The notes under the pieces: model-generated | Seen by the model: the letters and a program-made list of their open reading frames with translations, nothing else | Databases searched by the model: none | Told to the model about the DNA's origin: nothing | Shown here: positions 1 through 30,815 of the stretch, piece after piece | Numbering within the stretch: position 1 is the stretch's first letter | Layout: the number at the start of each line of letters is the position of its first letter | UHGV virus genome: UHGV-0021747 | Source: a virus | DNA: 30,815 nucleotides | Strand: one strand, 5' to 3' | Position numbers and translations under genes: made by a program

Positions 1-446
1 AGCTGGTTATCGCTGTTTTCTTCGTTTCTGTCGTTGGTTCTTTTATCTGTTCAGTGAATCATTACCACAATAAAGCCATTGAATACAAAAAACAGCGCGA
101 CGAAAACGCTATGGCATTAGATTCGGCTATGGCGACGATCTCTGATATGCAGAAGCGTCAACGTGACGTAGCAGAACTCGATGCCAGATACACAAAGGAG
201 CTTGCTGATGCTAACGCGACTATCGAAAGTCTCCGTGCTGATGTTTCTGCTGGGCGTAAGCGCCTGCAAGTCGCCGCCACCTGTGCAAAGTCAACGACCG
301 GAGCCAGCGGCATGGGCGATGGAGAAAGCCCAGGACTTACAGCAGATGCTGAACTCAATTATTACCGTCTCAGAAGTGGAATCGACAGGATAACCGCGCA
401 GGTTAACTACCTGCAGGAGTACATCAGGACTCAGTGCCTGAAATAA
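1..446 (+). CDS. Rz: Rz i-spanin (lysis), 5'-partial; reading frame continues upstream of the window
   Basis: Translation aligns along its length with lambda Rz as recalled (QRDENA..., RQRDVAELDARYTKELADA..., C-terminal ...YIRTQC). The frame is open from position 3, so the start lies upstream. Confidence 0.85.
   Translation, partial: LVIAVFFVSVVGSFICSVNHYHNKAIEYKKQRDENAMALDSAMATISDMQKRQRDVAELDARYTKELADANATIESLRADVSAGRKRLQVAATCAKSTTGASGMGDGESPGLTADAELNYYRLRSGIDRITAQVNYLQEYIRTQCLK
208..393 (+). CDS. Rz1: Rz1 o-spanin lipoprotein embedded in Rz in the +1 frame (alternative start at 181)
   Basis: ORF lies entirely inside Rz in another frame. It has a basic N-region, a hydrophobic stretch and a lipobox-like LLGVSAC followed by a Pro-rich segment (SPPPVQSQRPEP), as in lambda Rz1. 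Confidence 0.7.
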   Translation: MLTRLSKVSVLMFLLGVSACKSPPPVQSQRPEPAAWAMEKAQDLQQMLNSIITVSEVESTG

Positions 447-478
447 TTTTTTTGCAAATCACAAAGTCCATTTAATGA

Positions 479-502
479 GCCTCGCGATGCGGGGCTTTTT
501 TA
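479..502 (+). terminator. Rho-independent terminator candidate downstream of Rz
   Basis: GC-rich hairpin gcctcgc-gat-gcggggc (7-bp stem with one G-U) followed by tttttt. Confidence 0.5.
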
Positions 503-648
503 TGTCCGCAGTAAACGCGCTTCACACGCGCGACTTATGAACACAGAACCTTTCAGGATGACCCTTGAGGATGCCGGTTTGGTAATCGGTGCCTTTCTGT
601 GGGCCGGAATCCTGTGTGACAAGGTTCATCACTAAAAGGTAATTACCG

Positions 649-1191
649 ATGAATTATCCAACTATCGTTGACGGCATTGATTTCAAAGAACTGGTTTTTA
701 TTACCAACAATGACCCTGTCACCGATTCATTTATGGTGGCGAAAGCATTTCGTAAGCGACATGACAACGTTGTGCGTGATGTAGAAAGAACTATCTCTGC
801 TTGTCCTGAAGAGTTTGATACAAAACTCAATTTTGAGGTTTGCTATAAAAACAATGAGTTACAGAATGGTAAGCCACAAAAATTCTATCGGCTACGTAAG
901 GATGGGTTGATGCTTTTGGTTATGTCCTACACCAAAAAAGAAGCAATGCGTATCAAAATTGCTTACATCAACGCATTCAACTGGATGTACGCCATGCTTC
1001 AGGTTGGTCATCGTCAATTTGAAGAAGAGAGAAATGCCGTAATGCTGGAGTACATGAAAGAGAAGGATGTTGCCAGCATGTCAGGCCGCCTGCTTAATCG
1101 CTGGGGAAAAATTAAGAAGCCTCAGCTACTGGCGAGAATTGAACGCCTTGAACAGCACGGGCAAACCGTAATCCCCGGACTCACCAATTAA
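649..1191 (+). CDS. rha: Rha-family phage regulatory protein
   Basis: 180-aa ORF whose N-terminal region (FITNNDPVTDSFMVAKAFRKRHDNVVRDVE...) resembles the Rha domain family as I recall it. Position between lysis and terminase is typical for Rha morons. Confidence 0.65.
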   Translation: MNYPTIVDGIDFKELVFITNNDPVTDSFMVAKAFRKRHDNVVRDVERTISACPEEFDTKLNFEVCYKNNELQNGKPQKFYRLRKDGLMLLVMSYTKKEAMRIKIAYINAFNWMYAMLQVGHRQFEEERNAVMLEYMKEKDVASMSGRLLNRWGKIKKPQLLARIERLEQHGQTVIPGLTN

Positions 1192-1286
1192 CGGCAGTAC
1201 AGCGAAACAACCCAAGCCAGTAAGTGGGGAAATAACACTGGCAGCCACTGAAAGATGAACCTCCTGCCTTATGGCAAAAAAGATTC

Positions 1287-1315
1287 TTTGTGGTGGCGGA
1301 CTGATGGAAAGACAT
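1287..1315. repeat. 29-bp direct repeat, copy 1 (tttgtggtggcggactgatggaaagacat)
   Basis: Exact 29-bp match with 1658..1686; seen directly in the sequence. Confidence 0.9.
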
Positions 1316-1410
1316 CGGATAGAATAAAACAGTGGCTAGGGTAGCTCCCGAAAAGCGGAATCGTCACCGCCAGCCACTGAATCTATGACGAACAACTAGA
1401 CGAGGTTGAT

Positions 1411-1653
1411 ATGAGTGAAATTGATAAAATAATAAATGGTACATGTAACTTTCAATCAATACCGCCAGGTAGTTATGTAAAACAATGTAGTGAAATAGTT
1501 AATGGTCAGCTTGTAATGTCAAATGCAGGACGCGGAGTTTCTGTGGATGAAAAAAAATCAATAAATGAAGCCCTGTTAAGCATCAATGTTTTTGACTTGT
1601 TTCGCCCATCTTGGGTTATCTTGCAAAATAGTAGCCAATTCCCACATTATTGA
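1411..1653 (+). CDS. Hypothetical protein (AT-rich moron ORF, 80 aa)
   Basis: ATG preceded by a GAGG Shine-Dalgarno. The ORF is markedly AT-rich relative to its flanks and is bracketed by the 29-bp direct repeats. No family recognised. Confidence 0.55.
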   Translation: MSEIDKIINGTCNFQSIPPGSYVKQCSEIVNGQLVMSNAGRGVSVDEKKSINEALLSINVFDLFRPSWVILQNSSQFPHY

Positions 1654-1657
1654 TAAT

Positions 1658-1686
1658 TTTGTGGTGGCGGACTGATGGAAAGACAT
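1658..1686. repeat. 29-bp direct repeat, copy 2
   Basis: Exact match with 1287..1315; starts 4 nt after the stop of the 1411..1653 ORF. Confidence 0.9.
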
Positions 1687-1723
1687 TCGCTGAATCGATG
1701 ATGAACAAGTGGAAGAGGTTGCT

Positions 1724-1894
1724 ATGGTTTCCGTGAACAAAGATCCGAAGGAAGGCGTTGAATACATCACTGGTGCTGATGGTGTGAAAAGGCCAATGGC
1801 TTATTACAAAGCGGCCGAAGAGAGGGCAAGAATGGAAAATCCCCCTAAATGCGGATCATTTTTCGACATGCTGGACCTTCCATGGAAGTTGTGA
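1724..1894 (+). CDS. Hypothetical small protein (56 aa; alternative GTG start at 1709)
   Basis: ATG with a GGAAGAGG Shine-Dalgarno. Its translation-initiation region is a diverged copy of the one in front of the 1411 ORF. Confidence 0.45.
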   Translation: MVSVNKDPKEGVEYITGADGVKRPMAYYKAAEERARMENPPKCGSFFDMLDLPWKL

Positions 1895-1904
1895 ACAACT
1901 AACA

Positions 1905-1927
1905 GGTCGCTCAGGCGGCCTTTTTTA
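1905..1927 (+). terminator. Rho-independent terminator candidate
   Basis: Hairpin ggtcgc-tcag-gcggcc (6-bp stem, one G-U) followed by ttttttatt. Confidence 0.4.
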
Positions 1928-2033
1928 TTGCCATTACAAAAGCCATTCCCTACAGAGTGGCTTTGATAATGGCTTATACCCTACACGGGATAACTTAACT
2001 GATATCCCTTTTAACGGATAAACGGAGCCAACA

Positions 2034-2276
2034 ATGGCAGAGATTATTCCCATGACTGAAGAACAGAAATTCCAGTTAGAGATTTACAAACTGGTCATGA
2101 ACCAGAACGCAGCCGCAGAAGAAGCATTTCAGTTCATTGGCACTGACGAACTGAAGCTTGAGCTATTCAAAATTCACTTCCAGTCAGGCGGCGCTAATTC
2201 AGATATCACGACCCGCACTATCGAAGCGGTGCGTAAATCGAAGGAAGCGTTAGACCTGTTCACTACCGGAGCATGA
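2034..2276 (+). CDS. Hypothetical protein (80 aa)
   Basis: ORF with a GGAG Shine-Dalgarno, co-directional with the late genes; no family recognised. Confidence 0.5.
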   Translation: MAEIIPMTEEQKFQLEIYKLVMNQNAAAEEAFQFIGTDELKLELFKIHFQSGGANSDITTRTIEAVRKSKEALDLFTTGA

Positions 2277-2277
2277 T

Positions 2278-2457
2278 GTGAGCCGCGTAATCAATTTGGG
2301 TAAGGAGAAGAAATTCCCAATTACTCAAGAGCTATACGAGAGGCTGGAAAGCGTCATCCATGATTACGATGGTGAAATCAGTTTATGCGAGGCGATTGGC
2401 ACACTCGAATTGCTGAAGCAGTCACTGATTGAAAGCGCGAAAGAGTCCTCAGCCTGA
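2278..2457 (+). CDS. Hypothetical small protein (59 aa, GTG start)
   Basis: Hand-translated ORF not in the supplied track. GTG is 1 nt after the upstream stop with GGAG about 8 nt upstream. Fills the gap before terS. Confidence 0.3.
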   Translation: MSRVINLGKEKKFPITQELYERLESVIHDYDGEISLCEAIGTLELLKQSLIESAKESSA

Positions 2458-2474
2458 AATAACGATTAAGTGAG

Positions 2475-2903
2475 ATGAATATGGCGACTGAACCAAAAGC
2501 TGGTCGCCCCTCTGATTATATGCCGGAGGTGGCTGACGATATCTGCTCGTTGCTTTCTTCTGGCGAAAGTTTGCTGAAAGTATGTAAGCGTCCTGGTATG
2601 CCGGATAAGTCCACTGTTTTCCGCTGGTTGGCAAAGCATGAGGATTTTCGCGACAAGTACGCGAAGGCAACTGAGGCACGAGCTGATTCTATTTTCGAAG
2701 AGATATTCGAAATTGCTGACAATGCGATTCCAGATGCTGCCGAGGTGGCAAAGGCAAGACTTCGCGTTGATACCCGCAAATGGGCGCTGGCCAGAATGAA
2801 TCCCCGTAAGTATGGCGACAAGGTAACTAATGAGCTTGTCGGCAAAGACGGTGGCGCAATCCAGATTGAAACATCACCGATGAGCACTCTATTCGGAAAA
2901 TGA
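2475..2903 (+). CDS. terS: Terminase small subunit (Terminase_2-like)
   Basis: N-terminal motif KAGRPSDYMPEVADDICSLL...GMPDKSTVFRWLAKHEDFRDKYA is typical of this small-terminase family. The stop overlaps the terL start as ATGA. Confidence 0.8.
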   Translation: MNMATEPKAGRPSDYMPEVADDICSLLSSGESLLKVCKRPGMPDKSTVFRWLAKHEDFRDKYAKATEARADSIFEEIFEIADNAIPDAAEVAKARLRVDTRKWALARMNPRKYGDKVTNELVGKDGGAIQIETSPMSTLFGK

Positions 2904-4312
2904 CCTTGATTAATCCTATCTTTGAACCGTTTATTGAGGCGCATCGCTACAAAGTCGCCAAAGGCGGTCGAGGTAGCGGTAAATCATGGGCAATTGCGAG
3001 GCTGCTTGTTGAAGCGGCGCGTCGGCAGCCTGTGCGTATTCTCTGCGCTCGTGAACTGCAAAACAGTATCAGCGATTCGGTAATCCGGTTGCTTGAAGAC
3101 ACCATAGAGCGGGAAGGGTATTCGGCTGAGTTTGAAATTCAGCGTTCAATGATTCGTCATCTCGGAACGAATGCTGAATTCATGTTCTACGGCATAAAAA
3201 ACAACCCGACGAAGATTAAATCGCTCGAAGGCATTGATATCTGCTGGGTGGAAGAAGCGGAAGCGGTAACGAAGGAATCATGGGATATCCTGATACCAAC
3301 CATCCGTAAGCCGTTCTCTGAAATATGGGTGAGCTTTAACCCGAAAAACATCCTCGACGATACCTATCAGCGATTCGTCGTAAATCCTCCCGATGATATT
3401 TGCCTGCTGACGGTGAACTACACCGACAACCCGCACTTTCCTGAAGTCCTCCGTCTGGAGATGGAAGAGTGTAAACGCAGAAACCCGACACTGTATCGTC
3501 ACATCTGGCTTGGTGAGCCAGTAAGCGCAAGTGATATGGCAATCATCAAACGTGAATGGCTTGAAGCCGCAACCGATGCGCACAAGAAACTCGGATGGAA
3601 AGCGAAAGGCGCTGTTGTTTCTGCACATGACCCGTCAGATACAGGGCCGGATGCTAAAGGTTATGCATCGCGTCACGGTTCGGTAGTTAAGCGCATTGCC
3701 GAAGGTCTGCTGATGGACATCAACGAGGGGGCTGACTGGGCTACTTCGCTGGCGATTGAAGACGGTGCTGACCACTACTTGTGGGATGGTGATGGTGTCG
3801 GTGCAGGGCTACGCAGACAGACGACGGAAGCGTTCTCCGGTAAGAAAATCACCGCCACGATGTTCAAGGGCAGCGAATCGCCATTTGATGAAGATGCACC
3901 ATATCAGGCTGGAGCATGGGCTGATGAAGTCGTGCAGGGCGACAACGTTCGCACTATTGGCGATGTGTTCCGCAATAAGCGAGCGCAATTCTATTACGCG
4001 CTGGCTGACAGGCTGTATCTGACATATCGGGCGGTTGTTCACGGTGAGTATGCAGACCCCGACGACATGCTGAGTTTCGACAAAGAAGCGATAGGCGAGA
4101 AGATGCTGGAGAAGCTGTTTGCAGAACTGACGCAGATTCAGCGCAAATTCAATAACAACGGGAAGCTTGAGCTAATGACTAAGGTCGAAATGAAGCAGAA
4201 GCTCGGTATTCCATCTCCTAACCTGGCTGATGCGCTGATGATGTGTATGCATTGCCCGGCATTGGTCCGCGAAGAAACAGAAATATACGTTCCCTCATCC
4301 TCCGGTTGGTAA
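2900..4312 (+). CDS. terL: Terminase large subunit (PBSX/Sf6-type, headful packaging)
   Basis: Walker A KGGRGSGKS near the N-terminus, 470 aa, and a strong resemblance to the Sf6 gp2-type large terminase as recalled. Confidence 0.95.
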   Translation: MTLINPIFEPFIEAHRYKVAKGGRGSGKSWAIARLLVEAARRQPVRILCARELQNSISDSVIRLLEDTIEREGYSAEFEIQRSMIRHLGTNAEFMFYGIKNNPTKIKSLEGIDICWVEEAEAVTKESWDILIPTIRKPFSEIWVSFNPKNILDDTYQRFVVNPPDDICLLTVNYTDNPHFPEVLRLEMEECKRRNPTLYRHIWLGEPVSASDMAIIKREWLEAATDAHKKLGWKAKGAVVSAHDPSDTGPDAKGYASRHGSVVKRIAEGLLMDINEGADWATSLAIEDGADHYLWDGDGVGAGLRRQTTEAFSGKKITATMFKGSESPFDEDAPYQAGAWADEVVQGDNVRTIGDVFRNKRAQFYYALADRLYLTYRAVVHGEYADPDDMLSFDKEAIGEKMLEKLFAELTQIQRKFNNNGKLELMTKVEMKQKLGIPSPNLADALMMCMHCPALVREETEIYVPSSSGW

Positions 4313-4314
4313 AC

Positions 4315-6441
4315 ATGGCAGAGACATTAGAGAAAAAACATGAGCGGATCATGCTCAGGTTTGACCGCGCCTATTCTCCACAGCAGGAAGTGCGCGAAAA
4401 GTGCATTGAAGCTACGAGGTTTGCTCGTGTCCCCGGAGGTCAATGGGAAGGAGCAACGGCGGCTGGAACTAAGCTTGATGAGCAGTTCGAGAAGTATCCT
4501 AAGTTTGAAATCAATAAGGTAGCAACTGAACTTAACCGCATCATTGCAGAATACCGCAATAACAGAATCACCGTTAAGTTTCGTCCTGGTGACAGAGAGG
4601 CAAGCGAAGAGTTAGCCAATAAATTAAATGGTCTGTTCCGTGCTGACTACGAAGAAACTGATGGCGGTGAGGCTTGCGATAATGCATTTGACGACGCTGC
4701 TACTGGTGGTTTCGGTTGCTTCCGTTTGACGTCGATGCTGGTCAATGAATACGACCCCATGGACGATCGTCAGCGTATTGCTATTGAACCAATATACGAC
4801 CCGTCGCGCTCTGTGTGGTTTGACCCTGACGCTAAGAAGTACGACAAATCTGACGCGTTGTGGGCGTTCTGCATGTATTCGTTGTCACCTGAAAAATATG
4901 AGGCTGAATACGGAAAGAAACCTCCTGCTTCTCTGGACGTAACGTCTATGACCAGTTGGGAATATGACTGGTTTGATGCAGATGTTATTTACATAGCGAA
5001 GTATTACGAAGTTCGTAAAGAGTCTGTTGATGTTATCAGTTATCGACATCCAATCACTGGAGAGATTGCAACATACGACAGTGATCAGGTTGAAGATATT
5101 GAAGATGAACTGGCAATAGCTGGATTTCAGGAAGTGGCAAGGCGCTCAGTGAAGCGCCGTCGTGTGTATGTATCCGTAGTGGATGGTGATGGTTTCCTTG
5201 AGAAACCTCGACGTATTCCTGGTGAGCATATCCCCCTCATCCCGGTTTATGGAAAACGCTGGTTCATTGATGATATTGAGCGTGTCGAAGGGCACATTGC
5301 AAAAGCAATGGATCCACAGCGTTTGTACAACCTTCAGGTTTCAATGCTGGCTGATACTGCAGCGCAAGACCCCGGTCAGATCCCTATAGTTGGCATGGAG
5401 CAAATTCGTGGACTTGAGAAGCACTGGGAGGCTCGCAACAAGAAACGCCCAGCGTTCTTGCCGTTGCGCGAAGTGAGAGATAAATCTGGCAACATTATCG
5501 CTGGAGCTACCCCGGCAGGATATACACAGCCTGCGGTTATGAATCAGGCATTGGCTGCATTACTACAGCAAACCAGTGCTGATATTCAGGAGGTTACAGG
5601 CGGCAGTCAGGCCATGCAGCAGATGCCAAGTAATATTGCTCAGGAAACGGTTAACAACTTGATGAACAGAGCAGATATGGCTTCGTTTATCTATCTGGAC
5701 AATATGGCGAAAAGTCTTAAACGCGCTGGTGAAGTATGGCTGTCAATGGCGCGTGAAGTGTACGGTTCAGAACGTGAAGTGCGCATCGTTAACGAAGATG
5801 GAAGTGATGATATCGCTGTCCTGAGCGCACAGGTTGTTGACAGGCAAACAGGGGCTGTTGTTGCGTTAAATGACCTTTCTGTCGGTCGATACGATGTGAC
5901 GGTTGATGTTGGACCAAGCTACACAGCACGACGTGATGCAACGGTTTCTGTACTGACAAATGTCCTTAGCTCTATGCTTCCAACAGACCCAATGCGCCCG
6001 GCAATTCAGGGTATTATTCTGGACAATATCGATGGCGAAGGCCTTGATGACTTCAAAGAGTACAACCGAAACCAACTGCTGATATCTGGTATTGCAAAAC
6101 CACGCAATGAGAAAGAGCAGCAGATTGTTCAACAGGCGCAAATGGCAGCACAAAGCCAGCCAAATCCTGAAATGGTTCTCGCTCAGGCGCAAATGGTAGC
6201 AGCGCAGGCAGAAGCGCAAAAAGCAACTAACGAAACTGCTCAAACTCAAATCAAAGCATTTACTGCCCAGCAGGATGCGATGGAGAGTCAGGCAAACACT
6301 GTCTATAAACTGGCTCAAGCCAGAAACATCGATGACAAAGCAGTGATGGAGGCAATACGCCTTCTGAAAGATGTCGCCGAGTCACAACAACAGCAATTCC
6401 AGTCACCACCACAGTCACCGGCAGACTTAATGCCGAGTTAA
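4315..6441 (+). CDS. Portal protein (P22 gp1-like)
   Basis: Multiple blocks match the P22 portal as recalled (EFYEV..., KRRRVY..., AGEHIP..PV.G, NxRADxxxFxxDNxA, GRYxxxxDVGPS). Start chosen at ATG 4315 (MAETLEKK) just after the terL stop, not the upstream 4243. Confidence 0.9.
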   Translation: MAETLEKKHERIMLRFDRAYSPQQEVREKCIEATRFARVPGGQWEGATAAGTKLDEQFEKYPKFEINKVATELNRIIAEYRNNRITVKFRPGDREASEELANKLNGLFRADYEETDGGEACDNAFDDAATGGFGCFRLTSMLVNEYDPMDDRQRIAIEPIYDPSRSVWFDPDAKKYDKSDALWAFCMYSLSPEKYEAEYGKKPPASLDVTSMTSWEYDWFDADVIYIAKYYEVRKESVDVISYRHPITGEIATYDSDQVEDIEDELAIAGFQEVARRSVKRRRVYVSVVDGDGFLEKPRRIPGEHIPLIPVYGKRWFIDDIERVEGHIAKAMDPQRLYNLQVSMLADTAAQDPGQIPIVGMEQIRGLEKHWEARNKKRPAFLPLREVRDKSGNIIAGATPAGYTQPAVMNQALAALLQQTSADIQEVTGGSQAMQQMPSNIAQETVNNLMNRADMASFIYLDNMAKSLKRAGEVWLSMAREVYGSEREVRIVNEDGSDDIAVLSAQVVDRQTGAVVALNDLSVGRYDVTVDVGPSYTARRDATVSVLTNVLSSMLPTDPMRPAIQGIILDNIDGEGLDDFKEYNRNQLLISGIAKPRNEKEQQIVQQAQMAAQSQPNPEMVLAQAQMVAAQAEAQKATNETAQTQIKAFTAQQDAMESQANTVYKLAQARNIDDKAVMEAIRLLKDVAESQQQQFQSPPQSPADLMPS

Positions 6442-6454
6442 CCAGGAGTAATCA

Positions 6455-7339
6455 ATGGAAAACGAACTGATCATCGACGGTCAGGTTATTGACCTGTCTG
6501 AAACACAGGAAAATGCAGAAGAAACCATCATCCAAACAGAGTCACAGCCTGAGAATGAAAGCCAGGATGACAACGGTAAAGAGGTGGCAACTGAGCCTGA
6601 AAAAACAGAAGAGACACCAGAAGATTACGCCTTGCGTATTGGTGATGAAGAAATTCAGCTTAACGCTGACGATGATGATCACATTGACGGGCAACCTGCA
6701 CCGCAATGGGTGAAAGATCTTCGCAAAGGCTTCAAAGAAACACAGAAAGAAAACCGTGAGTTGCGCCGCCAGCTTGAGGAAGCATTAGCCAAGCCTGCGG
6801 AACATCAGCAACCACAACAAGACGCTATTCCACCAAAACCGACTCTTGAGTCGTGTGATTATGACGAACAGGCGTTTGAACAGGCATTGACTGATTGGCA
6901 TGAGAAAAAAGGCCGTGTCGAACAGCAGCAGCAACAAAAACTACGTCAGCAACAGGAATACCAACAGCGTTTCCAGCAAAGGGTAGAAGCGCATAAACAA
7001 CGGGCAGCCAAACTTCCTGTGAAAGATTATCAGGAAATGGAGGCCATTGTTCTTAGTGAGCTACCACCAATTCAGCAGGAAATCATCATTCACTGTGCAG
7101 ACGAAGGCTCTGAACTACTCGCCTATGGCTTAGGTAAGAGCCAGCAATTACGCCAGCGTGTAGCCGCTGAGACAGATCCAATTCGCGCAGCATTCCTCTT
7201 GGGGCAGATTAGCAAACAGGTAAGCCTTGCTCCAAAACCAAAGAAAGCCATCAAGCCAGAGCCGGAAGTACGTGGTGGCGGTGCTGATGCGAAACAAGAC
7301 GAATTCAACAAATTATGCCCCGGCGCAAAAATCGAATAA
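6455..7339 (+). CDS. Scaffolding protein (P22 gp8-like)
   Basis: Acidic, Gln-rich 294-aa protein between portal and coat; the C-terminal region resembles the P22 scaffold coat-binding helix-turn-helix. Confidence 0.75.
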   Translation: MENELIIDGQVIDLSETQENAEETIIQTESQPENESQDDNGKEVATEPEKTEETPEDYALRIGDEEIQLNADDDDHIDGQPAPQWVKDLRKGFKETQKENRELRRQLEEALAKPAEHQQPQQDAIPPKPTLESCDYDEQAFEQALTDWHEKKGRVEQQQQQKLRQQQEYQQRFQQRVEAHKQRAAKLPVKDYQEMEAIVLSELPPIQQEIIIHCADEGSELLAYGLGKSQQLRQRVAAETDPIRAAFLLGQISKQVSLAPKPKKAIKPEPEVRGGGADAKQDEFNKLCPGAKIE

Positions 7340-7350
7340 GGAAAAGATAA

Positions 7351-8622
7351 ATGCCTAACAATCTCGACAGTAACGTCAGTCAAATCGTTCTGAAAAAATT
7401 CCTTCCTGGTTTTATGTCAGATTTAGTTCTGGCGAAAACCGTAGACCGTCAGTTGCTGGCAGGTGAAATCAACTCCAGCACTGGCGATAGCGTTAGCTTT
7501 AAACGTCCGCATCAATTCTCATCCCTCCGTACTCCCACTGGTGATATTTCAGGGAAAAATAAAAACAACCTGATCTCAGGTAAAGCTACGGGGCGTGTAG
7601 GTAACTACATCACTGTTGCTGTTGAATATCAGCAACTGGAGGAAGCGATCAAGCTTAACCAACTGGAAGAAATTCTCGCGCCGGTTCGCCAGCGAATCGT
7701 TACCGACCTTGAAACAGAGCTTGCTCACTTCATGATGAATAACGGTGCGTTGTCACTTGGTAGCCCCAATACTCCAATCACCAAATGGTCTGATGTTGCG
7801 CAGACGGCATCTTTCCTGAAAGACCTCGGCGTTAATGAAGGTGAAAACTATGCTGTAATGGATCCATGGTCTGCACAGCGACTTGCTGATGCGCAGACTG
7901 GTTTGCACGCTTCAGATCAATTGGTTCGTACTGCATGGGAGAATGCGCAGATTCCAACCAATTTTGGCGGCATTCGCGCACTGATGTCTAATGGGCTTGC
8001 CTCTCGTACGCAGGGGGCATTTGGCGGAACACTGACAGTCAAAACACAGCCAACTGTTACCTATAACGCAGTTAAAGACTCATACCAGTTCACTGTAACA
8101 TTGACCGGAGCGACAGCCAGCGTTACAGGTTTTCTGAAAGCTGGTGATCAGGTTAAATTCACCAATACCTACTGGCTGCAACAGCAGACCAAACAGGCGT
8201 TGTATAACGGAGCCACACCAATTAGCTTCACTGCAACGGTTACTGCTGATGCTAATTCAGACAGCAGTGGCGATGTGACGGTTACACTTTCTGGTGTTCC
8301 GATTTATGACACTACAAACCCGCAGTACAACTCTGTAAGTCGTCAGGTAGCGGCAGGCGATGCCGTATCTGTAGTAGGCACTGCTAGCCAGACAATGAAG
8401 CCAAACCTGTTCTATAACAAGTTCTTCTGTGGACTTGGCTCTATCCCACTGCCGAAACTGCACAGTATTGATTCTGCTGTTGCAACATATGAAGGTTTCT
8501 CCATCCGCGTACATAAATACGCAGATGGCGATGCCAACGTGCAAAAAATGCGCTTTGACTTACTGCCTGCATATGTATGCTTTAACCCTCACATGGGCGG
8601 TCAGTTCTTCGGTAATCCGTAA
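7351..8622 (+). CDS. Major capsid (coat) protein
   Basis: 423-aa ORF in the coat position, followed by a strong terminator as in P22-like phages. Confidence 0.85.
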   Translation: MPNNLDSNVSQIVLKKFLPGFMSDLVLAKTVDRQLLAGEINSSTGDSVSFKRPHQFSSLRTPTGDISGKNKNNLISGKATGRVGNYITVAVEYQQLEEAIKLNQLEEILAPVRQRIVTDLETELAHFMMNNGALSLGSPNTPITKWSDVAQTASFLKDLGVNEGENYAVMDPWSAQRLADAQTGLHASDQLVRTAWENAQIPTNFGGIRALMSNGLASRTQGAFGGTLTVKTQPTVTYNAVKDSYQFTVTLTGATASVTGFLKAGDQVKFTNTYWLQQQTKQALYNGATPISFTATVTADANSDSSGDVTVTLSGVPIYDTTNPQYNSVSRQVAAGDAVSVVGTASQTMKPNLFYNKFFCGLGSIPLPKLHSIDSAVATYEGFSIRVHKYADGDANVQKMRFDLLPAYVCFNPHMGGQFFGNP

Positions 8623-8626
8623 TAAC

Positions 8627-8653
8627 AAGGGGCTTCCGCCCCTTTTATGTTTT
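8627..8653 (+). terminator. Rho-independent terminator after the coat gene
   Basis: Hairpin aaggggc-ttcc-gcccctt followed by ttatgtttt. Confidence 0.6.
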
Positions 8654-8664
8654 AAGGAAACAAT

Positions 8665-8850
8665 ATGGATCGCATGAGTGTATTCCTTGCCGCAGATAAC
8701 GAATCCGGACATGTACAGGCCGTTATCGCAGATAAAGACTTACTGTTTTTCGAAAAGTTGGGCTTTGTTGCCTCAGTTGATGAATTGAAACCGACCAGTA
8801 AGCGATGTCGTAAGGCGGCAGACAATGGCAACAGTACTGACAAAGGGTGA
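8665..8850 (+). CDS. Hypothetical small protein (61 aa), overlaps the gp4 start
   Basis: AAGGA Shine-Dalgarno 6 nt before the ATG; overlaps gp4 by 26 nt in another frame, so it is uncertain. Confidence 0.3.
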   Translation: MDRMSVFLAADNESGHVQAVIADKDLLFFEKLGFVASVDELKPTSKRCRKAADNGNSTDKG

Positions 8851-9307
8851 GATCGTCCTTTTTGCGCTTCGTAAGTTTGCTATTGCTTCTAATGCATCGC
8901 TGACTGATGTTGAGCCGCAATCAATTGAAGATGGTGTAAATGATCTGGAAGATATGATGTCCGAGTGGATGATTAACCCCGGCGACATTGGTTACGCTTT
9001 CGCAACTGGAGATGAGCAGCCATTACCAGATGATGAGTCAGGTCTTCCAAGAAAATACAAACACGCAGTAGGCTATCAGTTATTGCTGAGAATGCTATCT
9101 GATTACAGCCTTGAACCAACTCCGCAAGTTCTCAGTAACGCCCAACGCTCATATGATGCCTTGATGACCGACACTCTGGTTGTTCCTTCAATGCGACGAC
9201 GTGGAGATTTTCCTGTAGGACAGGGTAATAAATATGACGTGTTTACATCTGACCGATATTATCCAGGCGATCTCCCTCTGATTGATGGCGATATCCCAAA
9301 CGCATAG
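8825..9307 (+). CDS. Head completion / tail accessory factor (P22 gp4-like)
   Basis: N-terminus [42 protein letters not shown] aligns with P22 gp4 as recalled. Confidence 0.85.
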   Translation: [160 protein letters not shown]

Positions 9308-9315
9308 GTGAATAA

Positions 9316-10734
9316 ATGCCGATTCAGCAACTTCCGCTTATGAAAGGTGTCGGCAAAGACTTCCGAAACGCCGACTATATCGACTATCTGCCAGTGAATA
9401 TGTTGGCTACCCCCAAAGAAATACTCAACAGCAGCGGATATCTTCGCTCATTCCCGGGCATTGCCAAACGCTCTGATGTGAACGGTGTATCTCGCGGCGT
9501 AGAGTACAACATGGCGCAGAGTGCTGTTTATCGCGTGTGTGGTGGCAAGCTGTACAAAGGCGAAAGTGAAGTCGGTGATGTTGCCGGAAGTGGTCGCGTA
9601 TCAATGGCGCATGGTCGGACATCACAGGCGGTAGGCGTTAATGGTCAACTGGTCGAGTATCGCTATGATGGCACGGTTAAAACCGTCTCAAACTGGCCTA
9701 CTGACAGCGGATTCACACAGTACGAGTTAGGTTCAGTTCGCGACATTACGCGCTTACGTGGGCGTTATGCGTGGTCAAAAGACGGAACTGATTCATGGTT
9801 TATCACTGACCTAGAAGACGAATCGCATCCTGACCGATACAGCGCACAATATCGCGCAGAATCGCAGCCGGACGGCATCATCGGCATCGGCACATGGCGA
9901 GACTTCATCGTCTGCTTTGGTTCATCGACGATTGAATATTTCTCCCTGACTGGTGCAACCACCGTTGGTGCTTCTTTGTATGTTGCGCAACCATCGCTGA
10001 TGGTGCAGAAAGGCATTGCCGGAACTTACTGCAAAACGCCATTCGCTGATTCGTATGCGTTTATCAGCAATCCGGCAACGGGTGCGCCGTCTGTATACAT
10101 CATCGGATCAGGTCAGGTATCACCAATCGCCAGCGCGAGCATTGAGAAAATACTACGCTCCTACACTGCTGATGAACTGGCTGATGGCGTGATGGAGTCT
10201 CTGCGATTTGATGCGCATGAGCTGCTGATTATCCATCTTCCGCGCCATGTTCTCGTGTACGACGCATCTTCAAGCGCCAATGGTCCGCAATGGTGTGTGC
10301 TGAAAACGGGCCTGTATGACGATGTGTACCGCGCTATCGACTTCATTTACGAAGGCAATCAGATAACGTGCGGCGATAAGCTGGAGTCCGTGACCGGGAA
10401 ATTGCAATTCGATATCAGCAGCCAGTACGACAAGCAACAGGAACACCTGCTGTTTACTCCGTTGTTCAAAGCGGATAACGCCAGAGTGTTCGACCTTGAG
10501 GTTGAATCGTCAACTGGCGTTGCGCAGTACGCCGACCGCCTGTTCCTCTCTGCAACCACTGACGGAATAAATTACGGACGTGAGCAGATGATTGAGCAGA
10601 ATGAACCGTTCGTTTACGACAAACGCGTTTTGTGGAAGCGAGTCGGGCGCATCAGGAAAAATGTCGGCTTCAAATTGCGCGTTATCACGAAGTCACCTGT
10701 CACTCTGTCTGGCGCTCAGATAAGGATTGAGTAA
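9316..10734 (+). CDS. Tail accessory factor (P22 gp10-like)
   Basis: 472 aa, and reads as near-identical over long stretches to P22 gp10 as I recall it ([11 protein letters not shown]..., [20 protein letters not shown]...). Confidence 0.9.
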
Positions 10735-11582
10735 TGGCGGATTCGAATCTCAATGTGCCGGTAATCATTCAGGCTACACGGCTCGACACATCAGTCCTTC
10801 CACGCAATATCTTCTCGCAGTCGTATCTGCTTTACGTTATCGCACAGGGCACTGATGTTGGTAACGTGGCTAACAAGGCCAACGAGGCCGGACAGGGCGC
10901 TTATGATGCACAGGTCAGGAACGATGAGCAGGATGTGATTCTCGCTGACCATGAGCAGCGAATTTCTGCTGCGGAAGCAACGCTTGTTAATCATGAGGAG
11001 CGAATCAGCCAGGCAGAATCAACTCTTCAGGAACATGAAACACGAATAGCGCAGAATGAAAGCGATATTGCGTCGCTTGATACCAGAGTTCAGTCGCTGG
11101 AATCGCAGGTTTCAGACCATGAAACGCGCATCGATGCTCTGGAGTATGCCACTACTCGAAAGAAGTCAGAGGTTGTTTACTCTGGCGTATCAGTAACCAT
11201 CCCGACAGCGCCGACCAACCTTGTTAGCCTGCTGAAAACGCTCACGCCGTCATCCGGGACGTTGGCACCATTCTTCGACACTGTTAACAACAAGATGGTT
11301 GTGTTCAACGAGAACAAAACCTTGTTCTTCAAGCTGTCGATCGTCGGGACGTGGCCCAGCGGAACCGCCAACAGGTCAATGCAGCTAACCTTTTCCGGCT
11401 CTGTTCCTGACACACTGGTAAGCAGTCGCAACTCGGCGACAACGACCGATAACATCCTGTTAGCTACGTTTTTCAGCGTGGATAAAGACGGCTTTCTTGC
11501 CGCAAATGGCAGTACGTTAACCATCCAGTCAAATGGTGCGGCGTTTACTGCCACAACCATCAAGATAATCGCGGAGCAGTAA
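10734..11582 (+). CDS. Tail needle (P22 gp26-like) with C-terminal knob domain
   Basis: Conserved N-terminal tip, a heptad coiled-coil segment (repeated DHExRI...), and an extra C-terminal domain of about 100 aa as in Sf6/HK620-type needles. Confidence 0.85.
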
Positions 11583-12037
11583 TGATTCAGTTCAAACCAA
11601 CGCGAAACATCGACCTGATCGAAGCAGTCGGAAATCACCCTGACATTATTGCCGGGAGCAACAACGGTGATGGATACGACTACAAACCTGATTGCCGTTA
11701 CTTTGAGGTGAACGTGCACGGGCAGTTCGGCGGCATTGTTTACTATCAGGAGATTCAGCCGCTTACATTCGATTGCCACGCCATGTACCTGCCAGAGATT
11801 CGCGGATTCAGCAAGGAAATCGGGCTGGCGTTCTGGCGATACATTCTGACTAACACCACCGTTCAGTGCGTCACATCGTTCGCTGCACGCAAATTCCGCC
11901 ACGGTCAGATGTATTGCGCGATGATTGGCCTTAAGCGTGTAGGAACCATCAAGAAATACTTCAAAGGCGTGGATGACGTGACTTTTTACAGCGCCACACG
12001 CGAAGAACTAATAGACTTCCTGAATCACGGGAGATAG
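11582..12037 (+). CDS. Virion assembly protein, positional equivalent of P22 gp14
   Basis: 151-aa ORF between the needle and gp7; assigned by synteny only. Confidence 0.5.
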   Translation: MIQFKPTRNIDLIEAVGNHPDIIAGSNNGDGYDYKPDCRYFEVNVHGQFGGIVYYQEIQPLTFDCHAMYLPEIRGFSKEIGLAFWRYILTNTTVQCVTSFAARKFRHGQMYCAMIGLKRVGTIKKYFKGVDDVTFYSATREELIDFLNHGR

Positions 12038-12039
12038 CC

Positions 12040-12732
12040 ATGTTATATGCATTTAAGCTGGGCAGAAAACTGCGCGGCGAGGAACCTTATTGCCCTGAAA
12101 AAGGCGGGAAAGGTGGCAGCTCTGATAAAAGCGCAAAGTATGCCGCAGAAGCTCAGAAGTATGCAGCAGACCTGCAAAATCAGCAGTGGCAGACGATCAT
12201 GAAAAACCTTGCTCCGTTCACGCCGCTTGCGGAGCAGTATGTTAACCAGCTTCAGAACCTTTCCAGTTTAGAAGGTCAGGGGCAGGCACTTAATCAGTAT
12301 TACAATTCTCAGCAGTATAAAGACCTTGCAGGTCAGGCTCGTTACCAGAGTCTTGCTGCTGCGGAGGCGACGGGTGGACTTGGTTCGACAGCCACAAGCA
12401 ATCAACTGGCTACGATCGCGCCGACACTCGGTCAGTCTTGGTTATCAAATCAGATGAGCAATTACAACAATCTGGCAAACGTTGGGCTTGGTGCGCTGCA
12501 AGGTCAGGCAAACGCTGGGCAGACATACGCCAACAACATGAGCAGCATTGCACAGCAAAGCGCAGCACTTGCCGCTGCTAATGCCAATAAATCATCAAGT
12601 CTTCAGACTGCAATTAGCGGTGGCACGTCTGGTGCGATTGCCGGTGCAGGTCTTGCCAGCCTTTTGGGAACATCAACGCCTTGGGGCGCTGGCATTGGTG
12701 CTGGTATCGGATTGCTTGGCTCGTTGTTTTAA
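12040..12732 (+). CDS. Ejection (internal virion) protein, P22 gp7-like
   Basis: Position plus composition: Gln/Ala/Gly-rich with a Gly-rich hydrophobic C-terminus. Confidence 0.75.
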   Translation: MLYAFKLGRKLRGEEPYCPEKGGKGGSSDKSAKYAAEAQKYAADLQNQQWQTIMKNLAPFTPLAEQYVNQLQNLSSLEGQGQALNQYYNSQQYKDLAGQARYQSLAAAEATGGLGSTATSNQLATIAPTLGQSWLSNQMSNYNNLANVGLGALQGQANAGQTYANNMSSIAQQSAALAAANANKSSSLQTAISGGTSGAIAGAGLASLLGTSTPWGAGIGAGIGLLGSLF

Positions 12733-12741
12733 GGGGTAATC

Positions 12742-14130
12742 ATGGCTACTTGGCAAGGAACAAACGGCGGATTGTTGGCTGGTATCGGCGGCGTCAACTC
12801 AAACGCTCCAAGCGTAAATGACATCGGCAATACGCTTCAGCTTATCAGGCAGAACAATGATATTGAGCGTTCAGGCGCTAACAATGTTGGGCTGACTGCT
12901 TTGCAAGGCCTTTCAGGTATTGCAGGGGTGTTTCAGCAGGAAAAGCAGGCTCAGCGGCAGAAAGAATTTCAGCAGGCATACGCTAATGCTTATGCGTCTG
13001 GTGATCGCGGTGCTTTGCGCCAGTTGGCTACTCAATATCCAGACCAGATTGAATCCGTTCGTAAAGGCATGGGATTCATTGATGAAGATCAGCGTAATTC
13101 TATCGGCACCTTAGCGGCTGGCGCACGCCTTGCATCATCGTCTCCAGAAGCAATGCAATCATGGCTGCAAAACAACGCCAAGGAACTGACTCGCGTCGGT
13201 GTTGACCCTAACAGCGTTGCTCAGATGTATCAGCAGAATCCTTCAGGATTTGGTGAGTTTGTTGATCACCTTGGAATGGCTGCTCTTGGTCCGATTGATT
13301 ACTTCAATGTTCAGGACAAGATGGCAGGTCGTGAGATTGACCGAGGCAGGCTGGCAGAGACAATCCGCAGCAATCAGGCTGGAGAGGCGCTAACAGCACG
13401 AGGTCAGAACATCACGATGCGCGGTCAGGACTTATCTGCTTCTACTGCGCGACGAGGTCAGGATTTGGCTATGCAGCGAGCGTCAACAAGAGGAATCGCT
13501 GGGAATGATGAGCGTACAGTTCAGTTATCAGATGGCAGAACTGTAACGGTAGGCGGGAAGCTTCACGGAGCTGGGGCTAATGCGTTCTACGAAGGCATCG
13601 ACAACGAGGGGAATATGGTTCGCGTCCCTGCCAGTTCAATCGCTGCGCCTGCAACATCGTCTGCATCAGCACAAAACTATGCCATGAAGAAGGATATCGA
13701 CGCGATCGCAAATGCAGACGCTTCTGCTCTCGATTTCATGACAGGAATGACCGGCGGTGCAGGTAACCCGGCAATTGGTGCTGATGTTCGCAGCCGATTA
13801 ACAGGAAAAGAGCAGCGCCAGTTATATAACTCAGCACAACGTATTCAGGGCAGAATGCAGAATCAGGGTGTGGCGGCAGCAAGGGACATGGGTGCCAGTG
13901 GTATTAACACCGTTGCAGAAGCGAAGATGTATTTTCAGGGGATGCCGCAGGTTGACTATTCAAGCCCGGAGGCTATGCAGCAGTCGATTCGTGAGATTCA
14001 GGAATACACCAACAATTACAACCAACAATATAACGTTACTGTTGGTAAATCTCAGCGGCAGCAATCTCAACCTGCACAGGTATCACAGCCAGCAGCCAGC
14101 AGTAACTTTTCTTCACTATGGGGTGATTAA
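12742..14130 (+). CDS. Ejection protein, P22 gp20-like
   Basis: 462-aa ORF in the conserved position; composition typical of E-proteins. Confidence 0.75.
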
Positions 14131-16127
14131 TGGCTAAAGCATGGAAAGATGTTATCGCCTCTCCACAGTATCAGGCGTTAGCACCAGAACAAAAAGCGCA
14201 GGCTCAGGAGCAATACTTCAATGAAGTCGTGGCCCCGCAAGCCGGAGAAAATGCAGAGCAGGCTAAGCAAGCTTTCTATGCTGCCTATCCATTGCCATCT
14301 GTGCAGCAAGTGGAGACACAGCAACCAGTTGCACAGCAACAACCACAGCAAAGTGGATTTATGTCTGATCTTGGCGAAGCAGTAAAAGAGACTGGTCGCG
14401 GACTGGTGCAGGCTGGCGTGAACGTGGCAAACATACCTGCATCAGTTGCCGATGCTGTAACAAGCGCGGCGGCTTGGGCTGGCGGTAAACTCGGCATTGG
14501 CGATGGTACATATCAACCAGCGCCACGAGTAACAACGCAGGGATTAGAGCAGGACTTTGGCCTTCAGCAAGGCGCGCTGACTCCACAAACGACAGAGGGA
14601 AGGGTATTTGCTGAAGCATTGCCTTACCTCACTCCTGCTGGCGTTGAGAGAGCGGCAACACAGGCACCAACACTTGCTGGTCGAATTGCTCAGGGGGCAA
14701 CTCGCCTTCTAGCAGAAAACGCAGTTGGATCACTTGCTGCAAATAGTGCGAAAGATGATGCGGAAGCACTCGCTACCGATTTAGGTGTTGGAGTTCTGGC
14801 AGGCGGCGCTATTAACGCTGCTGGACGTGGATTAGGTGCTGCTTATCGTGGTGTTCGTGGTTCGATATCACCCGAAGCGCAACAGGCTATCAAGTTTGCA
14901 GAGCGTGAAGGCGTGCCTCTGCACACCACAGACCTGTTACAACCGACTTCCCGCATCGGTAAAATGGCGCAGACGACAGCGGAAAATATCCCTCTGGCTG
15001 GCACAAGCGGAATGAGAGCAACGCAACAGGAAGCGAGAAGCCAGTTGGTGCAGAGATTTGCTGATAAATTCGGTGAGTATGATCCAGCTGTTGTTATTGA
15101 CAGCCTTAAAGCGAAAACATCAGGAATTCGTCGTGCTGCAGGGAACCGTCTTGAGCAGGTTCAGAATGCAATGGCGGGAGTCAATATCCAGCCTGCTCGA
15201 GCAATTCAGCAGATTGATACAGAAATATCTAACCTGCAGAAGCTTGGTAAGGTCGCCGATAACGAGACTATTTCAAAACTTCAGTCCTATCGTGATGAGC
15301 TTGTTCGCAATGCTGGTCCTGATGGTCCGGTAAATCTGGATTTGAAGCAATTAAGCGACCTGCGCAGCCAGTTCAGAATGGACGTGAAGGGTGAGCGACC
15401 AGTGTTACCAAACCGTTCCGATGCTGCCATTCAGCGCGTTTACAAGGCGATGACAGACGATATCAATGGTGCCATTGGTCAGAATCTTGGCAACGATACT
15501 CTCCGTAAATATCAGCAGGCCAATGCCGTATACGCTGACGAAGCGGCGAAACTAAAGAATACCAGGCTGAAGAATGTTCTCATGAAAGGCGATCTGACGC
15601 CGGAAGTTGTCAACAACATGCTATTCAGCAAGAACAAATCGGAAATTAAGACTCTGTATAACTCAGTTGGTCGTGTTGGCAGGGCGCAAATGCGCAATGG
15701 CATCATTGGAAAGGCGATGGAGAAATCAGGTGGTTCCCCTGACCAGTTCCTTCGGCAGCTTAACATCCTGCAAAACCAGACTGGCATCACATTTAAAGGT
15801 CAGGAAGCCGCTTATCTGAAAGGATTGAAAAACTACCTGCAATCCACGCAGCAGGCTGCAAAAGCGGCAGTAACAACACCAACAGGGCAGCAAACCATCC
15901 CGTTCATTATCGGGTATGGGACGGCAATGAACCCGGCGACAACTGCCGCAGCGGTAAGCTACGGACTTCTTACTCGCGCCTATGAGAGCGAGCCATTCAG
16001 AAATGCAATGCTCCGAATGGCAAACACCCCACGCGGATCAACAGCGTTTGAGAAAGCCATGCAGCAGGCGCAAAAGGCCATTAACGCCCTGACTCAAGGT
16101 GCCAAGTCTGATGCGTTGTCAGAATAG
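14130..16127 (+). CDS. Ejection protein, P22 gp16-like
   Basis: 665-aa ORF in the conserved position, coupled to the upstream gene by an ATGA overlap. Confidence 0.75.
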   Translation: MAKAWKDVIASPQYQALAPEQKAQAQEQYFNEVVAPQAGENAEQAKQAFYAAYPLPSVQQVETQQPVAQQQPQQSGFMSDLGEAVKETGRGLVQAGVNVANIPASVADAVTSAAAWAGGKLGIGDGTYQPAPRVTTQGLEQDFGLQQGALTPQTTEGRVFAEALPYLTPAGVERAATQAPTLAGRIAQGATRLLAENAVGSLAANSAKDDAEALATDLGVGVLAGGAINAAGRGLGAAYRGVRGSISPEAQQAIKFAEREGVPLHTTDLLQPTSRIGKMAQTTAENIPLAGTSGMRATQQEARSQLVQRFADKFGEYDPAVVIDSLKAKTSGIRRAAGNRLEQVQNAMAGVNIQPARAIQQIDTEISNLQKLGKVADNETISKLQSYRDELVRNAGPDGPVNLDLKQLSDLRSQFRMDVKGERPVLPNRSDAAIQRVYKAMTDDINGAIGQNLGNDTLRKYQQANAVYADEAAKLKNTRLKNVLMKGDLTPEVVNNMLFSKNKSEIKTLYNSVGRVGRAQMRNGIIGKAMEKSGGSPDQFLRQLNILQNQTGITFKGQEAAYLKGLKNYLQSTQQAAKAAVTTPTGQQTIPFIIGYGTAMNPATTAAAVSYGLLTRAYESEPFRNAMLRMANTPRGSTAFEKAMQQAQKAINALTQGAKSDALSE

Positions 16128-16216
16128 CTTCGCAAACACCAGGAACGTGCAAAAACCAAATATGTAGAACGCAATATTCAGCATATCTCTTTGCATAAAT
16201 CCTCCGTAACTGATAG

Positions 16217-16510
16217 TTAGCTGCTGTCTTTTTTATATAGCTCTTTGAGCGTATCAAAGACAATTTTCTTTACCATATCGGATTGTTGTTCTGCCATACG
16301 CTCTGCATCGTCAATGTAAACTGATGCAGAGCTTTGTTTAGTCAATGATTCTTCAATCGCTGCAATTATCTCTGAGTTCAGCGACCTGTTATTCATCTTC
16401 GCACGCTGTTTAATTTTCGCGTGAAGTTCATGCGGAAGTCTCAAGTGAAACTGCGCCTCGTCGTATTTGCTGTACATCCTTGATGCCTCACCAGTTGGGT
16501 GGAATGGCAT
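16217..16510 (-). CDS. mnt: Mnt-like ribbon-helix-helix repressor (likely start at the internal Met, 16477)
   Basis: C-terminal half ...RSLNSEIIAAIEESL...DDAERMAEQQSDMVKKIVFDTLKELYKK matches P22 Mnt closely as recalled; the N-terminal DNA-recognition strand differs. Confidence 0.8.
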   Translation of the reverse strand: MPFHPTGEASRMYSKYDEAQFHLRLPHELHAKIKQRAKMNNRSLNSEIIAAIEESLTKQSSASVYIDDAERMAEQQSDMVKKIVFDTLKELYKKDSS

Positions 16511-16550
16511 CGTAACCTACTGGATAAATACTCAATAGTACCATTTCGGT

Positions 16551-16573
16551 ATGCAATCACATCATGGTTGCAT
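16551..16573. promoter_or_regulatory. Inverted repeat ATGCAA-N11-TTGCAT between mnt and tailspike; candidate operator
   Basis: Seen directly in the sequence; sits in the divergent mnt/tailspike intergenic region. Confidence 0.3.
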
Positions 16574-16598
16574 CATATCATTCGTCTGGAGCAATGAA

Positions 16599-17090
16599 AT
16601 GTCAGATATCACCGCAAATGTTGTGGTAAGCATGCCTTCGCAACTCTTCACTATGGCTCGTTCTTTTAAAGCCGTAGCCAATGGCAAAATTTATATCGGT
16701 AAAATTGGCACTGACCCGGTAAATCCTGAAAACCAGATTCAGGTTTATGTGGAAAACGAAGACGGTTCTCACGTTCCTGTTGCACAGCCAATCATCATTA
16801 ACGCTGGCGGGTATCCTGTATATAACGGACAGATTGCCAAATTCGTAACTGTGCAAGGCCATTCTATGGCTGTATACGATGCGTACGGTTCTCAGCAGTT
16901 CTATTTTCCGAATGTGCTGAAGTATGACCCTGACCAGTTTGAGCAAAGGTTCATGGATGAAATTAGTTCGCCAGACGGTTACAAAATAATAGGTGGGTTA
17001 GAGGTCAGGCTTTCTGTATACGATATAGCTGCTGCTGATGGTGAAAGAAATAGCGATCAGTTGAATTCTTTTTTTGCTGAGTTTAAATGA
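16599..17090 (+). CDS. Tailspike N-terminal head-binding domain, ending at an in-frame TGA
   Basis: [11 protein letters not shown]...[34 protein letters not shown]...[15 protein letters not shown]...NVLKYDPDQ matches the P22 gp9 N-terminal domain as recalled. GGAG Shine-Dalgarno 8 nt upstream of the ATG. Confidence 0.85.
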
Positions 17091-17096
17091 ACTCCA

Positions 17097-18845
17097 GTGA
17101 AAATCTACTCAACTATGCCACTGACTTTCACTATCGACAAAGAGACAACGTTATACGGAGATTTTGATCTCAGCAATTGCACGTTCAACCTGGCTGGCGG
17201 TAAGATTGTTTATGCTGATGAGAGAGACGCATCTACATACATTAAAGATTTTACACCATCAGCATATCCATTAAACGAGCTAACTTCCGCGCTAACATTT
17301 ACAGAGTCAACCACTGGATGGGATAATTCCTTAGTTAAGATGTCTGGTACTGAAATTGACTTGTACCGATTGCTTGGCAGCACTTTCACGCCAAAATACA
17401 AAGGTGAAGTTAACCTACTAACCAAAGGAAGTGATTTAGCGTATACATTTAAGAATACATACAACTCTTCACTTATCTGTACTTTATATAAGCTGCCTGT
17501 GCGAAGGACTGTCATTGTATTGCCTAAGTTATCAGGGACGTTTACTGGCACGGCTGTTGATATCAAAAGGTCTATGGTTGATGTAAGGGTTAATTATGAT
17601 AATACCTTAGGAGCAATACCCATCAACTCTGCAATTTTTGGTAGTAGTAATACATACGGTGTTAATTGGTATTTGTGCTCATCGGGGATGACACAACCTG
17701 ATTCTGAATCTCGCTACACATTGACTCTAGAGTTTACTCTGAAGCATTCTTTTTTTAGCACTGTTGTTGGGAAAGGGTGGCGTTCTATTGATGGTAATTA
17801 TAGCCGTGACACTGTGGTAAGAGATTGCACTGTTGATAGCTTCAATCTTCATTATGGATCGTCTAAGGTTTTGATAGACAATTGCAGGATAATTAATGGC
17901 GCGGCTTTTGGTACTGGCGCTTTTGATGAATCAACGCAGATTATAAACTCAGATATTGGTCCCTTTGGGATTCGCACTGACTATGGAGAGCATAAGGGGG
18001 ATTTTATTGTCAAAGGGGGTTCGGTAAGAATATCATCGGACAAAACTGGGCTTGTAGATCTCTTCACATGCAGGTGTGATAATGTTGTTTCCACTGGTAG
18101 CCCTGTTCAGCCTAGAGCATTAAATCTGCCAAAAAATGTAATTATATCTACAAATATCTACTGGCCTGACGCAGTCACACTTAACATTGTTTCATTTAAA
18201 AATAATTTTAAGACACAAAATAGCATTATTCGTGATTTCATTATGCCTGGCGTTATAGATTTCTCCGGAAGCACCTTTAATGGTAAAAATGCAAGATTTG
18301 AGTGGGCCATCTCTTACCATGATTCAACTTCCAGAGAAATATCAATAGTCAATCTGACACCTGCGAAATCAATTGTTTGTAAGGTTTTAGCTTATATTGG
18401 ATACCTGAATGAGTATGCATCATGCCTTTATGGTCTTGAGAGCAATATGGACATAACTTTCATGAACTTTACGTCTGGAATGTCTCGCAGCTATATTAGG
18501 CTGGAAGGTGGGGTGCTGCGCAGGTTTGTTGGTTACTCCGGAGGGACAACCTATATGTTAGGAAGCGTGTATTTTGATAAGTCGTTGATAGATTGGGATT
18601 CAAGCAATAACCTAGTTTCAGGACTTATGTCGGTGTCTGATTGCCTTATAGACGGAACGAGGGCCAAAGGAACATCGTCCAGTAAGCCTGTTGTAAATAC
18701 ATTCGTGCACAGATCTGCAAATAATATTTGCCATGAAATTATTGCTACAGACTCAAGGGATGTGGTTGATAAGAAGTTCGCTTTATGCAGCAGGGAAGGT
18801 GCAGCAGGCAACTTCTCTACAGGAGAAATACCTATCTCTTACTAA
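17097..18845 (+). CDS. Putative tailspike receptor-binding (beta-helix-like) module, in frame with 16599..17090 across one TGA
   Basis: Same frame as the upstream ORF; no Shine-Dalgarno before GTG 17097 or ATG 17115. AT-rich, Ser/Thr/Asn/Gly/Ile-rich composition typical of tailspike beta-helix domains. Confidence 0.55.
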   Translation: MKIYSTMPLTFTIDKETTLYGDFDLSNCTFNLAGGKIVYADERDASTYIKDFTPSAYPLNELTSALTFTESTTGWDNSLVKMSGTEIDLYRLLGSTFTPKYKGEVNLLTKGSDLAYTFKNTYNSSLICTLYKLPVRRTVIVLPKLSGTFTGTAVDIKRSMVDVRVNYDNTLGAIPINSAIFGSSNTYGVNWYLCSSGMTQPDSESRYTLTLEFTLKHSFFSTVVGKGWRSIDGNYSRDTVVRDCTVDSFNLHYGSSKVLIDNCRIINGAAFGTGAFDESTQIINSDIGPFGIRTDYGEHKGDFIVKGGSVRISSDKTGLVDLFTCRCDNVVSTGSPVQPRALNLPKNVIISTNIYWPDAVTLNIVSFKNNFKTQNSIIRDFIMPGVIDFSGSTFNGKNARFEWAISYHDSTSREISIVNLTPAKSIVCKVLAYIGYLNEYASCLYGLESNMDITFMNFTSGMSRSYIRLEGGVLRRFVGYSGGTTYMLGSVYFDKSLIDWDSSNNLVSGLMSVSDCLIDGTRAKGTSSSKPVVNTFVHRSANNICHEIIATDSRDVVDKKFALCSREGAAGNFSTGEIPISY

Positions 18846-18851
18846 AGGTCA

Positions 18852-18875
18852 AGCCATGCGCTAACGCATGGCTTC
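18852..18875. terminator. Bidirectional terminator hairpin between the convergent tailspike and acyltransferase genes
   Basis: Perfect palindrome agccatgcg-ctaa-cgcatggct followed by ctaattttac on the + strand. Confidence 0.5.
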
Positions 18876-18880
18876 TAATT

Positions 18881-20029
18881 TTACTTTGAAAAGATCGCGG
18901 CAAATCTATGGGAAACCTCGATGCTTTTTCTGTCGATGAGCAAATAAAAGATGTAAGAACATGCATAAAGCATCACCACTGATATTAAAACAGCTGATAA
19001 ACATGCGCTGGAGTCGCTCATGATTTTCCTTGATTCATGATAAACTGGCCCTGATAAGCAATAAAATACAGGCATTTGAATCAAGTATGCCGAGAATGAT
19101 AACTTTCCTAAAAAGACCATGATTTTTGATTCAGAAAACCATGACATAACCCCAATCTTACATAGGGAATATACCACTCCAATTCCAGATAATAGATTGA
19201 AAAGCAAGTATACATTTATTTTCTCAATGCTGTGAATAGATAATGAAAATTCTTTTAACCATGCGTAAAGATAATGATTATATTTAAATCCAGCCAAGTA
19301 AAGTGATGCAATAAGAATTGCATATCCAATAACCTTATTCTTATATGAACCGCATAAACATATAGCCATACCAAAAAGGAATGATGCGTACCCATATGCA
19401 TTTTTATCATTAAAGTTAATTATGATTAAAACTGCGATTAAAGATAATATTAGCGGTGCTTTTTTAATAAAGATAGAAATAGGAGATATCAAAAAGACAA
19501 GGAGAGAACCATAAAACTCAACCTGCATAGTCCATGTAACCATATTTATTGATGAGTCACCTTTGAGTATGGAGCCATATAGTGAGTTTTTTAAAACTCC
19601 TATCACAGATAAATCACCATCTTTACCCAATGACCAAATCCACGGAACCCAATACTTATTGAAAGGGAAGTAATTTACAACAATTGCGCAAATAATAATC
19701 GATGCCGAAACTGGTATTAATAATCTTACATACCTTTCTAGCAGCATCTTTGCGGACTTCTTAGATATACAACCAGACCTGAAAATAACACTTGTAAGTA
19801 TATATCCGCTTAATACAAAGAATATATATACAGCTGAAGTTCCAGAGTAAGTGAAGCCTATTGGTAAATCTCTTGTCACCGCATCAAAAGAAGACTTAAT
19901 TATCTTTGTGTCTCCAGTATGCAGGTAAGGGAAAAAAATTATTGATAGATGAGAAAGCACTACCATCAAGCAGGCCAACCCCCTCACACCCTCTACCGAA
20001 AGAACCTTGCCACCATCAATCTTATTCAT
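18881..20029 (-). CDS. Acyltransferase family 3 integral membrane protein (putative O-antigen/surface polysaccharide acyltransferase)
   Basis: 382 aa from ATG at 20029 (the supplied ORF extends to TTG at 20050). Multi-pass hydrophobic profile and an N-terminal ...GVRGLACLMVVLSHL motif typical of acyltransferase-3. Strongly AT-rich. Confidence 0.8.
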   Translation of the reverse strand: MNKIDGGKVLSVEGVRGLACLMVVLSHLSIIFFPYLHTGDTKIIKSSFDAVTRDLPIGFTYSGTSAVYIFFVLSGYILTSVIFRSGCISKKSAKMLLERYVRLLIPVSASIIICAIVVNYFPFNKYWVPWIWSLGKDGDLSVIGVLKNSLYGSILKGDSSINMVTWTMQVEFYGSLLVFLISPISIFIKKAPLILSLIAVLIIINFNDKNAYGYASFLFGMAICLCGSYKNKVIGYAILIASLYLAGFKYNHYLYAWLKEFSLSIHSIEKINVYLLFNLLSGIGVVYSLCKIGVMSWFSESKIMVFLGKLSFSAYLIQMPVFYCLSGPVYHESRKIMSDSSACLSAVLISVVMLYACSYIFYLLIDRKSIEVSHRFAAIFSK

Positions 20030-20192
20030 ATAATTTCCGTATATGCACAAAGTTAGTGTGCATTAATAAAAGATAATACCCCTACTTGCATAACAGATAG
20101 CACGTGTAACTAAACGCTGAGCAATCAGAGGTTTCCGTAATTATCTGAGTTTATCACTCAAATCTCTATTGATCGACACCACCGATCGACAA

Positions 20193-20212
20193 TGCTGTGT
20201 TCATATACAGTA
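20193..20212. promoter_or_regulatory. LexA (SOS) box tgCTGTgttcatatACAGta
   Basis: CTGT-N8-ACAG with flanks close to the E. coli consensus, 18 bp upstream of the umuD'-like ATG and just upstream of its GGAGG Shine-Dalgarno. Confidence 0.55.
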
Positions 20213-20229
20213 ACTACCGGAGGTGAGTT

Positions 20230-20621
20230 ATGGGATTACCGATCCCGGCTGCTGATTACGTTGAGAACCGCCTGTCGCTTGATGAGAGATTCATCCACAA
20301 ACCGTATGCTACCTACTACATGAAAGCGTCAGAGACAATCTATCGCTTCGGCATTATGAAAGATGCGCTGCTGGTCATCGACTCGTCGCTACCCACCCCC
20401 TGTGATGGCTCATTGCTGGTTTGTGAGTTTGTGAGATAGTGGGTGAGTTCAAGGTGAAGATTTACCGAACATATCCTCAGCTTCATCTTGAGAACGCACT
20501 GAACGGGCGAAAAGAAAAGTTGCCTTGTCACTTTGGCGGGATAGAGACGGTATTTGGGGTGATCACGTGCATCATCAACGATGCGCGTACAGGTGAGTTT
20601 GATGGCTACCCGCTGAAGTGA
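20230..20621 (+). pseudogene. umuD'/humD-like gene split by a frameshift (8-bp tandem duplication tttgtgag at 20420..20435)
   Basis: ORFs 20230..20439 and 20439..20621 together align with UmuD residues about 25 to 139 as recalled (PAADYVE..., GEFxVK, VFGVI). Deleting one repeat copy restores a single 129-aa frame. The GDSM catalytic motif is replaced by ETIY. Confidence 0.6.
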
Positions 20622-20630
20622 AAATAGTGT

Positions 20631-20928
20631 TGTGTACCAAATTGCGTACCAAACTAAAATCACAAATCATGAAACCCTTGTTCATGGCGGTTCTCAGGGG
20701 TATTGCGCGTAATCGTGAAAGAGGAAGGTAGGTTGTTTATCTGTGTCTGTCATTGTCTAGCATTGTCCACTGTAGTTAATTAACTGTCTGTTATAACTCG
20801 AAAAACAACCATTTTTTCACCTGAGTATGTCTACGAACGTCAAATATAGTTGTTTACTGTGCGCTGTTGTCCATGTGATATTGTGTACCAGATGTGTACC
20901 AAACCATTATTTCTGAGCGTACCAAATA
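20631..20928. other. Putative attP: five GTACCA(A/G)A arm-type repeats flanking a ~230-bp AT-rich core
   Basis: Repeats at 20634, 20647, 20885, 20896 and 20920, immediately upstream of int; typical of integrase arm sites. Confidence 0.45.
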
Positions 20929-20934
20929 TTATTT

Positions 20935-22113
20935 ATGGCTATAAGCGACACAAAACTGCGTACTATTTATGGTAAACCATATTCGGGCCCACAAGAAGTG
21001 GCTGATGCCGATGGCCTCAGCGTACGAATTTCACCGAAGGGGGTCATCCAGTTCCAGTACCGCTATCGCTGGCATGGCAAGCCTAATCGACTTGGGCTTG
21101 GTCGATACCCATCCCTGTCTTTGAAGGATGCCAGACAGATCACTGCTGACTTGCGAAAGCTCTATTTCTCAGGAACGGATCCACGCACCTATTTTGAAGA
21201 GAAGGTGGAGAACTCCATGACGGTCGCCCAGTGTCTCGACTACTGGTTCGACAACTACGTCTCTACAACTCTCAGAGAAAAGACCCAGGCACTTTACCGA
21301 TCAACGGTTATGAAGCGCATGCATGACGCCTTTCCTAATCGTCCGGCATCTTCTATCACGGTTAAGCAATGGGTTGACCTGCTTACCGAAGAAGAAAGAG
21401 ATAATCCACGCCGAGCAAGGCAGGTGCTAAGTCAACTAAGATCAGCAATAAGTTGGTGCATGCGGCGTCAGTTGATAGATAGTTGCGCAATTATGAGCAT
21501 CCAACCAAGGGACTTCGGCTCCCGCGCTGAGGTAGGGGATCGGGTACTGTCGTATCACGAACTGGCTAAGATTTGGCTTGCTATTGAAAGAAGCCGTGCG
21601 TCTACGTCAAATAAGCTCCTTCATCAGATGCTTATGCTGTGGGGGGCGAGGCTCTCAGAGCTTAGGCTGGCAACAAAGACAGAATTTGACCTGCTGGACA
21701 ACGTATGGACCGTACCGAAAGAGCATAGCAAGATGGGTAATGTTATCCGCCGTCCAATCTTCGAACAAATTAAGCCTTTTCTCGAAAAGGCCATGACAAC
21801 GTACAATGATGTTCTTTTCCCTGGAGAAGACATAAACAAACCGATCAGCATCGCTGCAGCCAACCGATTCGTAAATAGAATAAGGGGAGGGATGGATCTG
21901 GGTTACTGGCGAACACATGATTTCAGAAGAACGCTTGTTACACGTCTGTCCGAGATGAATGTCGAGCCTCATGTTACTGAGCGAATGCTCGGTCATGAAC
22001 TTGGCGGGATAATGTCCGTATACAATAAACACGACTGGATAGAGGCTCAGCGCAAAGCGTATGAGCTTCACGCTGATAAATTGTTCTGGCACATCAGGAG
22101 CATTTCTGATTAA
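20935..22113 (+). CDS. int: Tyrosine integrase (P4-like, N-terminal arm-binding domain)
   Basis: N-terminus ...DGLSVRISPKGVIQFQYRYRWHGKPNRLGLGRYPSLSLKDAR is the arm-type DNA-binding domain signature; C-terminus has HDFRRT...LGH...VYNKHDW catalytic motifs. Confidence 0.9.
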   Translation: MAISDTKLRTIYGKPYSGPQEVADADGLSVRISPKGVIQFQYRYRWHGKPNRLGLGRYPSLSLKDARQITADLRKLYFSGTDPRTYFEEKVENSMTVAQCLDYWFDNYVSTTLREKTQALYRSTVMKRMHDAFPNRPASSITVKQWVDLLTEEERDNPRRARQVLSQLRSAISWCMRRQLIDSCAIMSIQPRDFGSRAEVGDRVLSYHELAKIWLAIERSRASTSNKLLHQMLMLWGARLSELRLATKTEFDLLDNVWTVPKEHSKMGNVIRRPIFEQIKPFLEKAMTTYNDVLFPGEDINKPISIAAANRFVNRIRGGMDLGYWRTHDFRRTLVTRLSEMNVEPHVTERMLGHELGGIMSVYNKHDWIEAQRKAYELHADKLFWHIRSISD

Positions 22114-22285
22114 CGCCACCGTTAAGAATCCACCCTTCAACAGCTTCACGAAGGTATGATTTGGGGTGGGTTCTGACTGGCTTCGGAAATCCGTGTCGTT
22201 TGGTATAGTTCCAGATTGTCTGACGTGATGAAACACCGAGCTTGTTCATCACTTCTTTCTCAGGAATCAGGCTGGTATCGGTCAT
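22094..22285 (-). CDS. xis: AlpA-family excisionase / DNA-binding protein
   Basis: 63-aa protein with ...VSSRQTIWNYTKRHGFPKPV... resembling the AlpA helix-turn-helix; convergent with int and overlapping its 3' end by 20 bp. Confidence 0.65.
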   Translation of the reverse strand: MTDTSLIPEKEVMNKLGVSSRQTIWNYTKRHGFPKPVRTHPKSYLREAVEGWILNGGVNQKCS

Positions 22286-22362
22286 CTTAATTCTCCAGGC
22301 AAAAAGAAACCGCCATATAGCGGCCCTATCAGATATGTACAGGCCTCATCGAGTGTGAGGCG

Positions 22363-22707
22363 TTAGTCCTTGCGTAGCTCGCTGATTCTTCTGTAAGTCT
22401 CTGGTGCTTTGTTTCCGTGTATCTTCATTTCAGACTTCAACAGAGCAACGAGGGAATCCCATTCGTTGAGGATGCCTTTGAATGCCGGAACGCGCTTTGC
22501 AACCTTGTCGAATGAATCTCTGATTTCTGGAATCTGCTCAACAAGTGCCACGCATCGTCGGAAATCGGCTGCGTCATGTGGAGCACCGAAGCTATGACCA
22601 TAGATATTCTTTTTCAGGCCACATGCGATTGAGGCAAGAGTTGCGCTACTGATGCCGACATCGCCAGTCGATTGCCATTTCAAAACCTTCATAGCCAAAT
22701 CTGACAT
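22363..22707 (-). CDS. Hypothetical protein (114 aa)
   Basis: ATG with a GGAGA Shine-Dalgarno, preceded by two hairpin terminators; no family recognised. Confidence 0.55.
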   Translation of the reverse strand: MSDLAMKVLKWQSTGDVGISSATLASIACGLKKNIYGHSFGAPHDAADFRRCVALVEQIPEIRDSFDKVAKRVPAFKGILNEWDSLVALLKSEMKIHGNKAPETYRRISELRKD

Positions 22708-22718
22708 TTCTTGTCTCC

Positions 22719-22776
22719 ATAAAACAAAACTCGCCGTAGCGAGTTCAGATAAAAGAAAACCCGCACTCGGCGGGTT
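22719..22776 (-). terminator. Two tandem rho-independent terminator candidates on the minus strand
   Basis: Hairpin aacccgc-N5-gcgggtt then U-tract (22745..22776), and hairpin actcgc-cgta-gcgagt then U-tract (22719..22744), as read on the minus strand. Confidence 0.5.
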
Positions 22777-23077
22777 CGCATTCGTTCAAATTGCGCTTAC
22801 TTCTTGGCGTTCTGTTCATCCATCTCGATATACCATGGTTGCTTCCCTTGGGCAGGTTTAACGACTGCTCGCGATAGTATCTGACGCGCTCCATGAAATA
22901 CTCGCGTGAGTGCTCAGGTTGCTCTCGTGCTACCTGCTCAGTGATAACAGGTATGTTAAGGCGCTCTCTGTACGCCACGCCTGATGCTGCAAGGTCAACG
23001 TTTGCCTTGTTCTGTTTTTCTTTCGATTGCTCGGCGATGTTATGCCTGGCATTGTCAACCCGCCTCCTTCTGAACAT
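22745..23077 (-). CDS. Hypothetical protein (110 aa)
   Basis: ORF in early-left orientation; weak ribosome-binding site, and the 3' end overlaps the terminator hairpin. Confidence 0.35.
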   Translation of the reverse strand: MFRRRRVDNARHNIAEQSKEKQNKANVDLAASGVAYRERLNIPVITEQVAREQPEHSREYFMERVRYYREQSLNLPKGSNHGISRWMNRTPRSKRNLNECEPAECGFSFI

Positions 23078-23339
23078 AACGGTTATAAATCAGTCCCTGA
23101 GGGCCATAAGGAAGAGGGATGTGCCACTCCTCTGGTTCAGAAACTATCCATTCCCCGGCCATCTCCGCTGGAGAGGTAATGATAAGTTGTTTGCTAATAA
23201 AAGGACCACTCCTCTCAACAACAAGCTTACCATCTTCATTAATAAAAGCGTGGATGTCAGGTGTACTTCCACACTTGGTGATGCAGCGTTTGAACATTTT
23301 TTGTCTCCCCATTTTATGGACGGGGTCATTATAACACAT
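23055..23339 (-). CDS. Hypothetical protein (94 aa)
   Basis: ORF in early-left orientation; no family recognised. Confidence 0.4.
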   Translation of the reverse strand: MCYNDPVHKMGRQKMFKRCITKCGSTPDIHAFINEDGKLVVERSGPFISKQLIITSPAEMAGEWIVSEPEEWHIPLPYGPQGLIYNRYVQKEAG

Positions 23340-23420
23340 TGAAATATAGTAATATTTGACGTAGATTCCTTTTGGTCTATGAGCGATTTTTTTATGCCTT
23401 TAAGTTATAAAGGCTTGTTT

Positions 23421-23984
23421 TCATCCCCCATCTTGCTGCGGTGCTACTATTGAAAAGTGCTCACACCCTTTAGCCCAAATAGTTTTGATAGTTGTCCAAC
23501 TGACTGGAACCTTGATTTCGATTCTCCCGCTGCAGTCACAAGTTTCGCAATCATCATCACCAAAACATTCCGGGCAGTTAGTGAATACTGTTTCTGAAAA
23601 CTCACCAGAAAGTGCACCTTTAGCGCCGTTCTCAATAGTTAGTCTCTTCGGCACCATGACCCAACCATCCGGAGTTACCGGAGAGTTGCCCGACAGCTCG
23701 TTCAACTTGTAAGTTTGTCTTACAGGTTCGGCACTATGAAGCATGGCAGCGCGGCAGGCGTTCCAGCCTTGAACCTTAGCTATTGCCACAACTGCATCGG
23801 TAAAGAACATTCTCGCGGTATCTGGCTCCGGAATTTCATCCGGCACATATGCAGGAGATGGCTTGTCAGCGAGCATTGACATCAACGCGCAGATGGTGTC
23901 CTCGCTGATTTCAAACATACCACTGGCGTTCTGCGTCGAGGATTTAAGCTCTTCGATAATGCGCTCTTTCGTAAACTCAGCCAT
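23421..23984 (-). CDS. Hypothetical Cys-cluster protein (187 aa from the internal ATG; the ORF is open to 24071)
   Basis: Start at 23984 has a GGGGAG Shine-Dalgarno and lies 4 nt after the upstream gene's stop. C-terminal CPECFGDDDCETCDC suggests a metal-binding cluster. Confidence 0.55.
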   Translation of the reverse strand: MAEFTKERIIEELKSSTQNASGMFEISEDTICALMSMLADKPSPAYVPDEIPEPDTARMFFTDAVVAIAKVQGWNACRAAMLHSAEPVRQTYKLNELSGNSPVTPDGWVMVPKRLTIENGAKGALSGEFSETVFTNCPECFGDDDCETCDCSGRIEIKVPVSWTTIKTIWAKGCEHFSIVAPQQDGG

Positions 23985-23988
23985 ATCC

Positions 23989-24459
23989 CTACTCCCCATT
24001 GATGCTGACATTAACGCCAGCTTTGCGAATCTCATCGGCGCATCTGTTGATAATATTTCTGTGAAACTCACAAAAAATTTTCGCCGACTGCGGCCCTAAT
24101 GGGTGAACATCTTGCGTACTCGGCAGCACAACCTCCCGCGCCTCCAGCTCAGAAATCCGCTTCTCTGCTGCTTCCAGCTCAACACGCAGCTTCCCTACCG
24201 TTAGCGCAATATCCTCGTTCTCCTGGTCACGGCGTTTGATGTATTGCTGGTTTCTTTCCCGTTCATCCAGTAGTGCCAGCACGGTTTCTGGTCCGGCCAG
24301 AATTTTGAAGGCGTTGAGCGCATCAATATCAACACCGCTATCTTTAAGTTCCTGCTCGCTTATCAGATCATCATCAACTGGCAACATTAACAGGCGTTCC
24401 ATTGCCGGAATTGCACGCTCTGCCGCCTCACGCAGTGCCTGATAGTTAATTTTGGTCAT
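23989..24459 (-). CDS. Ea22/Ead-like early-region protein
   Basis: N-terminal ...YQALREAAERA... and coiled-coil composition resemble Ea22-family proteins as recalled. Confidence 0.5.
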   Translation of the reverse strand: MTKINYQALREAAERAIPAMERLLMLPVDDDLISEQELKDSGVDIDALNAFKILAGPETVLALLDERERNQQYIKRRDQENEDIALTVGKLRVELEAAEKRISELEAREVVLPSTQDVHPLGPQSAKIFCEFHRNIINRCADEIRKAGVNVSINGE

Positions 24460-24460
24460 A

Positions 24461-24661
24461 TCACATCACCCTGAATCCGTTGCATTTACGTAAGAAATCG
24501 CAGATATAGCCCTTCATTTTTTCATGCCAATCTCGATCATTCCCATTGCACCACCCATCAGGTGGAGTCCAGTTTTCTATCAGAGCAGCCATTTTCTTTG
24601 CTTTCGCCGGAGTAGCTGTTGCGGTATCGCAGTAATGACGAGTGTCAACAAACTTATCCAT
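24461..24661 (-). CDS. Hypothetical small protein (66 aa)
   Basis: ORF tightly packed after the upstream gene; no family recognised. Confidence 0.4.
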   Translation of the reverse strand: MDKFVDTRHYCDTATATPAKAKKMAALIENWTPPDGWCNGNDRDWHEKMKGYICDFLRKCNGFRVM

Positions 24662-24756
24662 GCCATCGATATCAAGTACGCAAAACCATGTGTGATTCGG
24701 AATTCCTACAGGTGGTATTTGTTGCCCACGTCAGCGTTTATCAATGAGATATACAC

Positions 24757-25206
24757 TCACTGGTTACCTCCTTTGCGAAGCTCTGCGGCGAACTCGTTAA
24801 GTGATATGTAGCAATCTCCAAATGTTAACGAACCGCTCGACTGCATATGCTCCATAGCCATCTCCACGCCCTGCGCCCGTACTTCAGCCAGGAAAGCATC
24901 GGTGGCTGGGGTTTCAGTAACATCATCTTCCCATTCGCTAAACTCCTCACGACAAAAGTCATTAAATTCCTTCTCAGATTGCTTAAGCGAGGTATTTTCA
25001 GCAGCCATCTTCGCGCATTTAGCCTCAAGGTTATCAATCGTGATTCCAGCAGAACGACACTCCCGCAACGCCGTTTCTAGTTTTGATTCAAGTTCACCGA
25101 ACTTACGCACCAGATATTCAGCGTTTGTTTCGTTAACCTTTAAATCTCGGGGGATGCATTTACCTTTCAGAAAACCATCCATCTCAATTAGTGACATTTG
25201 TTTCAT
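24757..25206 (-). CDS. Hypothetical early-region protein (149 aa)
   Basis: ATGA-coupled to the upstream small ORF; acidic, with a coiled-coil-like middle section. Confidence 0.5.
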
Positions 25207-25385
25207 TTCTTCCCACTCCGCAACATCGCATTCAGATATTTGTTTTGATTCACTGATGGAAAAGAATTTCTCTTAAGTAATTCCTCTCTCGATGGCATTT
25301 GCTTTACGCGTTGGCGAATAATCATTTCTGCCGGAAGAATGCCGGGATTGTATGCAAGTCCTCTCATGGTAAATTCCTCAGTCAT
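25203..25385 (-). CDS. Hypothetical small protein (60 aa from the internal ATG)
   Basis: Start placed 2 nt after the stop of 25378..25674; the longer frame to 25550 overlaps the upstream gene. Confidence 0.3.
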
Positions 25386-25674
25386 TACTGATAGCGCCAT
25401 AGCGTGAGCGGTAATTACGCAGGCGCGGGTCGATATATTCAGGGAAGTGGGTATATGTGGCTTTGCGGAATGGTCGGATTGATGTCTGGTAAATTCGCTC
25501 TCGTTCTTCTTTCTCTGCAAGCCATATACAATGGCGAAATTCCTTTTCATCTTTCGTTTCCTGCGGTAGAGACATTATTCGATCGTAGTTTTTTCTGAAT
25601 TTATCCAGCACCTCCGATACGGAATTGCCGGAACAGCGGCGCTGGTCATCCGCACCATACAGAGGCGCTGGCAT
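25378..25674 (-). CDS. Hypothetical protein (98 aa)
   Basis: ORF with balanced charged composition; no family recognised. Confidence 0.5.
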
Positions 25675-25690
25675 GTTTTTCTCCTGTTGA

Positions 25691-26239
25691 TTATTTAGCT
25701 AATTTTTTCCAGATTGCTGAAACGTATTTGGCTTGGTGGATGGCATCATCAAGCGCGTTGTGGCGAGTTCCTTTGAATGGCATATCTCGCTTAGGGTCAA
25801 ATCCTATTACCTTTCCAAGCTCGACGATTGTTCTTACGTCGCGGTCATTCCACCACTGCCACGGAACTGGCTGCCCTGTCAGCGAATAACTGTTGCGGAG
25901 AATAACGCAGTCAAATGATGCTCCATTCCCCCAAACCTGAACGAATTTGTGGTTAGCGTTCTTTATGATGAATTCAGATAACCATGAAAGAGCCGTTGAA
26001 AGCTCCTGAGTGTTGCTGGTTAGCGATTTTCTGGCTTCTTCACTCTGTTCCATCCACCATAAAATCGTTGAAGCGTCAGGACGCGCCCGATATCGCATTG
26101 ATGACTCAAGCGAGATATTTACCGAGAACTCTTCTCCTGTTTCTCCGGTATTCGGGTCAAAGAACACCGCCCCAATAGAAATAACTGGCGCGTATGGCCC
26201 GTTGCCCATTGTTTCAAGGTCAACCATTAAGTGATTCAT
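25691..26239 (-). CDS. DEDDh-type 3'-5' exonuclease
   Basis: MVDLETMG (Exo I motif) and HNALDDA (Exo III motif) at the expected spacing. Confidence 0.75.
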   Translation of the reverse strand: MNHLMVDLETMGNGPYAPVISIGAVFFDPNTGETGEEFSVNISLESSMRYRARPDASTILWWMEQSEEARKSLTSNTQELSTALSWLSEFIIKNANHKFVQVWGNGASFDCVILRNSYSLTGQPVPWQWWNDRDVRTIVELGKVIGFDPKRDMPFKGTRHNALDDAIHQAKYVSAIWKKLAK

Positions 26240-26247
26240 GTAAGTCC

Positions 26248-26727
26248 TTAAATTGCGTGAATAGTGTGACGAGGGAAGGGGAGAGTTACTGGCTCCTCGT
26301 CTGGGTAGATAGGTTTGTTATGTTTGTGCCACTCGACATGACATGACTTGCAGAGCCACATCACATCGGTTGGTTTGCTGTAGTCGCAGTGGTGCGCCTG
26401 TGGTTTACATTCTGATCCGCAGCACTCACATTGTGGTGGTCGGATTAGCTTACCGTCGCGCAAAAAATTACCCACGATGATGTGGGCTTTTCTTTTCCAT
26501 GGGTTGCTCTGAATGAACCGCTTTTTGGCTGCGTTACACCGTTCTCTGCCGCGTTCCGATGATTGATATTCTCTCCTTGCTGATACTCGATGTGGCAATC
26601 CCGCGCGCTCTTTGTCATATTCAGCCAGGCAAGCCCGGCAAGCGGCAGTTAATCCATCTCTGGATGCTCTTCTGATTTGAAAGTCCCTTTCTTCCTTCTG
26701 TTGATGGCATCTTGAGCAGATTTTCAT
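26248..26727 (-). CDS. HNH endonuclease
   Basis: Cys pairs and HHCDYSKP...WLCKSCHVEWH are characteristic of an HNH/zinc-finger nuclease. Confidence 0.7.
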   Translation of the reverse strand: MKICSRCHQQKEERDFQIRRASRDGLTAACRACLAEYDKERAGLPHRVSARREYQSSERGRERCNAAKKRFIQSNPWKRKAHIIVGNFLRDGKLIRPPQCECCGSECKPQAHHCDYSKPTDVMWLCKSCHVEWHKHNKPIYPDEEPVTLPFPRHTIHAI

Positions 26728-26736
26728 ATTCAGCTC

Positions 26737-27210
26737 CTAGAACGGAATATCCGAATCGTCGAAGTTCATAGGTGGTTCGCTGTGATTTCCATGCTGCTGA
26801 GGTTGCTGTCTTTGTTGATGACCGTTATTTCGCTGAGGTGAAGACTGTTCATTGCCTCCTTGCTTGCCACCAAGCATTTGCATGGTTCCACCAACGCCCA
26901 CGATGACTTCGGTAGTGAACCTATCCTGTCCGCTTTGATCCTGCCATTTTCTTGTCCGCAATTTGCCTTCAAGATAAACCTCAGAGCCTTTTCGCAGATA
27001 TTCGCTGGCAATTTCTGCCAGTTTCCCGCTCATTACCACACGGTGCCACTCCGTCTGCTCCTTTTGCTCTCCAGTTTGCTTATCACGCCATTGTTCTGAC
27101 GTAGCAACTGTAAGGTTTGCAAATGCCGTTCCTGATGGTGAATATCTGATTTCTGGATCATGCCCAAGGCGACCAATAATGATCACCTTATTTACGCCTC
27201 TGCTTGCCAT
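26737..27210 (-). CDS. ssb: Single-stranded DNA-binding protein
   Basis: Near-identity over the OB-fold to E. coli SSB as recalled ([10 protein letters not shown]..., [42 protein letters not shown]), with the C-terminal DDSDIPF tail. Confidence 0.95.
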
Positions 27211-27918
27211 TTATGCCGCCTGTTTTAGTTCGTTAACTCTGATGCTCATTACCTGAACGCATTTAGCCTGCGCCTCCTCGTTGCCAGCCATTAATTGCCA
27301 GTCACGCTGATAACGCTCGATGAGTTTTTTCTTGTCAGTTTCTGTTGATGCATAATCGCTGAAGTCTTTCAGGATTTGTTCGCAGTCAACCGATGGAGAT
27401 TTCTGGTTGGTATTTTCTGGTGATGGTTTGTTATCTGATGCTGGGATTGCCCATCCCGGAAGTGATGGAGGGAGCCAGTAAAATCCCGTTCCATCCTTCA
27501 GTTTTGCCCTGTGCCACCCCTGCTTTTTATCGAGAGATGTTTGTGCGAAACCTTCCTCAAGGTTATACAGATACCGACCGATTCCCCACTGAACGGCAGC
27601 ACGCTTCATTGCACCGGAACGACCACCTTTGACGGCTTCTACCTGCGTGTTTTCAGCAGCATCCCATTTGGTTACCCATTCGGAATCAATCTTGATTGAT
27701 ATGCCGCATTCAACTCCGCCGTTGTTGGGAATATCGCGGTATTCATTGCGCCATCCTGCTTTGCCGCAAACATCGTCCAGGCGTTTCATGATTGCCCGGT
27801 TCGTGACATAAGCCAGCACCATAGCCCACACTTTTCCATCGCGTGTTTTACCGCTTTGCTGTATTCGCCATTCGATATCTTCAGGGCTGAATGGCTCGTC
27901 GAATTTATTCAAATTCAT
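27211..27918 (-). CDS. Single-strand annealing recombinase (Rad52/Sak-like N-terminal domain, Erf-like C-terminal tail)
   Basis: GGRSGAMKRAAVQWGIGRYLY motif in the N-domain; C-terminal ...TETDKKKLIERYQRDWQL...KCVQVM.IR.NELKQ resembles the P22 Erf C-terminus as recalled. Confidence 0.75.
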   Translation of the reverse strand: MNLNKFDEPFSPEDIEWRIQQSGKTRDGKVWAMVLAYVTNRAIMKRLDDVCGKAGWRNEYRDIPNNGGVECGISIKIDSEWVTKWDAAENTQVEAVKGGRSGAMKRAAVQWGIGRYLYNLEEGFAQTSLDKKQGWHRAKLKDGTGFYWLPPSLPGWAIPASDNKPSPENTNQKSPSVDCEQILKDFSDYASTETDKKKLIERYQRDWQLMAGNEEAQAKCVQVMSIRVNELKQAA

Positions 27919-27926
27919 AATTCACC

Positions 27927-28097
27927 TCAGAATGGACATGGCCCAAGGAAATAACGCTGATTTAATACTTCGACTCGGGACAAATTAAGGCATACCAGCA
28001 TTCCTTCGCGGTCGCCATTATGGCGATACCAGAGAGCTTTCTGCGTGTACATGCGTCTCTGTAACTTGCTCTCCTTCACTGTGGTTGCAAGTGACAT
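27927..28097 (-). CDS. Small ORF (56 aa), positional arf candidate
   Basis: Hand-translated; strong AAGGAG Shine-Dalgarno 7 nt upstream, and its stop overlaps the recombinase ribosome-binding site. Confidence 0.35.
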   Translation of the reverse strand: MSLATTVKESKLQRRMYTQKALWYRHNGDREGMLVCLNLSRVEVLNQRYFLGPCPF

Positions 28098-28176
28098 GAA
28101 TATCTCCTTCGTTACCGATTAATTCTTTCATCTGACGAATAAATTCTTCGTCTGACCAGTTATCTGTAAAACTCAT
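28018..28176 (-). CDS. Small acidic ORF (52 aa), overlaps 27927..28097 in another frame
   Basis: Hand-translated; ATGA-coupled to the upstream ORF. Only one of the two overlapping frames is likely to be real. Confidence 0.25.
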   Translation of the reverse strand: MSFTDNWSDEEFIRQMKELIGNEGDIHVTCNHSEGEQVTETHVHAESSLVSP

Positions 28177-28325
28177 TTCCTGCGATACCACGGAAGGTTG
28201 ATAGCTGATTTCATTGCTTTATTTGCTTCAAGCCACATTTTTGAATCACCAATAAATCTGGCTATTACTGCTTTGTTCTGTGCAGCACGAAGCATCTGGT
28301 GATTAATAGCTATTTCATTGCGCAT
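28173..28325 (-). CDS. Small protein (50 aa), possibly Kil-like
   Basis: Hand-translated; GGAGG Shine-Dalgarno. Contains ...IARFIGDSKMW..., reminiscent of lambda Kil from memory. Confidence 0.35.
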   Translation of the reverse strand: MRNEIAINHQMLRAAQNKAVIARFIGDSKMWLEANKAMKSAINLPWYRRK

Positions 28326-28444
28326 AACGCCTCCAGTTGTTTCTTTGCTGCTCTGATTAATTGTTTAACTCGGCGTGATAATTCAGATTCGTGCGGGTAG
28401 AAAGCGGACATGACGCCGCTACCCGCGAGCTGAAAGTGCATCAT
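28310..28444 (-). CDS. Small protein (44 aa), possibly CIII-like
   Basis: Hand-translated; AAGGAG Shine-Dalgarno. Central ESELSRRVKQLIRAAKKQLEAL resembles the lambda CIII amphipathic helix. Confidence 0.4.
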   Translation of the reverse strand: MMHFQLAGSGVMSAFYPHESELSRRVKQLIRAAKKQLEALCAMK

Positions 28445-28510
28445 GGGTAACTCCTTATATTTGATTGCATAACGAAAATGCCTCTAGTGAAGCATTATTG
28501 GTATACATAT

Positions 28511-28533
28511 AAAAAAACCCTCACACTGGAGGG
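28511..28533 (-). terminator. Rho-independent terminator candidate (minus strand)
   Basis: Hairpin ccctc-N6-gaggg followed by a U7 tract on the minus strand. Confidence 0.5.
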
Positions 28534-28650
28534 CAAAGAAGATTTCCAATAATCAGAACAAGTCGGCTCCTGTTTAGTTACGAGCGACATTGCTCCGTGT
28601 ATTCACTCGTTGGAATGAATACACAGTGCAGTGTTTATTCTGTTGTTTAT

Positions 28651-28678
28651 GCCAAAAATAAAGGCCGACTATTCGGCC
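28651..28678 (-). terminator. Rho-independent terminator candidate (tL1 analogue) at the 3' end of the acidic gene
   Basis: Hairpin ggccga-ctat-tcggcc followed by uuuauuuuugg on the minus strand. Confidence 0.5.
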
Positions 28679-28992
28679 TTATCTACATTCCTGAACCAAA
28701 CGCAGATCGGACCGTCTTCTGTATCGTGAATCGAACCGACAAACCATCCTTCTCCATCTGGCATGCTTGGCTCCCATCCACTGATGTTTTGATTCCCATC
28801 TTCAAAATACGCGTCAATTACCGTTTGATTGTTGTCGTTTTCCATTTCAACAATTGATGATTCAATGCCATGCTGCTTGCAGAAAGATCTGAACTCATCA
28901 GCTGAAATTACCTCTCTATCCCCAAACAGGTTGGCGTATTCTGGGTGCGTCCAGTAGCCATCCTCGCTTCGCTCTACTACTAATGCTTCCAT
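28669..28992 (-). CDS. Acidic hypothetical protein (107 aa), immediately downstream of N
   Basis: GGTGAG Shine-Dalgarno overlaps the N stop, with an 8-bp intergenic gap. Strongly acidic (many D/E); no family recognised. Confidence 0.6.
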   Translation of the reverse strand: MEALVVERSEDGYWTHPEYANLFGDREVISADEFRSFCKQHGIESSIVEMENDNNQTVIDAYFEDGNQNISGWEPSMPDGEGWFVGSIHDTEDGPICVWFRNVDKAE

Positions 28993-29000
28993 ATCTCACC

Positions 29001-29327
29001 TCAAATAAGTGGTTTACTGCCTAATTTCATTTTCTGGCGACCAACACAAGTTACACCCATTTCACTGCGTGGCTTGCTGTACCATGTGCGCTGATTCTTG
29101 CGCTCAATACGTTGCAGGTTGCTTTCAATCTGTTCGTGGTATTCAGCCAGCACTGTAAGGTCTATCGGATTCAGTGCGCTTTCTACTCGTGATTTCGGTT
29201 TGCGATTCAGCGAGAGAATAGGGCGGTTAACTGGTTTTGCGCTTACCCCAACCAACAGGGGATTTGCTGCTTTCCATTGAGCCTGTTTCTCTGCGCGACG
29301 TTCGCGGCGGCGTGTTTGTGCATCCAT
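29001..29327 (-). CDS. N: Antitermination protein N (lambda-type)
   Basis: MDAQTRRRERRAEKQAQWKAANPLLVGVSAKPVNRPILSLNRKPKSRVESALNPIDLTVLAEYH.QIESNLQRIERKNQRTWYSKP reads as essentially lambda N. Start taken at the internal Met of the supplied ORF. Confidence 0.9.
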   Translation of the reverse strand: MDAQTRRRERRAEKQAQWKAANPLLVGVSAKPVNRPILSLNRKPKSRVESALNPIDLTVLAEYHEQIESNLQRIERKNQRTWYSKPRSEMGVTCVGRQKMKLGSKPLI

Positions 29328-29499
29328 CTGGATTCTCCTGTCAGTTAGCTTTGGTGGTGTGGTAGGTGGGAGACCCATTTCGACCTGCTTCGGCCGACTT
29401 CAATTCGGCAATAGTTCCGCAGGCCTCGCCGCTTTACGTGCGACATATTCCCATCCATGAACCCTTCACCACACCCCAAAGCCTTCTGCTTTGAATGCT

Positions 29500-29530
29500 G
29501 CCCTTCTTCAGGGCTTAATTTTTAAGAGCA
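29500..29530 (-). promoter_or_regulatory. nutL site: boxB GCCCTGAAGAAGGGC and boxA-like TGCTCTTAA
   Basis: Reverse complement of 29500..29514 is the lambda boxB hairpin exactly; boxA-like sequence at 29522..29530. Confidence 0.85.
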
Positions 29531-29574
29531 CCACCTTCATGGTGGTCAGTGCGTCCTGCTGATGGCTTAAAATA

Positions 29575-29654
29575 TACCTACAGGTAAAACATCTGTCTAT
29601 ACCTGTAGGTAAATATAATTGATGTGAGAGTTTACCTGCTTGAATTTTCAGGTA
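29575..29654. promoter_or_regulatory. OL/pL operator region: palindromes TACCTACAGGTA (29575..29586, 29600..29611) and split TACCTG-N10-CAGGTA (29633..29654)
   Basis: Repeated 12-bp palindromes upstream of the N leader, identical to sites upstream of cI. Confidence 0.55.
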
Positions 29655-29671
29655 ATTAATTTTTTGGATTG

Positions 29672-29697
29672 ATATAAAAAAGCCCGCTTTGCGGGCT
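29672..29697 (-). terminator. Rho-independent terminator ending the cI operon
   Basis: Hairpin agcccgc-aaa-gcgggct followed by uuuuuuaua on the minus strand. Confidence 0.6.
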
Positions 29698-29708
29698 GAA
29701 AGGAGATG

Positions 29709-30023
29709 TCAGAAGCTATTTGGATTGCTTGGCCATTGCGGCAATTTTGATTCTACTGGGGTGTGTTTGGGTTTGAGTCCGTTTAAGTAGTCAAGGCGCT
29801 CAATGGCGCATTTATACATAGCAATCTGCTCTGATGACATGTCGTCGTATGACATGCCTTTGAACTTTTTAATTATCGATTCTGCCTCATGTATAAGATG
29901 CTTCTTCCTCATGAGTTCAGCTGTATGCTTAGAGCTTACAGGAGATAACTTTGCCCATATGAAGCAGATGATTACAACAGCGACTACTATGCCGGGTATA
30001 AACATTTGCTGCTTTATCCTCAA
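29709..30023 (-). CDS. Small single-pass membrane protein (104 aa) translationally coupled to cI
   Basis: ATGA overlap with the cI stop. N-terminal hydrophobic helix IPGIVVAVVIICFIWAKL then a charged soluble domain. AT-rich; followed by the operon terminator. Confidence 0.6.
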   Translation of the reverse strand: MRIKQQMFIPGIVVAVVIICFIWAKLSPVSSKHTAELMRKKHLIHEAESIIKKFKGMSYDDMSSEQIAMYKCAIERLDYLNGLKPKHTPVESKLPQWPSNPNSF

Positions 30024-30706
30024 ACTTTTGGCAGATCGTCCTGGTCTACGTACCTGGTGTGTTTCACAATAGCTGAAACAAAATGCATTTTATCAACTTC
30101 TTCAACAGGAAGAGTGATTGGGCGGTGATCACTGTTTATGCTACTAAACTGATAATCACCGTCTCTTGTTTTGTTCATGATCTTTATCATGTTGTGACCG
30201 TCTTTGGTCCTTACAAAGACTTCATCACCTGGATGTACTGGCGTATTTGGTTCAATAACAACATATTCTCCTGACTGAATCCTTGGCCACATGCTGTCAC
30301 CCTTAACCTTCAGACCGTAAGCATCTTTATCGCCGCTGTAGATGCTTAACCAACCGGATCTGAATTCAATCATATCCACTGAGCCATCAACTCCCAAAAC
30401 GGCTTCACCAATTACCGGAACAAAACCCGCACGAACGTTACCCGCAAACTCAAGATGGTCCGTAGCTCCAGCTTTACCATCTGCAAGCATGTCCATCCAT
30501 CCGCGTGGGAGATTAAAAGATTTTTCAATTAGTTCCATCATATCGTCAGCAATGCGTTTTTTTCCGCTTTTTCCTTCCGGATACAGCATTCTGGAAACGT
30601 ATGATGGTTCCCTTTCTATTCGACGAGCCAACTCTGAGGCCTTTCCATTACAGAATCGGTCTCTTATCTCTATCAGCCTTAGTCGTCTTTGTTCGTATTT
30701 ATCCAT
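30020..30706 (-). CDS. cI: cI-type prophage repressor (N-terminal HTH plus S24 LexA-like autopeptidase domain)
   Basis: Ala-Gly cleavage-site candidate (GKAGAT), GDSMWP catalytic Ser motif and a downstream Lys (MIKIM); 228 aa. Confidence 0.9.
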   Translation of the reverse strand: MDKYEQRRLRLIEIRDRFCNGKASELARRIEREPSYVSRMLYPEGKSGKKRIADDMMELIEKSFNLPRGWMDMLADGKAGATDHLEFAGNVRAGFVPVIGEAVLGVDGSVDMIEFRSGWLSIYSGDKDAYGLKVKGDSMWPRIQSGEYVVIEPNTPVHPGDEVFVRTKDGHNMIKIMNKTRDGDYQFSSINSDHRPITLPVEEVDKMHFVSAIVKHTRYVDQDDLPKV

Positions 30707-30726
30707 GATTTAATTCTATCTTTGAT

Positions 30727-30778
30727 TACCTGCCGGTAAATAACCTATGGGTATTGATTTGCTTTTTACCTACAGGTA
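30727..30778. promoter_or_regulatory. OR operators: TACCTGCCGGTA (30727..30738) and TACCTACAGGTA (30767..30778) between cI and the cro start
   Basis: Same palindrome family as OL. GGAAGGAG Shine-Dalgarno at 30799..30806 points to a rightward cro-like gene starting just past the window. Confidence 0.5.
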
Positions 30779-30815
30779 AACTCATCTTATTCAACAACGG
30801 GAAGGAGATAGCAAA

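Follow-up and report, generated by a model that had tools for sequence, protein, structure and literature searches.

The recombination (Rec) modules of lambdoid phages were catalogued in 2025 (Genome Res, PMC12315714), with SSB-1, SAP types, DnaQ-like and HNH nucleases, and Abc2 among the parts listed. Two genes of one function were found in only three phages of that panel, HNH and DnaQ occurred together in none, and domain shuffling lay outside the scope of the catalogue (PMC12315714). [quoted passage not shown] Abc2 redirects RecBCD rather than blocking it, unlike the Lambda Red and RecET setup (PMC12315714, PMC5928155). Two endonuclease systems are also relevant. The free-standing endonucleases of T4 are promoter-less cassettes, among them segG, which lies at 32/59 and has gene 32 as its target (PMC2988022), and the I-KsaII gene lies within a polA group I intron (PMC5618024).

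The window analyzed here is a 30,815-nt stretch of viral DNA (UHGV virus genome UHGV-0021747). Within it, positions 25691-27918 are filled exactly by four minus-strand ORFs of the ORF list, which an earlier note on this DNA had described as a four-gene recombination cassette. That extent fell one gene short, as abc2 (25378-25674) directly follows, completes the module, and was missed. The relevant features are the following.

27211-27918, minus strand: single-strand annealing protein, 235 aa (Pfam Rad52_Rad22, AF2, Foldseek)
27511-27909, minus strand: Rad52/Sak-type annealing core, aa 4-136, including GIGRYLY (Pfam, Foldseek)
27214-27450, minus strand: linker and C-terminal domain, aa 157-235, common to P22 Erf (BLASTP, tblastn)
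26737-27210, minus strand: predicted bacterial-type SSB, 157 aa (Pfam SSB, TIGR00621)
26248-26727, minus strand: predicted divergent HNH (His-Me finger) nuclease of the Sf6 gp26 type, 159 aa (PHROG 2340, conserved residues, AF2)
25691-26239, minus strand: predicted DEDDh (DnaQ-like, DexA-like) 3'-5' exonuclease, 182 aa (PF16473, DexA match)
25378-25674, minus strand: Abc2 anti-RecBCD protein, 98 aa, a module member (Pfam Anti-RecBCD_p2, PHROG 656)
25687-26247, unstranded: exonuclease cassette, comprising the gene and its ribosome-binding site (pairwise blastn junctions)
26293-26864, unstranded: HNH cassette, comprising the 3' 128 nt of ssb, which encode the linker and tip, and the HNH gene minus its final 45 nt (blastn junctions)
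27927-28191, minus strand: two overlapping small ORFs, 56 and 57 aa (PHROG 1723 and 2123, both labelled 'recombinase')
29001-29378: N gene (N36 Pfam match)
29571-29599, minus strand: pL-like promoter upstream of the N gene (consensus scan)
28661-28680 and 28517-28534: terminator-like sites between N and the module (consensus scan)

Strong family matches were obtained for all five module genes, abc2 included, and because the Pfam and PHROG matches are this strong, the four ORFs at 25691-27918 are, judged from sequence, real genes rather than chance ORFs. Spacers in the four-gene block measure 0, 9, and 8 nt from the annealing-protein gene towards the exonuclease gene, and 0-16 nt across the five-gene module. 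The consensus scan found no promoter-like site within 25691-27918. Nearby genes include cI, N, cIII, and kil, and the module is predicted to belong to the early-left (pL) operon of a phage or prophage resembling Sf6.

This module is an ordinary recombination block of an Sf6/P22-like E. coli phage and is already known. Near-identical modules are annotated in Bas106, Sf6, mEp235, and epsilon34. Genes 0030-0034 of Escherichia phage CurroJimenez_Bas106 show no material difference, with all five genes annotated at 97.9% identity. Genes 25-28 of Sf6 (abc2, gp26, ssb, and gp28) are 98% identical at the DNA level in the same order and orientation, differing from the window in that Sf6 is without the exonuclease cassette. 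Every component type in the window is listed in the catalogue, which names epsilon34 (DnaQ) and ES18 (HNH) as examples (PMC12315714). With the same genes and order annotated in Bas106 and Sf6, and the component types catalogued in 2025, the module itself adds little. The window does carry two nucleases, unlike the catalogue panel (PMC12315714), and the HNH protein of ES18 belongs to a different family, HNH_3. [quoted passage not shown] Lambda Red (Exo-Beta-Gam) and the RecET 'SynExo' pairs resemble the window in combining an annealing protein with an anti-RecBCD function and in the pL operon. The window, in contrast, is without a 5'-3' exonuclease partner, its sole exonuclease being the 3'-5' DEDDh protein. 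A scan of ORFs lying between N and the Ead/Ea22 gene found no 5'-3' exonuclease domain (lambda Exo/YqaJ, RecE).

The annealing protein is a domain hybrid with a Rad52 core, not an ERF core. Pfam Rad52_Rad22 (PF04098) matches aa 4-136 of the protein (E 4.8e-26, 91.9 bits, cut-off 20.3), the GIGRYLY motif occupying residues 112-118, and the same profile matches all 31 aligned homologues (31/31). A wider search returned 5587 homologues, and PF04098 is present in all 120 among the matches listed. When the AF2 model (pLDDT 82) was compared with the PDB by Foldseek, the top 16 matches were Mgm101 and human RAD52 (E 2e-4 to 7e-3, probability 0.84-1.00), with low TM-scores (0.2-0.45) for a query model that includes extra domains. 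Pfam gave no match to ERF (PF04404) in the protein, the ERF model stopping near Erf residue 146 and leaving the Erf-type C-terminal domain outside it; as a control, P22 Erf matched Pfam ERF at 4.6e-46. Using BLASTP, the only part of the protein to align with P22 Erf was aa 157-235, at 62% identity to Erf residues 134-205 (E 1e-29), and tblastn recovered P22 erf at 1e-22. The earlier note had proposed a chimera of a Rad52/Sak N-domain and a P22 Erf-like tail, and the Pfam, Foldseek, and Erf-tail matches all bear this out. Homology to the ERF family would have spoken against it; the N-domain was assigned to Rad52 instead, and only the P22 control was assigned to ERF. From the Rad52/Sak-type core, the 235-aa protein is predicted to anneal strands and to form rings.

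In the model, the Rad52-fold core leads into a short beta element and then a disordered linker, and the C-terminal domain consists of three helices (179-192, 196-209, and 214-234). Klebsiella RCIP0098 and Erwinia Eho49 carry the same C-terminal domain attached to an ERF core, and in a Yersinia phage it is joined to a Rad52 core. The domain appears exchangeable among cores of the Rad52 and ERF types, with partner docking as its probable role. As a swappable candidate docking module on both kinds of protein, it could explain host or partner specificity. Searching a large protein index with the 62-aa domain yielded short fragments only. HMMER against 1.84 billion proteins returned only 20 representatives, which added little on N-terminal partners; the domain therefore seems narrowly distributed. 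Separately, aa 134-159 show a W...YW...WxxP spacing, three predicted short strands, and a phmmer match to the PRP40 WW domain at E 0.1. Pfam WW matched 0/31 homologues, and the WW-domain reading was dropped, surviving as a remark only.

The product of 26737-27210 is predicted to be a bacterial-type SSB, matching Pfam SSB (PF00436; E 1.1e-38, 131.9 bits) and TIGR00621 (2.2e-53, 181 bits, cut-off 53.95). It ends in the acidic tip ...NFDDSDIPF with the stop codon directly after. Abc2 matches Pfam Anti-RecBCD_p2 (PF11043) over residues 1-98 against a 97-position profile (1.5e-60, 201.9 bits), as well as PHROG 656. Of the variants examined, only 103203_sal5 has no annotated abc2; all the others carry the gene. 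End resection would most likely come from Abc2-modified host RecBCD, as in P22, and not from the 3'-5' exonuclease.

That exonuclease is matched over its full length by PF16473 (Rv2179c-like exonuclease; 2.8e-73, 245.8 bits), and the DEDDh residues can be read as D7, E9, D110, H160, and D165. The closest solved structures, 8KEL and 8KEN (7e-14), are of T4 DexA (PMC12153337), itself a 3'-5' exonuclease of the DEDDh class that influences homing and co-conversion (PMC2988022) and of which the window protein is a homologue. Compared with T4, the phage of the window is temperate and its DNA unmodified. We take the window protein to be a putative accessory nuclease that trims 3' ends. Owing to its 3'-5' polarity, it cannot be a resection partner of the lambda-Exo/RecE type, and polarity and family together rule out a Lambda-Red-like pairing of exonuclease and annealase. 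The same kinship to DexA lends some weight to a role outside recombination, in which a DexA/EcD-like enzyme would act as an 'HREX' against competing phages with modified DNA, or would scavenge nucleotides. E. coli EcD (HAK9828821.1), a DexA homologue, is reported to degrade 5hmC DNA and to protect against T4, and Escherichia is reported to be the commonest genus among bacterial homologues, both of which count for such a role (PMC12153337). Two further points are in its favor: the residue aligned to the tetramer-forming D90 of DexA is missing, the position being a gap, and the gene behaves as an independent cassette. We nevertheless consider this role unlikely. The gene lies in an N-dependent pL operon without a promoter-like site of its own and should therefore be silent in a lysogen, and it recurs inside the Rec modules of epsilon34, mEp235, L045, and L089. 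DexA D169, proposed for 5hmC recognition, aligns to F147 of the window protein, with D148 adjacent. Elsewhere in the alignment, W130 pairs with DexA W152.

Relatives of the module carry its two nuclease genes in all combinations. Neither is present in HK75, Sf6 has only the HNH gene, mEp235 and epsilon34 have only the exonuclease gene, and both occur in Bas106 and 38 E. coli genomes. In pairwise blastn, the exonuclease cassette is precisely absent from Sf6, IME10, and HK75 (junctions 25686/26248), and the HNH cassette is absent or replaced in mEp235, HK75, and epsilon34 (junctions 26292/26865-26867). Among 5426 complete E. coli genomes, 1383 contain the module, ~99 the HNH gene, and 152-173 the exonuclease allele; a junction-specific query found the exact HNH-exonuclease junction in 38. 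With every combination found in viable relatives and the junctions clean, the four genes do not form an obligate cassette, and the HNH and exonuclease genes appear to be optional add-ons rather than required parts. The earlier note was right that this is a recombination module, but its four genes do not amount to a single functional cassette: either the exonuclease gene (Sf6, IME10, and HK75) or the HNH gene (mEp235, HK75, and epsilon34) can be missing from phages that have been isolated and are viable, the absence of HNH being an outcome that the note itself had named as counting against its reading. One candidate origin of the variants, a microhomology-mediated deletion from the ssb stop region to the HNH 3' end, was considered and rejected. 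An AGGAGC repeat is present there, but a deletion across it would keep the stop codon and so leaves the fusion of the SSB tail unexplained. In HK75, the SSB is 168 aa long and its tip is buried.

The product of 26248-26727 is supported as a predicted divergent HNH nuclease by conserved residues, AF2, BFVD matches, and homology to I-KsaII. The HNH label found no support in Pfam, NCBIfam, or PDB sequence searches, whether with the single sequence or a 34-sequence profile, and PF01844 matched only 2/34 homologues, at E 0.68. PHROG 2340, 'endonuclease', was matched at 2.6e-47. Across 34 homologues of 35-87% identity, the residues of CxxC...HHxDY...LCxxCHxxWH are invariant: C100, C103, H112, H113, D115, H130, and H134 strictly, and C126 nearly so. 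An N-terminal Zn ribbon (C4, C7, C30, and C33) and a helical region precede the HNH motif. The AF2 model (pLDDT 93) has a putative beta-beta-alpha element made of strands 110-113 and 122-125 and helix 127-136, with pLDDT ~97 in that element. Foldseek against BFVD, a library of predicted viral structures, gave 31 matches at E<=1e-3, among them many proteins bearing the names HNH, HNHc, or endonuclease VII; against the PDB, the whole model had no significant match, the best HNH protein being Cap5 (E 0.97). The intron-encoded I-KsaII of the Staphylococcus Kayvirus polA is 35% identical over the full length (2e-29) and likewise combines a Zn ribbon, a helical region, and an HNH motif. I-KsaII lies in a group I intron, whereas the gene in the window is a free-standing one flanked by ssb and the exonuclease gene. 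None of the sampled RefSeq E. coli genomes has the family annotated.

We read the HNH gene as a free-standing, homing-type endonuclease gene beside ssb, which fits the data best. Of the two roles suggested by the earlier note, a supplier of DNA ends for annealing or a selfish homing-type insertion, it is the second that agrees with the I-KsaII homology, the sporadic cassette, and the mosaic boundary in ssb. The gene is scattered among close relatives and forms a promoter-less cassette adjoining a conserved gene, as do the T4 seg and mob genes. Pairwise blastn places the mosaic boundary inside ssb, at ~26865 and near the junction of OB-fold and linker, as expected for co-conversion. A different HNH family (HNH_3) fills the same ssb-abc2 slot in ES18 and 103203_sal5. 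T4 segG is the nearest parallel, being likewise a promoter-less free-standing endonuclease gene that adjoins a phage SSB gene (PMC2988022), but segG is a GIY-YIG enzyme, and homing or cleavage by the window HNH protein is putative.

The position beside ssb also admits the main alternative, namely that HNH is a dedicated nuclease partner of SSB in a conserved 'SSB-HNH' two-gene unit and not selfish. Recruited to SSB-coated DNA, the nuclease would nick, cut, or resolve recombination or replication intermediates. HNH homologues lie directly downstream of ssb in Sf6-type modules, Vibrio D80, Sortsne (RecE-ERF-SSB-HNH), Klebsiella VLCpiS13b (Sak4-MuGam-SSB-HNH), and Vibrio K73 (DnaQ-like-ERF-SSB-HNH). 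In IMG/VR, an SSB ORF ends <= ~115 nt upstream in 15-17 of 22 HNH clusters (~70%). The pair is seen beside three different annealing-protein families and with at least two SSB families; the second, PHROG 743, seems unrelated, and both SSB types occur within single HNH clusters. Such company is more easily explained by a functional link between SSB and nuclease than by homing to a specific sequence. Among the fold matches are proteins named recombination endonuclease VII, the catalytic residues are invariant, and the authors of the 2025 catalogue consider HNH and DnaQ genes, where packed tightly, likely to be genuine members of Rec modules (PMC12315714). Even so, we hold the partner role to be rather improbable. 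Viable phages that are close relatives lack the gene, as do ~93% of such modules in E. coli prophages; other family members are found in the polA group I intron, at a site flanked by primase and polymerase genes, and in the vicinity of tail fibre genes; and the slot can be taken by HNH_3. T4 segG illustrates that a selfish endonuclease can also live beside an SSB gene (PMC2988022). Only tentatively, then, might the recurrence of the 'SSB + HNH' pair in recombination modules of unrelated Escherichia, Klebsiella, and Vibrio phages and of uncultivated viral contigs mean that the nuclease, perhaps alongside the DexA-like exonuclease, works with SSB-coated DNA and is not purely selfish.

With roughly three chances in four, we conclude that the region is the Rec module of an Sf6-like E. 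coli phage or prophage with P22-type headful packaging, in which a core pathway is accompanied by two add-on nuclease cassettes. Transcription from pL, antiterminated by N, would yield the module as a single, tightly coupled message. By analogy with work on P22 and HK620, Abc2 would bind host RecBCD and turn it into an end-resecting activity, the phage SSB would coat the resulting single strands, and the Rad52-fold protein would pair complementary strands, for instance in circularizing a terminally redundant genome. The HNH and DEDDh exonuclease genes would be separate promoter-less cassettes, dispensable for this core pathway, with HNH living next to ssb much as T4 segG lives next to gene 32. 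The close packing, shared orientation, and single operon of the four genes might instead suggest one machine, in which ends made by HNH are processed by the exonuclease, coated by SSB, and annealed by the Rad52-like protein. The four-gene order is kept at ~98% identity in Bas106 and the 38 E. coli genomes, and T4 DexA helps to process endonuclease-made breaks during homing (PMC2988022). Such a machine is nonetheless highly improbable. Either nuclease gene is independently missing in viable relatives, and an exonuclease of 3'-5' polarity leaves an overhang of the wrong kind for recombination by annealing. The headful-packaged genomes of P22-like phages, moreover, already possess ends. Resection, too, would be supplied by abc2 through RecBCD (PMC5928155).

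Within the pathway with two add-on cassettes, near-isogenic natural modules with and without each nuclease are available for direct genetic tests. These and other by-products, including an HNH family that is invisible to Pfam and NCBIfam and has a strong positional link to ssb genes, could interest groups working on phage recombination and recombineering. Finally, the two small ORFs at 27927-28191 lie just upstream of the annealing-protein gene, which is the position of arf in P22. The Phage_Arf Pfam profile matched neither, and their equivalents in Sf6 are gp29 and gp30.

The earlier note placed four tightly packed recombination genes at 25691–27918, and the ORF list, Pfam, and PHROGs locate them exactly there, as four minus-strand ORFs that fill the interval with gaps of 0, 9, and 8 nt. 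The module extends further than that note proposed, as a fifth gene, abc2, lies 16 nt downstream.

27211–27918, minus: annealing protein, 235 aa (Pfam Rad52_Rad22, 4.8e-26, aa 4–136)
26737–27210, minus: SSB, 157 aa (Pfam SSB, 1.1e-38)
26248–26727, minus: HNH protein, 159 aa (PHROGs 'endonuclease', phrog_2340, 2.6e-47)
25691–26239, minus: exonuclease, 182 aa (Pfam Rv2179c-like 3'-5' exonuclease domain, 2.8e-73)
25378–25674: abc2, anti-RecBCD gene (Pfam Anti-RecBCD_p2, 1.5e-60)

Megablast of 25300–28100 retrieved phage CurroJimenez_Bas106 (Bas106), which is 97.9% identical and preserves the order of all five genes; its annotation names them Erf-like annealing protein, SSB, endonuclease, exonuclease, and abc2. 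Genes 25–28 of Sf6 match the block at 98%, but the exonuclease is missing from that phage. The block is present, at least in part, in 1383 of 5426 complete E. coli genomes. A 2025 catalogue of lambdoid recombination (Rec) modules describes them as assembled from SSB-1, Rad52/Erf-type annealing proteins, DnaQ-like 3'-5' nucleases, HNH nucleases, and Abc2, names epsilon34 (DnaQ) and ES18 (HNH) as examples, and notes that nearly all headful packagers have a Rec module (PMC12315714). The feature is an ordinary lambdoid Rec module, already annotated in databases, plus two optional nuclease cassettes. The earlier reading of a Rec module with a chimeric annealing protein stands, while its grouping of the four genes as one cassette does not.

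The block belongs to the early-left (pL) operon of a lambdoid phage. This assignment follows from the upstream gene order (a pair of small overlapping ORFs followed by kil, cIII, N, and a cI-type repressor gene) and from a consensus scan, which found a pL-like promoter and no promoter-like site inside the Rec module; terminator-like sites were detected between N and the module.

29001–29378: N gene, upstream of the block
29599–29571: pL-like promoter
30020–30706: cI-type repressor gene, upstream of the block

The two small ORFs (56 and 57 aa; 27927–28097 and 28018–28191, minus) occupy the position of P22 arf; both families are labelled 'recombinase' by PHROGs, and neither ORF has homology to Arf. 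The remainder of the window matches the structural genes of Sf6 and related phages at ~97% identity. GC content falls to 0.34–0.43 at about 16000–21000, versus ~0.48 elsewhere, a stretch covering ORFs 17097–18845 (plus) and 18881–20050 (minus), upstream of ORF 20935–22113 (plus).

Pairwise blastn against annotated relatives delimited both nuclease cassettes.

25687–26247: exonuclease cassette (gene and its ribosome-binding site), precisely absent from Sf6, IME10, and HK75
about 26293–26864: HNH cassette (last 128 nt of ssb and all but the final 45 nt of the HNH gene); mEp235, HK75, and epsilon34 lack it or carry a replacement

All four presence–absence combinations exist among isolated phages.

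HK75: HNH no, exonuclease no
Sf6: HNH yes, exonuclease no
mEp235, epsilon34: HNH no, exonuclease yes
Bas106 and the window: HNH yes, exonuclease yes

Among complete E. coli genomes, about 99 carry the HNH gene, 152–173 the window's exonuclease allele, and 38 the exact HNH–exonuclease junction; this junction-specific count replaces a figure of 97 that was an artefact of an 80% coverage threshold. Neither nuclease gene is obligatory in the module, and the HNH gene is absent from functional relatives (mEp235, HK75, epsilon34), an outcome that the earlier note named as counting against its reading. In the Salmonella phages ES18 (gp47, 3328–3849 of its fetched locus L013) and 103203_sal5 (gp33, L008 1867–2259), ssb is followed in this slot by a different endonuclease, one of the HNH_3 family, taken as an HNH homing-endonuclease family by Pfam companion match. 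Since this gene is unrelated to the window's HNH, endonuclease genes have repeatedly landed in the slot.

The window SSB ends in the canonical DDSDIPF tip. HK75, mEp235, and epsilon34, which lack the HNH gene, have an SSB of 168 aa, in which the ...DFDDDIPF tip is followed by 15 extra residues, APVTLPFPRHAIHAI, with a match in the HNH protein's C-terminal tail (EPVTLPFPRHTIHAI in the window). A shared 45-nt segment (window 26248–26292; HK75, L007 1885–1929; mEp235, L003 2948–2992; epsilon34, L009 2444–2488) therefore supplies the C-terminal codons of whichever gene precedes it. In the 168-aa form, the extension would bury the SSB tip, which is normally bound by partner proteins.

Searches of Pfam, NCBIfam, and PDB sequences assigned the HNH protein to no family, and almost all of its 77 homologues lack a Pfam domain. 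Across an alignment of 34 homologues, C100, C103, H112, H113, D115, Y116, P119, L125, H130, W133, and H134 are invariant and C4, C7, C30, C33, and C126 nearly so, a pattern that reads as a zinc ribbon at the N-terminus and, farther on, a zinc-bound HNH motif. The AlphaFold2 (AF2) model (pLDDT 93) places a beta-beta-alpha element at 110–136. Foldseek against the PDB was uninformative (best HNH protein, Cap5, E 0.97); BFVD returned 31 matches at E<=1e-3, many of which bear the names HNH, HNHc, or endonuclease VII. By BLASTP, I-KsaII, encoded by a group I intron in polA of Staphylococcus Kayvirus phages (PMC5618024), shows 35% full-length identity (2e-29). On the conserved residues, the model, the BFVD matches, and the I-KsaII homology, we accept the protein as a predicted divergent HNH nuclease, kin to intron-encoded endonucleases.

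The intact 159-aa ORF lacks an annotated feature in 12 of 12 sampled RefSeq E. coli genomes (H94–H105), whose annotation comes from NCBI's PGAP pipeline according to the collection description; the ORF also lies at 3945–4424 of locus L004. Some database proteins join part of the HNH protein to an SSB domain (P0011, P0014) or to the exonuclease domain (P0022, P0053, P0060, P0063), which suggests frameshifted or deleted module derivatives in some prophages.

By analogy with the T4 seg/mob genes, the HNH gene may encode a free-standing homing-type endonuclease, a reading to which we assign a probability of about 0.5. It rests on the gene's sporadic distribution among close relatives, its promoter-less cassette, a cassette boundary within the neighbouring conserved ssb, a slot common to another homing-type HNH (HNH_3), and homology to I-KsaII. 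T4 segG likewise adjoins the T4 SSB gene and targets it (PMC2988022). That the HNH protein is instead a functional partner of SSB seems rather doubtful to us, yet some of its relatives, which tblastn found in 513 phage records, lie immediately 3' of ssb in very different phages.

Sortsne: RecE-ERF-SSB-HNH
Klebsiella VLCpiS13b: Sak4-MuGam-SSB-HNH
Vibrio K73: DnaQ-like-ERF-SSB-HNH
Vibrio D80: HNH relative immediately downstream of ssb

Clustering at 70% identity sorted the HNH proteins of 80 IMG/VR loci into 23 clusters, 22 of which include upstream DNA; in 15–17 of the 22 (about 70%), the HNH start lies no more than about 115 nt past the end of an SSB ORF. The arrangement was seen at L016, L017, L018, L019, and among IMG/VR loci L050–L098 (for example L060 3243–3950, L063 3218–3991, L070 3252–3980, and L094 47–511). 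A second SSB family (PHROG 743, 235–257 aa, no PF00436 match) also sits beside HNH, individual HNH clusters can include both SSB types, and the adjacency spans two SSB families and three families of annealing protein. Two dissimilar SSB neighbours are not readily accounted for by sequence-specific homing; a functional SSB–nuclease link would account for them, as would modular ssb replacement around a resident HNH. A full-text literature search found no published description of HNH relatives directly after ssb, and a conserved SSB–HNH partnership, however tentative, is the surviving idea with the most novelty.

The chimera proposed for the annealing protein, a Rad52-type N-domain with a P22 Erf-like C-terminal part, is borne out by Pfam, BLASTP, and Foldseek. 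Only aa 157–235 align to P22 Erf (residues 134–205; 62% identity, E 1e-29). The N-terminal part of P22 Erf matches Pfam ERF (4.6e-46), whereas the window protein matched Rad52_Rad22 and never ERF. Its AF2 model (31 homologues as input, pLDDT 82) comprises a beta-rich core to ~residue 125, three short strands at 126–149, a disordered stretch at 160–177, and three helices at 179–234. The top 16 Foldseek matches are yeast Mgm101 and human RAD52 (E 2e-4 to 7e-3), with low TM-scores because the model includes extra domains. The Erf-type C-terminal domain occurs on ERF cores (Klebsiella phage RCIP0098, Erwinia phage Eho49, and protein fragments P0099 and P0100) and on Rad52 cores (a Yersinia phage, P0094). 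With only 20 matches among 1.84 billion representatives in a full HMMER scan, it is a narrow enterobacterial domain. Docking of a partner is a candidate function, by analogy with the lambda Beta C-terminal domain and with HK620 Sak4, which depends on the SSB tip (PMC5928155).

Residues 134–159 (27442–27519, minus) carry a WW-like signature, GW...GxFYW.PP.LP.WA.P, in which W156 lies 21 residues after W135 and is followed by xxP. The evidence is weak: phmmer matches the PRP40 WW domain at E 0.1, Pfam WW matches 0 of 31 annealing-protein homologues, and the AF2 model confidently predicts three short strands here.

In P22-like headful phages the injected DNA is linear and terminally redundant; it already has ends, which therefore need not be made by an endonuclease. 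According to established work quoted in PMC5928155 and PMC12315714, Abc2 binds RecBCD, redirecting it to prepare recombination ends, and a cognate phage SSB can stimulate its own annealing protein via the C-terminal tip. Given this literature, the canonical SSB tip, and the pre-existing ends, the most likely pathway is resection by Abc2–RecBCD, coating of the strands with SSB, and their annealing by the Rad52-fold protein.

The exonuclease, a DEDDh enzyme, has the wrong polarity for a resection nuclease. Its closest solved relative, T4 DexA (8KEL, 8KEN), trims 3' ends and affects homing efficiency and co-conversion (PMC2988022), and by this analogy we prefer accessory 3'-tail trimming. Defence or scavenging, as for DexA and its E. 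coli homologue EcD (PMC12153337), is a real alternative, although it is weakened by the consensus scan, which gave the gene no promoter of its own, and by the alignment of DexA D169 to F147 of the window exonuclease.

What the first reader, a model, noticed from the sequence alone, without database searches (positions are those of the whole stretch)
27927..28444. Cluster of four small overlapping ORFs (arf/kil/cIII-like) between the recombinase and the tL terminators
Hand translation finds ORFs of 44 to 56 aa with good Shine-Dalgarno sequences and ATGA-type overlaps. Two of them (27927..28097 and 28018..28176) overlap for about 80 nt in different frames, so one is probably not real or the region uses overlapping coding. 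The tentative Kil-like and CIII-like assignments rest on short remembered motifs only.
Basis: partly seen in the sequence, partly recalled or inferred. Interest (0 to 1): 0.35.

Follow-up and report, generated by a model that had tools for sequence, protein, structure and literature searches.

The report
Four small early-left prophage genes
This is the well-known run of small early genes of an HK97/HK022/Sf6-type lambdoid prophage (cIII, kil and two tiny proteins of unknown function just before the recombinase), and the odd 80-base overlap is real but ordinary: both small genes are genuine, and only one reading frame is under selection where they overlap.

Summary

cIII and Kil are clear Pfam members (PF08134, 2e-30; PF06301, 1.7e-20). 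ORF3 and ORF4 are the genes annotated as gp42.1/gp42 in HK97 and HK022 and as gp30/gp29 in Sf6. The DNA is 97-98% identical to phages ECP1 and Sf6, and it matches 1094 of 5426 complete E. coli genomes.

Both overlapping ORFs are real genes.
- ORF4 belongs to the HK620 HkaM family. It is a 56-62 aa helical hairpin ending in an invariant FLGxxPF. It sits 7-13 nt upstream of the annealing-protein gene, whichever of four recombinase types that is (one locus has an HNH gene between).
- ORF3 has a conserved WSDEEFIRxM core, with pN/pS 0.29 in its own frame.

In some relatives the two genes meet at a 4-nt ATGA. The 68-95 nt overlap is therefore a secondary run-on of ORF3. Inside it only the ORF4 frame is constrained (ratio 0.13, against 4.2 for the ORF3 frame).

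Neither ORF is a demonstrable P22 Arf homologue. The function of ORF3 and ORF4 remains unknown. This is already annotated and of low novelty.

The parts
28310..28444 (-). cIII, HK022-type (44 aa). By family knowledge it is the FtsH-inhibitory lysogeny factor.
   Evidence: PF08134 at E=2e-30, covering 1-37 of 37 profile positions; phrog_550. Lambda-type PF02061 scores only 12.4 bits, below its 25.7 cut-off. SD AAGGAG at 28456-28451. Annotated as CIII in HK97, HK022 and Sf6.
28173..28325 (-). kil (50 aa), the host cell-division inhibitor peptide.
   Evidence: PF06301 at E=1.7e-20, covering 1-31 of 31 profile positions; phrog_2055 at 1.2e-35. PGAP names it 'host cell division inhibitory peptide Kil'. 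It overlaps the cIII 3' end by 16 nt. SD GGAGG at 28334-28330.
28018..28176 (-). ORF3 (52 aa), equivalent to HK97/HK022 gp42.1 and Sf6 gp30. It is a small acidic protein with a conserved N-terminal core, MSFTDNWSDEEFIRQMKELIG. Its last 26 codons run into ORF4.
   Evidence: phrog_2123 at 9e-42. The ATG overlaps the kil stop (ATGA, 28176-28173). First 20 codons against Pseudocitrobacter: pS 0.82, pN 0.19. 16-codon core over 35 distinct sequences: pN/pS 0.29 in frame, against 1.65 and 2.39 off frame. The family is 32-60 aa long and occurs in several gene contexts.
27927..28097 (-). ORF4 (56 aa), equivalent to HK022 gp42 and Sf6 gp29, and a member of the HK620 HkaM family. Predicted helical hairpin with an invariant C-terminal FLGxxPF. 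It lies immediately upstream of the recombinase gene.
   Evidence: phrog_1723 at 6e-35. Stand-alone homologues occur in Salmonella, Erwinia and Kluyvera phages or prophages. hhalign against HkaM: 91.9%, E=7e-7. AlphaFold2: helices 7-27 and 30-51, pLDDT 94. All relatives end in PF. Variant-allele N/S ratio is 0.13 in the overlap and 0.24 outside it.
28018..28097 (-). The 80-nt region read in two frames: the ORF3 tail and the ORF4 N-terminus.
   Evidence: 15 variant alleles across 68 distinct sequences. Ten are synonymous in ORF4 and non-synonymous in ORF3, four are non-synonymous in both, and one is the reverse of the first class. Binomial p=0.0085 for enrichment at ORF4 third positions. The ORF3-frame ratio is 4.2.
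28104..28109 (-). Shine-Dalgarno AAGGAG for ORF4, embedded in ORF3 codons 23-25 and 6 nt before the ATG at 28097.
   Evidence: Read directly from the sequence.
27211..27918 (-). Rad52/22-family single-strand annealing protein (235 aa), the gene that ORF4 precedes by 8 nt.
   Evidence: PF04098 at 4.8e-26; phrog_1097 at 9e-130.
28517..28534 (-). tL-type intrinsic terminator hairpin upstream of cIII. A second lies at 28680-28661 and a weaker one at 28496-28477.
   Evidence: Terminator scan. HK97, HK106 and HK620 annotate terminators (tL2-type in HK620) at the equivalent place.

Best explanation
The segment is the middle of the N-antiterminated early-left (pL) operon of an HK97/HK022/Sf6-like lambdoid prophage. 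It holds four real small genes, read leftwards as one tightly packed translational unit.

1. cIII (HK022 type). By family knowledge it inhibits the host protease FtsH. That stabilises CII and favours lysogeny.
2. kil. By family knowledge it blocks FtsZ-ring assembly and so cell division.
3. ORF3 (gp42.1/gp30 type). A small acidic peptide whose functional part is the N-terminal ~20-25 residues (WSDEEFIRxM core). It most likely starts by termination-reinitiation at the kil stop (ATGA).
4. ORF4 (HkaM family). A 56-aa helical hairpin with an invariant C-terminal FLGxxPF, started from its own strong SD inside ORF3.

Shown here:
- Both ORF3 and ORF4 are under purifying selection as proteins.
- Some relatives have them as neighbours joined by a 4-nt ATGA. 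The 80-nt overlap therefore arose when ORF3 lost its original end and ran on into ORF4.
- Within the overlap only the ORF4 frame is constrained.

Inferred:
- ORF4 serves the recombination module. It almost always sits 7-13 nt before the annealing-protein gene.
- It probably acts on a host or generic partner rather than on one recombinase. The same ORF4 allele (at least 90% identical) precedes either a Rad52-type or an ERF-type recombinase.
- The molecular functions of ORF3 and ORF4 are unknown.
For: Family matches:
- cIII, Kil, Rad52-like SSAP, SSB and N.

Identical gene order in reference phages:
- HK97, HK022 and Sf6 are annotated the same way.
- DNA is 97-98% identical to ECP1 and Sf6.

ORF4 is a real gene:
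- Full-length stand-alone homologues at 48-77% identity, with no overlapping ORF3.
- The N-terminus is conserved in its own frame.
- N/S ratios are 0.13 and 0.24.
- It lies directly upstream of Rad52-like, two ERF subtypes or a Sak4-like AAA_24 gene.

ORF3 is a real gene:
- pN/pS is about 0.23-0.29 in deep comparisons, against more than 1.6 in the other frames.
- In nearly all the lineages examined, its start overlaps the stop of whichever gene lies upstream, cIII or kil.

The overlap is secondary:
- L239-L243 have a 34-aa ORF3-like gene joined by ATGA to a 60-aa ORF4-like gene.
- HK140-type phages have a 35-aa form and no ORF4.
- The ORF3 end varies, 52 aa against 56 aa, with ORF4-synonymous changes.
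Against: - There is no direct translation evidence (ribosome profiling or proteomics) for either ORF.
- Within the shallow window-type clade the ORF3-only part looks only weakly constrained: 21 non-synonymous to 7 synonymous variant alleles, ratio 0.59.
- ORF3's own SD is poor.
- The deep ORF3 set was gathered with peptide patterns, which biases it towards amino-acid conservation.
- For HkaM, the one functional test in the literature found that Sak4 plus SSB alone gave the full oligonucleotide-recombineering activity of the whole module. HkaM was therefore not needed in that assay (PMC5928155).
- Structure searches gave no significant match.
Confidence: 0.78

Rival explanations
1. Only ORF4 is a gene. 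ORF3 is a chance ORF in DNA that is conserved for other reasons, for example as a mosaic boundary sequence or an mRNA leader for ORF4.
For: - The ORF3 SD is poor.
- Shallow-clade variation in the ORF3-only part is close to neutral, ratio 0.59.
- The first 17 codons are shared at 93-96% DNA identity with HK140-type phages, as expected of a recombination boundary.
- There is no Pfam or NCBIfam family.
Against: - In lineages where the DNA has diverged (63-72% identity), the peptide core is kept through synonymous changes. pS is 0.65-0.84 against pN 0.19-0.27, and the other two frames give ratios above 1.6.
- The ORF is intact, with a start coupled to the upstream stop in nearly all cases, in at least five lineages with different neighbours.
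Confidence: 0.1
2. True doubly constrained overlapping coding: the 26-residue ORF3 tail encoded inside ORF4 is itself functional and under selection.
For: Long overlaps of 68-95 nt recur in four lineages: the window type, the SPN9CC type, L202/L204 and Pseudocitrobacter.
Against: - In the overlap, 14 of 15 variant alleles change the ORF3 residue, giving a ratio of 4.2.
- The tail length differs, 52 aa against 56 aa.
- The tail is absent from the 32-35-aa family members.
- The same frame is open for at least 68 nt in 45% of ORF3-less homologues, so no selection is needed to keep it open.
Confidence: 0.07
3. Programmed ribosomal frameshifting joins ORF3 to ORF4, making an 82-aa fusion protein like the annotated HK97 gp42.
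For: - The HK97 reference encodes such a fusion through two extra bases.
- Fused 81-82-aa variants exist in public data, one of them on 36 contigs.
Against: - By eye there is no slippery site, no stop-codon shift motif and no prfB-like context in 28018-28097.
- The fusion junctions are scattered along the overlap, as random indels would be.
- The HK97 insertions are unique among 245 loci and 858 E. coli genomes.
- ORF4 keeps its own Met, its SD and a conserved N-terminus, and it occurs alone or joined by ATGA in relatives.
Confidence: 0.03
4. Only ORF3 is a gene and ORF4 is spurious. This is the implicit reading of many RefSeq annotations.
For: PGAP annotates ORF3 but not ORF4 in some E. coli genomes. 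Window-type ORF4 is unannotated in 28 of 29 sampled genomes.
Against: - ORF4 is the better conserved of the two. It has stand-alone homologues down to 34-48% identity, all of them 56-62 aa long and ending in PF.
- Purifying selection is strong in its frame.
- The structure prediction is confident.
Confidence: 0.02

Closest known systems
HK97 genes 42/42.1-kil-cIII, HK022 genes 42/42.1-43-44, and Sf6 genes 29-32
   Same: - Same four genes in the same order, with the same overlaps.
- 94-98% DNA identity.
- Followed by an annealing-protein gene and preceded by tL-type terminators.
   Different: - HK97 and HK022 carry an ERF-family recombinase where the window and Sf6 have a Rad52-type one.
- The HK97 record has two extra bases that fuse ORF3 to ORF4.
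- The HK022 allele of ORF4 is 80% identical, and its ORF3 is 56 aa long.
HK620 HkaM (NP_112046), the small gene between kil and sak4. It was first labelled 'arf' by position. Function unknown (PMC5928155).
   Same: - Same family as ORF4: hhalign 91.9%, E=7e-7, over 52 columns.
- Same size class and a C-terminal ...PF.
- Same position, 8 nt upstream of the recombinase gene.
   Different: - About 33% identity, and 62 aa long.
- It follows kil directly by ATGA, with no ORF3-like gene.
- The recombinase is Sak4 (RecA-like), not Rad52-like.
P22 Arf (accessory recombination function, PF17585)
   Same: - Same operon slot, kil - small gene - annealing-protein gene.
- ORF3 shares a short N-terminal motif followed by an acidic stretch: D-F/W-x-D-E-E-F-I.
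   Different: - No significant sequence relationship. ORF3 gives no Pfam hit and hhalign 15%. ORF4 gives hhalign 0.15%.
- Arf is a single 47-aa gene, whereas this locus has two genes.
Lambda CIII and lambda Kil
   Same: - Kil is a full-length match to the Lambda_Kil family.
- cIII has the same position and size class, and an HK022-type cIII match.
   Different: The window cIII fails the lambda-type PF02061 threshold (12.4 bits against 25.7). It belongs to the separate HK022-type family PF08134.

Membership tests
cIII protein family, HK022 type (PF08134) | Sequence match above Pfam's gathering score over the whole model. | tested here: met
   104.7 bits against a cut-off of 25, covering model positions 1-37 of 37.
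cIII protein family, HK022 type (PF08134) | Inhibits FtsH and stabilises CII. | not testable with these tools
   Functional property. Only inferred from family membership.
Lambda_CIII (PF02061) | Sequence match above the gathering score. | tested here: not met
   12.4 bits against a cut-off of 25.7, E=0.17.
Lambda_Kil (PF06301) | Sequence match above the gathering score over the whole model. | tested here: met
   72.6 bits against a cut-off of 27.6, covering model positions 1-31 of 31; phrog_2055 at 1.2e-35.
Lambda_Kil (PF06301) | Blocks cell division when expressed. | not testable with these tools
   Needs an expression or filamentation assay.
P22 Arf (PF17585) | Sequence or profile similarity to Arf, tested for ORF3. 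| tested here: not met
   No Pfam hit at E<=10 for any of 8 ORF3-family members. PHROG Arf at E=0.044 over 22 residues. hhalign probability 14.9% over 17 columns. A real Arf sequence scores 113.5 bits as a positive control.
P22 Arf (PF17585) | Sequence or profile similarity to Arf, tested for ORF4. | tested here: not met
   hhalign probability 0.15%. No Pfam hit.
P22 Arf (PF17585) | Small gene immediately upstream of the annealing-protein gene in the pL operon. | tested here: met
   ORF4 ends 8 nt before the Rad52-like gene. This shows position only, not homology.
HkaM / phrog_1723 family (ORF4) | Profile similarity over the full length, length 56-62 aa, C-terminal FLGxxPF or ...PF. | tested here: met
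   phrog_1723 at 6e-35. hhalign against HkaM at 91.9%, E=7e-7. Alignments show an invariant terminal PF.
HkaM / phrog_1723 family (ORF4) | Location directly upstream of the phage annealing-protein gene. | tested here: met
   Gap of 7-13 nt, or a short overlap, in essentially all of about 180 loci and across four recombinase types. One locus has an HNH gene between.
gp42.1 / phrog_2123 family (ORF3) | N-terminal W-[ST]-D-[DE]-x-F-I-R-x-M core in a 32-60-aa ORF that starts at the stop codon of the upstream gene. | tested here: met
   phrog_2123 at 9e-42. Core conserved. ATGA with the kil stop.

The most novel reading that the evidence does not exclude
ORF4/HkaM is a generic, host-directed accessory factor of phage recombination modules. 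Its invariant C-terminal ...PF tip imitates the C-terminal tip of SSB (E. coli DDDIPF; HK620 SSB NDYPPF, shown to be needed to stimulate Sak4). It would therefore compete for, or recruit, SSB-client proteins at recombination intermediates.

This would explain two things:
- The same allele travels with unrelated recombinase families.
- The last residues are the most conserved part of the protein.

The evidence here is circumstantial only: conservation, gene position and motif resemblance. ORF4 lacks the acidic run of true SSB tails.
Probability: 0.12. Interest if true: 0.55.

Novelty: already known. Interest (0 to 1): 0.2.

Why it matters
It matters mainly for annotation. The locus occurs in about a fifth of complete E. 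coli genomes (1094 of 5426). Automated pipelines annotate the two overlapping genes inconsistently and usually omit ORF4, which is the better conserved one.

It is also a clean, small example of how a long same-strand overlap arises. One gene runs on past its lost stop codon, and only the invaded gene's frame stays constrained.

Finally, it flags two widespread small proteins of unknown function sitting at the entrance of phage recombination modules. The HkaM family has an invariant PF C-terminus, and the other family has the WSDEEFIR core. Both would be cheap to test genetically.

Tried and rejected
- **Rfam scan of 26000-30815.** Only chance-level hits, so no known RNA explains the region.
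- **NCBIfam.** Nothing for any of the four small proteins.
- **Foldseek of the ORF4 model against PDB and BFVD.** Only generic helical-hairpin matches, all with E>0.1. Uninformative.
- **Exhaustive HMM search with the ORF4 profile.** Only 21 representative clusters. The few long multi-domain proteins among them matched weakly over short or repeated stretches and were not examined.
- **Arf homology for either ORF.** Rejected.
- **Programmed frameshift.** Considered because of HK97 gp42. Rejected because the HK97 insertions are unique and the fusion junctions elsewhere are scattered.
- **Plus-strand ORFs in the segment (25-34 aa).** No support, and not pursued.
- **First viral-contig scan with the ORF4 alignment.** It returned only near-identical loci. 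Divergent single queries were needed to get diversity.
- **Literature searches.** No functional study of gp42/gp42.1 or gp29/gp30 was found.

Full report
**1. What is there**

All coding in this part of the window is on the minus strand.

| ORF | Coordinates | Length |
|---|---|---|
| cIII | 28310-28444 | 44 aa |
| kil | 28173-28325 | 50 aa |
| ORF3 | 28018-28176 | 52 aa from the ATG |
| ORF4 | 27927-28097 | 56 aa |

Genes around them:
- Transcriptionally upstream: a lambda-type N gene (29001-29378), a 107-aa ORF (28669-28992) and two or three terminator-like hairpins.
- Downstream: a Rad52/22-family annealing protein (27211-27918) and an SSB (26737-27210).

This is the early-left (pL) operon of a lambdoid prophage.

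Junctions between the genes:
- cIII and kil overlap by 16 nt.
- The ORF3 ATG overlaps the kil stop (ATGA, 28176-28173).
- ORF3 and ORF4 overlap by 80 nt, with ORF4 in the +1 frame.
- The ORF4 stop lies inside the SD of the recombinase gene.

cIII, kil and ORF4 have good SD sequences. ORF3 has only AGGA, 1 nt from its ATG.

**2. cIII and kil**

- The 44-aa protein matches the HK022-type cIII family PF08134 at 2e-30 over the whole model. It fails the lambda-type PF02061 threshold.
- The 50-aa protein matches Lambda_Kil PF06301 at 1.7e-20 over the whole model. PHROGs agree.
- RefSeq names them 'host cell division inhibitory peptide Kil' and, in some genomes, 'protease FtsH-inhibitory lysogeny factor CIII'.

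**3. The locus is already annotated in reference phages**

- The 651-nt segment is 97.4% identical to phage ECP1 and 94-98% identical to mEpX2, mEp235, HK97, HK022 and Sf6.
- It matches 1094 of 5426 complete E. coli genomes.
- HK022 (genes 42, 42.1, 43, 44) and Sf6 (genes 29-32) annotate both overlapping ORFs as found here.
- HK97 annotates an 83-aa gene 42 and a nested 58-aa ORF.
  - The alignment shows the HK97 record has two extra bases, CATGT[C]ACACGC[G]AG. These fuse the ORF3 N-terminal part to the ORF4 C-terminal part.
  - None of 245 fetched loci shares the variant. No E. coli genome reaches 99% identity to it, and the best matches are two bases shorter.
- Fused 81-82-aa proteins also occur in the large protein collection. 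Their junctions are scattered along the overlap, which is the pattern of sporadic indels.

**4. Is ORF4 real? Yes**

Full-length homologues occur without any overlapping ORF3.

| Source | Identity to window ORF4 |
|---|---|
| Salmonella phage ABTNLsp11242 | 77% |
| Kluyvera prophage | 64% |
| Erwinia phage vB_EhrS_59 | 48% |

- In many Salmonella phages a 62-aa relative follows kil directly by ATGA.
- The family aligns from Met1 to the invariant C-terminal PF.
- An exhaustive profile search finds only 21 representative clusters, so the family is small.
- AlphaFold2 predicts a confident helical hairpin: helices 7-27 and 30-51, pLDDT 94. No informative structural neighbour was found.
- HK620 HkaM belongs to this family: hhalign 91.9%, E=7e-7.
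  - Hutinet et al. (PMC5928155) record that HkaM was first labelled 'arf' by position, has no homology to P22 Arf and is of unknown function.
  - They also found that Sak4 plus SSB alone reproduce the oligonucleotide-recombineering activity of the whole module.

**5. Is ORF3 real? Probably yes**

- Its first ~20 codons are shared with short ORFs in other contexts:
  - after cIII in HK140, as a 35-aa ORF;
  - in SPN9CC, as a 60-aa ORF;
  - in Pseudocitrobacter, as a 53-aa ORF with a GTG start;
  - and in many IMG/VR contigs, as 32-51-aa ORFs.
- Window against Pseudocitrobacter over 20 codons gives pS 0.82 and pN 0.19.
- Over 35 distinct 16-codon cores, pN/pS is 0.29 in the ORF3 frame, against 1.65 and 2.39 in the other two frames.

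Two caveats apply:
- These loci were collected with peptide patterns, which biases the set towards amino-acid conservation.
- Within the shallow window-type clade the ORF3-only part is only weakly constrained, ratio 0.59.

**6. What the overlap is**

- In contigs L239-L243 a 34-aa ORF3-like gene is joined to a 60-aa ORF4-like gene by a 4-nt ATGA. The two genes therefore exist as ordinary neighbours.
- Long overlaps occur in four lineages: 68, 80, 86 and 92-95 nt.
- In 68 distinct window-type sequences the overlap carries 15 variant alleles:
  - 10 are synonymous in ORF4 and non-synonymous in ORF3;
  - 4 are non-synonymous in both;
  - 1 is synonymous in ORF3 and non-synonymous in ORF4.
- Enrichment at ORF4 third positions gives a binomial p of 0.0085.

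Site-normalised non-synonymous to synonymous ratios:

| Region and frame | Ratio |
|---|---|
| ORF4 frame, inside the overlap | 0.13 |
| ORF4 frame, outside the overlap | 0.24 |
| ORF3 frame, inside the overlap | 4.2 |
| ORF3 frame, ORF3-only part | 0.59 |

- The ORF3 end moves from 52 aa to 56 aa with changes in ORF4.
- In homologues that lack ORF3, the same alternative frame is open for at least 68 nt in 17 of 38 distinct proteins. No selection is needed to explain the open frame.

The overlap is thus a run-on of ORF3 into ORF4, and the ORF3 tail is a passenger.

**7. Relation to Arf and to recombination**

- A P22-type Arf scores 113.5 bits on PF17585.
- ORF3 and its relatives give no hit. 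hhalign gives 15% over 17 columns. ORF4 against Arf gives 0.15%.
- Only the short motif D-[FW]-x-D-E-E-F-I links ORF3 and Arf.
- ORF4 homologues lie 7-13 nt, or a short overlap, upstream of the annealing-protein gene in essentially all of about 180 loci. One locus has an HNH gene between.
- That recombinase gene may be Rad52-like, either of two ERF subtypes, or a Sak4-like AAA_24 ATPase.
- The same ORF4 allele (at least 90% identical) precedes ERF in 53 loci and Rad52-like in 44.

I infer a role tied to the recombination module but not to one recombinase family. This is association only. Zheng et al. (PMC12315714) note that even the molecular functions of P22 Arf and Abc1 are unknown.

**8. 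Annotation note**

- In RefSeq E. coli genomes PGAP sometimes calls ORF3 and not ORF4, and sometimes calls neither.
- The ORF4-specific 3' part of the window-type allele has no annotated feature in 28 of 29 sampled genomes.
- The better supported gene is therefore the one usually omitted.

**9. Verdict**

'Arf-like' holds only for position. Both overlapping ORFs are genuine, but the overlap is an unremarkable secondary run-on. The locus is already annotated in classic phages, so novelty is low. The open question is what the two small proteins do.

Noticed in passing
window 28445-28668 (minus strand): The 224-nt non-coding stretch between the 107-aa ORF and cIII is at least 90% identical in 329 phage records, including Stx-converting and lambda-like phages. 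As RNA it folds far better than shuffled sequence (z=-5.8). It has a 14-bp hairpin and two or three terminator-like hairpins. There is no Rfam match. It is probably the tL2-type terminator and cIII-leader region that acts as a mosaic boundary sequence.
   Followed up: partly
L001 (HK97 NC_002167) 2611-2632: The HK97 reference has two single-base insertions 7 nt apart. They fuse the ORF3 N-part to the ORF4 C-part, giving the annotated 83-aa gene 42. None of 245 loci shares the variant, and no E. coli genome reaches 99% identity to it. It is either a sequencing error in the 2000 record or a laboratory-strain mutation.
   Followed up: yes
L244, L245 and E. coli hits H213-H241: RefSeq/PGAP annotation of the overlapping pair is inconsistent. 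ORF3 is called in some genomes, and cIII is often labelled only 'hypothetical protein'. Window-type ORF4 has no feature in 28 of 29 sampled genomes, although it is the better conserved gene.
   Followed up: partly
proteins P0036, P0054 (ORF3 relatives): Some Salmonella and E. coli copies of ORF3 carry in-frame tandem duplications of the core heptapeptide FIRQMKE, two or three copies. This suggests slippage on a 21-nt unit that the protein tolerates.
   Followed up: no
L006 (HK140) 1501-1897; L189-L238: The ORF3-like small gene also precedes an unrelated ~103-aa gene (MMILTLNDKRE... / MRLSLTDVKE...). In HK140 that gene is followed by a RecT-type recombinase. ORF3-like genes therefore mark the entrance of more than one kind of recombination module.
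   Followed up: partly
window 29001-29378 (minus strand): The N ORF as listed (125 aa) begins 16 codons upstream of the lambda-like start MDAQTRRRERR. The N36 domain maps to residues 19-53, so the true start is probably the ATG at 29330.
   Followed up: no
window 28669-28992 (minus strand): The 107-aa ORF between N and the terminators matches only positions 58-159 of the 194-position phrog_1372 profile (unknown function). PGAP labels the gene at this place 'DUF2528 family protein' in one genome and 'superinfection exclusion protein' in another. It may be an N-terminally shortened member.
   Followed up: no
window 26737-27210 (minus strand): The phage SSB ends in ...FDDSDIPF, the canonical SSB C-terminal tip. 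ORF4 and all its relatives also end in PF, but without the acidic run.
   Followed up: no

What the first reader, a model, noticed from the sequence alone, without database searches (positions are those of the whole stretch)
28669..28992. Acidic 107-aa protein expressed with N as the second immediate-early gene: candidate anti-restriction or anti-defence factor
The gene starts 8 bp after N, with its Shine-Dalgarno overlapping the N stop, and lies upstream of the first leftward terminator (28651..28678). It would therefore be expressed from pL at the very start of infection without needing antitermination. The product is strongly acidic (rich in D and E), a hallmark of DNA-mimic anti-restriction proteins. 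In lambda the equivalent slot after N holds ral. I do not recognise the sequence as Ral or any other named protein.
Basis: partly seen in the sequence, partly recalled or inferred. Interest (0 to 1): 0.6.

Follow-up and report, generated by a model that had tools for sequence, protein, structure and literature searches.

The report
Acidic early phage gene, known death-trigger
The 107-residue acidic gene right after N is real and is 97% identical to a phage protein (mEp213 gp45, "orf184") already shown to set off the Gop-beta-cII suicide defence of E. coli; what it does for the phage is still unknown.

Summary
A 107-aa ORF (28669..28992, minus strand; pI 4.1, net charge -18) starts 8 nt after a lambda-type N gene. 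Its Shine-Dalgarno overlaps the N stop, and it ends inside a terminator-like hairpin. It exactly replaces lambda's ral-orf28-sieB module. It is not Ral, Ocr, Lar or any Pfam, NCBIfam or PADLOC family, and its confident AlphaFold model matches no solved structure.

It is not unstudied. It is 97% identical to mEp213 gp45, which is "orf184" of Silas et al. (bioRxiv 2023.04.06.535777). Expressing orf184 triggers programmed cell death through the P4-hotspot Gop-beta-cII system. That screen reported no counter-defence phenotype for it.

New here: the family is large (1005 clusters at 50% identity; 2443 plasmids, mostly conjugative). Its acidity is conserved (net charge -14 +/- 3). It has a near-invariant GWFxGSIHDTEDGP hairpin. 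In half of the best 150 representatives it is fused to other accessory domains (Lar, Tad2-like, Rv2179c-like exoribonuclease, DHHA1).

Best reading, as an inference: an immediate-early polyanionic binder or inhibitor of a host protein, sensed by Gop-beta-cII. The anti-restriction DNA-mimic reading is neither shown nor excluded. The gene is already known; interest is moderate.

The parts
28669..28992 (-). ORF107: 107-aa acidic protein of the orf184 / phrog_1372 family
   Evidence: ORF list and sequence. pI 4.1 and net charge -18. phrog_1372 at E = 1.2e-43. 97% identical to mEp213 gp45, which is UDP0184/orf184 of Silas et al.. dN/dS 0.10. AlphaFold2 mean pLDDT 88, pTM 0.78.
28997..29002 (-). Shine-Dalgarno GAGGTG for ORF107, overlapping the TGA stop of N (29003..29001)
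   Evidence: Read directly from the sequence. There are 8 nt between the N stop and the ATG.
29001..29327 (-). Lambda-type antiterminator N, probably starting at MDAQTRRRERR. The longest ORF runs to 29378.
   Evidence: Translation. 85.6% nucleotide identity to lambda N and nutL. Annotated as N in the matching phages.
28651..28680 (-). Terminator-like hairpin plus T-run that contains the ORF107 stop codon. The 5' arm is coding sequence; the 3' arm and T-run are shared with lambda just downstream of ral.
   Evidence: Consensus scan. RNA fold -15 kcal/mol, z = -4.0. Alignment with lambda.
28510..28534 (-). Second terminator-like hairpin (GCCCTCCAGTGTGAGGGT plus T-run), shared with lambda between ral and ea10
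   Evidence: From my own memory only, this is probably lambda tL2a; I did not test that.
29500..29530 (-). nutL: boxA-like TGCTCTTAA (29530..29522) and boxB GCCCTGAAGAAGGGC (29514..29500)
   Evidence: Sequence. The hairpin also appears in the scan. The region is homologous to the lambda nutL region.
29571..29599 (-). pL-like promoter (TAGACA, 17 nt, TATATT) among repeated TACCTGTAGGTA operator-like palindromes
   Evidence: Promoter scan, 10 of 12 matches. Sequence.

Best explanation
ORF107 is an allele of the phage accessory gene known as orf184 (mEp213 gp45; PHROG 1372).

Shown here: it is a real gene under purifying selection. It is the second cistron of the pL transcript, close-coupled to N, and it occupies the exchangeable cassette slot that holds ral-orf28-sieB in lambda. 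It is a single autonomous domain of about 105 aa with a confidently predicted alpha/beta fold that matches no solved structure. Strong acidity is a conserved property of the family. The most conserved element is a beta-hairpin, GWFxGSIH-DTEDG-PxCxWxR, together with an N-terminal RxxDGxWxHP motif.

Shown by others for the 97%-identical protein: its expression alone activates cell death by the Gop-beta-cII abortive-infection system.

Inferred: the protein is made in the first minutes of infection, before N-dependent antitermination. It acts stoichiometrically rather than as an enzyme. It probably uses its polyanionic surface and the invariant acidic hairpin tip to occupy a basic site, most likely a nucleic-acid-binding site, on a conserved host protein, either a defence component or a housekeeping factor. 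Gop-beta-cII then detects either the protein itself or the disturbance it causes, in the way other abortive systems detect Ocr, Ral or Abc2. The target is unknown.
For: - Identity: 97.2% identical to mEp213 gp45. That exact protein, AFM76385.1, is UDP0184/orf184 in Supplementary File 3 of Silas et al..
- Phenotype of the homologue: orf184 triggers cell death in ECOR59. Transposon suppressors map to beta and gop, and the effect was rebuilt in a lab strain.
- Early expression layout.
- Cassette replacement of ral-orf28-sieB at exact joints.
- Other close copies sit 9 nt after a lambda-type N in 12 IMG/VR loci.
- Conserved acidity: domain net charge -14.3 +/- 3.4 over 174 domains, against -2.8 per 100 aa in the fused partner regions.
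- Conserved D-T-E-D-G-P turn between two predicted strands.
- Autonomous module: 75 of the top 150 representatives are fusions, N- or C-terminal, to many unrelated partners. These include Lar_restr_allev (3), Rv2179c-like exoribonuclease (2), Tad2-like, DHHA1 and KTSC. Two of these partner types are separate genes in this same pL operon.
- Spread across mobile elements of Proteobacteria: 80 phage records, at least 541 IMG/VR loci and 2443 plasmids.
- No enzyme family or known fold detected.
Against: - No target has been identified.
- The published screen does not name orf184 among the genes that sensitised hosts, across 45 phage-host combinations, so a counter-defence role is unproven.
- The plasmid homologues examined lie inside the tra operon (traW-traU) or near repA, not in a region expected to act at DNA entry. 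This suggests a role beyond protecting incoming DNA.
- In other phages the gene sits in rightward or nin-like accessory regions, so immediate-early timing is not a family trait.
- The conserved His, Ser, Cys, Asp and Glu residues could equally form a metal, ligand or catalytic site.
- Fusions in metagenomic gene calls may include some artefacts.
- I had no model coordinates, so surface exposure of the hairpin was not measured.
Confidence: 0.5

Rival explanations
1. A classical anti-restriction DNA mimic, a functional analogue of Ocr, ArdA or Ral, that blocks or modulates type I restriction-modification (or BREX) at the start of infection.
For: It occupies the exact ral slot. It is strongly acidic, and that acidity is conserved across the family. 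The layout is immediate-early. Relatives are fused to Lar restriction-alleviation domains. PY54 carries a Lar-like gene in the same operon.
Confidence: 0.12
2. A sponge or enzyme acting on small nucleotide signals or nucleotides (like Tad1/Tad2, Acb2 or Apyc1), neutralising a signalling defence system.
For: Fusion partners include a Tad2-like domain (1.5e-22), a DHHA1 phosphoesterase domain and Rv2179c-like 3'-5' exoribonucleases. There are near-invariant polar residues: R8, H16, S87, D90, T91, E92, D93 and R101.
Against: Net charge is -14 and the most conserved polar cluster is itself acidic, which suits anionic nucleotides poorly unless a metal bridges them. There is no hit to any known sponge or nuclease family or fold. 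The fusion partners are too varied to point to one chemistry.
Confidence: 0.1
3. A host-takeover or housekeeping modulator unrelated to immunity. For example, an inhibitor of a host protease, nucleoid protein, or recombination or replication factor, in the manner of cIII, Kil, Gam or T7 gp5.5. Mobile elements in general would benefit from it.
For: Its neighbours in the operon are of this type: cIII, Kil, a Rad52-like recombinase, SSB, Abc2 and a Pol III theta homologue. It is present in conjugative plasmids inside tra operons. No counter-defence phenotype has been reported.
Against: It lies in a rapidly exchanging accessory cassette slot shared with ral and sieB. It triggers an abortive-infection system. 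It is fused to Lar and Tad2-like domains. This rival partly overlaps the best explanation, which leaves open whether the target is a defence or a housekeeping protein.
Confidence: 0.2
4. A chance open reading frame or a non-functional remnant.
For: None beyond its small size and the lack of any curated family.
Against: dN/dS is 0.10. There are 1005 cluster representatives with a near-invariant motif. The structure prediction is confident. An experimental phenotype exists for the 97%-identical protein.
Confidence: 0.01

Closest known systems
orf184 (mEp213 gp45, AFM76385.1 / YP_007112388.1) of Silas et al., bioRxiv 10.1101/2023.04.06.535777; PHROG phrog_1372
   Same: 97% identical over 106 of 107 residues. 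Same length, same accessory region downstream of N, same flanking DNA (97% nucleotide identity over window 28511..29024). By homology it is expected to be the same trigger of Gop-beta-cII cell death.
   Different: Three to four substitutions. Here the gene directly abuts a lambda-type N, whereas mEp213 has about 1.7 kb (gp50 to gp46) between its N and gp45. The trigger phenotype has not been tested for this allele.
Lambda Ral (restriction alleviation) and the lambda ral-orf28-sieB cassette
   Same: Same genomic slot with identical mosaic joints. Same pL transcript. Both are small proteins.
   Different: No sequence similarity. Ral is 66 aa. ORF107 leaves no room for a tL1-type terminator between N and itself. 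No restriction-alleviation activity is known.
Ocr (T7 gp0.3) and ArdA DNA-mimic anti-restriction proteins
   Same: Small, very acidic and made first in infection. Like Ocr and ArdA, the close homologue activates a cell-death system.
   Different: No profile similarity to Ocr. No structural match to any PDB entry. The predicted alpha/beta fold has 3 helices and 3 strands, not the elongated helical Ocr dimer. The published screen names no anti-restriction phenotype for it.
Polyvalent or modular counter-defence proteins of phages and plasmids (Iyer et al. 2017, PMC5512222)
   Same: The domain behaves as a freely recombining module, fused N- or C-terminally to unrelated accessory domains in mobile elements.
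   Different: The fusions seen here are short (160-520 aa, 2-3 domains), not the large proteins that paper focuses on. In that paper's main text I found no mention of DUF2829, KTSC, Rv2179c, MazG or phi1026b. I did not check its domain inventory.

Membership tests
orf184 / phrog_1372 family | Full-length sequence homology to mEp213 gp45 | tested here: met
   97.2% identity over residues 1-106. phrog_1372 E = 1.2e-43. Sequence of UDP0184.
orf184 / phrog_1372 family | Located in the accessory region downstream of N that alternatively carries ral | tested here: met
   Mosaic joints lie at lambda 34087 (ral stop) and in the 3' end of lambda N.
orf184 / phrog_1372 family | Expression triggers Gop-beta-cII dependent cell death | not testable with these tools
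   Shown for the mEp213 protein only. Needs a wet-lab test of this allele.
Ral (lambda restriction alleviation) | Sequence similarity to lambda Ral | tested here: not met
   BLASTP gives no alignment at E <= 100.
Lar restriction alleviation (PF14354) | Match to the Lar_restr_allev zinc-ribbon profile | tested here: not met
   No Pfam hit in ORF107. Lar domains occur only as fusion partners in relatives.
Ocr/ArdA-type DNA mimics | Strongly negative protein, with the charge conserved among relatives | tested here: met
   Net charge -18, pI 4.1. Family mean -14.3 +/- 3.4.
Ocr/ArdA-type DNA mimics | Sequence or fold related to Ocr, ArdA or another solved DNA mimic | tested here: not met
Ocr/ArdA-type DNA mimics | Inhibits type I restriction-modification enzymes | not testable with these tools
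   Not named among the sensitising genes in Silas et al.. No direct assay is available.
Tad2-like / cyclic-nucleotide sponges (PF11195) | Match to the Tad2-like profile | tested here: not met
   No Pfam hit in ORF107. A Tad2-like domain is a fusion partner in P0075 only.
Known anti-phage defence proteins (PADLOC-DB) | Match to any defence-system HMM | tested here: not met
   0 families at E <= 1.

The most novel reading that the evidence does not exclude
The orf184 domain is a new fold of polyanionic nucleic-acid mimic. It is one of the most widespread inhibitor modules of mobile elements, found in phages of many Proteobacteria and in about 3% of sequenced plasmids. It blocks a conserved host DNA- or RNA-binding defence or surveillance protein that Gop-beta-cII guards. 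Finding its target would reveal both a new counter-defence mechanism and the sensing logic of Gop-beta-cII.
Probability: 0.25. Interest if true: 0.75.

Novelty: already known. Interest (0 to 1): 0.4.

Why it matters
The gene itself is not a discovery. A 97%-identical copy has been cloned, screened and shown to trigger the Gop-beta-cII abortive-infection system. What remains open is what the protein does for the phage and what Gop-beta-cII actually senses.

This analysis adds several handles for that question:
- The family is far larger than 'widely distributed among coliphages', with about 1000 clusters at 50% identity and 2443 plasmids, 2130 of them conjugative and 1896 from Klebsiella.
- Its acidity and one beta-hairpin motif are its conserved features.
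- It recombines as a module with Lar, Tad2-like, exoribonuclease and DHH-family domains.
- It has no known fold.

If its target were found, it could explain a common accessory gene of clinically important plasmids and prophages.

Tried and rejected
- Pfam, NCBIfam and PADLOC scans of the ORF found nothing. The only hit was DUF2303 at E = 0.12, far below its cut-off.
- PDB sequence searches with the single protein and with a 25-sequence profile found nothing.
- Foldseek against BFVD found only uncharacterised family members.
- AFDB50 was not available on the machine.
- Searches of the paper library for phrog_1372 and E2348C_0668 gave no hits. The Iyer et al. polyvalent-protein paper's main text does not mention DUF2829, KTSC, Rv2179c, MazG or phi1026b.
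- The follow-up Nat Commun 2025 paper does not mention orf184 or gop, in text or supplements.
- The published Mol Cell version (PMC12088041) is not held.
- No mechanistic paper on Gop-beta-cII was found.
- I tried to name the commonest fusion-partner domain (motif KAGALILAEIERLDR). Pfam and the PDB gave nothing, and PHROGs gave only 'unknown function' families. My first guess that it is MazG/DUF550-like is therefore unsupported and dropped.
- I considered reading the preprint's AlphaFold coordinates for orf184 to map surface charge. I did not, because of the cost of moving the coordinates into a script.
- I considered that the neighbouring beta and cII-like genes in Rac-SA53 mean a functional link with the homologue. 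No gop gene is present and an IS1 lies between them, so I leave this as an unexplained note.

Full report
**1. The observation**

The ORF at 28669..28992 on the minus strand is present as described: ATG start, 107 codons, TAG stop.

The upstream gene is a lambda-type N. Its translation contains MDAQTRRRERRAEKQAQWKAAN, and the DNA is 85.6% identical to lambda N plus nutL. N ends with TGA at 29003..29001 and the ORF's ATG is at 28992..28990. Eight nucleotides separate them, and GAGG at 29002..28999 overlaps the N stop.

The product has 24 acidic and 6 basic residues, net charge -18 and pI 4.1. It is the most acidic of the 53 ORFs of at least 80 aa in the window.

The stop codon lies in the loop of an 8-bp hairpin followed by TATTTTT (28680..28651). 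The hairpin folds at -15 kcal/mol, z = -4.0 against shuffles. The consensus scan finds no other minus-strand terminator-like site between the pL-like promoter (29599..29571) and this hairpin. A lambda-type nutL lies in between, with boxB GCCCTGAAGAAGGGC at 29514..29500.

The layout therefore supports expression from pL together with N, before antitermination. This is an inference from the sequence; nothing here measures transcription.

**2. It is a real gene in an exchangeable slot**

Against a 94%-identical copy, dN/dS is 0.10. Against relatives with 71-83% amino-acid identity, the synonymous sites are saturated while dN stays at 0.10-0.20.

Homology to lambda ends exactly at the ral stop codon (window 28672 = lambda 34087) and resumes in the 3' end of N (window 29026 = lambda 35062). 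The 324-bp ORF therefore replaces lambda's ral-orf28-sieB module.

The 3' arm and T-run of the hairpin belong to the shared flank. The 5' arm is formed by the last codons of the ORF.

Related phages with the same N carry ral or other small genes at this position. In 12 IMG/VR loci a close copy of the ORF sits 9 nt after a lambda-type N.

**3. What it is not**

- Pfam, NCBIfam and PADLOC give no match.
- There is no similarity to lambda Ral or to Ocr.
- No PDB sequence matches, either with the single protein or with a profile.
- An AlphaFold2 model built on 25 homologues is confident: mean pLDDT 88, pTM 0.78, three helices and three strands.
- Among predicted viral structures, only uncharacterised family members match.

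**4. What it is**

PHROGs places it in phrog_1372, function unknown, at E = 1.2e-43.

The nearest phage protein is mEp213 gp45, 97.2% identical. Copies that cover at least 80% of the 401-bp query (those listed are 98-99.5% identical) occur as 'hypothetical protein' in 41 of 5426 complete E. coli genomes, including E2348/69.

Searching the supplements of Silas et al. (bioRxiv 10.1101/2023.04.06.535777) for the motif GSIHDTEDG found this protein. AFM76385.1 of mEp213 is UDP0184/orf184 in their library of 200 accessory genes, with the curator's comment '???', meaning checked with nothing meaningful found.

The paper reports the following:
- orf184 is conditionally lethal in ECOR59.
- Transposon suppressors map to the genes beta and gop.
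- Cloned gop-beta-cII reproduces the cell death in a lab strain.

Gop-beta-cII is a toxin-antitoxin-like system in the P4 hotspot. It protects against lambda and P1 (Rousset et al. 2022, PMC9122126).

In the infection arm of the Silas screen, validated host-sensitising phenotypes are reported for Ocr, Ral, ArdA, six novel genes and IpII. orf184 is not named among them.

So the protein is a published trigger of an abortive-infection system. Its benefit to the phage is unknown.

**5. New information on the family**

A profile search of 1.84 billion representatives gives 1005 proteins at E <= 1e-3 and 492 at E <= 1e-10.

Of the best 150, 75 are stand-alone domains and 75 carry an extension of at least 50 residues: 38 N-terminal and 37 C-terminal. 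One protein has two copies of the domain.

The partners are very varied. Pfam recognises the following:
- Lar_restr_allev in 3 proteins
- Rv2179c-like 3'-5' exoribonuclease in 2
- Tad2-like in 1 (E = 1.5e-22)
- KTSC, DHHA1 and HTH_24 in 1 each

The largest cluster of partners includes a domain ending in KAGALILAEIERLDR. That domain is itself a promiscuous phage module of unknown function.

Two of the partner types are separate genes in this window's own pL operon. One is an Rv2179c-like exoribonuclease at 25691..26239 (E = 2.8e-73). The other is an endonuclease with a Lar-like N-terminal zinc ribbon at 26248..26727.

Acidity is a family trait. Net charge is -14.3 +/- 3.4 over 174 domains of about 106 aa, compared with -2.8 per 100 aa in the fused partners.

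The columns conserved in at least 80% of sequences form two motifs. One is RxxxGxWxHP near the N-terminus. The other is WxPxxPxGxGWFxxSIxDTEDGPxxxWxR at the C-terminus. In the model, the second motif is a beta-hairpin whose turn is the acidic DTEDG.

Homologues occur in phages of Burkholderia, Pseudomonas, Erwinia, Vibrio, Klebsiella, Pectobacterium and Yersinia.

They also occur on 2443 of 72,556 plasmid records. Of these, 2130 are conjugative and 1896 are from Klebsiella. In an Enterobacter IncF plasmid the gene lies between traW and traU. In a Klebsiella IncFII/IncFIB plasmid carrying Tn4401 (pIT-01C03) it lies next to a DUF2726 gene and a phospholipase-D-family gene, upstream of repA.

In Rac-SA53 and PY54 it lies in rightward accessory regions, not after N.

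**6. Mechanism**

Shown: early-operon placement here, a cassette-like slot, an autonomous and highly acidic conserved domain, an invariant acidic hairpin, and no enzyme signature.

Shown by others: activation of Gop-beta-cII by the near-identical protein.

Inferred: a stoichiometric binder or inhibitor that uses its polyanionic surface to occupy a basic site on a conserved host protein. That site is likely a nucleic-acid-binding site. Gop-beta-cII would detect either the protein or its effect. I give this a confidence of about 0.5.

Rivals:
It is neither shown nor excluded. The slot, the charge and the Lar fusions favour it. The lack of any reported anti-restriction phenotype, the lack of a related fold and the plasmid gene positions count against it. 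Confidence about 0.12.
- A nucleotide-signal sponge or enzyme is suggested by the Tad2-like, DHHA1 and exoribonuclease fusions. It fits poorly with a -14 charge and an acidic conserved cluster. Confidence about 0.1.
- A host modulator unrelated to immunity remains possible. Confidence about 0.2.

**7. Verdict**

The gene is already known as orf184, so novelty is low. The unresolved function, the breadth of the family in phages and conjugative plasmids, and an available genetic read-out (Gop-beta-cII killing) make it a reasonable but not exceptional target. Interest 0.4.

Noticed in passing
window 25691..26239 (-): Rv2179c-like 3'-5' exoribonuclease gene (Pfam E = 2.8e-73) in the same pL operon. 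In other phages the same domain type is fused N-terminally to the ORF107-family domain (P0073, P0076). This is a possible Rosetta-stone link.
   Followed up: partly
window 26248..26727 (-): 159-aa endonuclease (phrog_2340) whose first ~70 residues match a Lar-like restriction-alleviation zinc ribbon (phrog_5558, E = 7.5e-7). Lar domains are also fusion partners of the family elsewhere.
   Followed up: no
window 28651..28680 (-), compared with lambda 34060..34090: The terminator-like hairpin spans a mosaic joint. Its 5' arm is the last codons of ORF107. Its 3' arm and T-run are the sequence lambda has just downstream of ral. In lambda the corresponding 5' arm looks much weaker by eye.
   Followed up: partly
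window 29709..30023 (-), terminator-like site 29697..29681: 104-aa ORF with a hydrophobic N-terminus (phrog_10450, unknown function), directly downstream of the CI-like repressor gene (30020..30706) and upstream of pL. This is the position of rexAB in lambda. It may be a lysogen-expressed exclusion or moron gene.
   Followed up: no
window 25378..25674 (-), 22745..23077 (-), 18881..20050 (-): Abc2 anti-RecBCD (Pfam E = 1.5e-60), a DNA polymerase III theta homologue (E = 2.2e-30) and an O-acetyltransferase (phrog_3333). Together they mark a mosaic lambdoid prophage whose closest early-region matches include Sf6, HK544 and Sf101.
   Followed up: no
L008 8983..9306 (Enterobacter IncF plasmid) and L009 2160..2468 (Klebsiella pIT-01C03): Family homologues are common on conjugative plasmids: 2443 records, 1896 from Klebsiella. 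One sits between traW and traU inside the tra operon. The other sits next to DUF2726 and phospholipase-D-family genes upstream of repA. Neither position is where plasmid entry-protection genes would be expected.
   Followed up: partly
L005 3992..7019 (phage Rac-SA53): The 43%-identical homologue rac22 lies about 1 kb from genes annotated 'CII phage-like protein' and 'beta', with an IS1 in between. No gop-sized ORF is present. This is curious, because the mEp213 homologue triggers Gop-beta-cII.
   Followed up: partly
L001 3953..6324 (mEp213): mEp213 has about 1.7 kb between its N (gp51) and gp45. This stretch includes a second, N-like gene (gp47). The N 3'-end/gp45 junction of the window matches both places, which suggests cassette insertion by recombination at the 3' end of N.
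   Followed up: no
fusion partners of P0048, P0063, P0083, P0084, P0090, P0095, P0097, P0128, P0162: A ~100-aa domain with motifs AERxRQ...HDD...GELAxAAAxY...KAGALILAEIERLDR is the commonest fusion partner. It also forms the C-terminus of many long PHROG families (for example phrog_6628). It has no Pfam or PDB match, so it is another promiscuous phage module of unknown function.
   Followed up: partly

Follow-up and report, generated by a model that had tools for sequence, protein, structure and literature searches.

The closest described relative of the region analyzed here is the immunity region of phage mEp043 (JQ182734 / NC_019706 / PV340537), a member of the genus Aguilavirus. The mEp043 records give the gene order N-PL-orf-cI-cro-cII-O and describe the repressor as 'similar to CI of 933W'. 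Operators are neither annotated in these records nor described in the literature that we searched; searches with the operator 12-mers and with mEp043 returned primer matches and phage lists, with nothing about operators and no mention of the 12-mers in a phage context. In 933W, OR holds three operators and OL the other two. They number five in total (PMC3317979), are 15 bp long and differ in sequence from the operators reported below. The 933W repressor and the repressor studied here share the C-terminal S24 family (49% identity over residues 20–221), whereas the N-terminal domain of the 933W protein is unrelated.

The window analyzed is the whole 30,815-nt stretch of virus genome UHGV-0021747. 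Its lysis/lysogeny region is very probably a lambda-style switch of the mEp043 immunity type. This type has already been sequenced, but its operators, 12-bp sites of the form TACCYNNRGGTA of which OR has three and OL two, have apparently gone undescribed until now. The window would hold the left and central part of an mEp043-type immunity region, carried by an Sf6/HK620-like podovirus genome: its virion genes are Sf6/HK620/Gally-like, whereas mEp043 is an Aguilavirus. Nucleotide alignment of the DNA from N to cro gave 98.7% identity to mEp043, with which the window shares an identical cI of 228 aa and the small gene orf104; the two differ in the interior of the N leader and in small polymorphisms. 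Among near-identical loci, mEp043 (L037) included, the changes in OL1, OL2 and the two arms of the split element discussed below are confined to central, non-core bases. By repressor and operators taken together, the window would thus belong to the mEp043 homoimmunity group. The 933W-type specificity is a different one, as the N-terminal domain is of another type (P0087 compared with the window) and the operators are 12-mers. Of 5426 complete E. coli genomes, 52 carry the mEp043-type module at 96–99.6% identity. The operator set and layout are hereby defined for an immunity type present in ~1% of these genomes and for a family of repressor N-terminal domains that reaches from Enterobacterales and Aeromonas to Pasteurellaceae, Xanthomonadales and Alcaligenaceae, and the repressor/operator specificity is usable in comparative and synthetic-biology work. 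Otherwise the region is routine, a textbook lambdoid mosaic.

An earlier note on this DNA had proposed such a mosaic, combining a lambda-identical N and nutL with a different cI-type S24 repressor and its own operators. The mosaic itself was borne out: the lambda-type homology of the N region ends at ~29577, at the edge of the PL –10 and OL1, and the repressor is a non-lambda, cI-type S24 protein (Pfam PF00717, E = 1.4e-17) with its own operator family on each flank. The likeness to lambda had been overstated, however. The N antiterminator (108 aa; 29001..29327, minus strand; Pfam PF11438 N36, E = 1.5e-26) matches lambda N at ~98 of 107 residues. Residues 1–63 are those of lambda, including an identical N-terminal boxB-binding arginine-rich motif, and K64E is the sole difference within residues 1–86, but the C-terminal ~22 aa diverge and represent a different allele. 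At the nucleotide level, the N region is 97–98% identical to those of mEp043, Sf6, HK633 and Sf101. The nutL site (29500..29530, minus strand), aligned to lambda 35518–35550, consists of boxB GCCCTGAAGAAGGGC (29500–29514), an 8-nt spacer and boxA (29523–29530). Here, boxB and the spacer between the boxes are identical to those of lambda, but boxA is TGCTCTTA where lambda has CGCTCTTA (7 of 8 bases), and one more base just upstream of boxA differs. In the N leader, ~110 nt (~29357–29469) are replaced relative to lambda. The features expected of N/nut antitermination are all in place: N has the arginine-rich motif, and both boxA and the boxB hairpin lie downstream of PL. Transcripts from PL would pass through a lambda-type nutL and then the gene for N, whose RNA-binding end is lambda-identical. 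Because this end is identical, antitermination specificity should be lambda-like despite the different C-terminal allele. A search of Rfam gave nothing above threshold in 28900–30815.

We then scanned the whole window for the operator motif. Exact copies of TACCTNNAGGTA are located at 29575–29586, 29600–29611 and 30767–30778 and nowhere else in the 30.8 kb; all three flank the repressor gene, in its two intergenic control regions. The motif is not frequent by chance, as three copies were found against 0.01 expected and 0 of 100 shuffles reached three. The variant noted earlier at 30727 is also present (TACCTGCCGGTA, 30727–30738; one mismatch). The assignment of these sequences as operators stood, backed by their presence on both flanks and by fixed offsets in ~100 loci, but two points required correction. 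The motif had been called a 12-bp palindrome; it is an imperfect one, with two inverted 5-bp arms on either side of a central dinucleotide that lacks symmetry, and at 29600 the sequence is TACCTGTAGGTA, which is TACCTACAGGTA in reverse complement. Moreover, the inventory had left out AACCTATGGGTA at 30742–30753 (TACCCATAGGTT on the cI strand), which we call OR2; it lies 25 bp from the site at 30767, a spacing equal to that between 29575 and 29600. The operators would be 12 bp (probably 14 bp) long with the consensus T-TACCYRYRGGTA-A, presumably bound by a cI dimer.

The putative operators are strongly backed by phylogenetic footprinting. A first set of 28 genome loci was chosen solely by the repressor N-terminal domain. 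The three OR offsets were present in this set, and most of its loci had a pair of sites 24–26 bp apart downstream of the cI operon; a second set of 80 further viral loci followed the same pattern. The arrangement OR1-N13-OR2-ATT-OR3 is kept in 99 loci with the same repressor DNA-binding domain, from several proteobacterial orders (Enterobacterales, Aeromonas, Pasteurellaceae, Xanthomonadales and Alcaligenaceae), and its sites hold constant distances to the cI ATG (OR1 at –72/–73, OR2 at –47/–48 and OR3 at –32/–33). Most of the ~100 loci also have OL1 and OL2 over PL, with a spacing of 25 bp. Logos were built from 58 distinct OR strings. The rule that selected these strings included the TACC and GGTA cores; it took no account of positions 5–8, of the right half of OR2, which is degenerate, or of the CAA and ATT spacers, which are invariant. 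Across the family, positions 5–8 of OR3 are degenerate, as is the right half of OR2, while the CAA and ATT that flank the latter are invariant. The layout extends to Mannheimia phage 587AP2, which shares OR1/OR2/OR3 with sites of the form TACC-N4-GGTA; its N-terminal domain is 40.8% identical and its recognition helix is PSYVARM. Repressors of the SfV type have a different recognition helix (PTQTSRF) and operators of the form GTACC-N5-GGTAC.

At the left end of the control region, the promoter scan called PL on the minus strand (29563..29599; 10/12 matches) with a –35 TAGACA (29599..29594), a 17-nt spacer and a –10 TATATT (29576..29571). The inferred +1, at 29563, falls on the A of AUCAGCAGG that is also the lambda start, and lambda homology starts at this base. 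A putative PL is given in the mEp043 record at a position that we estimate to match PL of the window, allowing for indels. OL1 (TACCTACAGGTA, an exact motif at 29575..29586) lies between the –35 and –10 of PL, its terminal TA being the first two bases of the –10, and OL2 (TACCTGTAGGTA, an exact motif at 29600..29611) adjoins the –35 on its upstream side. The two sites bracket the –35 and overlap the –10; the pair at 25 bp is kept in most related loci. We found no canonical OL3 in the window, where a composite element with half-sites was the only candidate. Two OL sites without a canonical third would be the arrangement of phage 933W, making this possibly the second two-site OL switch after 933W.

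The cI gene (30706..30020, minus strand) and cro (plus strand) are divergent, with a short control region between them. This region holds three related OR operators that overlap PR and PRM, in the layout kept in the 99 loci. OR1 (TACCTACAGGTA, an exact motif at 30767..30778) overlaps the spacer of PR and the first two bases of its –10. OR2 (a two-mismatch match at 30742..30753) lies between the –35 of PRM and that of PR, 25 bp centre to centre from OR1 and 3 bp (ATT) from OR3. OR3 (TACCGGCAGGTA on the cI strand, a one-mismatch match at 30727..30738) lies inside the –35/spacer of PRM. PRM was called by the scan (30713..30740, minus strand; 9/12 matches), with a –35 TTTACC (30740..30735), a 16-nt spacer and a –10 TAGAAT (30718..30713), an arrangement seen again in related loci. 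Since the cI ATG follows 7 nt past this –10, the cI mRNA is probably leaderless, as in lambda. PR was read from the sequence (30754..30782, plus strand): a putative –35 TTGATT (30754–30759), a 17-nt spacer and a –10 TAAACT (30777–30782). With 8/12 matches to the sigma-70 consensus it falls under the threshold of the scan, which therefore did not call it; its TTG and a TAnnnT that begins with the terminal TA of OR1 are kept in related loci.

With the order OR1-N13-OR2-ATT-OR3, OR1 would cover the spacer and –10 of PR. By lambda-like logic, repressor on OR1 and OR2 would shut PR and stimulate PRM, and repressor on the weaker OR3 would shut PRM. Operator binding, cooperativity, activation of PRM and the involvement of IHF (see below) are all things that we infer from the DNA. 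OR2 and OR3 are 15 bp apart centre to centre, where lambda has 23 bp, so the pairwise cooperativity of lambda is not simply transferable; the 933W repressor, which is of the same C-terminal domain family, reportedly binds neighbouring sites without cooperativity (PMC3317979).

Much else is shared with lambda: cI and cro are divergent, OR has three sites of which OR1 is overlain by PR and OR3 by PRM, operators also lie over PL, the cI mRNA is probably leaderless, and cI is followed by an accessory gene and a terminator. The +1 and leader start of PL, boxB and the arginine-rich motif of N are the same as well. Distances are close, with O1–O2 spacings of 25 bp here and 24 bp in lambda and A-tracts at –103 and –102, respectively. 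The differences lie in the operators (17 bp in lambda versus 12–14 bp TACCYRYRGGTA here), in a repressor N-terminal domain without detectable sequence similarity, in the number of canonical OL sites (two, where in lambda three operators overlap PL), and in the boxA base, the C-terminus of N and the interior of the N leader.

The repressor (228 aa; 30020..30706, minus strand; Pfam S24) is 100% identical to mEp043 cI. It would consist of an HTH N-terminal domain, a flexible linker and a LexA-like, self-cleaving S24 C-terminal domain. An AF2 model (pLDDT 81) places N-terminal helices at residues 3–18, 23–29, 34–40 and 54–63, followed by a disordered linker (75–92). The N-terminal domain gave no Pfam HTH match and no meaningful sequence match in the PDB, and the HTH is therefore deduced from the AF2 helices and the context; PSYVSRM is its presumed recognition helix. 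In the C-terminal domain, S138 and K175 are invariant in the alignment. These residues are 37 apart, a spacing equal to that of the LexA Ser/Lys dyad, and Foldseek matched the domain to the lambda cI C-terminal domain, LexA and UmuD. Induction would run via RecA-stimulated self-cleavage of cI by the Ser138/Lys175 dyad. The repressor alignment contained three interchangeable types of N-terminal domain on one family of C-terminal domains.

A further operator-like sequence, TTCCTACAGGTG, had been pointed out in an early-left intergenic gap, and it does occur at 24703–24714. That it is an extra functional operator for early-left genes seems to us extremely improbable. It shares 10 of 12 bases with OL1 and lies between two called ORFs, but a two-mismatch match is near chance level in this window, which has 15 such matches, five of them operators, against 6.85 ± 2.8 expected. 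The site alters A2, a position invariant in all 58 OR1/OR2/OR3 strings, and A12, invariant in OR1 and OR3; it has neither a paired second site nor a promoter. The operator form is absent from CUS-3, where the homologous sequence is TTTCAACAGATG and lies inside an annotated ORF. We accordingly rejected it.

The remaining element lies upstream of PL. The earlier note had described it as a split operator, TACCTG-N10-CAGGTA, in which the half-sites are parted by an extra 10-bp spacer. The letters are as described (TACCT at 29633–29637 and AGGTA at 29650–29654, with 12 nt between), and they belong to a composite element (29632..29666, minus strand; –69 to –103 of PL) made up of an A-tract (29654–29666), the distal arm TTACCTG at 29655..29649, a core that resembles an IHF site (ATTCAAGCAGGTA, 29645..29633) and the proximal arm CAGGTAA at 29638..29632. 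In 23 diverged sequences, the split element was conserved like OL1 and OL2. The site is thus real and conserved, but 'same half-sites plus a 10-bp spacer' is not its best-supported reading. The A-tract, the position of the distal arm and the TCAA core are generic and the core resembles the IHF consensus at a fixed offset, which makes an operator with an extra spacer only one of several readings. As to the suggestion that the site binds Cro, no evidence bears on Cro specifically.

[quoted passage not shown] An A-tract and a WATCAA-like core lie ~80–100 bp upstream of the PL start, equally far in lambda and in ~50 distinct PL regions of many immunity types. The A-tract, CCTT and TCAA pieces are not tied to one immunity type but recur in many, that of lambda among them, and an A-tract-CCTT-TCAA element is common to the PL regions of most immunity types. 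At the fixed offset, WATCAANNNNTTR was present with ≤ 2 mismatches in 36 of 50 regions, compared with 2% elsewhere. Two loci (L071 and L078) match it perfectly; the core of the window, ATTCAAGCAGGTA, has two mismatches and an A-tract upstream. Unlike the lambda element, the mEp043-type core has an inverted repressor-type half-site on each side, and in this family the proximal arm puts its GTA where the IHF consensus has TTR. The split site would then be the family version of a generic element (A-tract, CCTT-like box and (A/T)TCAA core) that phages of many immunity types have at the same distance from PL. Its most likely role is to bind IHF and/or to serve as a distal UP element, in line with what is reported for lambda PL. 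What sets the family apart is the proximal arm: among 58 PL-upstream clusters, CRGGTAA was found solely with mEp043-type immunity. This arm is an operator half-site, lies at the position that OL3 has in other phages and may offer the repressor an additional weak contact. BLAST with the 61-bp element found only mEp043, and a pattern scan of viral contigs for TTACCTNAAAANTCAA gave, among the matches listed, almost only random AT-rich sequence.

A purely generic IHF/UP function leaves unexplained why both arms are as invariant within the immunity family as true operators. It is possible, though we hold it rather unlikely, that the element is a genuine repressor or Cro site of unusual geometry, with the half-sites TTACCTG and CAGGTAA one extra helical turn apart. 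Such a site could be bound by one dimer on flexible linkers or by two half-engaged dimers, a suggestion that we regard as tentative, and could serve as the missing OL3, in long-range OL–OR looping and shut-off of PRM and/or in competition with IHF, which we consider equally doubtful. Both arms are perfect extended half-sites, inverted and on the same helical face. In the 23 diverged sequences their information content is 8–9 on a scale of 0–9, as for OL1 and OL2, while the OL1–OL2 spacer and flanks score 0–3 on this scale. The proximal arm varies only between CAGG and CGGG, in keeping with the RGGTA of full operators. At the position of the distal arm, the generic element is variable (content 1–5), yet the mEp043 family keeps TTACCTG, and a Rahnella locus (L027) with operators TACTC..GAGTA has TTACTCT there. 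The predicted 18-residue disordered linker could span the extra 34 Å, and OL is otherwise without a third site. A precedent for one repressor that uses the same half-sites at two spacings, as a split operator would demand, is the C repressor of Rhizobium phage 16-3, which binds operators with different half-site spacings; these spacings differ by 2 bp rather than 10 bp, however, the protein is unrelated and there is no embedded IHF-like core. Against a split operator, the distal arm, A-tract and TCAA core belong to an element found at the same PL distance in many heterologous immunity types, and TTACCT itself is present there in mEp213 and L345, which have unrelated operators. Nor would a mere spacer show the conservation and the IHF-like sequence of the 10 bp between the arms. 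Several lineages with the same repressor type lack the proximal arm (L092–L110) or both arms (L067–L075 and L005-type), symmetric covariation of the arms is weak, with one case (L009) against two that break symmetry (L007 and L088), and there is no split site at OR. The early-left regions of SfV and Hafnia yong2 are organized differently, and hence have no bearing on whether the split site follows repressor specificity.

The element could also be a hybrid site, where two half-sites one helical turn further apart flank an IHF core and the repressor and IHF compete or cooperate on 35 bp to stand in for OL3, by anti-activation of PL and/or OL–OR looping. We offer this as a speculative possibility, on the less probable side. 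If true, a cI-type repressor would have an operator geometry not seen before, and a host nucleoid protein would be tied directly to the immunity switch; binding of the composite element by both proteins would show how such switches do what lambda does with OL3. Another promoter at this place is very unlikely. Lambda has been reported to have an upstream promoter, PL2, and the proximal arm with its flank (CAGGTAAACT) could be read as the –10 of a leftward PL2 analogue with the A-tract as its UP element; that a repressor half-site over this –10 would be the control of such a promoter is just as improbable. The sequence CAGGTAAACTC at 29638..29628 repeats the OR1/PR –10 junction at 30772–30782, and TAAACT/TAATCT after the arm is kept in the family. 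However, there is no acceptable –35 at 15–18 nt (AATTAC, at 17-nt spacing, matches at 0 of 6 positions) and no TG of an extended –10, and the promoter scan called nothing at the proximal arm. We also discarded an RNA hairpin as the explanation of the split repeat, which is downstream of the operon terminator and in which changes in the arms are mostly not compensatory.

By collinearity with mEp043, cro starts at 30815, the last base of the window. The homologue is a 76-aa, YdaS/PHROG-35 repressor-like protein, and this Cro, encoded just past the window, would use the same operators as cI. At the other end of the repressor gene, the cI-orf104 operon ends in an intrinsic terminator (29681..29697, minus strand; in the scan, a 7-bp stem with six GC pairs and a T-tail). 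The small protein encoded by orf104 (29709..30023, minus strand; from the ORF list), directly downstream of cI and upstream of this terminator, had no Pfam or PADLOC match and is hypothetical in the mEp043 annotation; it matched PHROG 10450 ('unknown function', E = 1e-54). In position, orf104 occupies the place of lambda rex, lambda having rexAB where the window has orf104.

Scanning the whole 30.8-kb window with TACCTNNAGGTA, the 12-bp unit assigned to the flanks of cI in the earlier note, gave exact matches only at the three positions named there, 29575, 29600 and 30767 (putative OL1, OL2 and OR1). The number expected was 0.01, and none of 100 shuffles gave three. A mismatch-tolerant search added two sites to the same control region: OR3 at 30727 (TACCTGCCGGTA), previously listed as a variant, and OR2 at 30742 (AACCTATGGGTA), which had been overlooked. 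The site at 29600 reads TACCTGTAGGTA, the reverse complement of the copies at 29575 and 30767. The unit is therefore not the perfect palindrome that it had been called, but a 5-bp inverted repeat about a non-symmetric dinucleotide.

The sequence at 24703, earlier listed as a further operator-like sequence, is regarded as a chance occurrence. Matches with two mismatches, as here, are to be expected at random, and this one changes both A2, invariant across all OR sites of the family, and A12, invariant in OR1 and OR3; its homologue in phage CUS-3 differs at 4 of 12 bases and is coding there. Another operator-like sequence, TACCGCCAGGTA at 1460-1471, matches the pattern with one mismatch and has an exact TACC-N4-GGTA. 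It is unpaired, lies far from the immunity region among DNA like the late/virion genes of related phages, and is probably due to chance.

For phylogenetic footprinting, loci were collected by the repressor N-terminal domain alone, from one-genome-per-species contigs (28 loci) and from IMG/VR (80 loci). The loci came from Escherichia, Leclercia, Pantoea, Yersinia, Dryocola, Edwardsiella, Brenneria, Klebsiella, Izhakiella, Aeromonas, Xanthomonas, Stenotrophomonas, Alcaligenes, Castellaniella and others. Counted from the cI start, nearly all loci carry TACC(Y)NN(R)GGTA at -72/-73, -47/-48 and -32/-33. Among 58 distinct OR strings, selected by a rule that included the TACC and GGTA cores and left the remaining OR features free, the consensus is TACCYRYRGGTA for OR1, TACCYRYAGGtt with a degenerate right half for OR2, and TACC-nnnn-GGTA for OR3, where position 5 is mostly not Y. 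Invariant in these strings are the ATT separating OR2 and OR3 and the CAA before OR2, which on the opposite strand supplies the PR -35 with its TTG. Most loci also have an OL pair, 24-26 bp apart, downstream of the cI operon; its upstream site adjoins the -35 hexamer (TAGACA, TTGACn or TTGATT) and its downstream site provides the first TA of the -10. The OR layout is unchanged in a Mannheimia phage (40.8% N-terminal domain identity, helix PSYVARM), whereas GTACC-N5-GGTAC is the operator of SfV-type repressors, whose helix is PTQTSRF. Operator specificity tracks the recognition helix, and the case for the 12-mers as operators of this repressor is as strong as comparative evidence gets. The known operators of lambda (17 bp), 434/Sf6 (ACAA-N6-TTGT) and 933W (15 bp) differ from the 12-mer. 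None of six common 12-mer variants was found in a phage context in the literature searched. The operator set itself appears to be undescribed, as does its conservation with this N-terminal domain over several orders of Proteobacteria.

The repressor (cI, 30706..30020, minus strand, 228 aa) gave nothing beyond an S24 domain in a Pfam search, and a sequence search of the PDB gave no relative. In the AF2 model (pLDDT 81), the N-terminal part forms four helices (3-18, 23-29, 34-40 and 54-63), and a disordered linker (75-92) leads to a beta-rich C-terminal domain, for which structure comparison gave the C-terminal domain of lambda cI, LexA and UmuD as matches. S138 and K175 are invariant in the homologue alignment, and identity to 933W cI is 49% across residues 20-221. 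Graded homologues (P0021-P0107) all have an S24 C-terminal domain of one family, but their N-terminal DNA-binding domains are of at least three unrelated types (MDKYE...PSYVSRMLY, MDNKEIRK...AQLSQLL and 933W); specificity is thus exchanged by domain shuffling inside one repressor family.

A consensus scan located PL (29599..29571, minus strand, TAGACA-17-TATATT) and PRM (30740..30713, minus strand, TTTACC-16-TAGAAT). The putative PR (30754-30782, TTGATT-17-TAAACT) was read from the sequence; it matches consensus at 8 of 12 positions, too few for the scan to call it. Across the repressor family the TTG of PR is kept, as is a TAnnnT opening with the final TA of OR1. The cI mRNA is likely leaderless, as in lambda, because the ATG starts 7 nt past the PRM -10. 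The layout resembles that of lambda in that O1 lies over the -10, O2 adjoins the -35 of the lytic promoter (and, at OR, that of PRM too) and OR3 lies within PRM. It differs in that OR2 and OR3 are just 15 bp apart, centre to centre, and in having two canonical OL sites. Phage 933W has two of its operators at OL. In total, five operators are described for 933W (PMC3317979). For the operators of the window, repressor binding, cooperativity and activation are all inferred.

The PL spacer contains a local hypervariable patch (29589-29593), just downstream of the -35 TAGACA and between OL2 and OL1. In 27 distinct, otherwise ~99% identical copies of the region, three neighbouring bases (29591-29593) have 3-4 alleles each, and nearly all other variable columns inspected have two only. 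OL1 and OL2 vary in these copies too, at their central dinucleotides.

Upstream of PL, TACCT-N12-AGGTA (TTACCTG-N10-CAGGTAA, 29632-29655) is the sole arrangement of that spacing in the window. In 23 diverged sequences, from the sub-family in which PL has TAGACA and the leader is of lambda type, the arms TTACCTG and CRGGTAA match OL1 and OL2 in invariance while sequence is randomised between OL1 and OL2 and in the outer flanks, so the element is under selection. The 10-bp 'spacer' is itself conserved, as (A/T)TCAA. Among 50 distinct regions of this repressor family, 36 have the IHF consensus WATCAANNNNTTR, with at most two mismatches, at a fixed offset of 33-34 bp upstream of OL2, against 2% at other offsets; lineages without one or both arms are among the 50, and the match is perfect in two lineages. 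A separate survey took in 50 distinct PL-upstream regions (loci L242-L359) that have solely a lambda-type leader start in common; besides many other immunity types, it spans lambda-, 434-, mEp213- and 683R2-like ones. It yields a generic consensus, AAAAAATAAATTCCTTT-AAAATCAAA, at -103 to -77; CAAAAAATAAATT is found at -102 in lambda and has its counterpart at -103 in the window. This element, also written AAAAAATAAAT-nCCTTT-AnnATCAA, occupies 29640-29666 in the window, keeps a constant distance to the PL start, spans many unrelated immunity types, lambda included, and is probably an IHF/UP element. Giladi et al. (1998) reportedly described an IHF/UP-type upstream element at lambda PL. The element surveyed here seems more general than that lambda-specific description.

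The split site had been read as the operator half-sites set 10 bp further apart, which might bind differently or bind Cro. A stretched operator of this kind would fit the proximal arm, which in the survey is confined to the immunity type of coliphage mEp043 and sits at the OL3 position of other types. It would also fit the distal arm, held invariant in the mEp043-type family although the generic element tolerates variation there (information content 1-5). However, the conserved (A/T)TCAA is IHF-like at a fixed offset, with lineages lacking one or both arms included, the A-tract/CCTT/TCAA element is shared by heterologous immunity types including lambda, and TTACCT occurs at the distal-arm position in mEp213 and in the heterologous locus L345, whose operators are unrelated. 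We consider a true stretched operator rather improbable. The distal arm is the mEp043-type version of the generic CCTT box, and we read the split element as, in the main, a PL-upstream element of IHF/UP type with an immunity-specific half-site grafted on. The site is present as described and is conserved; its 'spacer' is conserved and IHF-like, and its distal arm and core are generic. A second promoter, with CAGGTAAACT as -10, is unlikely because it has no -35 and no match in the promoter scan. The composite element appears to be undescribed and raises a mildly novel, testable possibility, that interplay of repressor half-sites and IHF stands in for OL3. Three viral contigs of another immunity type (L263, L280 and L286; operators ATTTAGC-N5-GCTAAAT) have ATTTAGCTAAAT directly after the TCA core, that is, the same half-sites at far shorter spacing. 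The mEp043 type may thus not be alone in having, beside the generic element, a third OL site of odd geometry.

Homology to lambda begins exactly at the PL transcript start (29563) and ends upstream at the -10/OL1 edge. N (29327..29001, minus strand) and nutL had been called lambda-identical. This holds for boxB (29500-29514), the boxA-boxB spacer and N residues 1-86 except K64E, but boxA is TGCTCTTA versus CGCTCTTA in lambda, with one further difference just upstream, and the last ~22 residues of N are a different allele, common to mEp043, Sf6, HK633 and Sf101. The interior of the N leader (~110 nt, about 29357-29469) is replaced by sequence unrelated to that of lambda, but the complementary arms on either side, GGCUUUGGGGUGUGGUG and CACACCACCAAAGCU, are kept and resemble those of lambda. 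The boxA base, K64E, the diverged tail and the swapped interior make 'lambda-identical' too strong; 'lambda-type nut specificity' is justified. The 236-nt leader (29328-29563, minus strand) folds much better than shuffles (z = -3.9), and the same variant was found in CL707, Louie and vB_EcoP-683R2 as single-piece matches.

Positions 28987-30815 are 98.7% identical to mEp043, and the cI proteins are 100% identical. GenBank thus already contains the region, under mEp043, in whose records a putative PL is the sole control feature annotated and operators are absent. In mEp043 the order goes on with cro, cII and O; the final base of the window is the start of cro. The immunity module is present in 52 of 5426 complete E. 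coli genomes, complete in each, at 96-99.6% identity. Outside the cassette, the window consists of virion and early-left DNA of Sf6/HK620/Gally-like kind (96-97% identity for the genes in 1-24000), and mEp043 is assigned to the genus Aguilavirus. The window is therefore a typical mosaic of a podovirus backbone and an immunity cassette also carried by mEp043, one cassette in two different kinds of phage. Apart from several inaccuracies, the earlier note had correctly recognised a heteroimmune lambdoid control region. Directly after cI, a 104-codon ORF (30023..29709, minus strand) precedes the intrinsic terminator of the operon (29697..29681, minus strand), at the position held by rex in lambda. 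It had no match in Pfam or PADLOC, matches PHROG 10450 (unknown function), and is a possible candidate for a prophage-expressed exclusion or accessory gene.

What the first reader, a model, noticed from the sequence alone, without database searches (positions are those of the whole stretch)
29709..30023. Small membrane protein translationally coupled to cI in the rex position: candidate lysogen-expressed exclusion or abortive-infection factor
The 104-aa ORF begins with an ATG that overlaps the cI stop (ATGA on the minus strand) and ends before the operon terminator at 29672..29697, so it should be made wherever cI is made, that is, in the lysogen. In lambda this slot holds rexA/rexB, and in other lambdoid phages it holds other exclusion genes. 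The protein has one N-terminal transmembrane helix and a charged C-terminal domain, and I do not recognise it as any described family. The gene is AT-rich compared with cI, which suggests acquired cargo.
Basis: partly seen in the sequence, partly recalled or inferred. Interest (0 to 1): 0.75.

Follow-up and report, generated by a model that had tools for sequence, protein, structure and literature searches.

The report
Uncharacterised prophage membrane protein after cI
A real 98-residue single-pass membrane protein gene sits directly behind a prophage's cI repressor gene, in a genome slot that related phages fill with proven anti-phage genes, so it is a good but untested candidate for a new phage-exclusion protein.

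Summary
The start is the ATG at 30005 (98 aa), 14 nt after the cI stop. There is no ATGA overlap, and the gene is not AT-rich relative to cI. The terminator at 29674-29697 and the single N-terminal hydrophobic helix are confirmed.

The protein belongs to a small, unnamed family of Enterobacteriaceae phages (PHROG 10450). It has no Pfam, NCBIfam, PADLOC, PDB or specific fold match.

The family occurs in only two genomic positions:
- directly after an S24 cI repressor, as in this window, mEp043 and several metagenomic loci;
- in P22-like phages, downstream of Mnt and converging on ejection gene 16, which is the sieA slot.

In loci whose cI is 78-83% identical to this one, the same post-cI slot holds BstA, a proven abortive-infection protein, or other cargo.

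The gene co-diverged with cI, since synonymous sites are saturated in both. Its protein changed 5-6 times faster than cI.

The best reading is a lysogen-expressed accessory protein of the inner membrane, predicted N-out/C-in with a cytoplasmic helical hairpin, that protects against superinfecting phages. That function is inferred from position only. It is a new candidate member of a known kind, and interest is moderate.

The parts
30713..30740 (-). PRM-like sigma-70 promoter (TTTACC-16-TAGAAT). Its -10 element ends 7 nt before the cI ATG, as expected for a leaderless cI transcript.
   Evidence: sequence. The function as PRM is inferred by analogy with lambda.
30726..30780 (.). OR-type operator palindromes (TTACCTGCCGGTAAA and TTACCTACAGGTAAA)
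30020..30706 (-). cI-type repressor, 228 aa, with an S24 autopeptidase C-terminal domain
   Evidence: Pfam Peptidase_S24 at 1.4e-17. PHROG 4 transcriptional repressor. Annotated as cI in mEp043.
30017..30021 (-). GAGGA Shine-Dalgarno for the small gene. It overlaps the cI stop codon (TGA, 30022-30020) and lies 11 nt before the ATG.
   Evidence: Sequence. Equivalent SD motifs occur in all relatives.
29709..30005 (-). The gene: 98-aa protein plus stop codon, member of PHROG 10450 (unknown function)
29946..30002 (-). Codons 2-20: the single N-terminal transmembrane helix (FIPGIVVAVVIICFIWAKL, mean Kyte-Doolittle 2.53)
   Evidence: The AF2 helix spans residues 5-47.
29712..29945 (-). Codons 21-98: the soluble domain, predicted cytoplasmic. 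It comprises a juxtamembrane helix, a loop, a second helix (58-76) and an ordered tail with invariant W91-P92. Other invariant residues are K34, I38, E40, A41, M56, C66, A67 and L71.
29674..29697 (-). Intrinsic terminator of the cI operon (AGCCCGC-AAA-GCGGGCT followed by TTTTTTA)
   Evidence: L004 has an equivalent terminator.
29571..29613 (-). PL-like promoter (TAGACA-17-TATATT, 29599-29571) overlapped by OL operator palindromes (29573-29588 and 29598-29613). It directs transcription away from the small gene, towards N.
29500..29514 (-). nutL boxB hairpin (GCCCTGAAGAAGGGC)
   Evidence: Sequence. The hairpin was flagged on the plus strand. Identification as boxB rests on knowledge of lambda.
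29001..29327 (-). Lambda-type antiterminator N, the first gene of the PL operon. It marks the far edge of the cI-N variable interval.
   Evidence: Pfam N36 at 2.1e-26. Annotated as a 327-nt N gene in L002.

Best explanation
Window 29709-30005 (minus strand) is a genuine accessory ('moron') gene and the second, last cistron of the prophage's PRM-cI operon. It should therefore be made wherever cI is made, that is, in the lysogen (inferred from operon structure).

It encodes a 98-aa single-pass inner-membrane protein. The protein begins directly with its transmembrane helix. By the positive-inside rule it exposes a helical-hairpin domain of about 75 aa, plus an ordered tail, to the cytoplasm (predicted).

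It belongs to a small uncharacterised family confined to temperate Enterobacteriaceae phages. The family is found only as a trailing gene next to a maintenance repressor: after cI in lambdoid immunity regions, and after Mnt in the sieA slot of P22-like phages.

The most likely function is protection of the lysogen against superinfecting phages, acting at the inner membrane. The leading mechanism is interference with genome entry, by binding the cytoplasmic face of a phage DNA-delivery conduit or of a host inner-membrane protein that incoming phages need.

Shown here: the gene is real, its operon architecture, its family, its two slots, and its rapid protein divergence. Inferred: lysogen expression, topology, and the anti-phage function and mechanism.
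For: **The gene is real**
- Relatives at 30-43% identity share the N-terminal TM helix and the conserved motifs S..H, LI.EA.S, W.EM, Y.CA.ERL and WP.
- Pairwise omega is 0.10-0.24.
- All 11 of 11 alleles are intact, and the annotated frame has more silent polymorphisms than the wrong frames (7 against 1 and 4).

**Operon structure**
- The gap after cI is 14 nt, the SD overlaps the cI stop, and the only terminator lies after the gene.
- Gaps of 3-5 nt are conserved in L004, L005 and L042.

**Two slots beside a maintenance repressor**
- After cI: the window, mEp043, L004, L005, L042 and 27 IMG/VR loci.
- After Mnt and converging on gp16: N7, L008, L012 and L013. This matches the P22 sieA position.

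**Defence hotspot**
- BstA occupies the same slot in L046 and L079. An RmrA-like peptidase plus DUF4411 pair occupies it in L074. Other small membrane proteins occupy it in L039, L040, L049 and L087.
- The cI-N interval is a known hotspot that holds rexAB and bstA (PMC8585504).
- The P22-like loci that carry the family lack the SieA motif.

**Rapid change**
- Between the window and L004/L005, dN is 0.53-0.61 against 0.10 for cI, with pS saturated in both genes.
- Among close alleles, silent:replacement is 7:13 against 20:8 for cI.

**Topology**
- All 16 correctly started members have 0 K/R before the TM helix. All 17 analysed have 1-6 K/R in the 15 residues after it.

**Fold**
- Two independent AF2 models agree, with pLDDT 80.4 and 88.7.
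Against: - No phenotype, expression or localisation data exist for any member.
- The protein matches no PADLOC, Pfam or NCBIfam model. It has no informative structural neighbour.
- Position in a hotspot is suggestive only. Such slots also carry cargo that is not for defence.
- If the soluble domain is cytoplasmic, a block of injection from the periplasmic side, as with T4 Sp or Imm, is excluded. A DNA-entry mechanism then needs a target on the cytoplasmic face.
- The module occurs with both a lambda-like siphovirus (mEp043) and a P22-like podovirus (this window). The target is therefore not obviously tied to one virion type.
- Fast protein evolution could reflect relaxed constraint and not an arms race.
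Confidence: 0.5

Rival explanations
1. It is an abortive-infection effector. The lysogen-expressed single-pass membrane protein oligomerises or is activated on infection. It then collapses membrane potential or otherwise kills the infected cell, working like RexB but as a single gene.
For: It occupies the slot of the two classic post-cI abortive-infection systems, rexAB and bstA. It is a small membrane protein with a conserved soluble domain that could act as a sensor.
Against: - No sensor partner gene is conserved. It stands alone after cI, and alone after Mnt in L013.
- One TM helix with a non-conserved sequence is a poor channel candidate.
- There is no PADLOC match.
- In P22-like phages it replaces SieA, which blocks entry and is not an abortive-infection system (PMC10883804).
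Confidence: 0.15
2. It stabilises lysogeny or modulates induction, as reported for 434 Hex. Co-expressed with the maintenance repressor, it would damp RecA-, antirepressor- or protease-dependent loss of repression and have no direct anti-phage role.
For: - It is always next to a maintenance repressor, cI or Mnt.
- It co-diverged with cI over a long period.
- All 27 loci with cI at least 97% identical retain it.
- 434 Hex, in the same operon position, reduces RecA-mediated repressor cleavage (PMC3564112).
Against: - Close relatives of this cI at 78-85% identity do without it and carry unrelated cargo instead, so the repressor does not need it.
- It is linked to two unrelated repressor types, S24 cI and RHH Mnt.
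- Membrane anchoring is unexplained under this model.
- Hex is described as a 158-aa ORF or 6-kDa soluble fragment, which is a different architecture.
Confidence: 0.12
3. It is a lysogenic-conversion factor unrelated to phage defence. As a small membrane protein it would modulate a host inner-membrane transporter, sensor kinase or protease, and so change host physiology or fitness.
For: - Small single-pass N-out/C-in proteins commonly regulate larger membrane proteins in E. coli (general knowledge).
- It is expected to be lysogen-expressed.
- Each allele is present in about 1% of complete E. coli genomes from varied hosts.
Against: - The family is restricted to two slots that otherwise hold anti-phage genes.
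- The protein diverges 5-6 times faster than its neighbour cI. That is more typical of conflict genes than of regulators of conserved host proteins.
Confidence: 0.15
4. It is a spurious or decaying ORF. The cI-to-terminator spacer merely happens to be open, which would explain why PGAP leaves it unannotated in most RefSeq genomes.
For: - PGAP annotates nothing here in most of the 52 genomes.
- Among close alleles, replacement polymorphisms outnumber silent ones, 13 to 7.
Against: - Homologues at 30-43% identity keep the same length, start, SD motif, TM helix and ten invariant residues, although synonymous sites are saturated.
- Every one of the 31 close copies is intact.
- PGAP does call the ORF in NZ_CP053079 as WP_000470488.1.
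- AF2 gives confident, concordant models.
Confidence: 0.03

Closest known systems
P22 SieA (inner-membrane superinfection-exclusion protein; PMC10883804)
   Same: - Both are prophage-encoded inner-membrane proteins.
- The P22-type members of this family sit in exactly the sieA position, between gene 16 and gene 9, converging on gene 16 and downstream of mnt.
- SieA's conserved motif is also predicted to be cytoplasmic.
- Only 22 of 66 P22-like phages have sieA, so the slot is often filled by something else.
   Different: - SieA is 162-200 aa with 3-4 TM segments and an FxRYPxEAxxFNK motif. This family is about 100 aa with 1 TM helix and lacks the motif.
- hhalign probability is 0.65%.
- The window copy is in the cI slot, not the sieA slot.
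- Function is demonstrated for SieA and untested here.
BstA (prophage abortive-infection protein downstream of cI; PMC8585504)
   Same: - It occupies the same slot, immediately downstream of and co-oriented with a cI repressor of the same clade (L046 and L079).
- BstA in that position is reported to be highly expressed in lysogens.
   Different: - BstA is a soluble protein of about 305 aa with a DNA-binding-type N-terminal domain. It acts on phage DNA replication.
- There is no sequence relationship, since the window protein gives no PADLOC hit.
Lambda RexA/RexB
   Same: It has the same genomic position between cI and the tImm-type terminator, OL and N, with co-transcription from PRM. RexB is an inner-membrane protein. 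(Established knowledge.)
   Different: Rex is a two-gene system, and RexB is a polytopic protein of about 144 aa (general knowledge). Here there is a single gene with one TM helix, and no PADLOC match.
Small membrane superinfection-exclusion proteins of other phages (HK97 gp15, T4 Imm and Sp)
   Same: They are small proteins with 1-2 TM helices that phages use to block genome entry by related phages (general knowledge; review PMC11436027 listed).
   Different: - No sequence similarity was found. tblastn of 50,697 phage records finds only mEp043, N7 and HZ41.
- Those proteins sit at different genomic locations.
- T4 Sp and HK97 gp15 are thought to act on the periplasmic side, whereas this domain is predicted to be cytoplasmic.
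Phage 434 Hex (PMC3564112)
   Same: It is the second cistron of a PRM-cI operon. It was named for heterologous exclusion of P22.
   Different: It is described as a 158-aa ORF that partly overlaps cI, or as a 6-kDa soluble fragment. No membrane segment is reported, and its role is in blocking RecA-stimulated repressor cleavage.

Membership tests
PHROG 10450 (unknown function) | Full-length match to the family profile | tested here: met
   E 7.8e-55 over residues 1-98 against profile positions 1-98 of 98. All 17 aligned family members match.
SieA (P22 superinfection exclusion A) | Sequence or profile similarity to P22 SieA | tested here: not met
   hhalign probability 0.65%. Only a TM-to-TM alignment of 26 columns was produced.
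SieA (P22 superinfection exclusion A) | Conserved FxRYPxEAxxFNK motif | tested here: not met
   A regex allowing 3 mismatches over six frames of the window and all loci fetched by then (L001-L015) finds it only in P22 itself.
SieA (P22 superinfection exclusion A) | Three or four transmembrane segments in a protein of about 160-200 aa | tested here: not met
   There is one hydrophobic segment in a protein of 97-114 aa. The next-best 19-aa window has a Kyte-Doolittle score of 0.46 or less.
SieA (P22 superinfection exclusion A) | Location between genes 16 and 9 of a P22-like prophage | tested here: inconclusive
   Met for the relatives in N7, L008, L012 and L013. Not met for the window copy, which follows cI. 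The window's own 16-9 interval holds only an Mnt-like ORF.
SieA (P22 superinfection exclusion A) | Blocks DNA injection by P22-like phages | not testable with these tools
   This needs efficiency-of-plating and K+ efflux assays.
BstA | Match to the PADLOC BstA model | tested here: not met
   The window protein has 0 PADLOC families. The occupants of the same slot in L046 and L079 score 7e-122 and 1e-117.
RexAB | Two-gene system with a polytopic RexB and a cytoplasmic RexA | tested here: not met
   A single gene lies between cI and the terminator. It has one TM helix and no PADLOC hit.
Lysogen-expressed cI-operon accessory gene (functional class, not a homology family) | Co-oriented with and immediately downstream of cI, no intervening terminator, terminator after the gene, inside the OL-OR immunity region | tested here: met
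   The arrangement is conserved in L004, L005 and L042.
Lysogen-expressed cI-operon accessory gene (functional class, not a homology family) | Transcript and protein present in the lysogen | not testable with these tools
   No expression data could be reached. No paper mentions WP_000470488.
434 Hex | Sequence similarity to Hex | not tested
   The Hex sequence was not at hand. The published description (158-aa ORF, 6-kDa soluble fragment) differs in architecture.

The most novel reading that the evidence does not exclude
PHROG 10450 is a new single-gene family of inner-membrane anti-phage proteins. It can stand in positionally for both SieA, in the P22-type immI/ejection-gene slot, and for BstA or Rex, in the post-cI slot. 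Its fast-evolving cytoplasmic helical-hairpin domain would recognise the cytoplasmic end of incoming phages' DNA-delivery machinery, or a host inner-membrane entry factor. That would be a block on genome entry from the inside, distinct from known periplasm-facing exclusion proteins.
Probability: 0.3. Interest if true: 0.6.

Novelty: new member of a known kind. Interest (0 to 1): 0.45.

Why it matters
Prophage genes expressed in lysogens determine which phages can infect a strain. That matters for phage therapy, for Shiga-toxin phage spread, and for understanding how defence evolves.

The cI-N interval and the P22 sieA locus are each already known to hold such genes. This family is unusual because it appears in both. 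It is a single tiny gene, so it is easy to test. Its two main alleles each sit in about 1% of complete E. coli genomes, and the N7-type allele also occurs in Salmonella. No database gives it a name or a defence annotation.

A positive phenotype would add a new, very small exclusion or defence protein. Escape mutants would then give a handle on what happens at the cytoplasmic face of the membrane during phage genome entry.

Tried and rejected
- **Family libraries.** Pfam, NCBIfam and PADLOC scans of the protein and of all 17 family members gave nothing above noise. Weak hits to PHROG 1077 'transcriptional regulator' (E 0.058; one member 3.7e-4) and to Pfam Aca2_YdiL (0.035) were judged to be helix-composition noise and were not pursued.
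- **PDB sequence search with the family profile.** It returned only designed helical filaments at E above 1.
- **Two 1,300-aa HMMER hits (P0008, P0010).** These are tandem-repeat proteins whose scores sum weak repeats, and they were rejected.
- **Non-coding alternative.** Rfam finds nothing credible in 29300-30815. The svsR sRNA of prophage NC-SV lies inside the 3' end of a cI gene, not in a downstream ORF.
- **TTG start (104 aa).** Rejected in favour of the ATG.
- **AT-richness as a sign of cargo.** Rejected.
- **A shared three-gene cassette.** N7 ORF16 and ORF15 are not homologous to the pair after cI in L088 (E 0.12 and 11).
- **Literature.** No paper was found that treats the small gene of mEp043 or mentions WP_000470488.

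Full report
**1. What is in the sequence**

An ORF on the minus strand ends at 29709, and its longest reading begins with a TTG at 30023. The junction reads CCA AAA GTT TGA GGA TAA AGC AGC AAA TG, so only a TTG overlaps the cI stop codon.

The real start is the ATG at 30005-30003, which gives 98 aa. Several results support this:
- PHROG 10450 has 98 positions and matches residues 7-104 of the long reading end to end, E 9.8e-55.
- Protein-database clusters are 98 aa long.
- All diverged full-length relatives begin M[YFW]I[PS] at this codon.
- Each locus has a GGAG/GAGG Shine-Dalgarno motif 6-11 nt upstream, and several have in-frame stops just upstream.
- In mEp043 and L005 the start codon is GTG. 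That explains why GenBank annotators of mEp043 chose the upstream TTG.

The GAGGA Shine-Dalgarno (30021-30017) overlaps the cI stop codon. Close coupling with cI is therefore plausible, but through proximity and not through overlapping codons.

Eleven nt after the stop codon lies the only minus-strand terminator in the region, with stem 29697-29681 and a T-run after it. Beyond it come the OL-type operator palindromes and a PL-like promoter, the nutL boxB hairpin, and a lambda-type N gene. Upstream of cI are the OR-type palindromes and a PRM-like promoter whose -10 element ends 7 nt before the cI ATG. The gene therefore lies inside the immunity region as the second cistron of the cI operon.

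**2. Is it a real gene?**

NCBI's PGAP leaves the ORF unannotated in most of the 52 complete E. coli genomes that carry it. It does call the ORF once, as WP_000470488.1. The comparative evidence that it is coding is strong.

An exhaustive HMMER search of 1.84 billion representative proteins, followed by a profile search, found a small family of about 26 clusters. The members are 97-114 aa long, come only from Enterobacteriaceae and are all unnamed. They share:
- a hydrophobic helix from residue 1-3 onward;
- ten invariant positions (K34, I38, E40, A41, M56, C66, A67, L71, W91, P92).

Nei-Gojobori analysis gave these results:
- Against 96-97% identical alleles there are 7 synonymous and 3-5 nonsynonymous differences, so omega is 0.10-0.17.
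- Against the relatives in L004 and L005, which are about 42-43% identical, synonymous sites are saturated (pS 0.72-0.86) while pN is 0.38-0.42.

Across 31 close copies there are 11 distinct DNA alleles, and all are intact. Silent polymorphisms number 7 in the annotated frame, against 1 and 4 in the two wrong frames.

**3. The protein**

- All 17 aligned members have one hydrophobic segment with a mean Kyte-Doolittle score of 1.65-2.64.
- The 16 with the correct start have no K/R before that segment, and all 17 have 1-6 K/R in the 15 residues after it.
- The positive-inside rule therefore predicts an N-out/C-in topology, with the soluble domain in the cytoplasm.
- Two AlphaFold2 models built from the family alignment agree. 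The window protein gave pLDDT 80.4 and the P22-type member P0026 gave 88.7. Both show a long helix at about residues 5-47 (TM plus juxtamembrane), a short loop, a second helix at about 58-76 that packs back as a hairpin, and an ordered extended tail carrying the invariant WP.
- No library places the fold or the sequence in a known family.

**4. Where the family lives**

This is the most informative result. The intact phage and prophage loci examined show only two genomic contexts.

(a) Directly after an S24 cI repressor in lambdoid immunity regions:
- the window;
- phage mEp043, whose immunity region is 99.1% identical;
- L004, L005 and L042, with gaps of 3-5 nt after cI;
- all 27 IMG/VR loci that have cI at least 97% identical and enough downstream sequence.

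(b) In P22-like phages, converging on ejection-protein gene 16 and usually downstream of an Mnt/Arc-type repressor:
- phage N7 and HZ41;
- L008, L012 and L013;
- a remnant next to gp7 and gp20 in L006.

Comparison with the annotated P22 genome shows that context (b) is exactly the sieA position. The family is not SieA. hhalign probability is 0.65%, the SieA motif is absent from every locus that carries the family, and the family has one TM helix where SieA has three or four (PMC10883804).

The window's own phage is P22-like. It has a P22 portal, an Sf6-type needle, gp7 and gp20, and its 16-9 interval holds only an Mnt-like ORF. mEp043 is a lambda-like siphovirus. The cI plus small-gene module therefore moves between virion types.

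**5. The slot is a defence hotspot in this cI clade**

I examined what lies downstream of 80 cI relatives.

| cI identity to the window | Locus | Occupant of the slot |
|---|---|---|
| 85% | L039, L040 | unrelated 133-aa protein with 1 TM helix |
| 78% / 83% | L046 / L079 | BstA (PADLOC E 7e-122 / 1e-117) |
| 65% | L074 | RmrA-like M78 peptidase + DUF4411 |
| 55% | L083 | ParA-like ATPase |
| 65% | L048 | ClpP/SDH-like protease |
| 65% / 77% | L049 / L087 | 61-aa / 52-aa proteins with 2 TM helices |

BstA is an experimentally proven prophage abortive-infection protein. It is described as lying downstream of cI and being highly expressed in lysogens. The same paper notes that the cI-N interval is a known mosaic hotspot that holds rexAB in lambda (PMC8585504).

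**6. Evolutionary tempo**

- cI in L004 and L005 is 84-85% identical to the window's cI, while the small protein is only about 42-43% identical.
- Synonymous sites are saturated in both genes. They therefore diverged together over a long period, and the pattern is not explained by a recent swap of the small gene.
- The small protein accumulated 5-6 times more replacements than cI, with dN 0.53-0.61 against 0.10.
- Among near-identical alleles, 10 of 11 DNA alleles encode distinct proteins, against 4 of 12 for cI.
- This fits a conflict gene, but relaxed constraint would give the same pattern.

**7. Interpretation**

The evidence firmly supports a real accessory gene of the cI operon that encodes a single-pass membrane protein from an uncharacterised phage family. 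Lysogen expression and the N-out/C-in topology are well-grounded inferences.

An anti-phage function is inferred only from position, specifically from sharing slots with SieA, BstA and Rex, and from the rapid protein evolution.

I favour action at the inner membrane against incoming phages. Within that, I favour interference with genome entry from the cytoplasmic face. I hold the mechanism at roughly one in three.

The alternatives cannot be excluded without experiments. They are a single-gene abortive-infection effector, a Hex-like lysogeny stabiliser (PMC3564112), and a modulator of a host membrane protein.

**8. Novelty and score**

The concept of defence cargo behind cI is well established, so this is not a new kind of system. 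The family itself is unnamed everywhere:
- The exact window protein occurs on 481 contigs.
- The N7-type protein occurs on at least 999 contigs across E. coli and Salmonella, all labelled 'hypothetical' or 'Phage protein'.
- It is absent from PADLOC.
- It is found in only three of 50,697 sequenced phage records.

Its occupancy of both classic slots is a new observation and easy to test. I rate it a new member of a known kind, with moderate interest (0.45).

Noticed in passing
window 16551-18845: The tailspike appears split. A 179-aa ORF carries the P22 head-binding domain (Pfam Head_binding, 3.8e-67). It is followed 6 nt later by a separate 582-aa ORF with a GTG start and no Pfam hit. This could be a frameshift or nonsense mutation, a sequencing error, or a genuine two-piece tailspike.
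   Followed up: no
window 16217-16510 (-): A 97-aa ORF that looks like an Mnt/Arc-type ribbon-helix-helix protein converges on the gp16-sized gene. No arc, ant or sieA lies nearby, so it looks like an orphan remnant of the immI region. What it represses without ant is unclear. L013 has a similar Mnt-only arrangement followed by the family gene.
   Followed up: partly
window 18881-20050 (-) and 20935-22113 (+): An Acyl_transf_3 acyltransferase lies next to the tailspike and before the integrase. Its position suggests an O-antigen-modifying lysogenic-conversion gene like Sf6 oac. The gene order (tailspike, acyltransferase, integrase, early-left genes) is that of a circular or vegetative phage map and not of an integrated prophage.
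   Followed up: no
window 1329-1391 (+): Rfam int-alpA sRNA match (42 bits against a gathering score of 35.8, E 1.3e-5), at the left end of the window and upstream of the terminase genes.
   Followed up: no
window 14130-16127 (+): The 665-aa ORF in the gp16 (ejection protein) position has no Pfam hit at E up to 0.001. The gp16 homologues in L008, L012 and L013 match PF26808. It may be a divergent gp16 type.
   Followed up: no
L039 and L040, 3309-3710 (+): In loci whose cI is 85% identical to the window's, the post-cI slot holds a different, uncharacterised 133-aa protein with one TM helix near its N-terminus. It has no Pfam or PADLOC hit and is another candidate lysogen-expressed membrane protein.
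   Followed up: partly
L046 3350-4267 and L079 3045-3965 (+); L074 3254-4881 (+): Related cI loci carry BstA (PADLOC 7e-122 and 1e-117), or an RmrA-like M78 peptidase plus DUF4411 pair, in the same slot. This documents that the cI clade's downstream site is a defence hotspot.
   Followed up: yes
L003 (phage N7) 3008-3848 (+): Between mnt and the family gene, N7 has two further unknown ORFs. One is a 116-aa protein with two CxxC pairs (zinc-ribbon-like). The other is a 170-aa protein with a central TM helix and a coiled-coil tail. L012 has two ORFs of similar size in the same place. They are not homologous to the pair after cI in L088.
   Followed up: partly
L009-L011 cI (residues 76-82 and the C-terminus): The 96-97% alleles differ from the window's cI mainly in the linker (DGKAGAT becomes DSKVGSA or DSKVGAA) and in the last residue (V becomes F). 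That last codon is the one overlapped by the upstream TTG.
   Followed up: no
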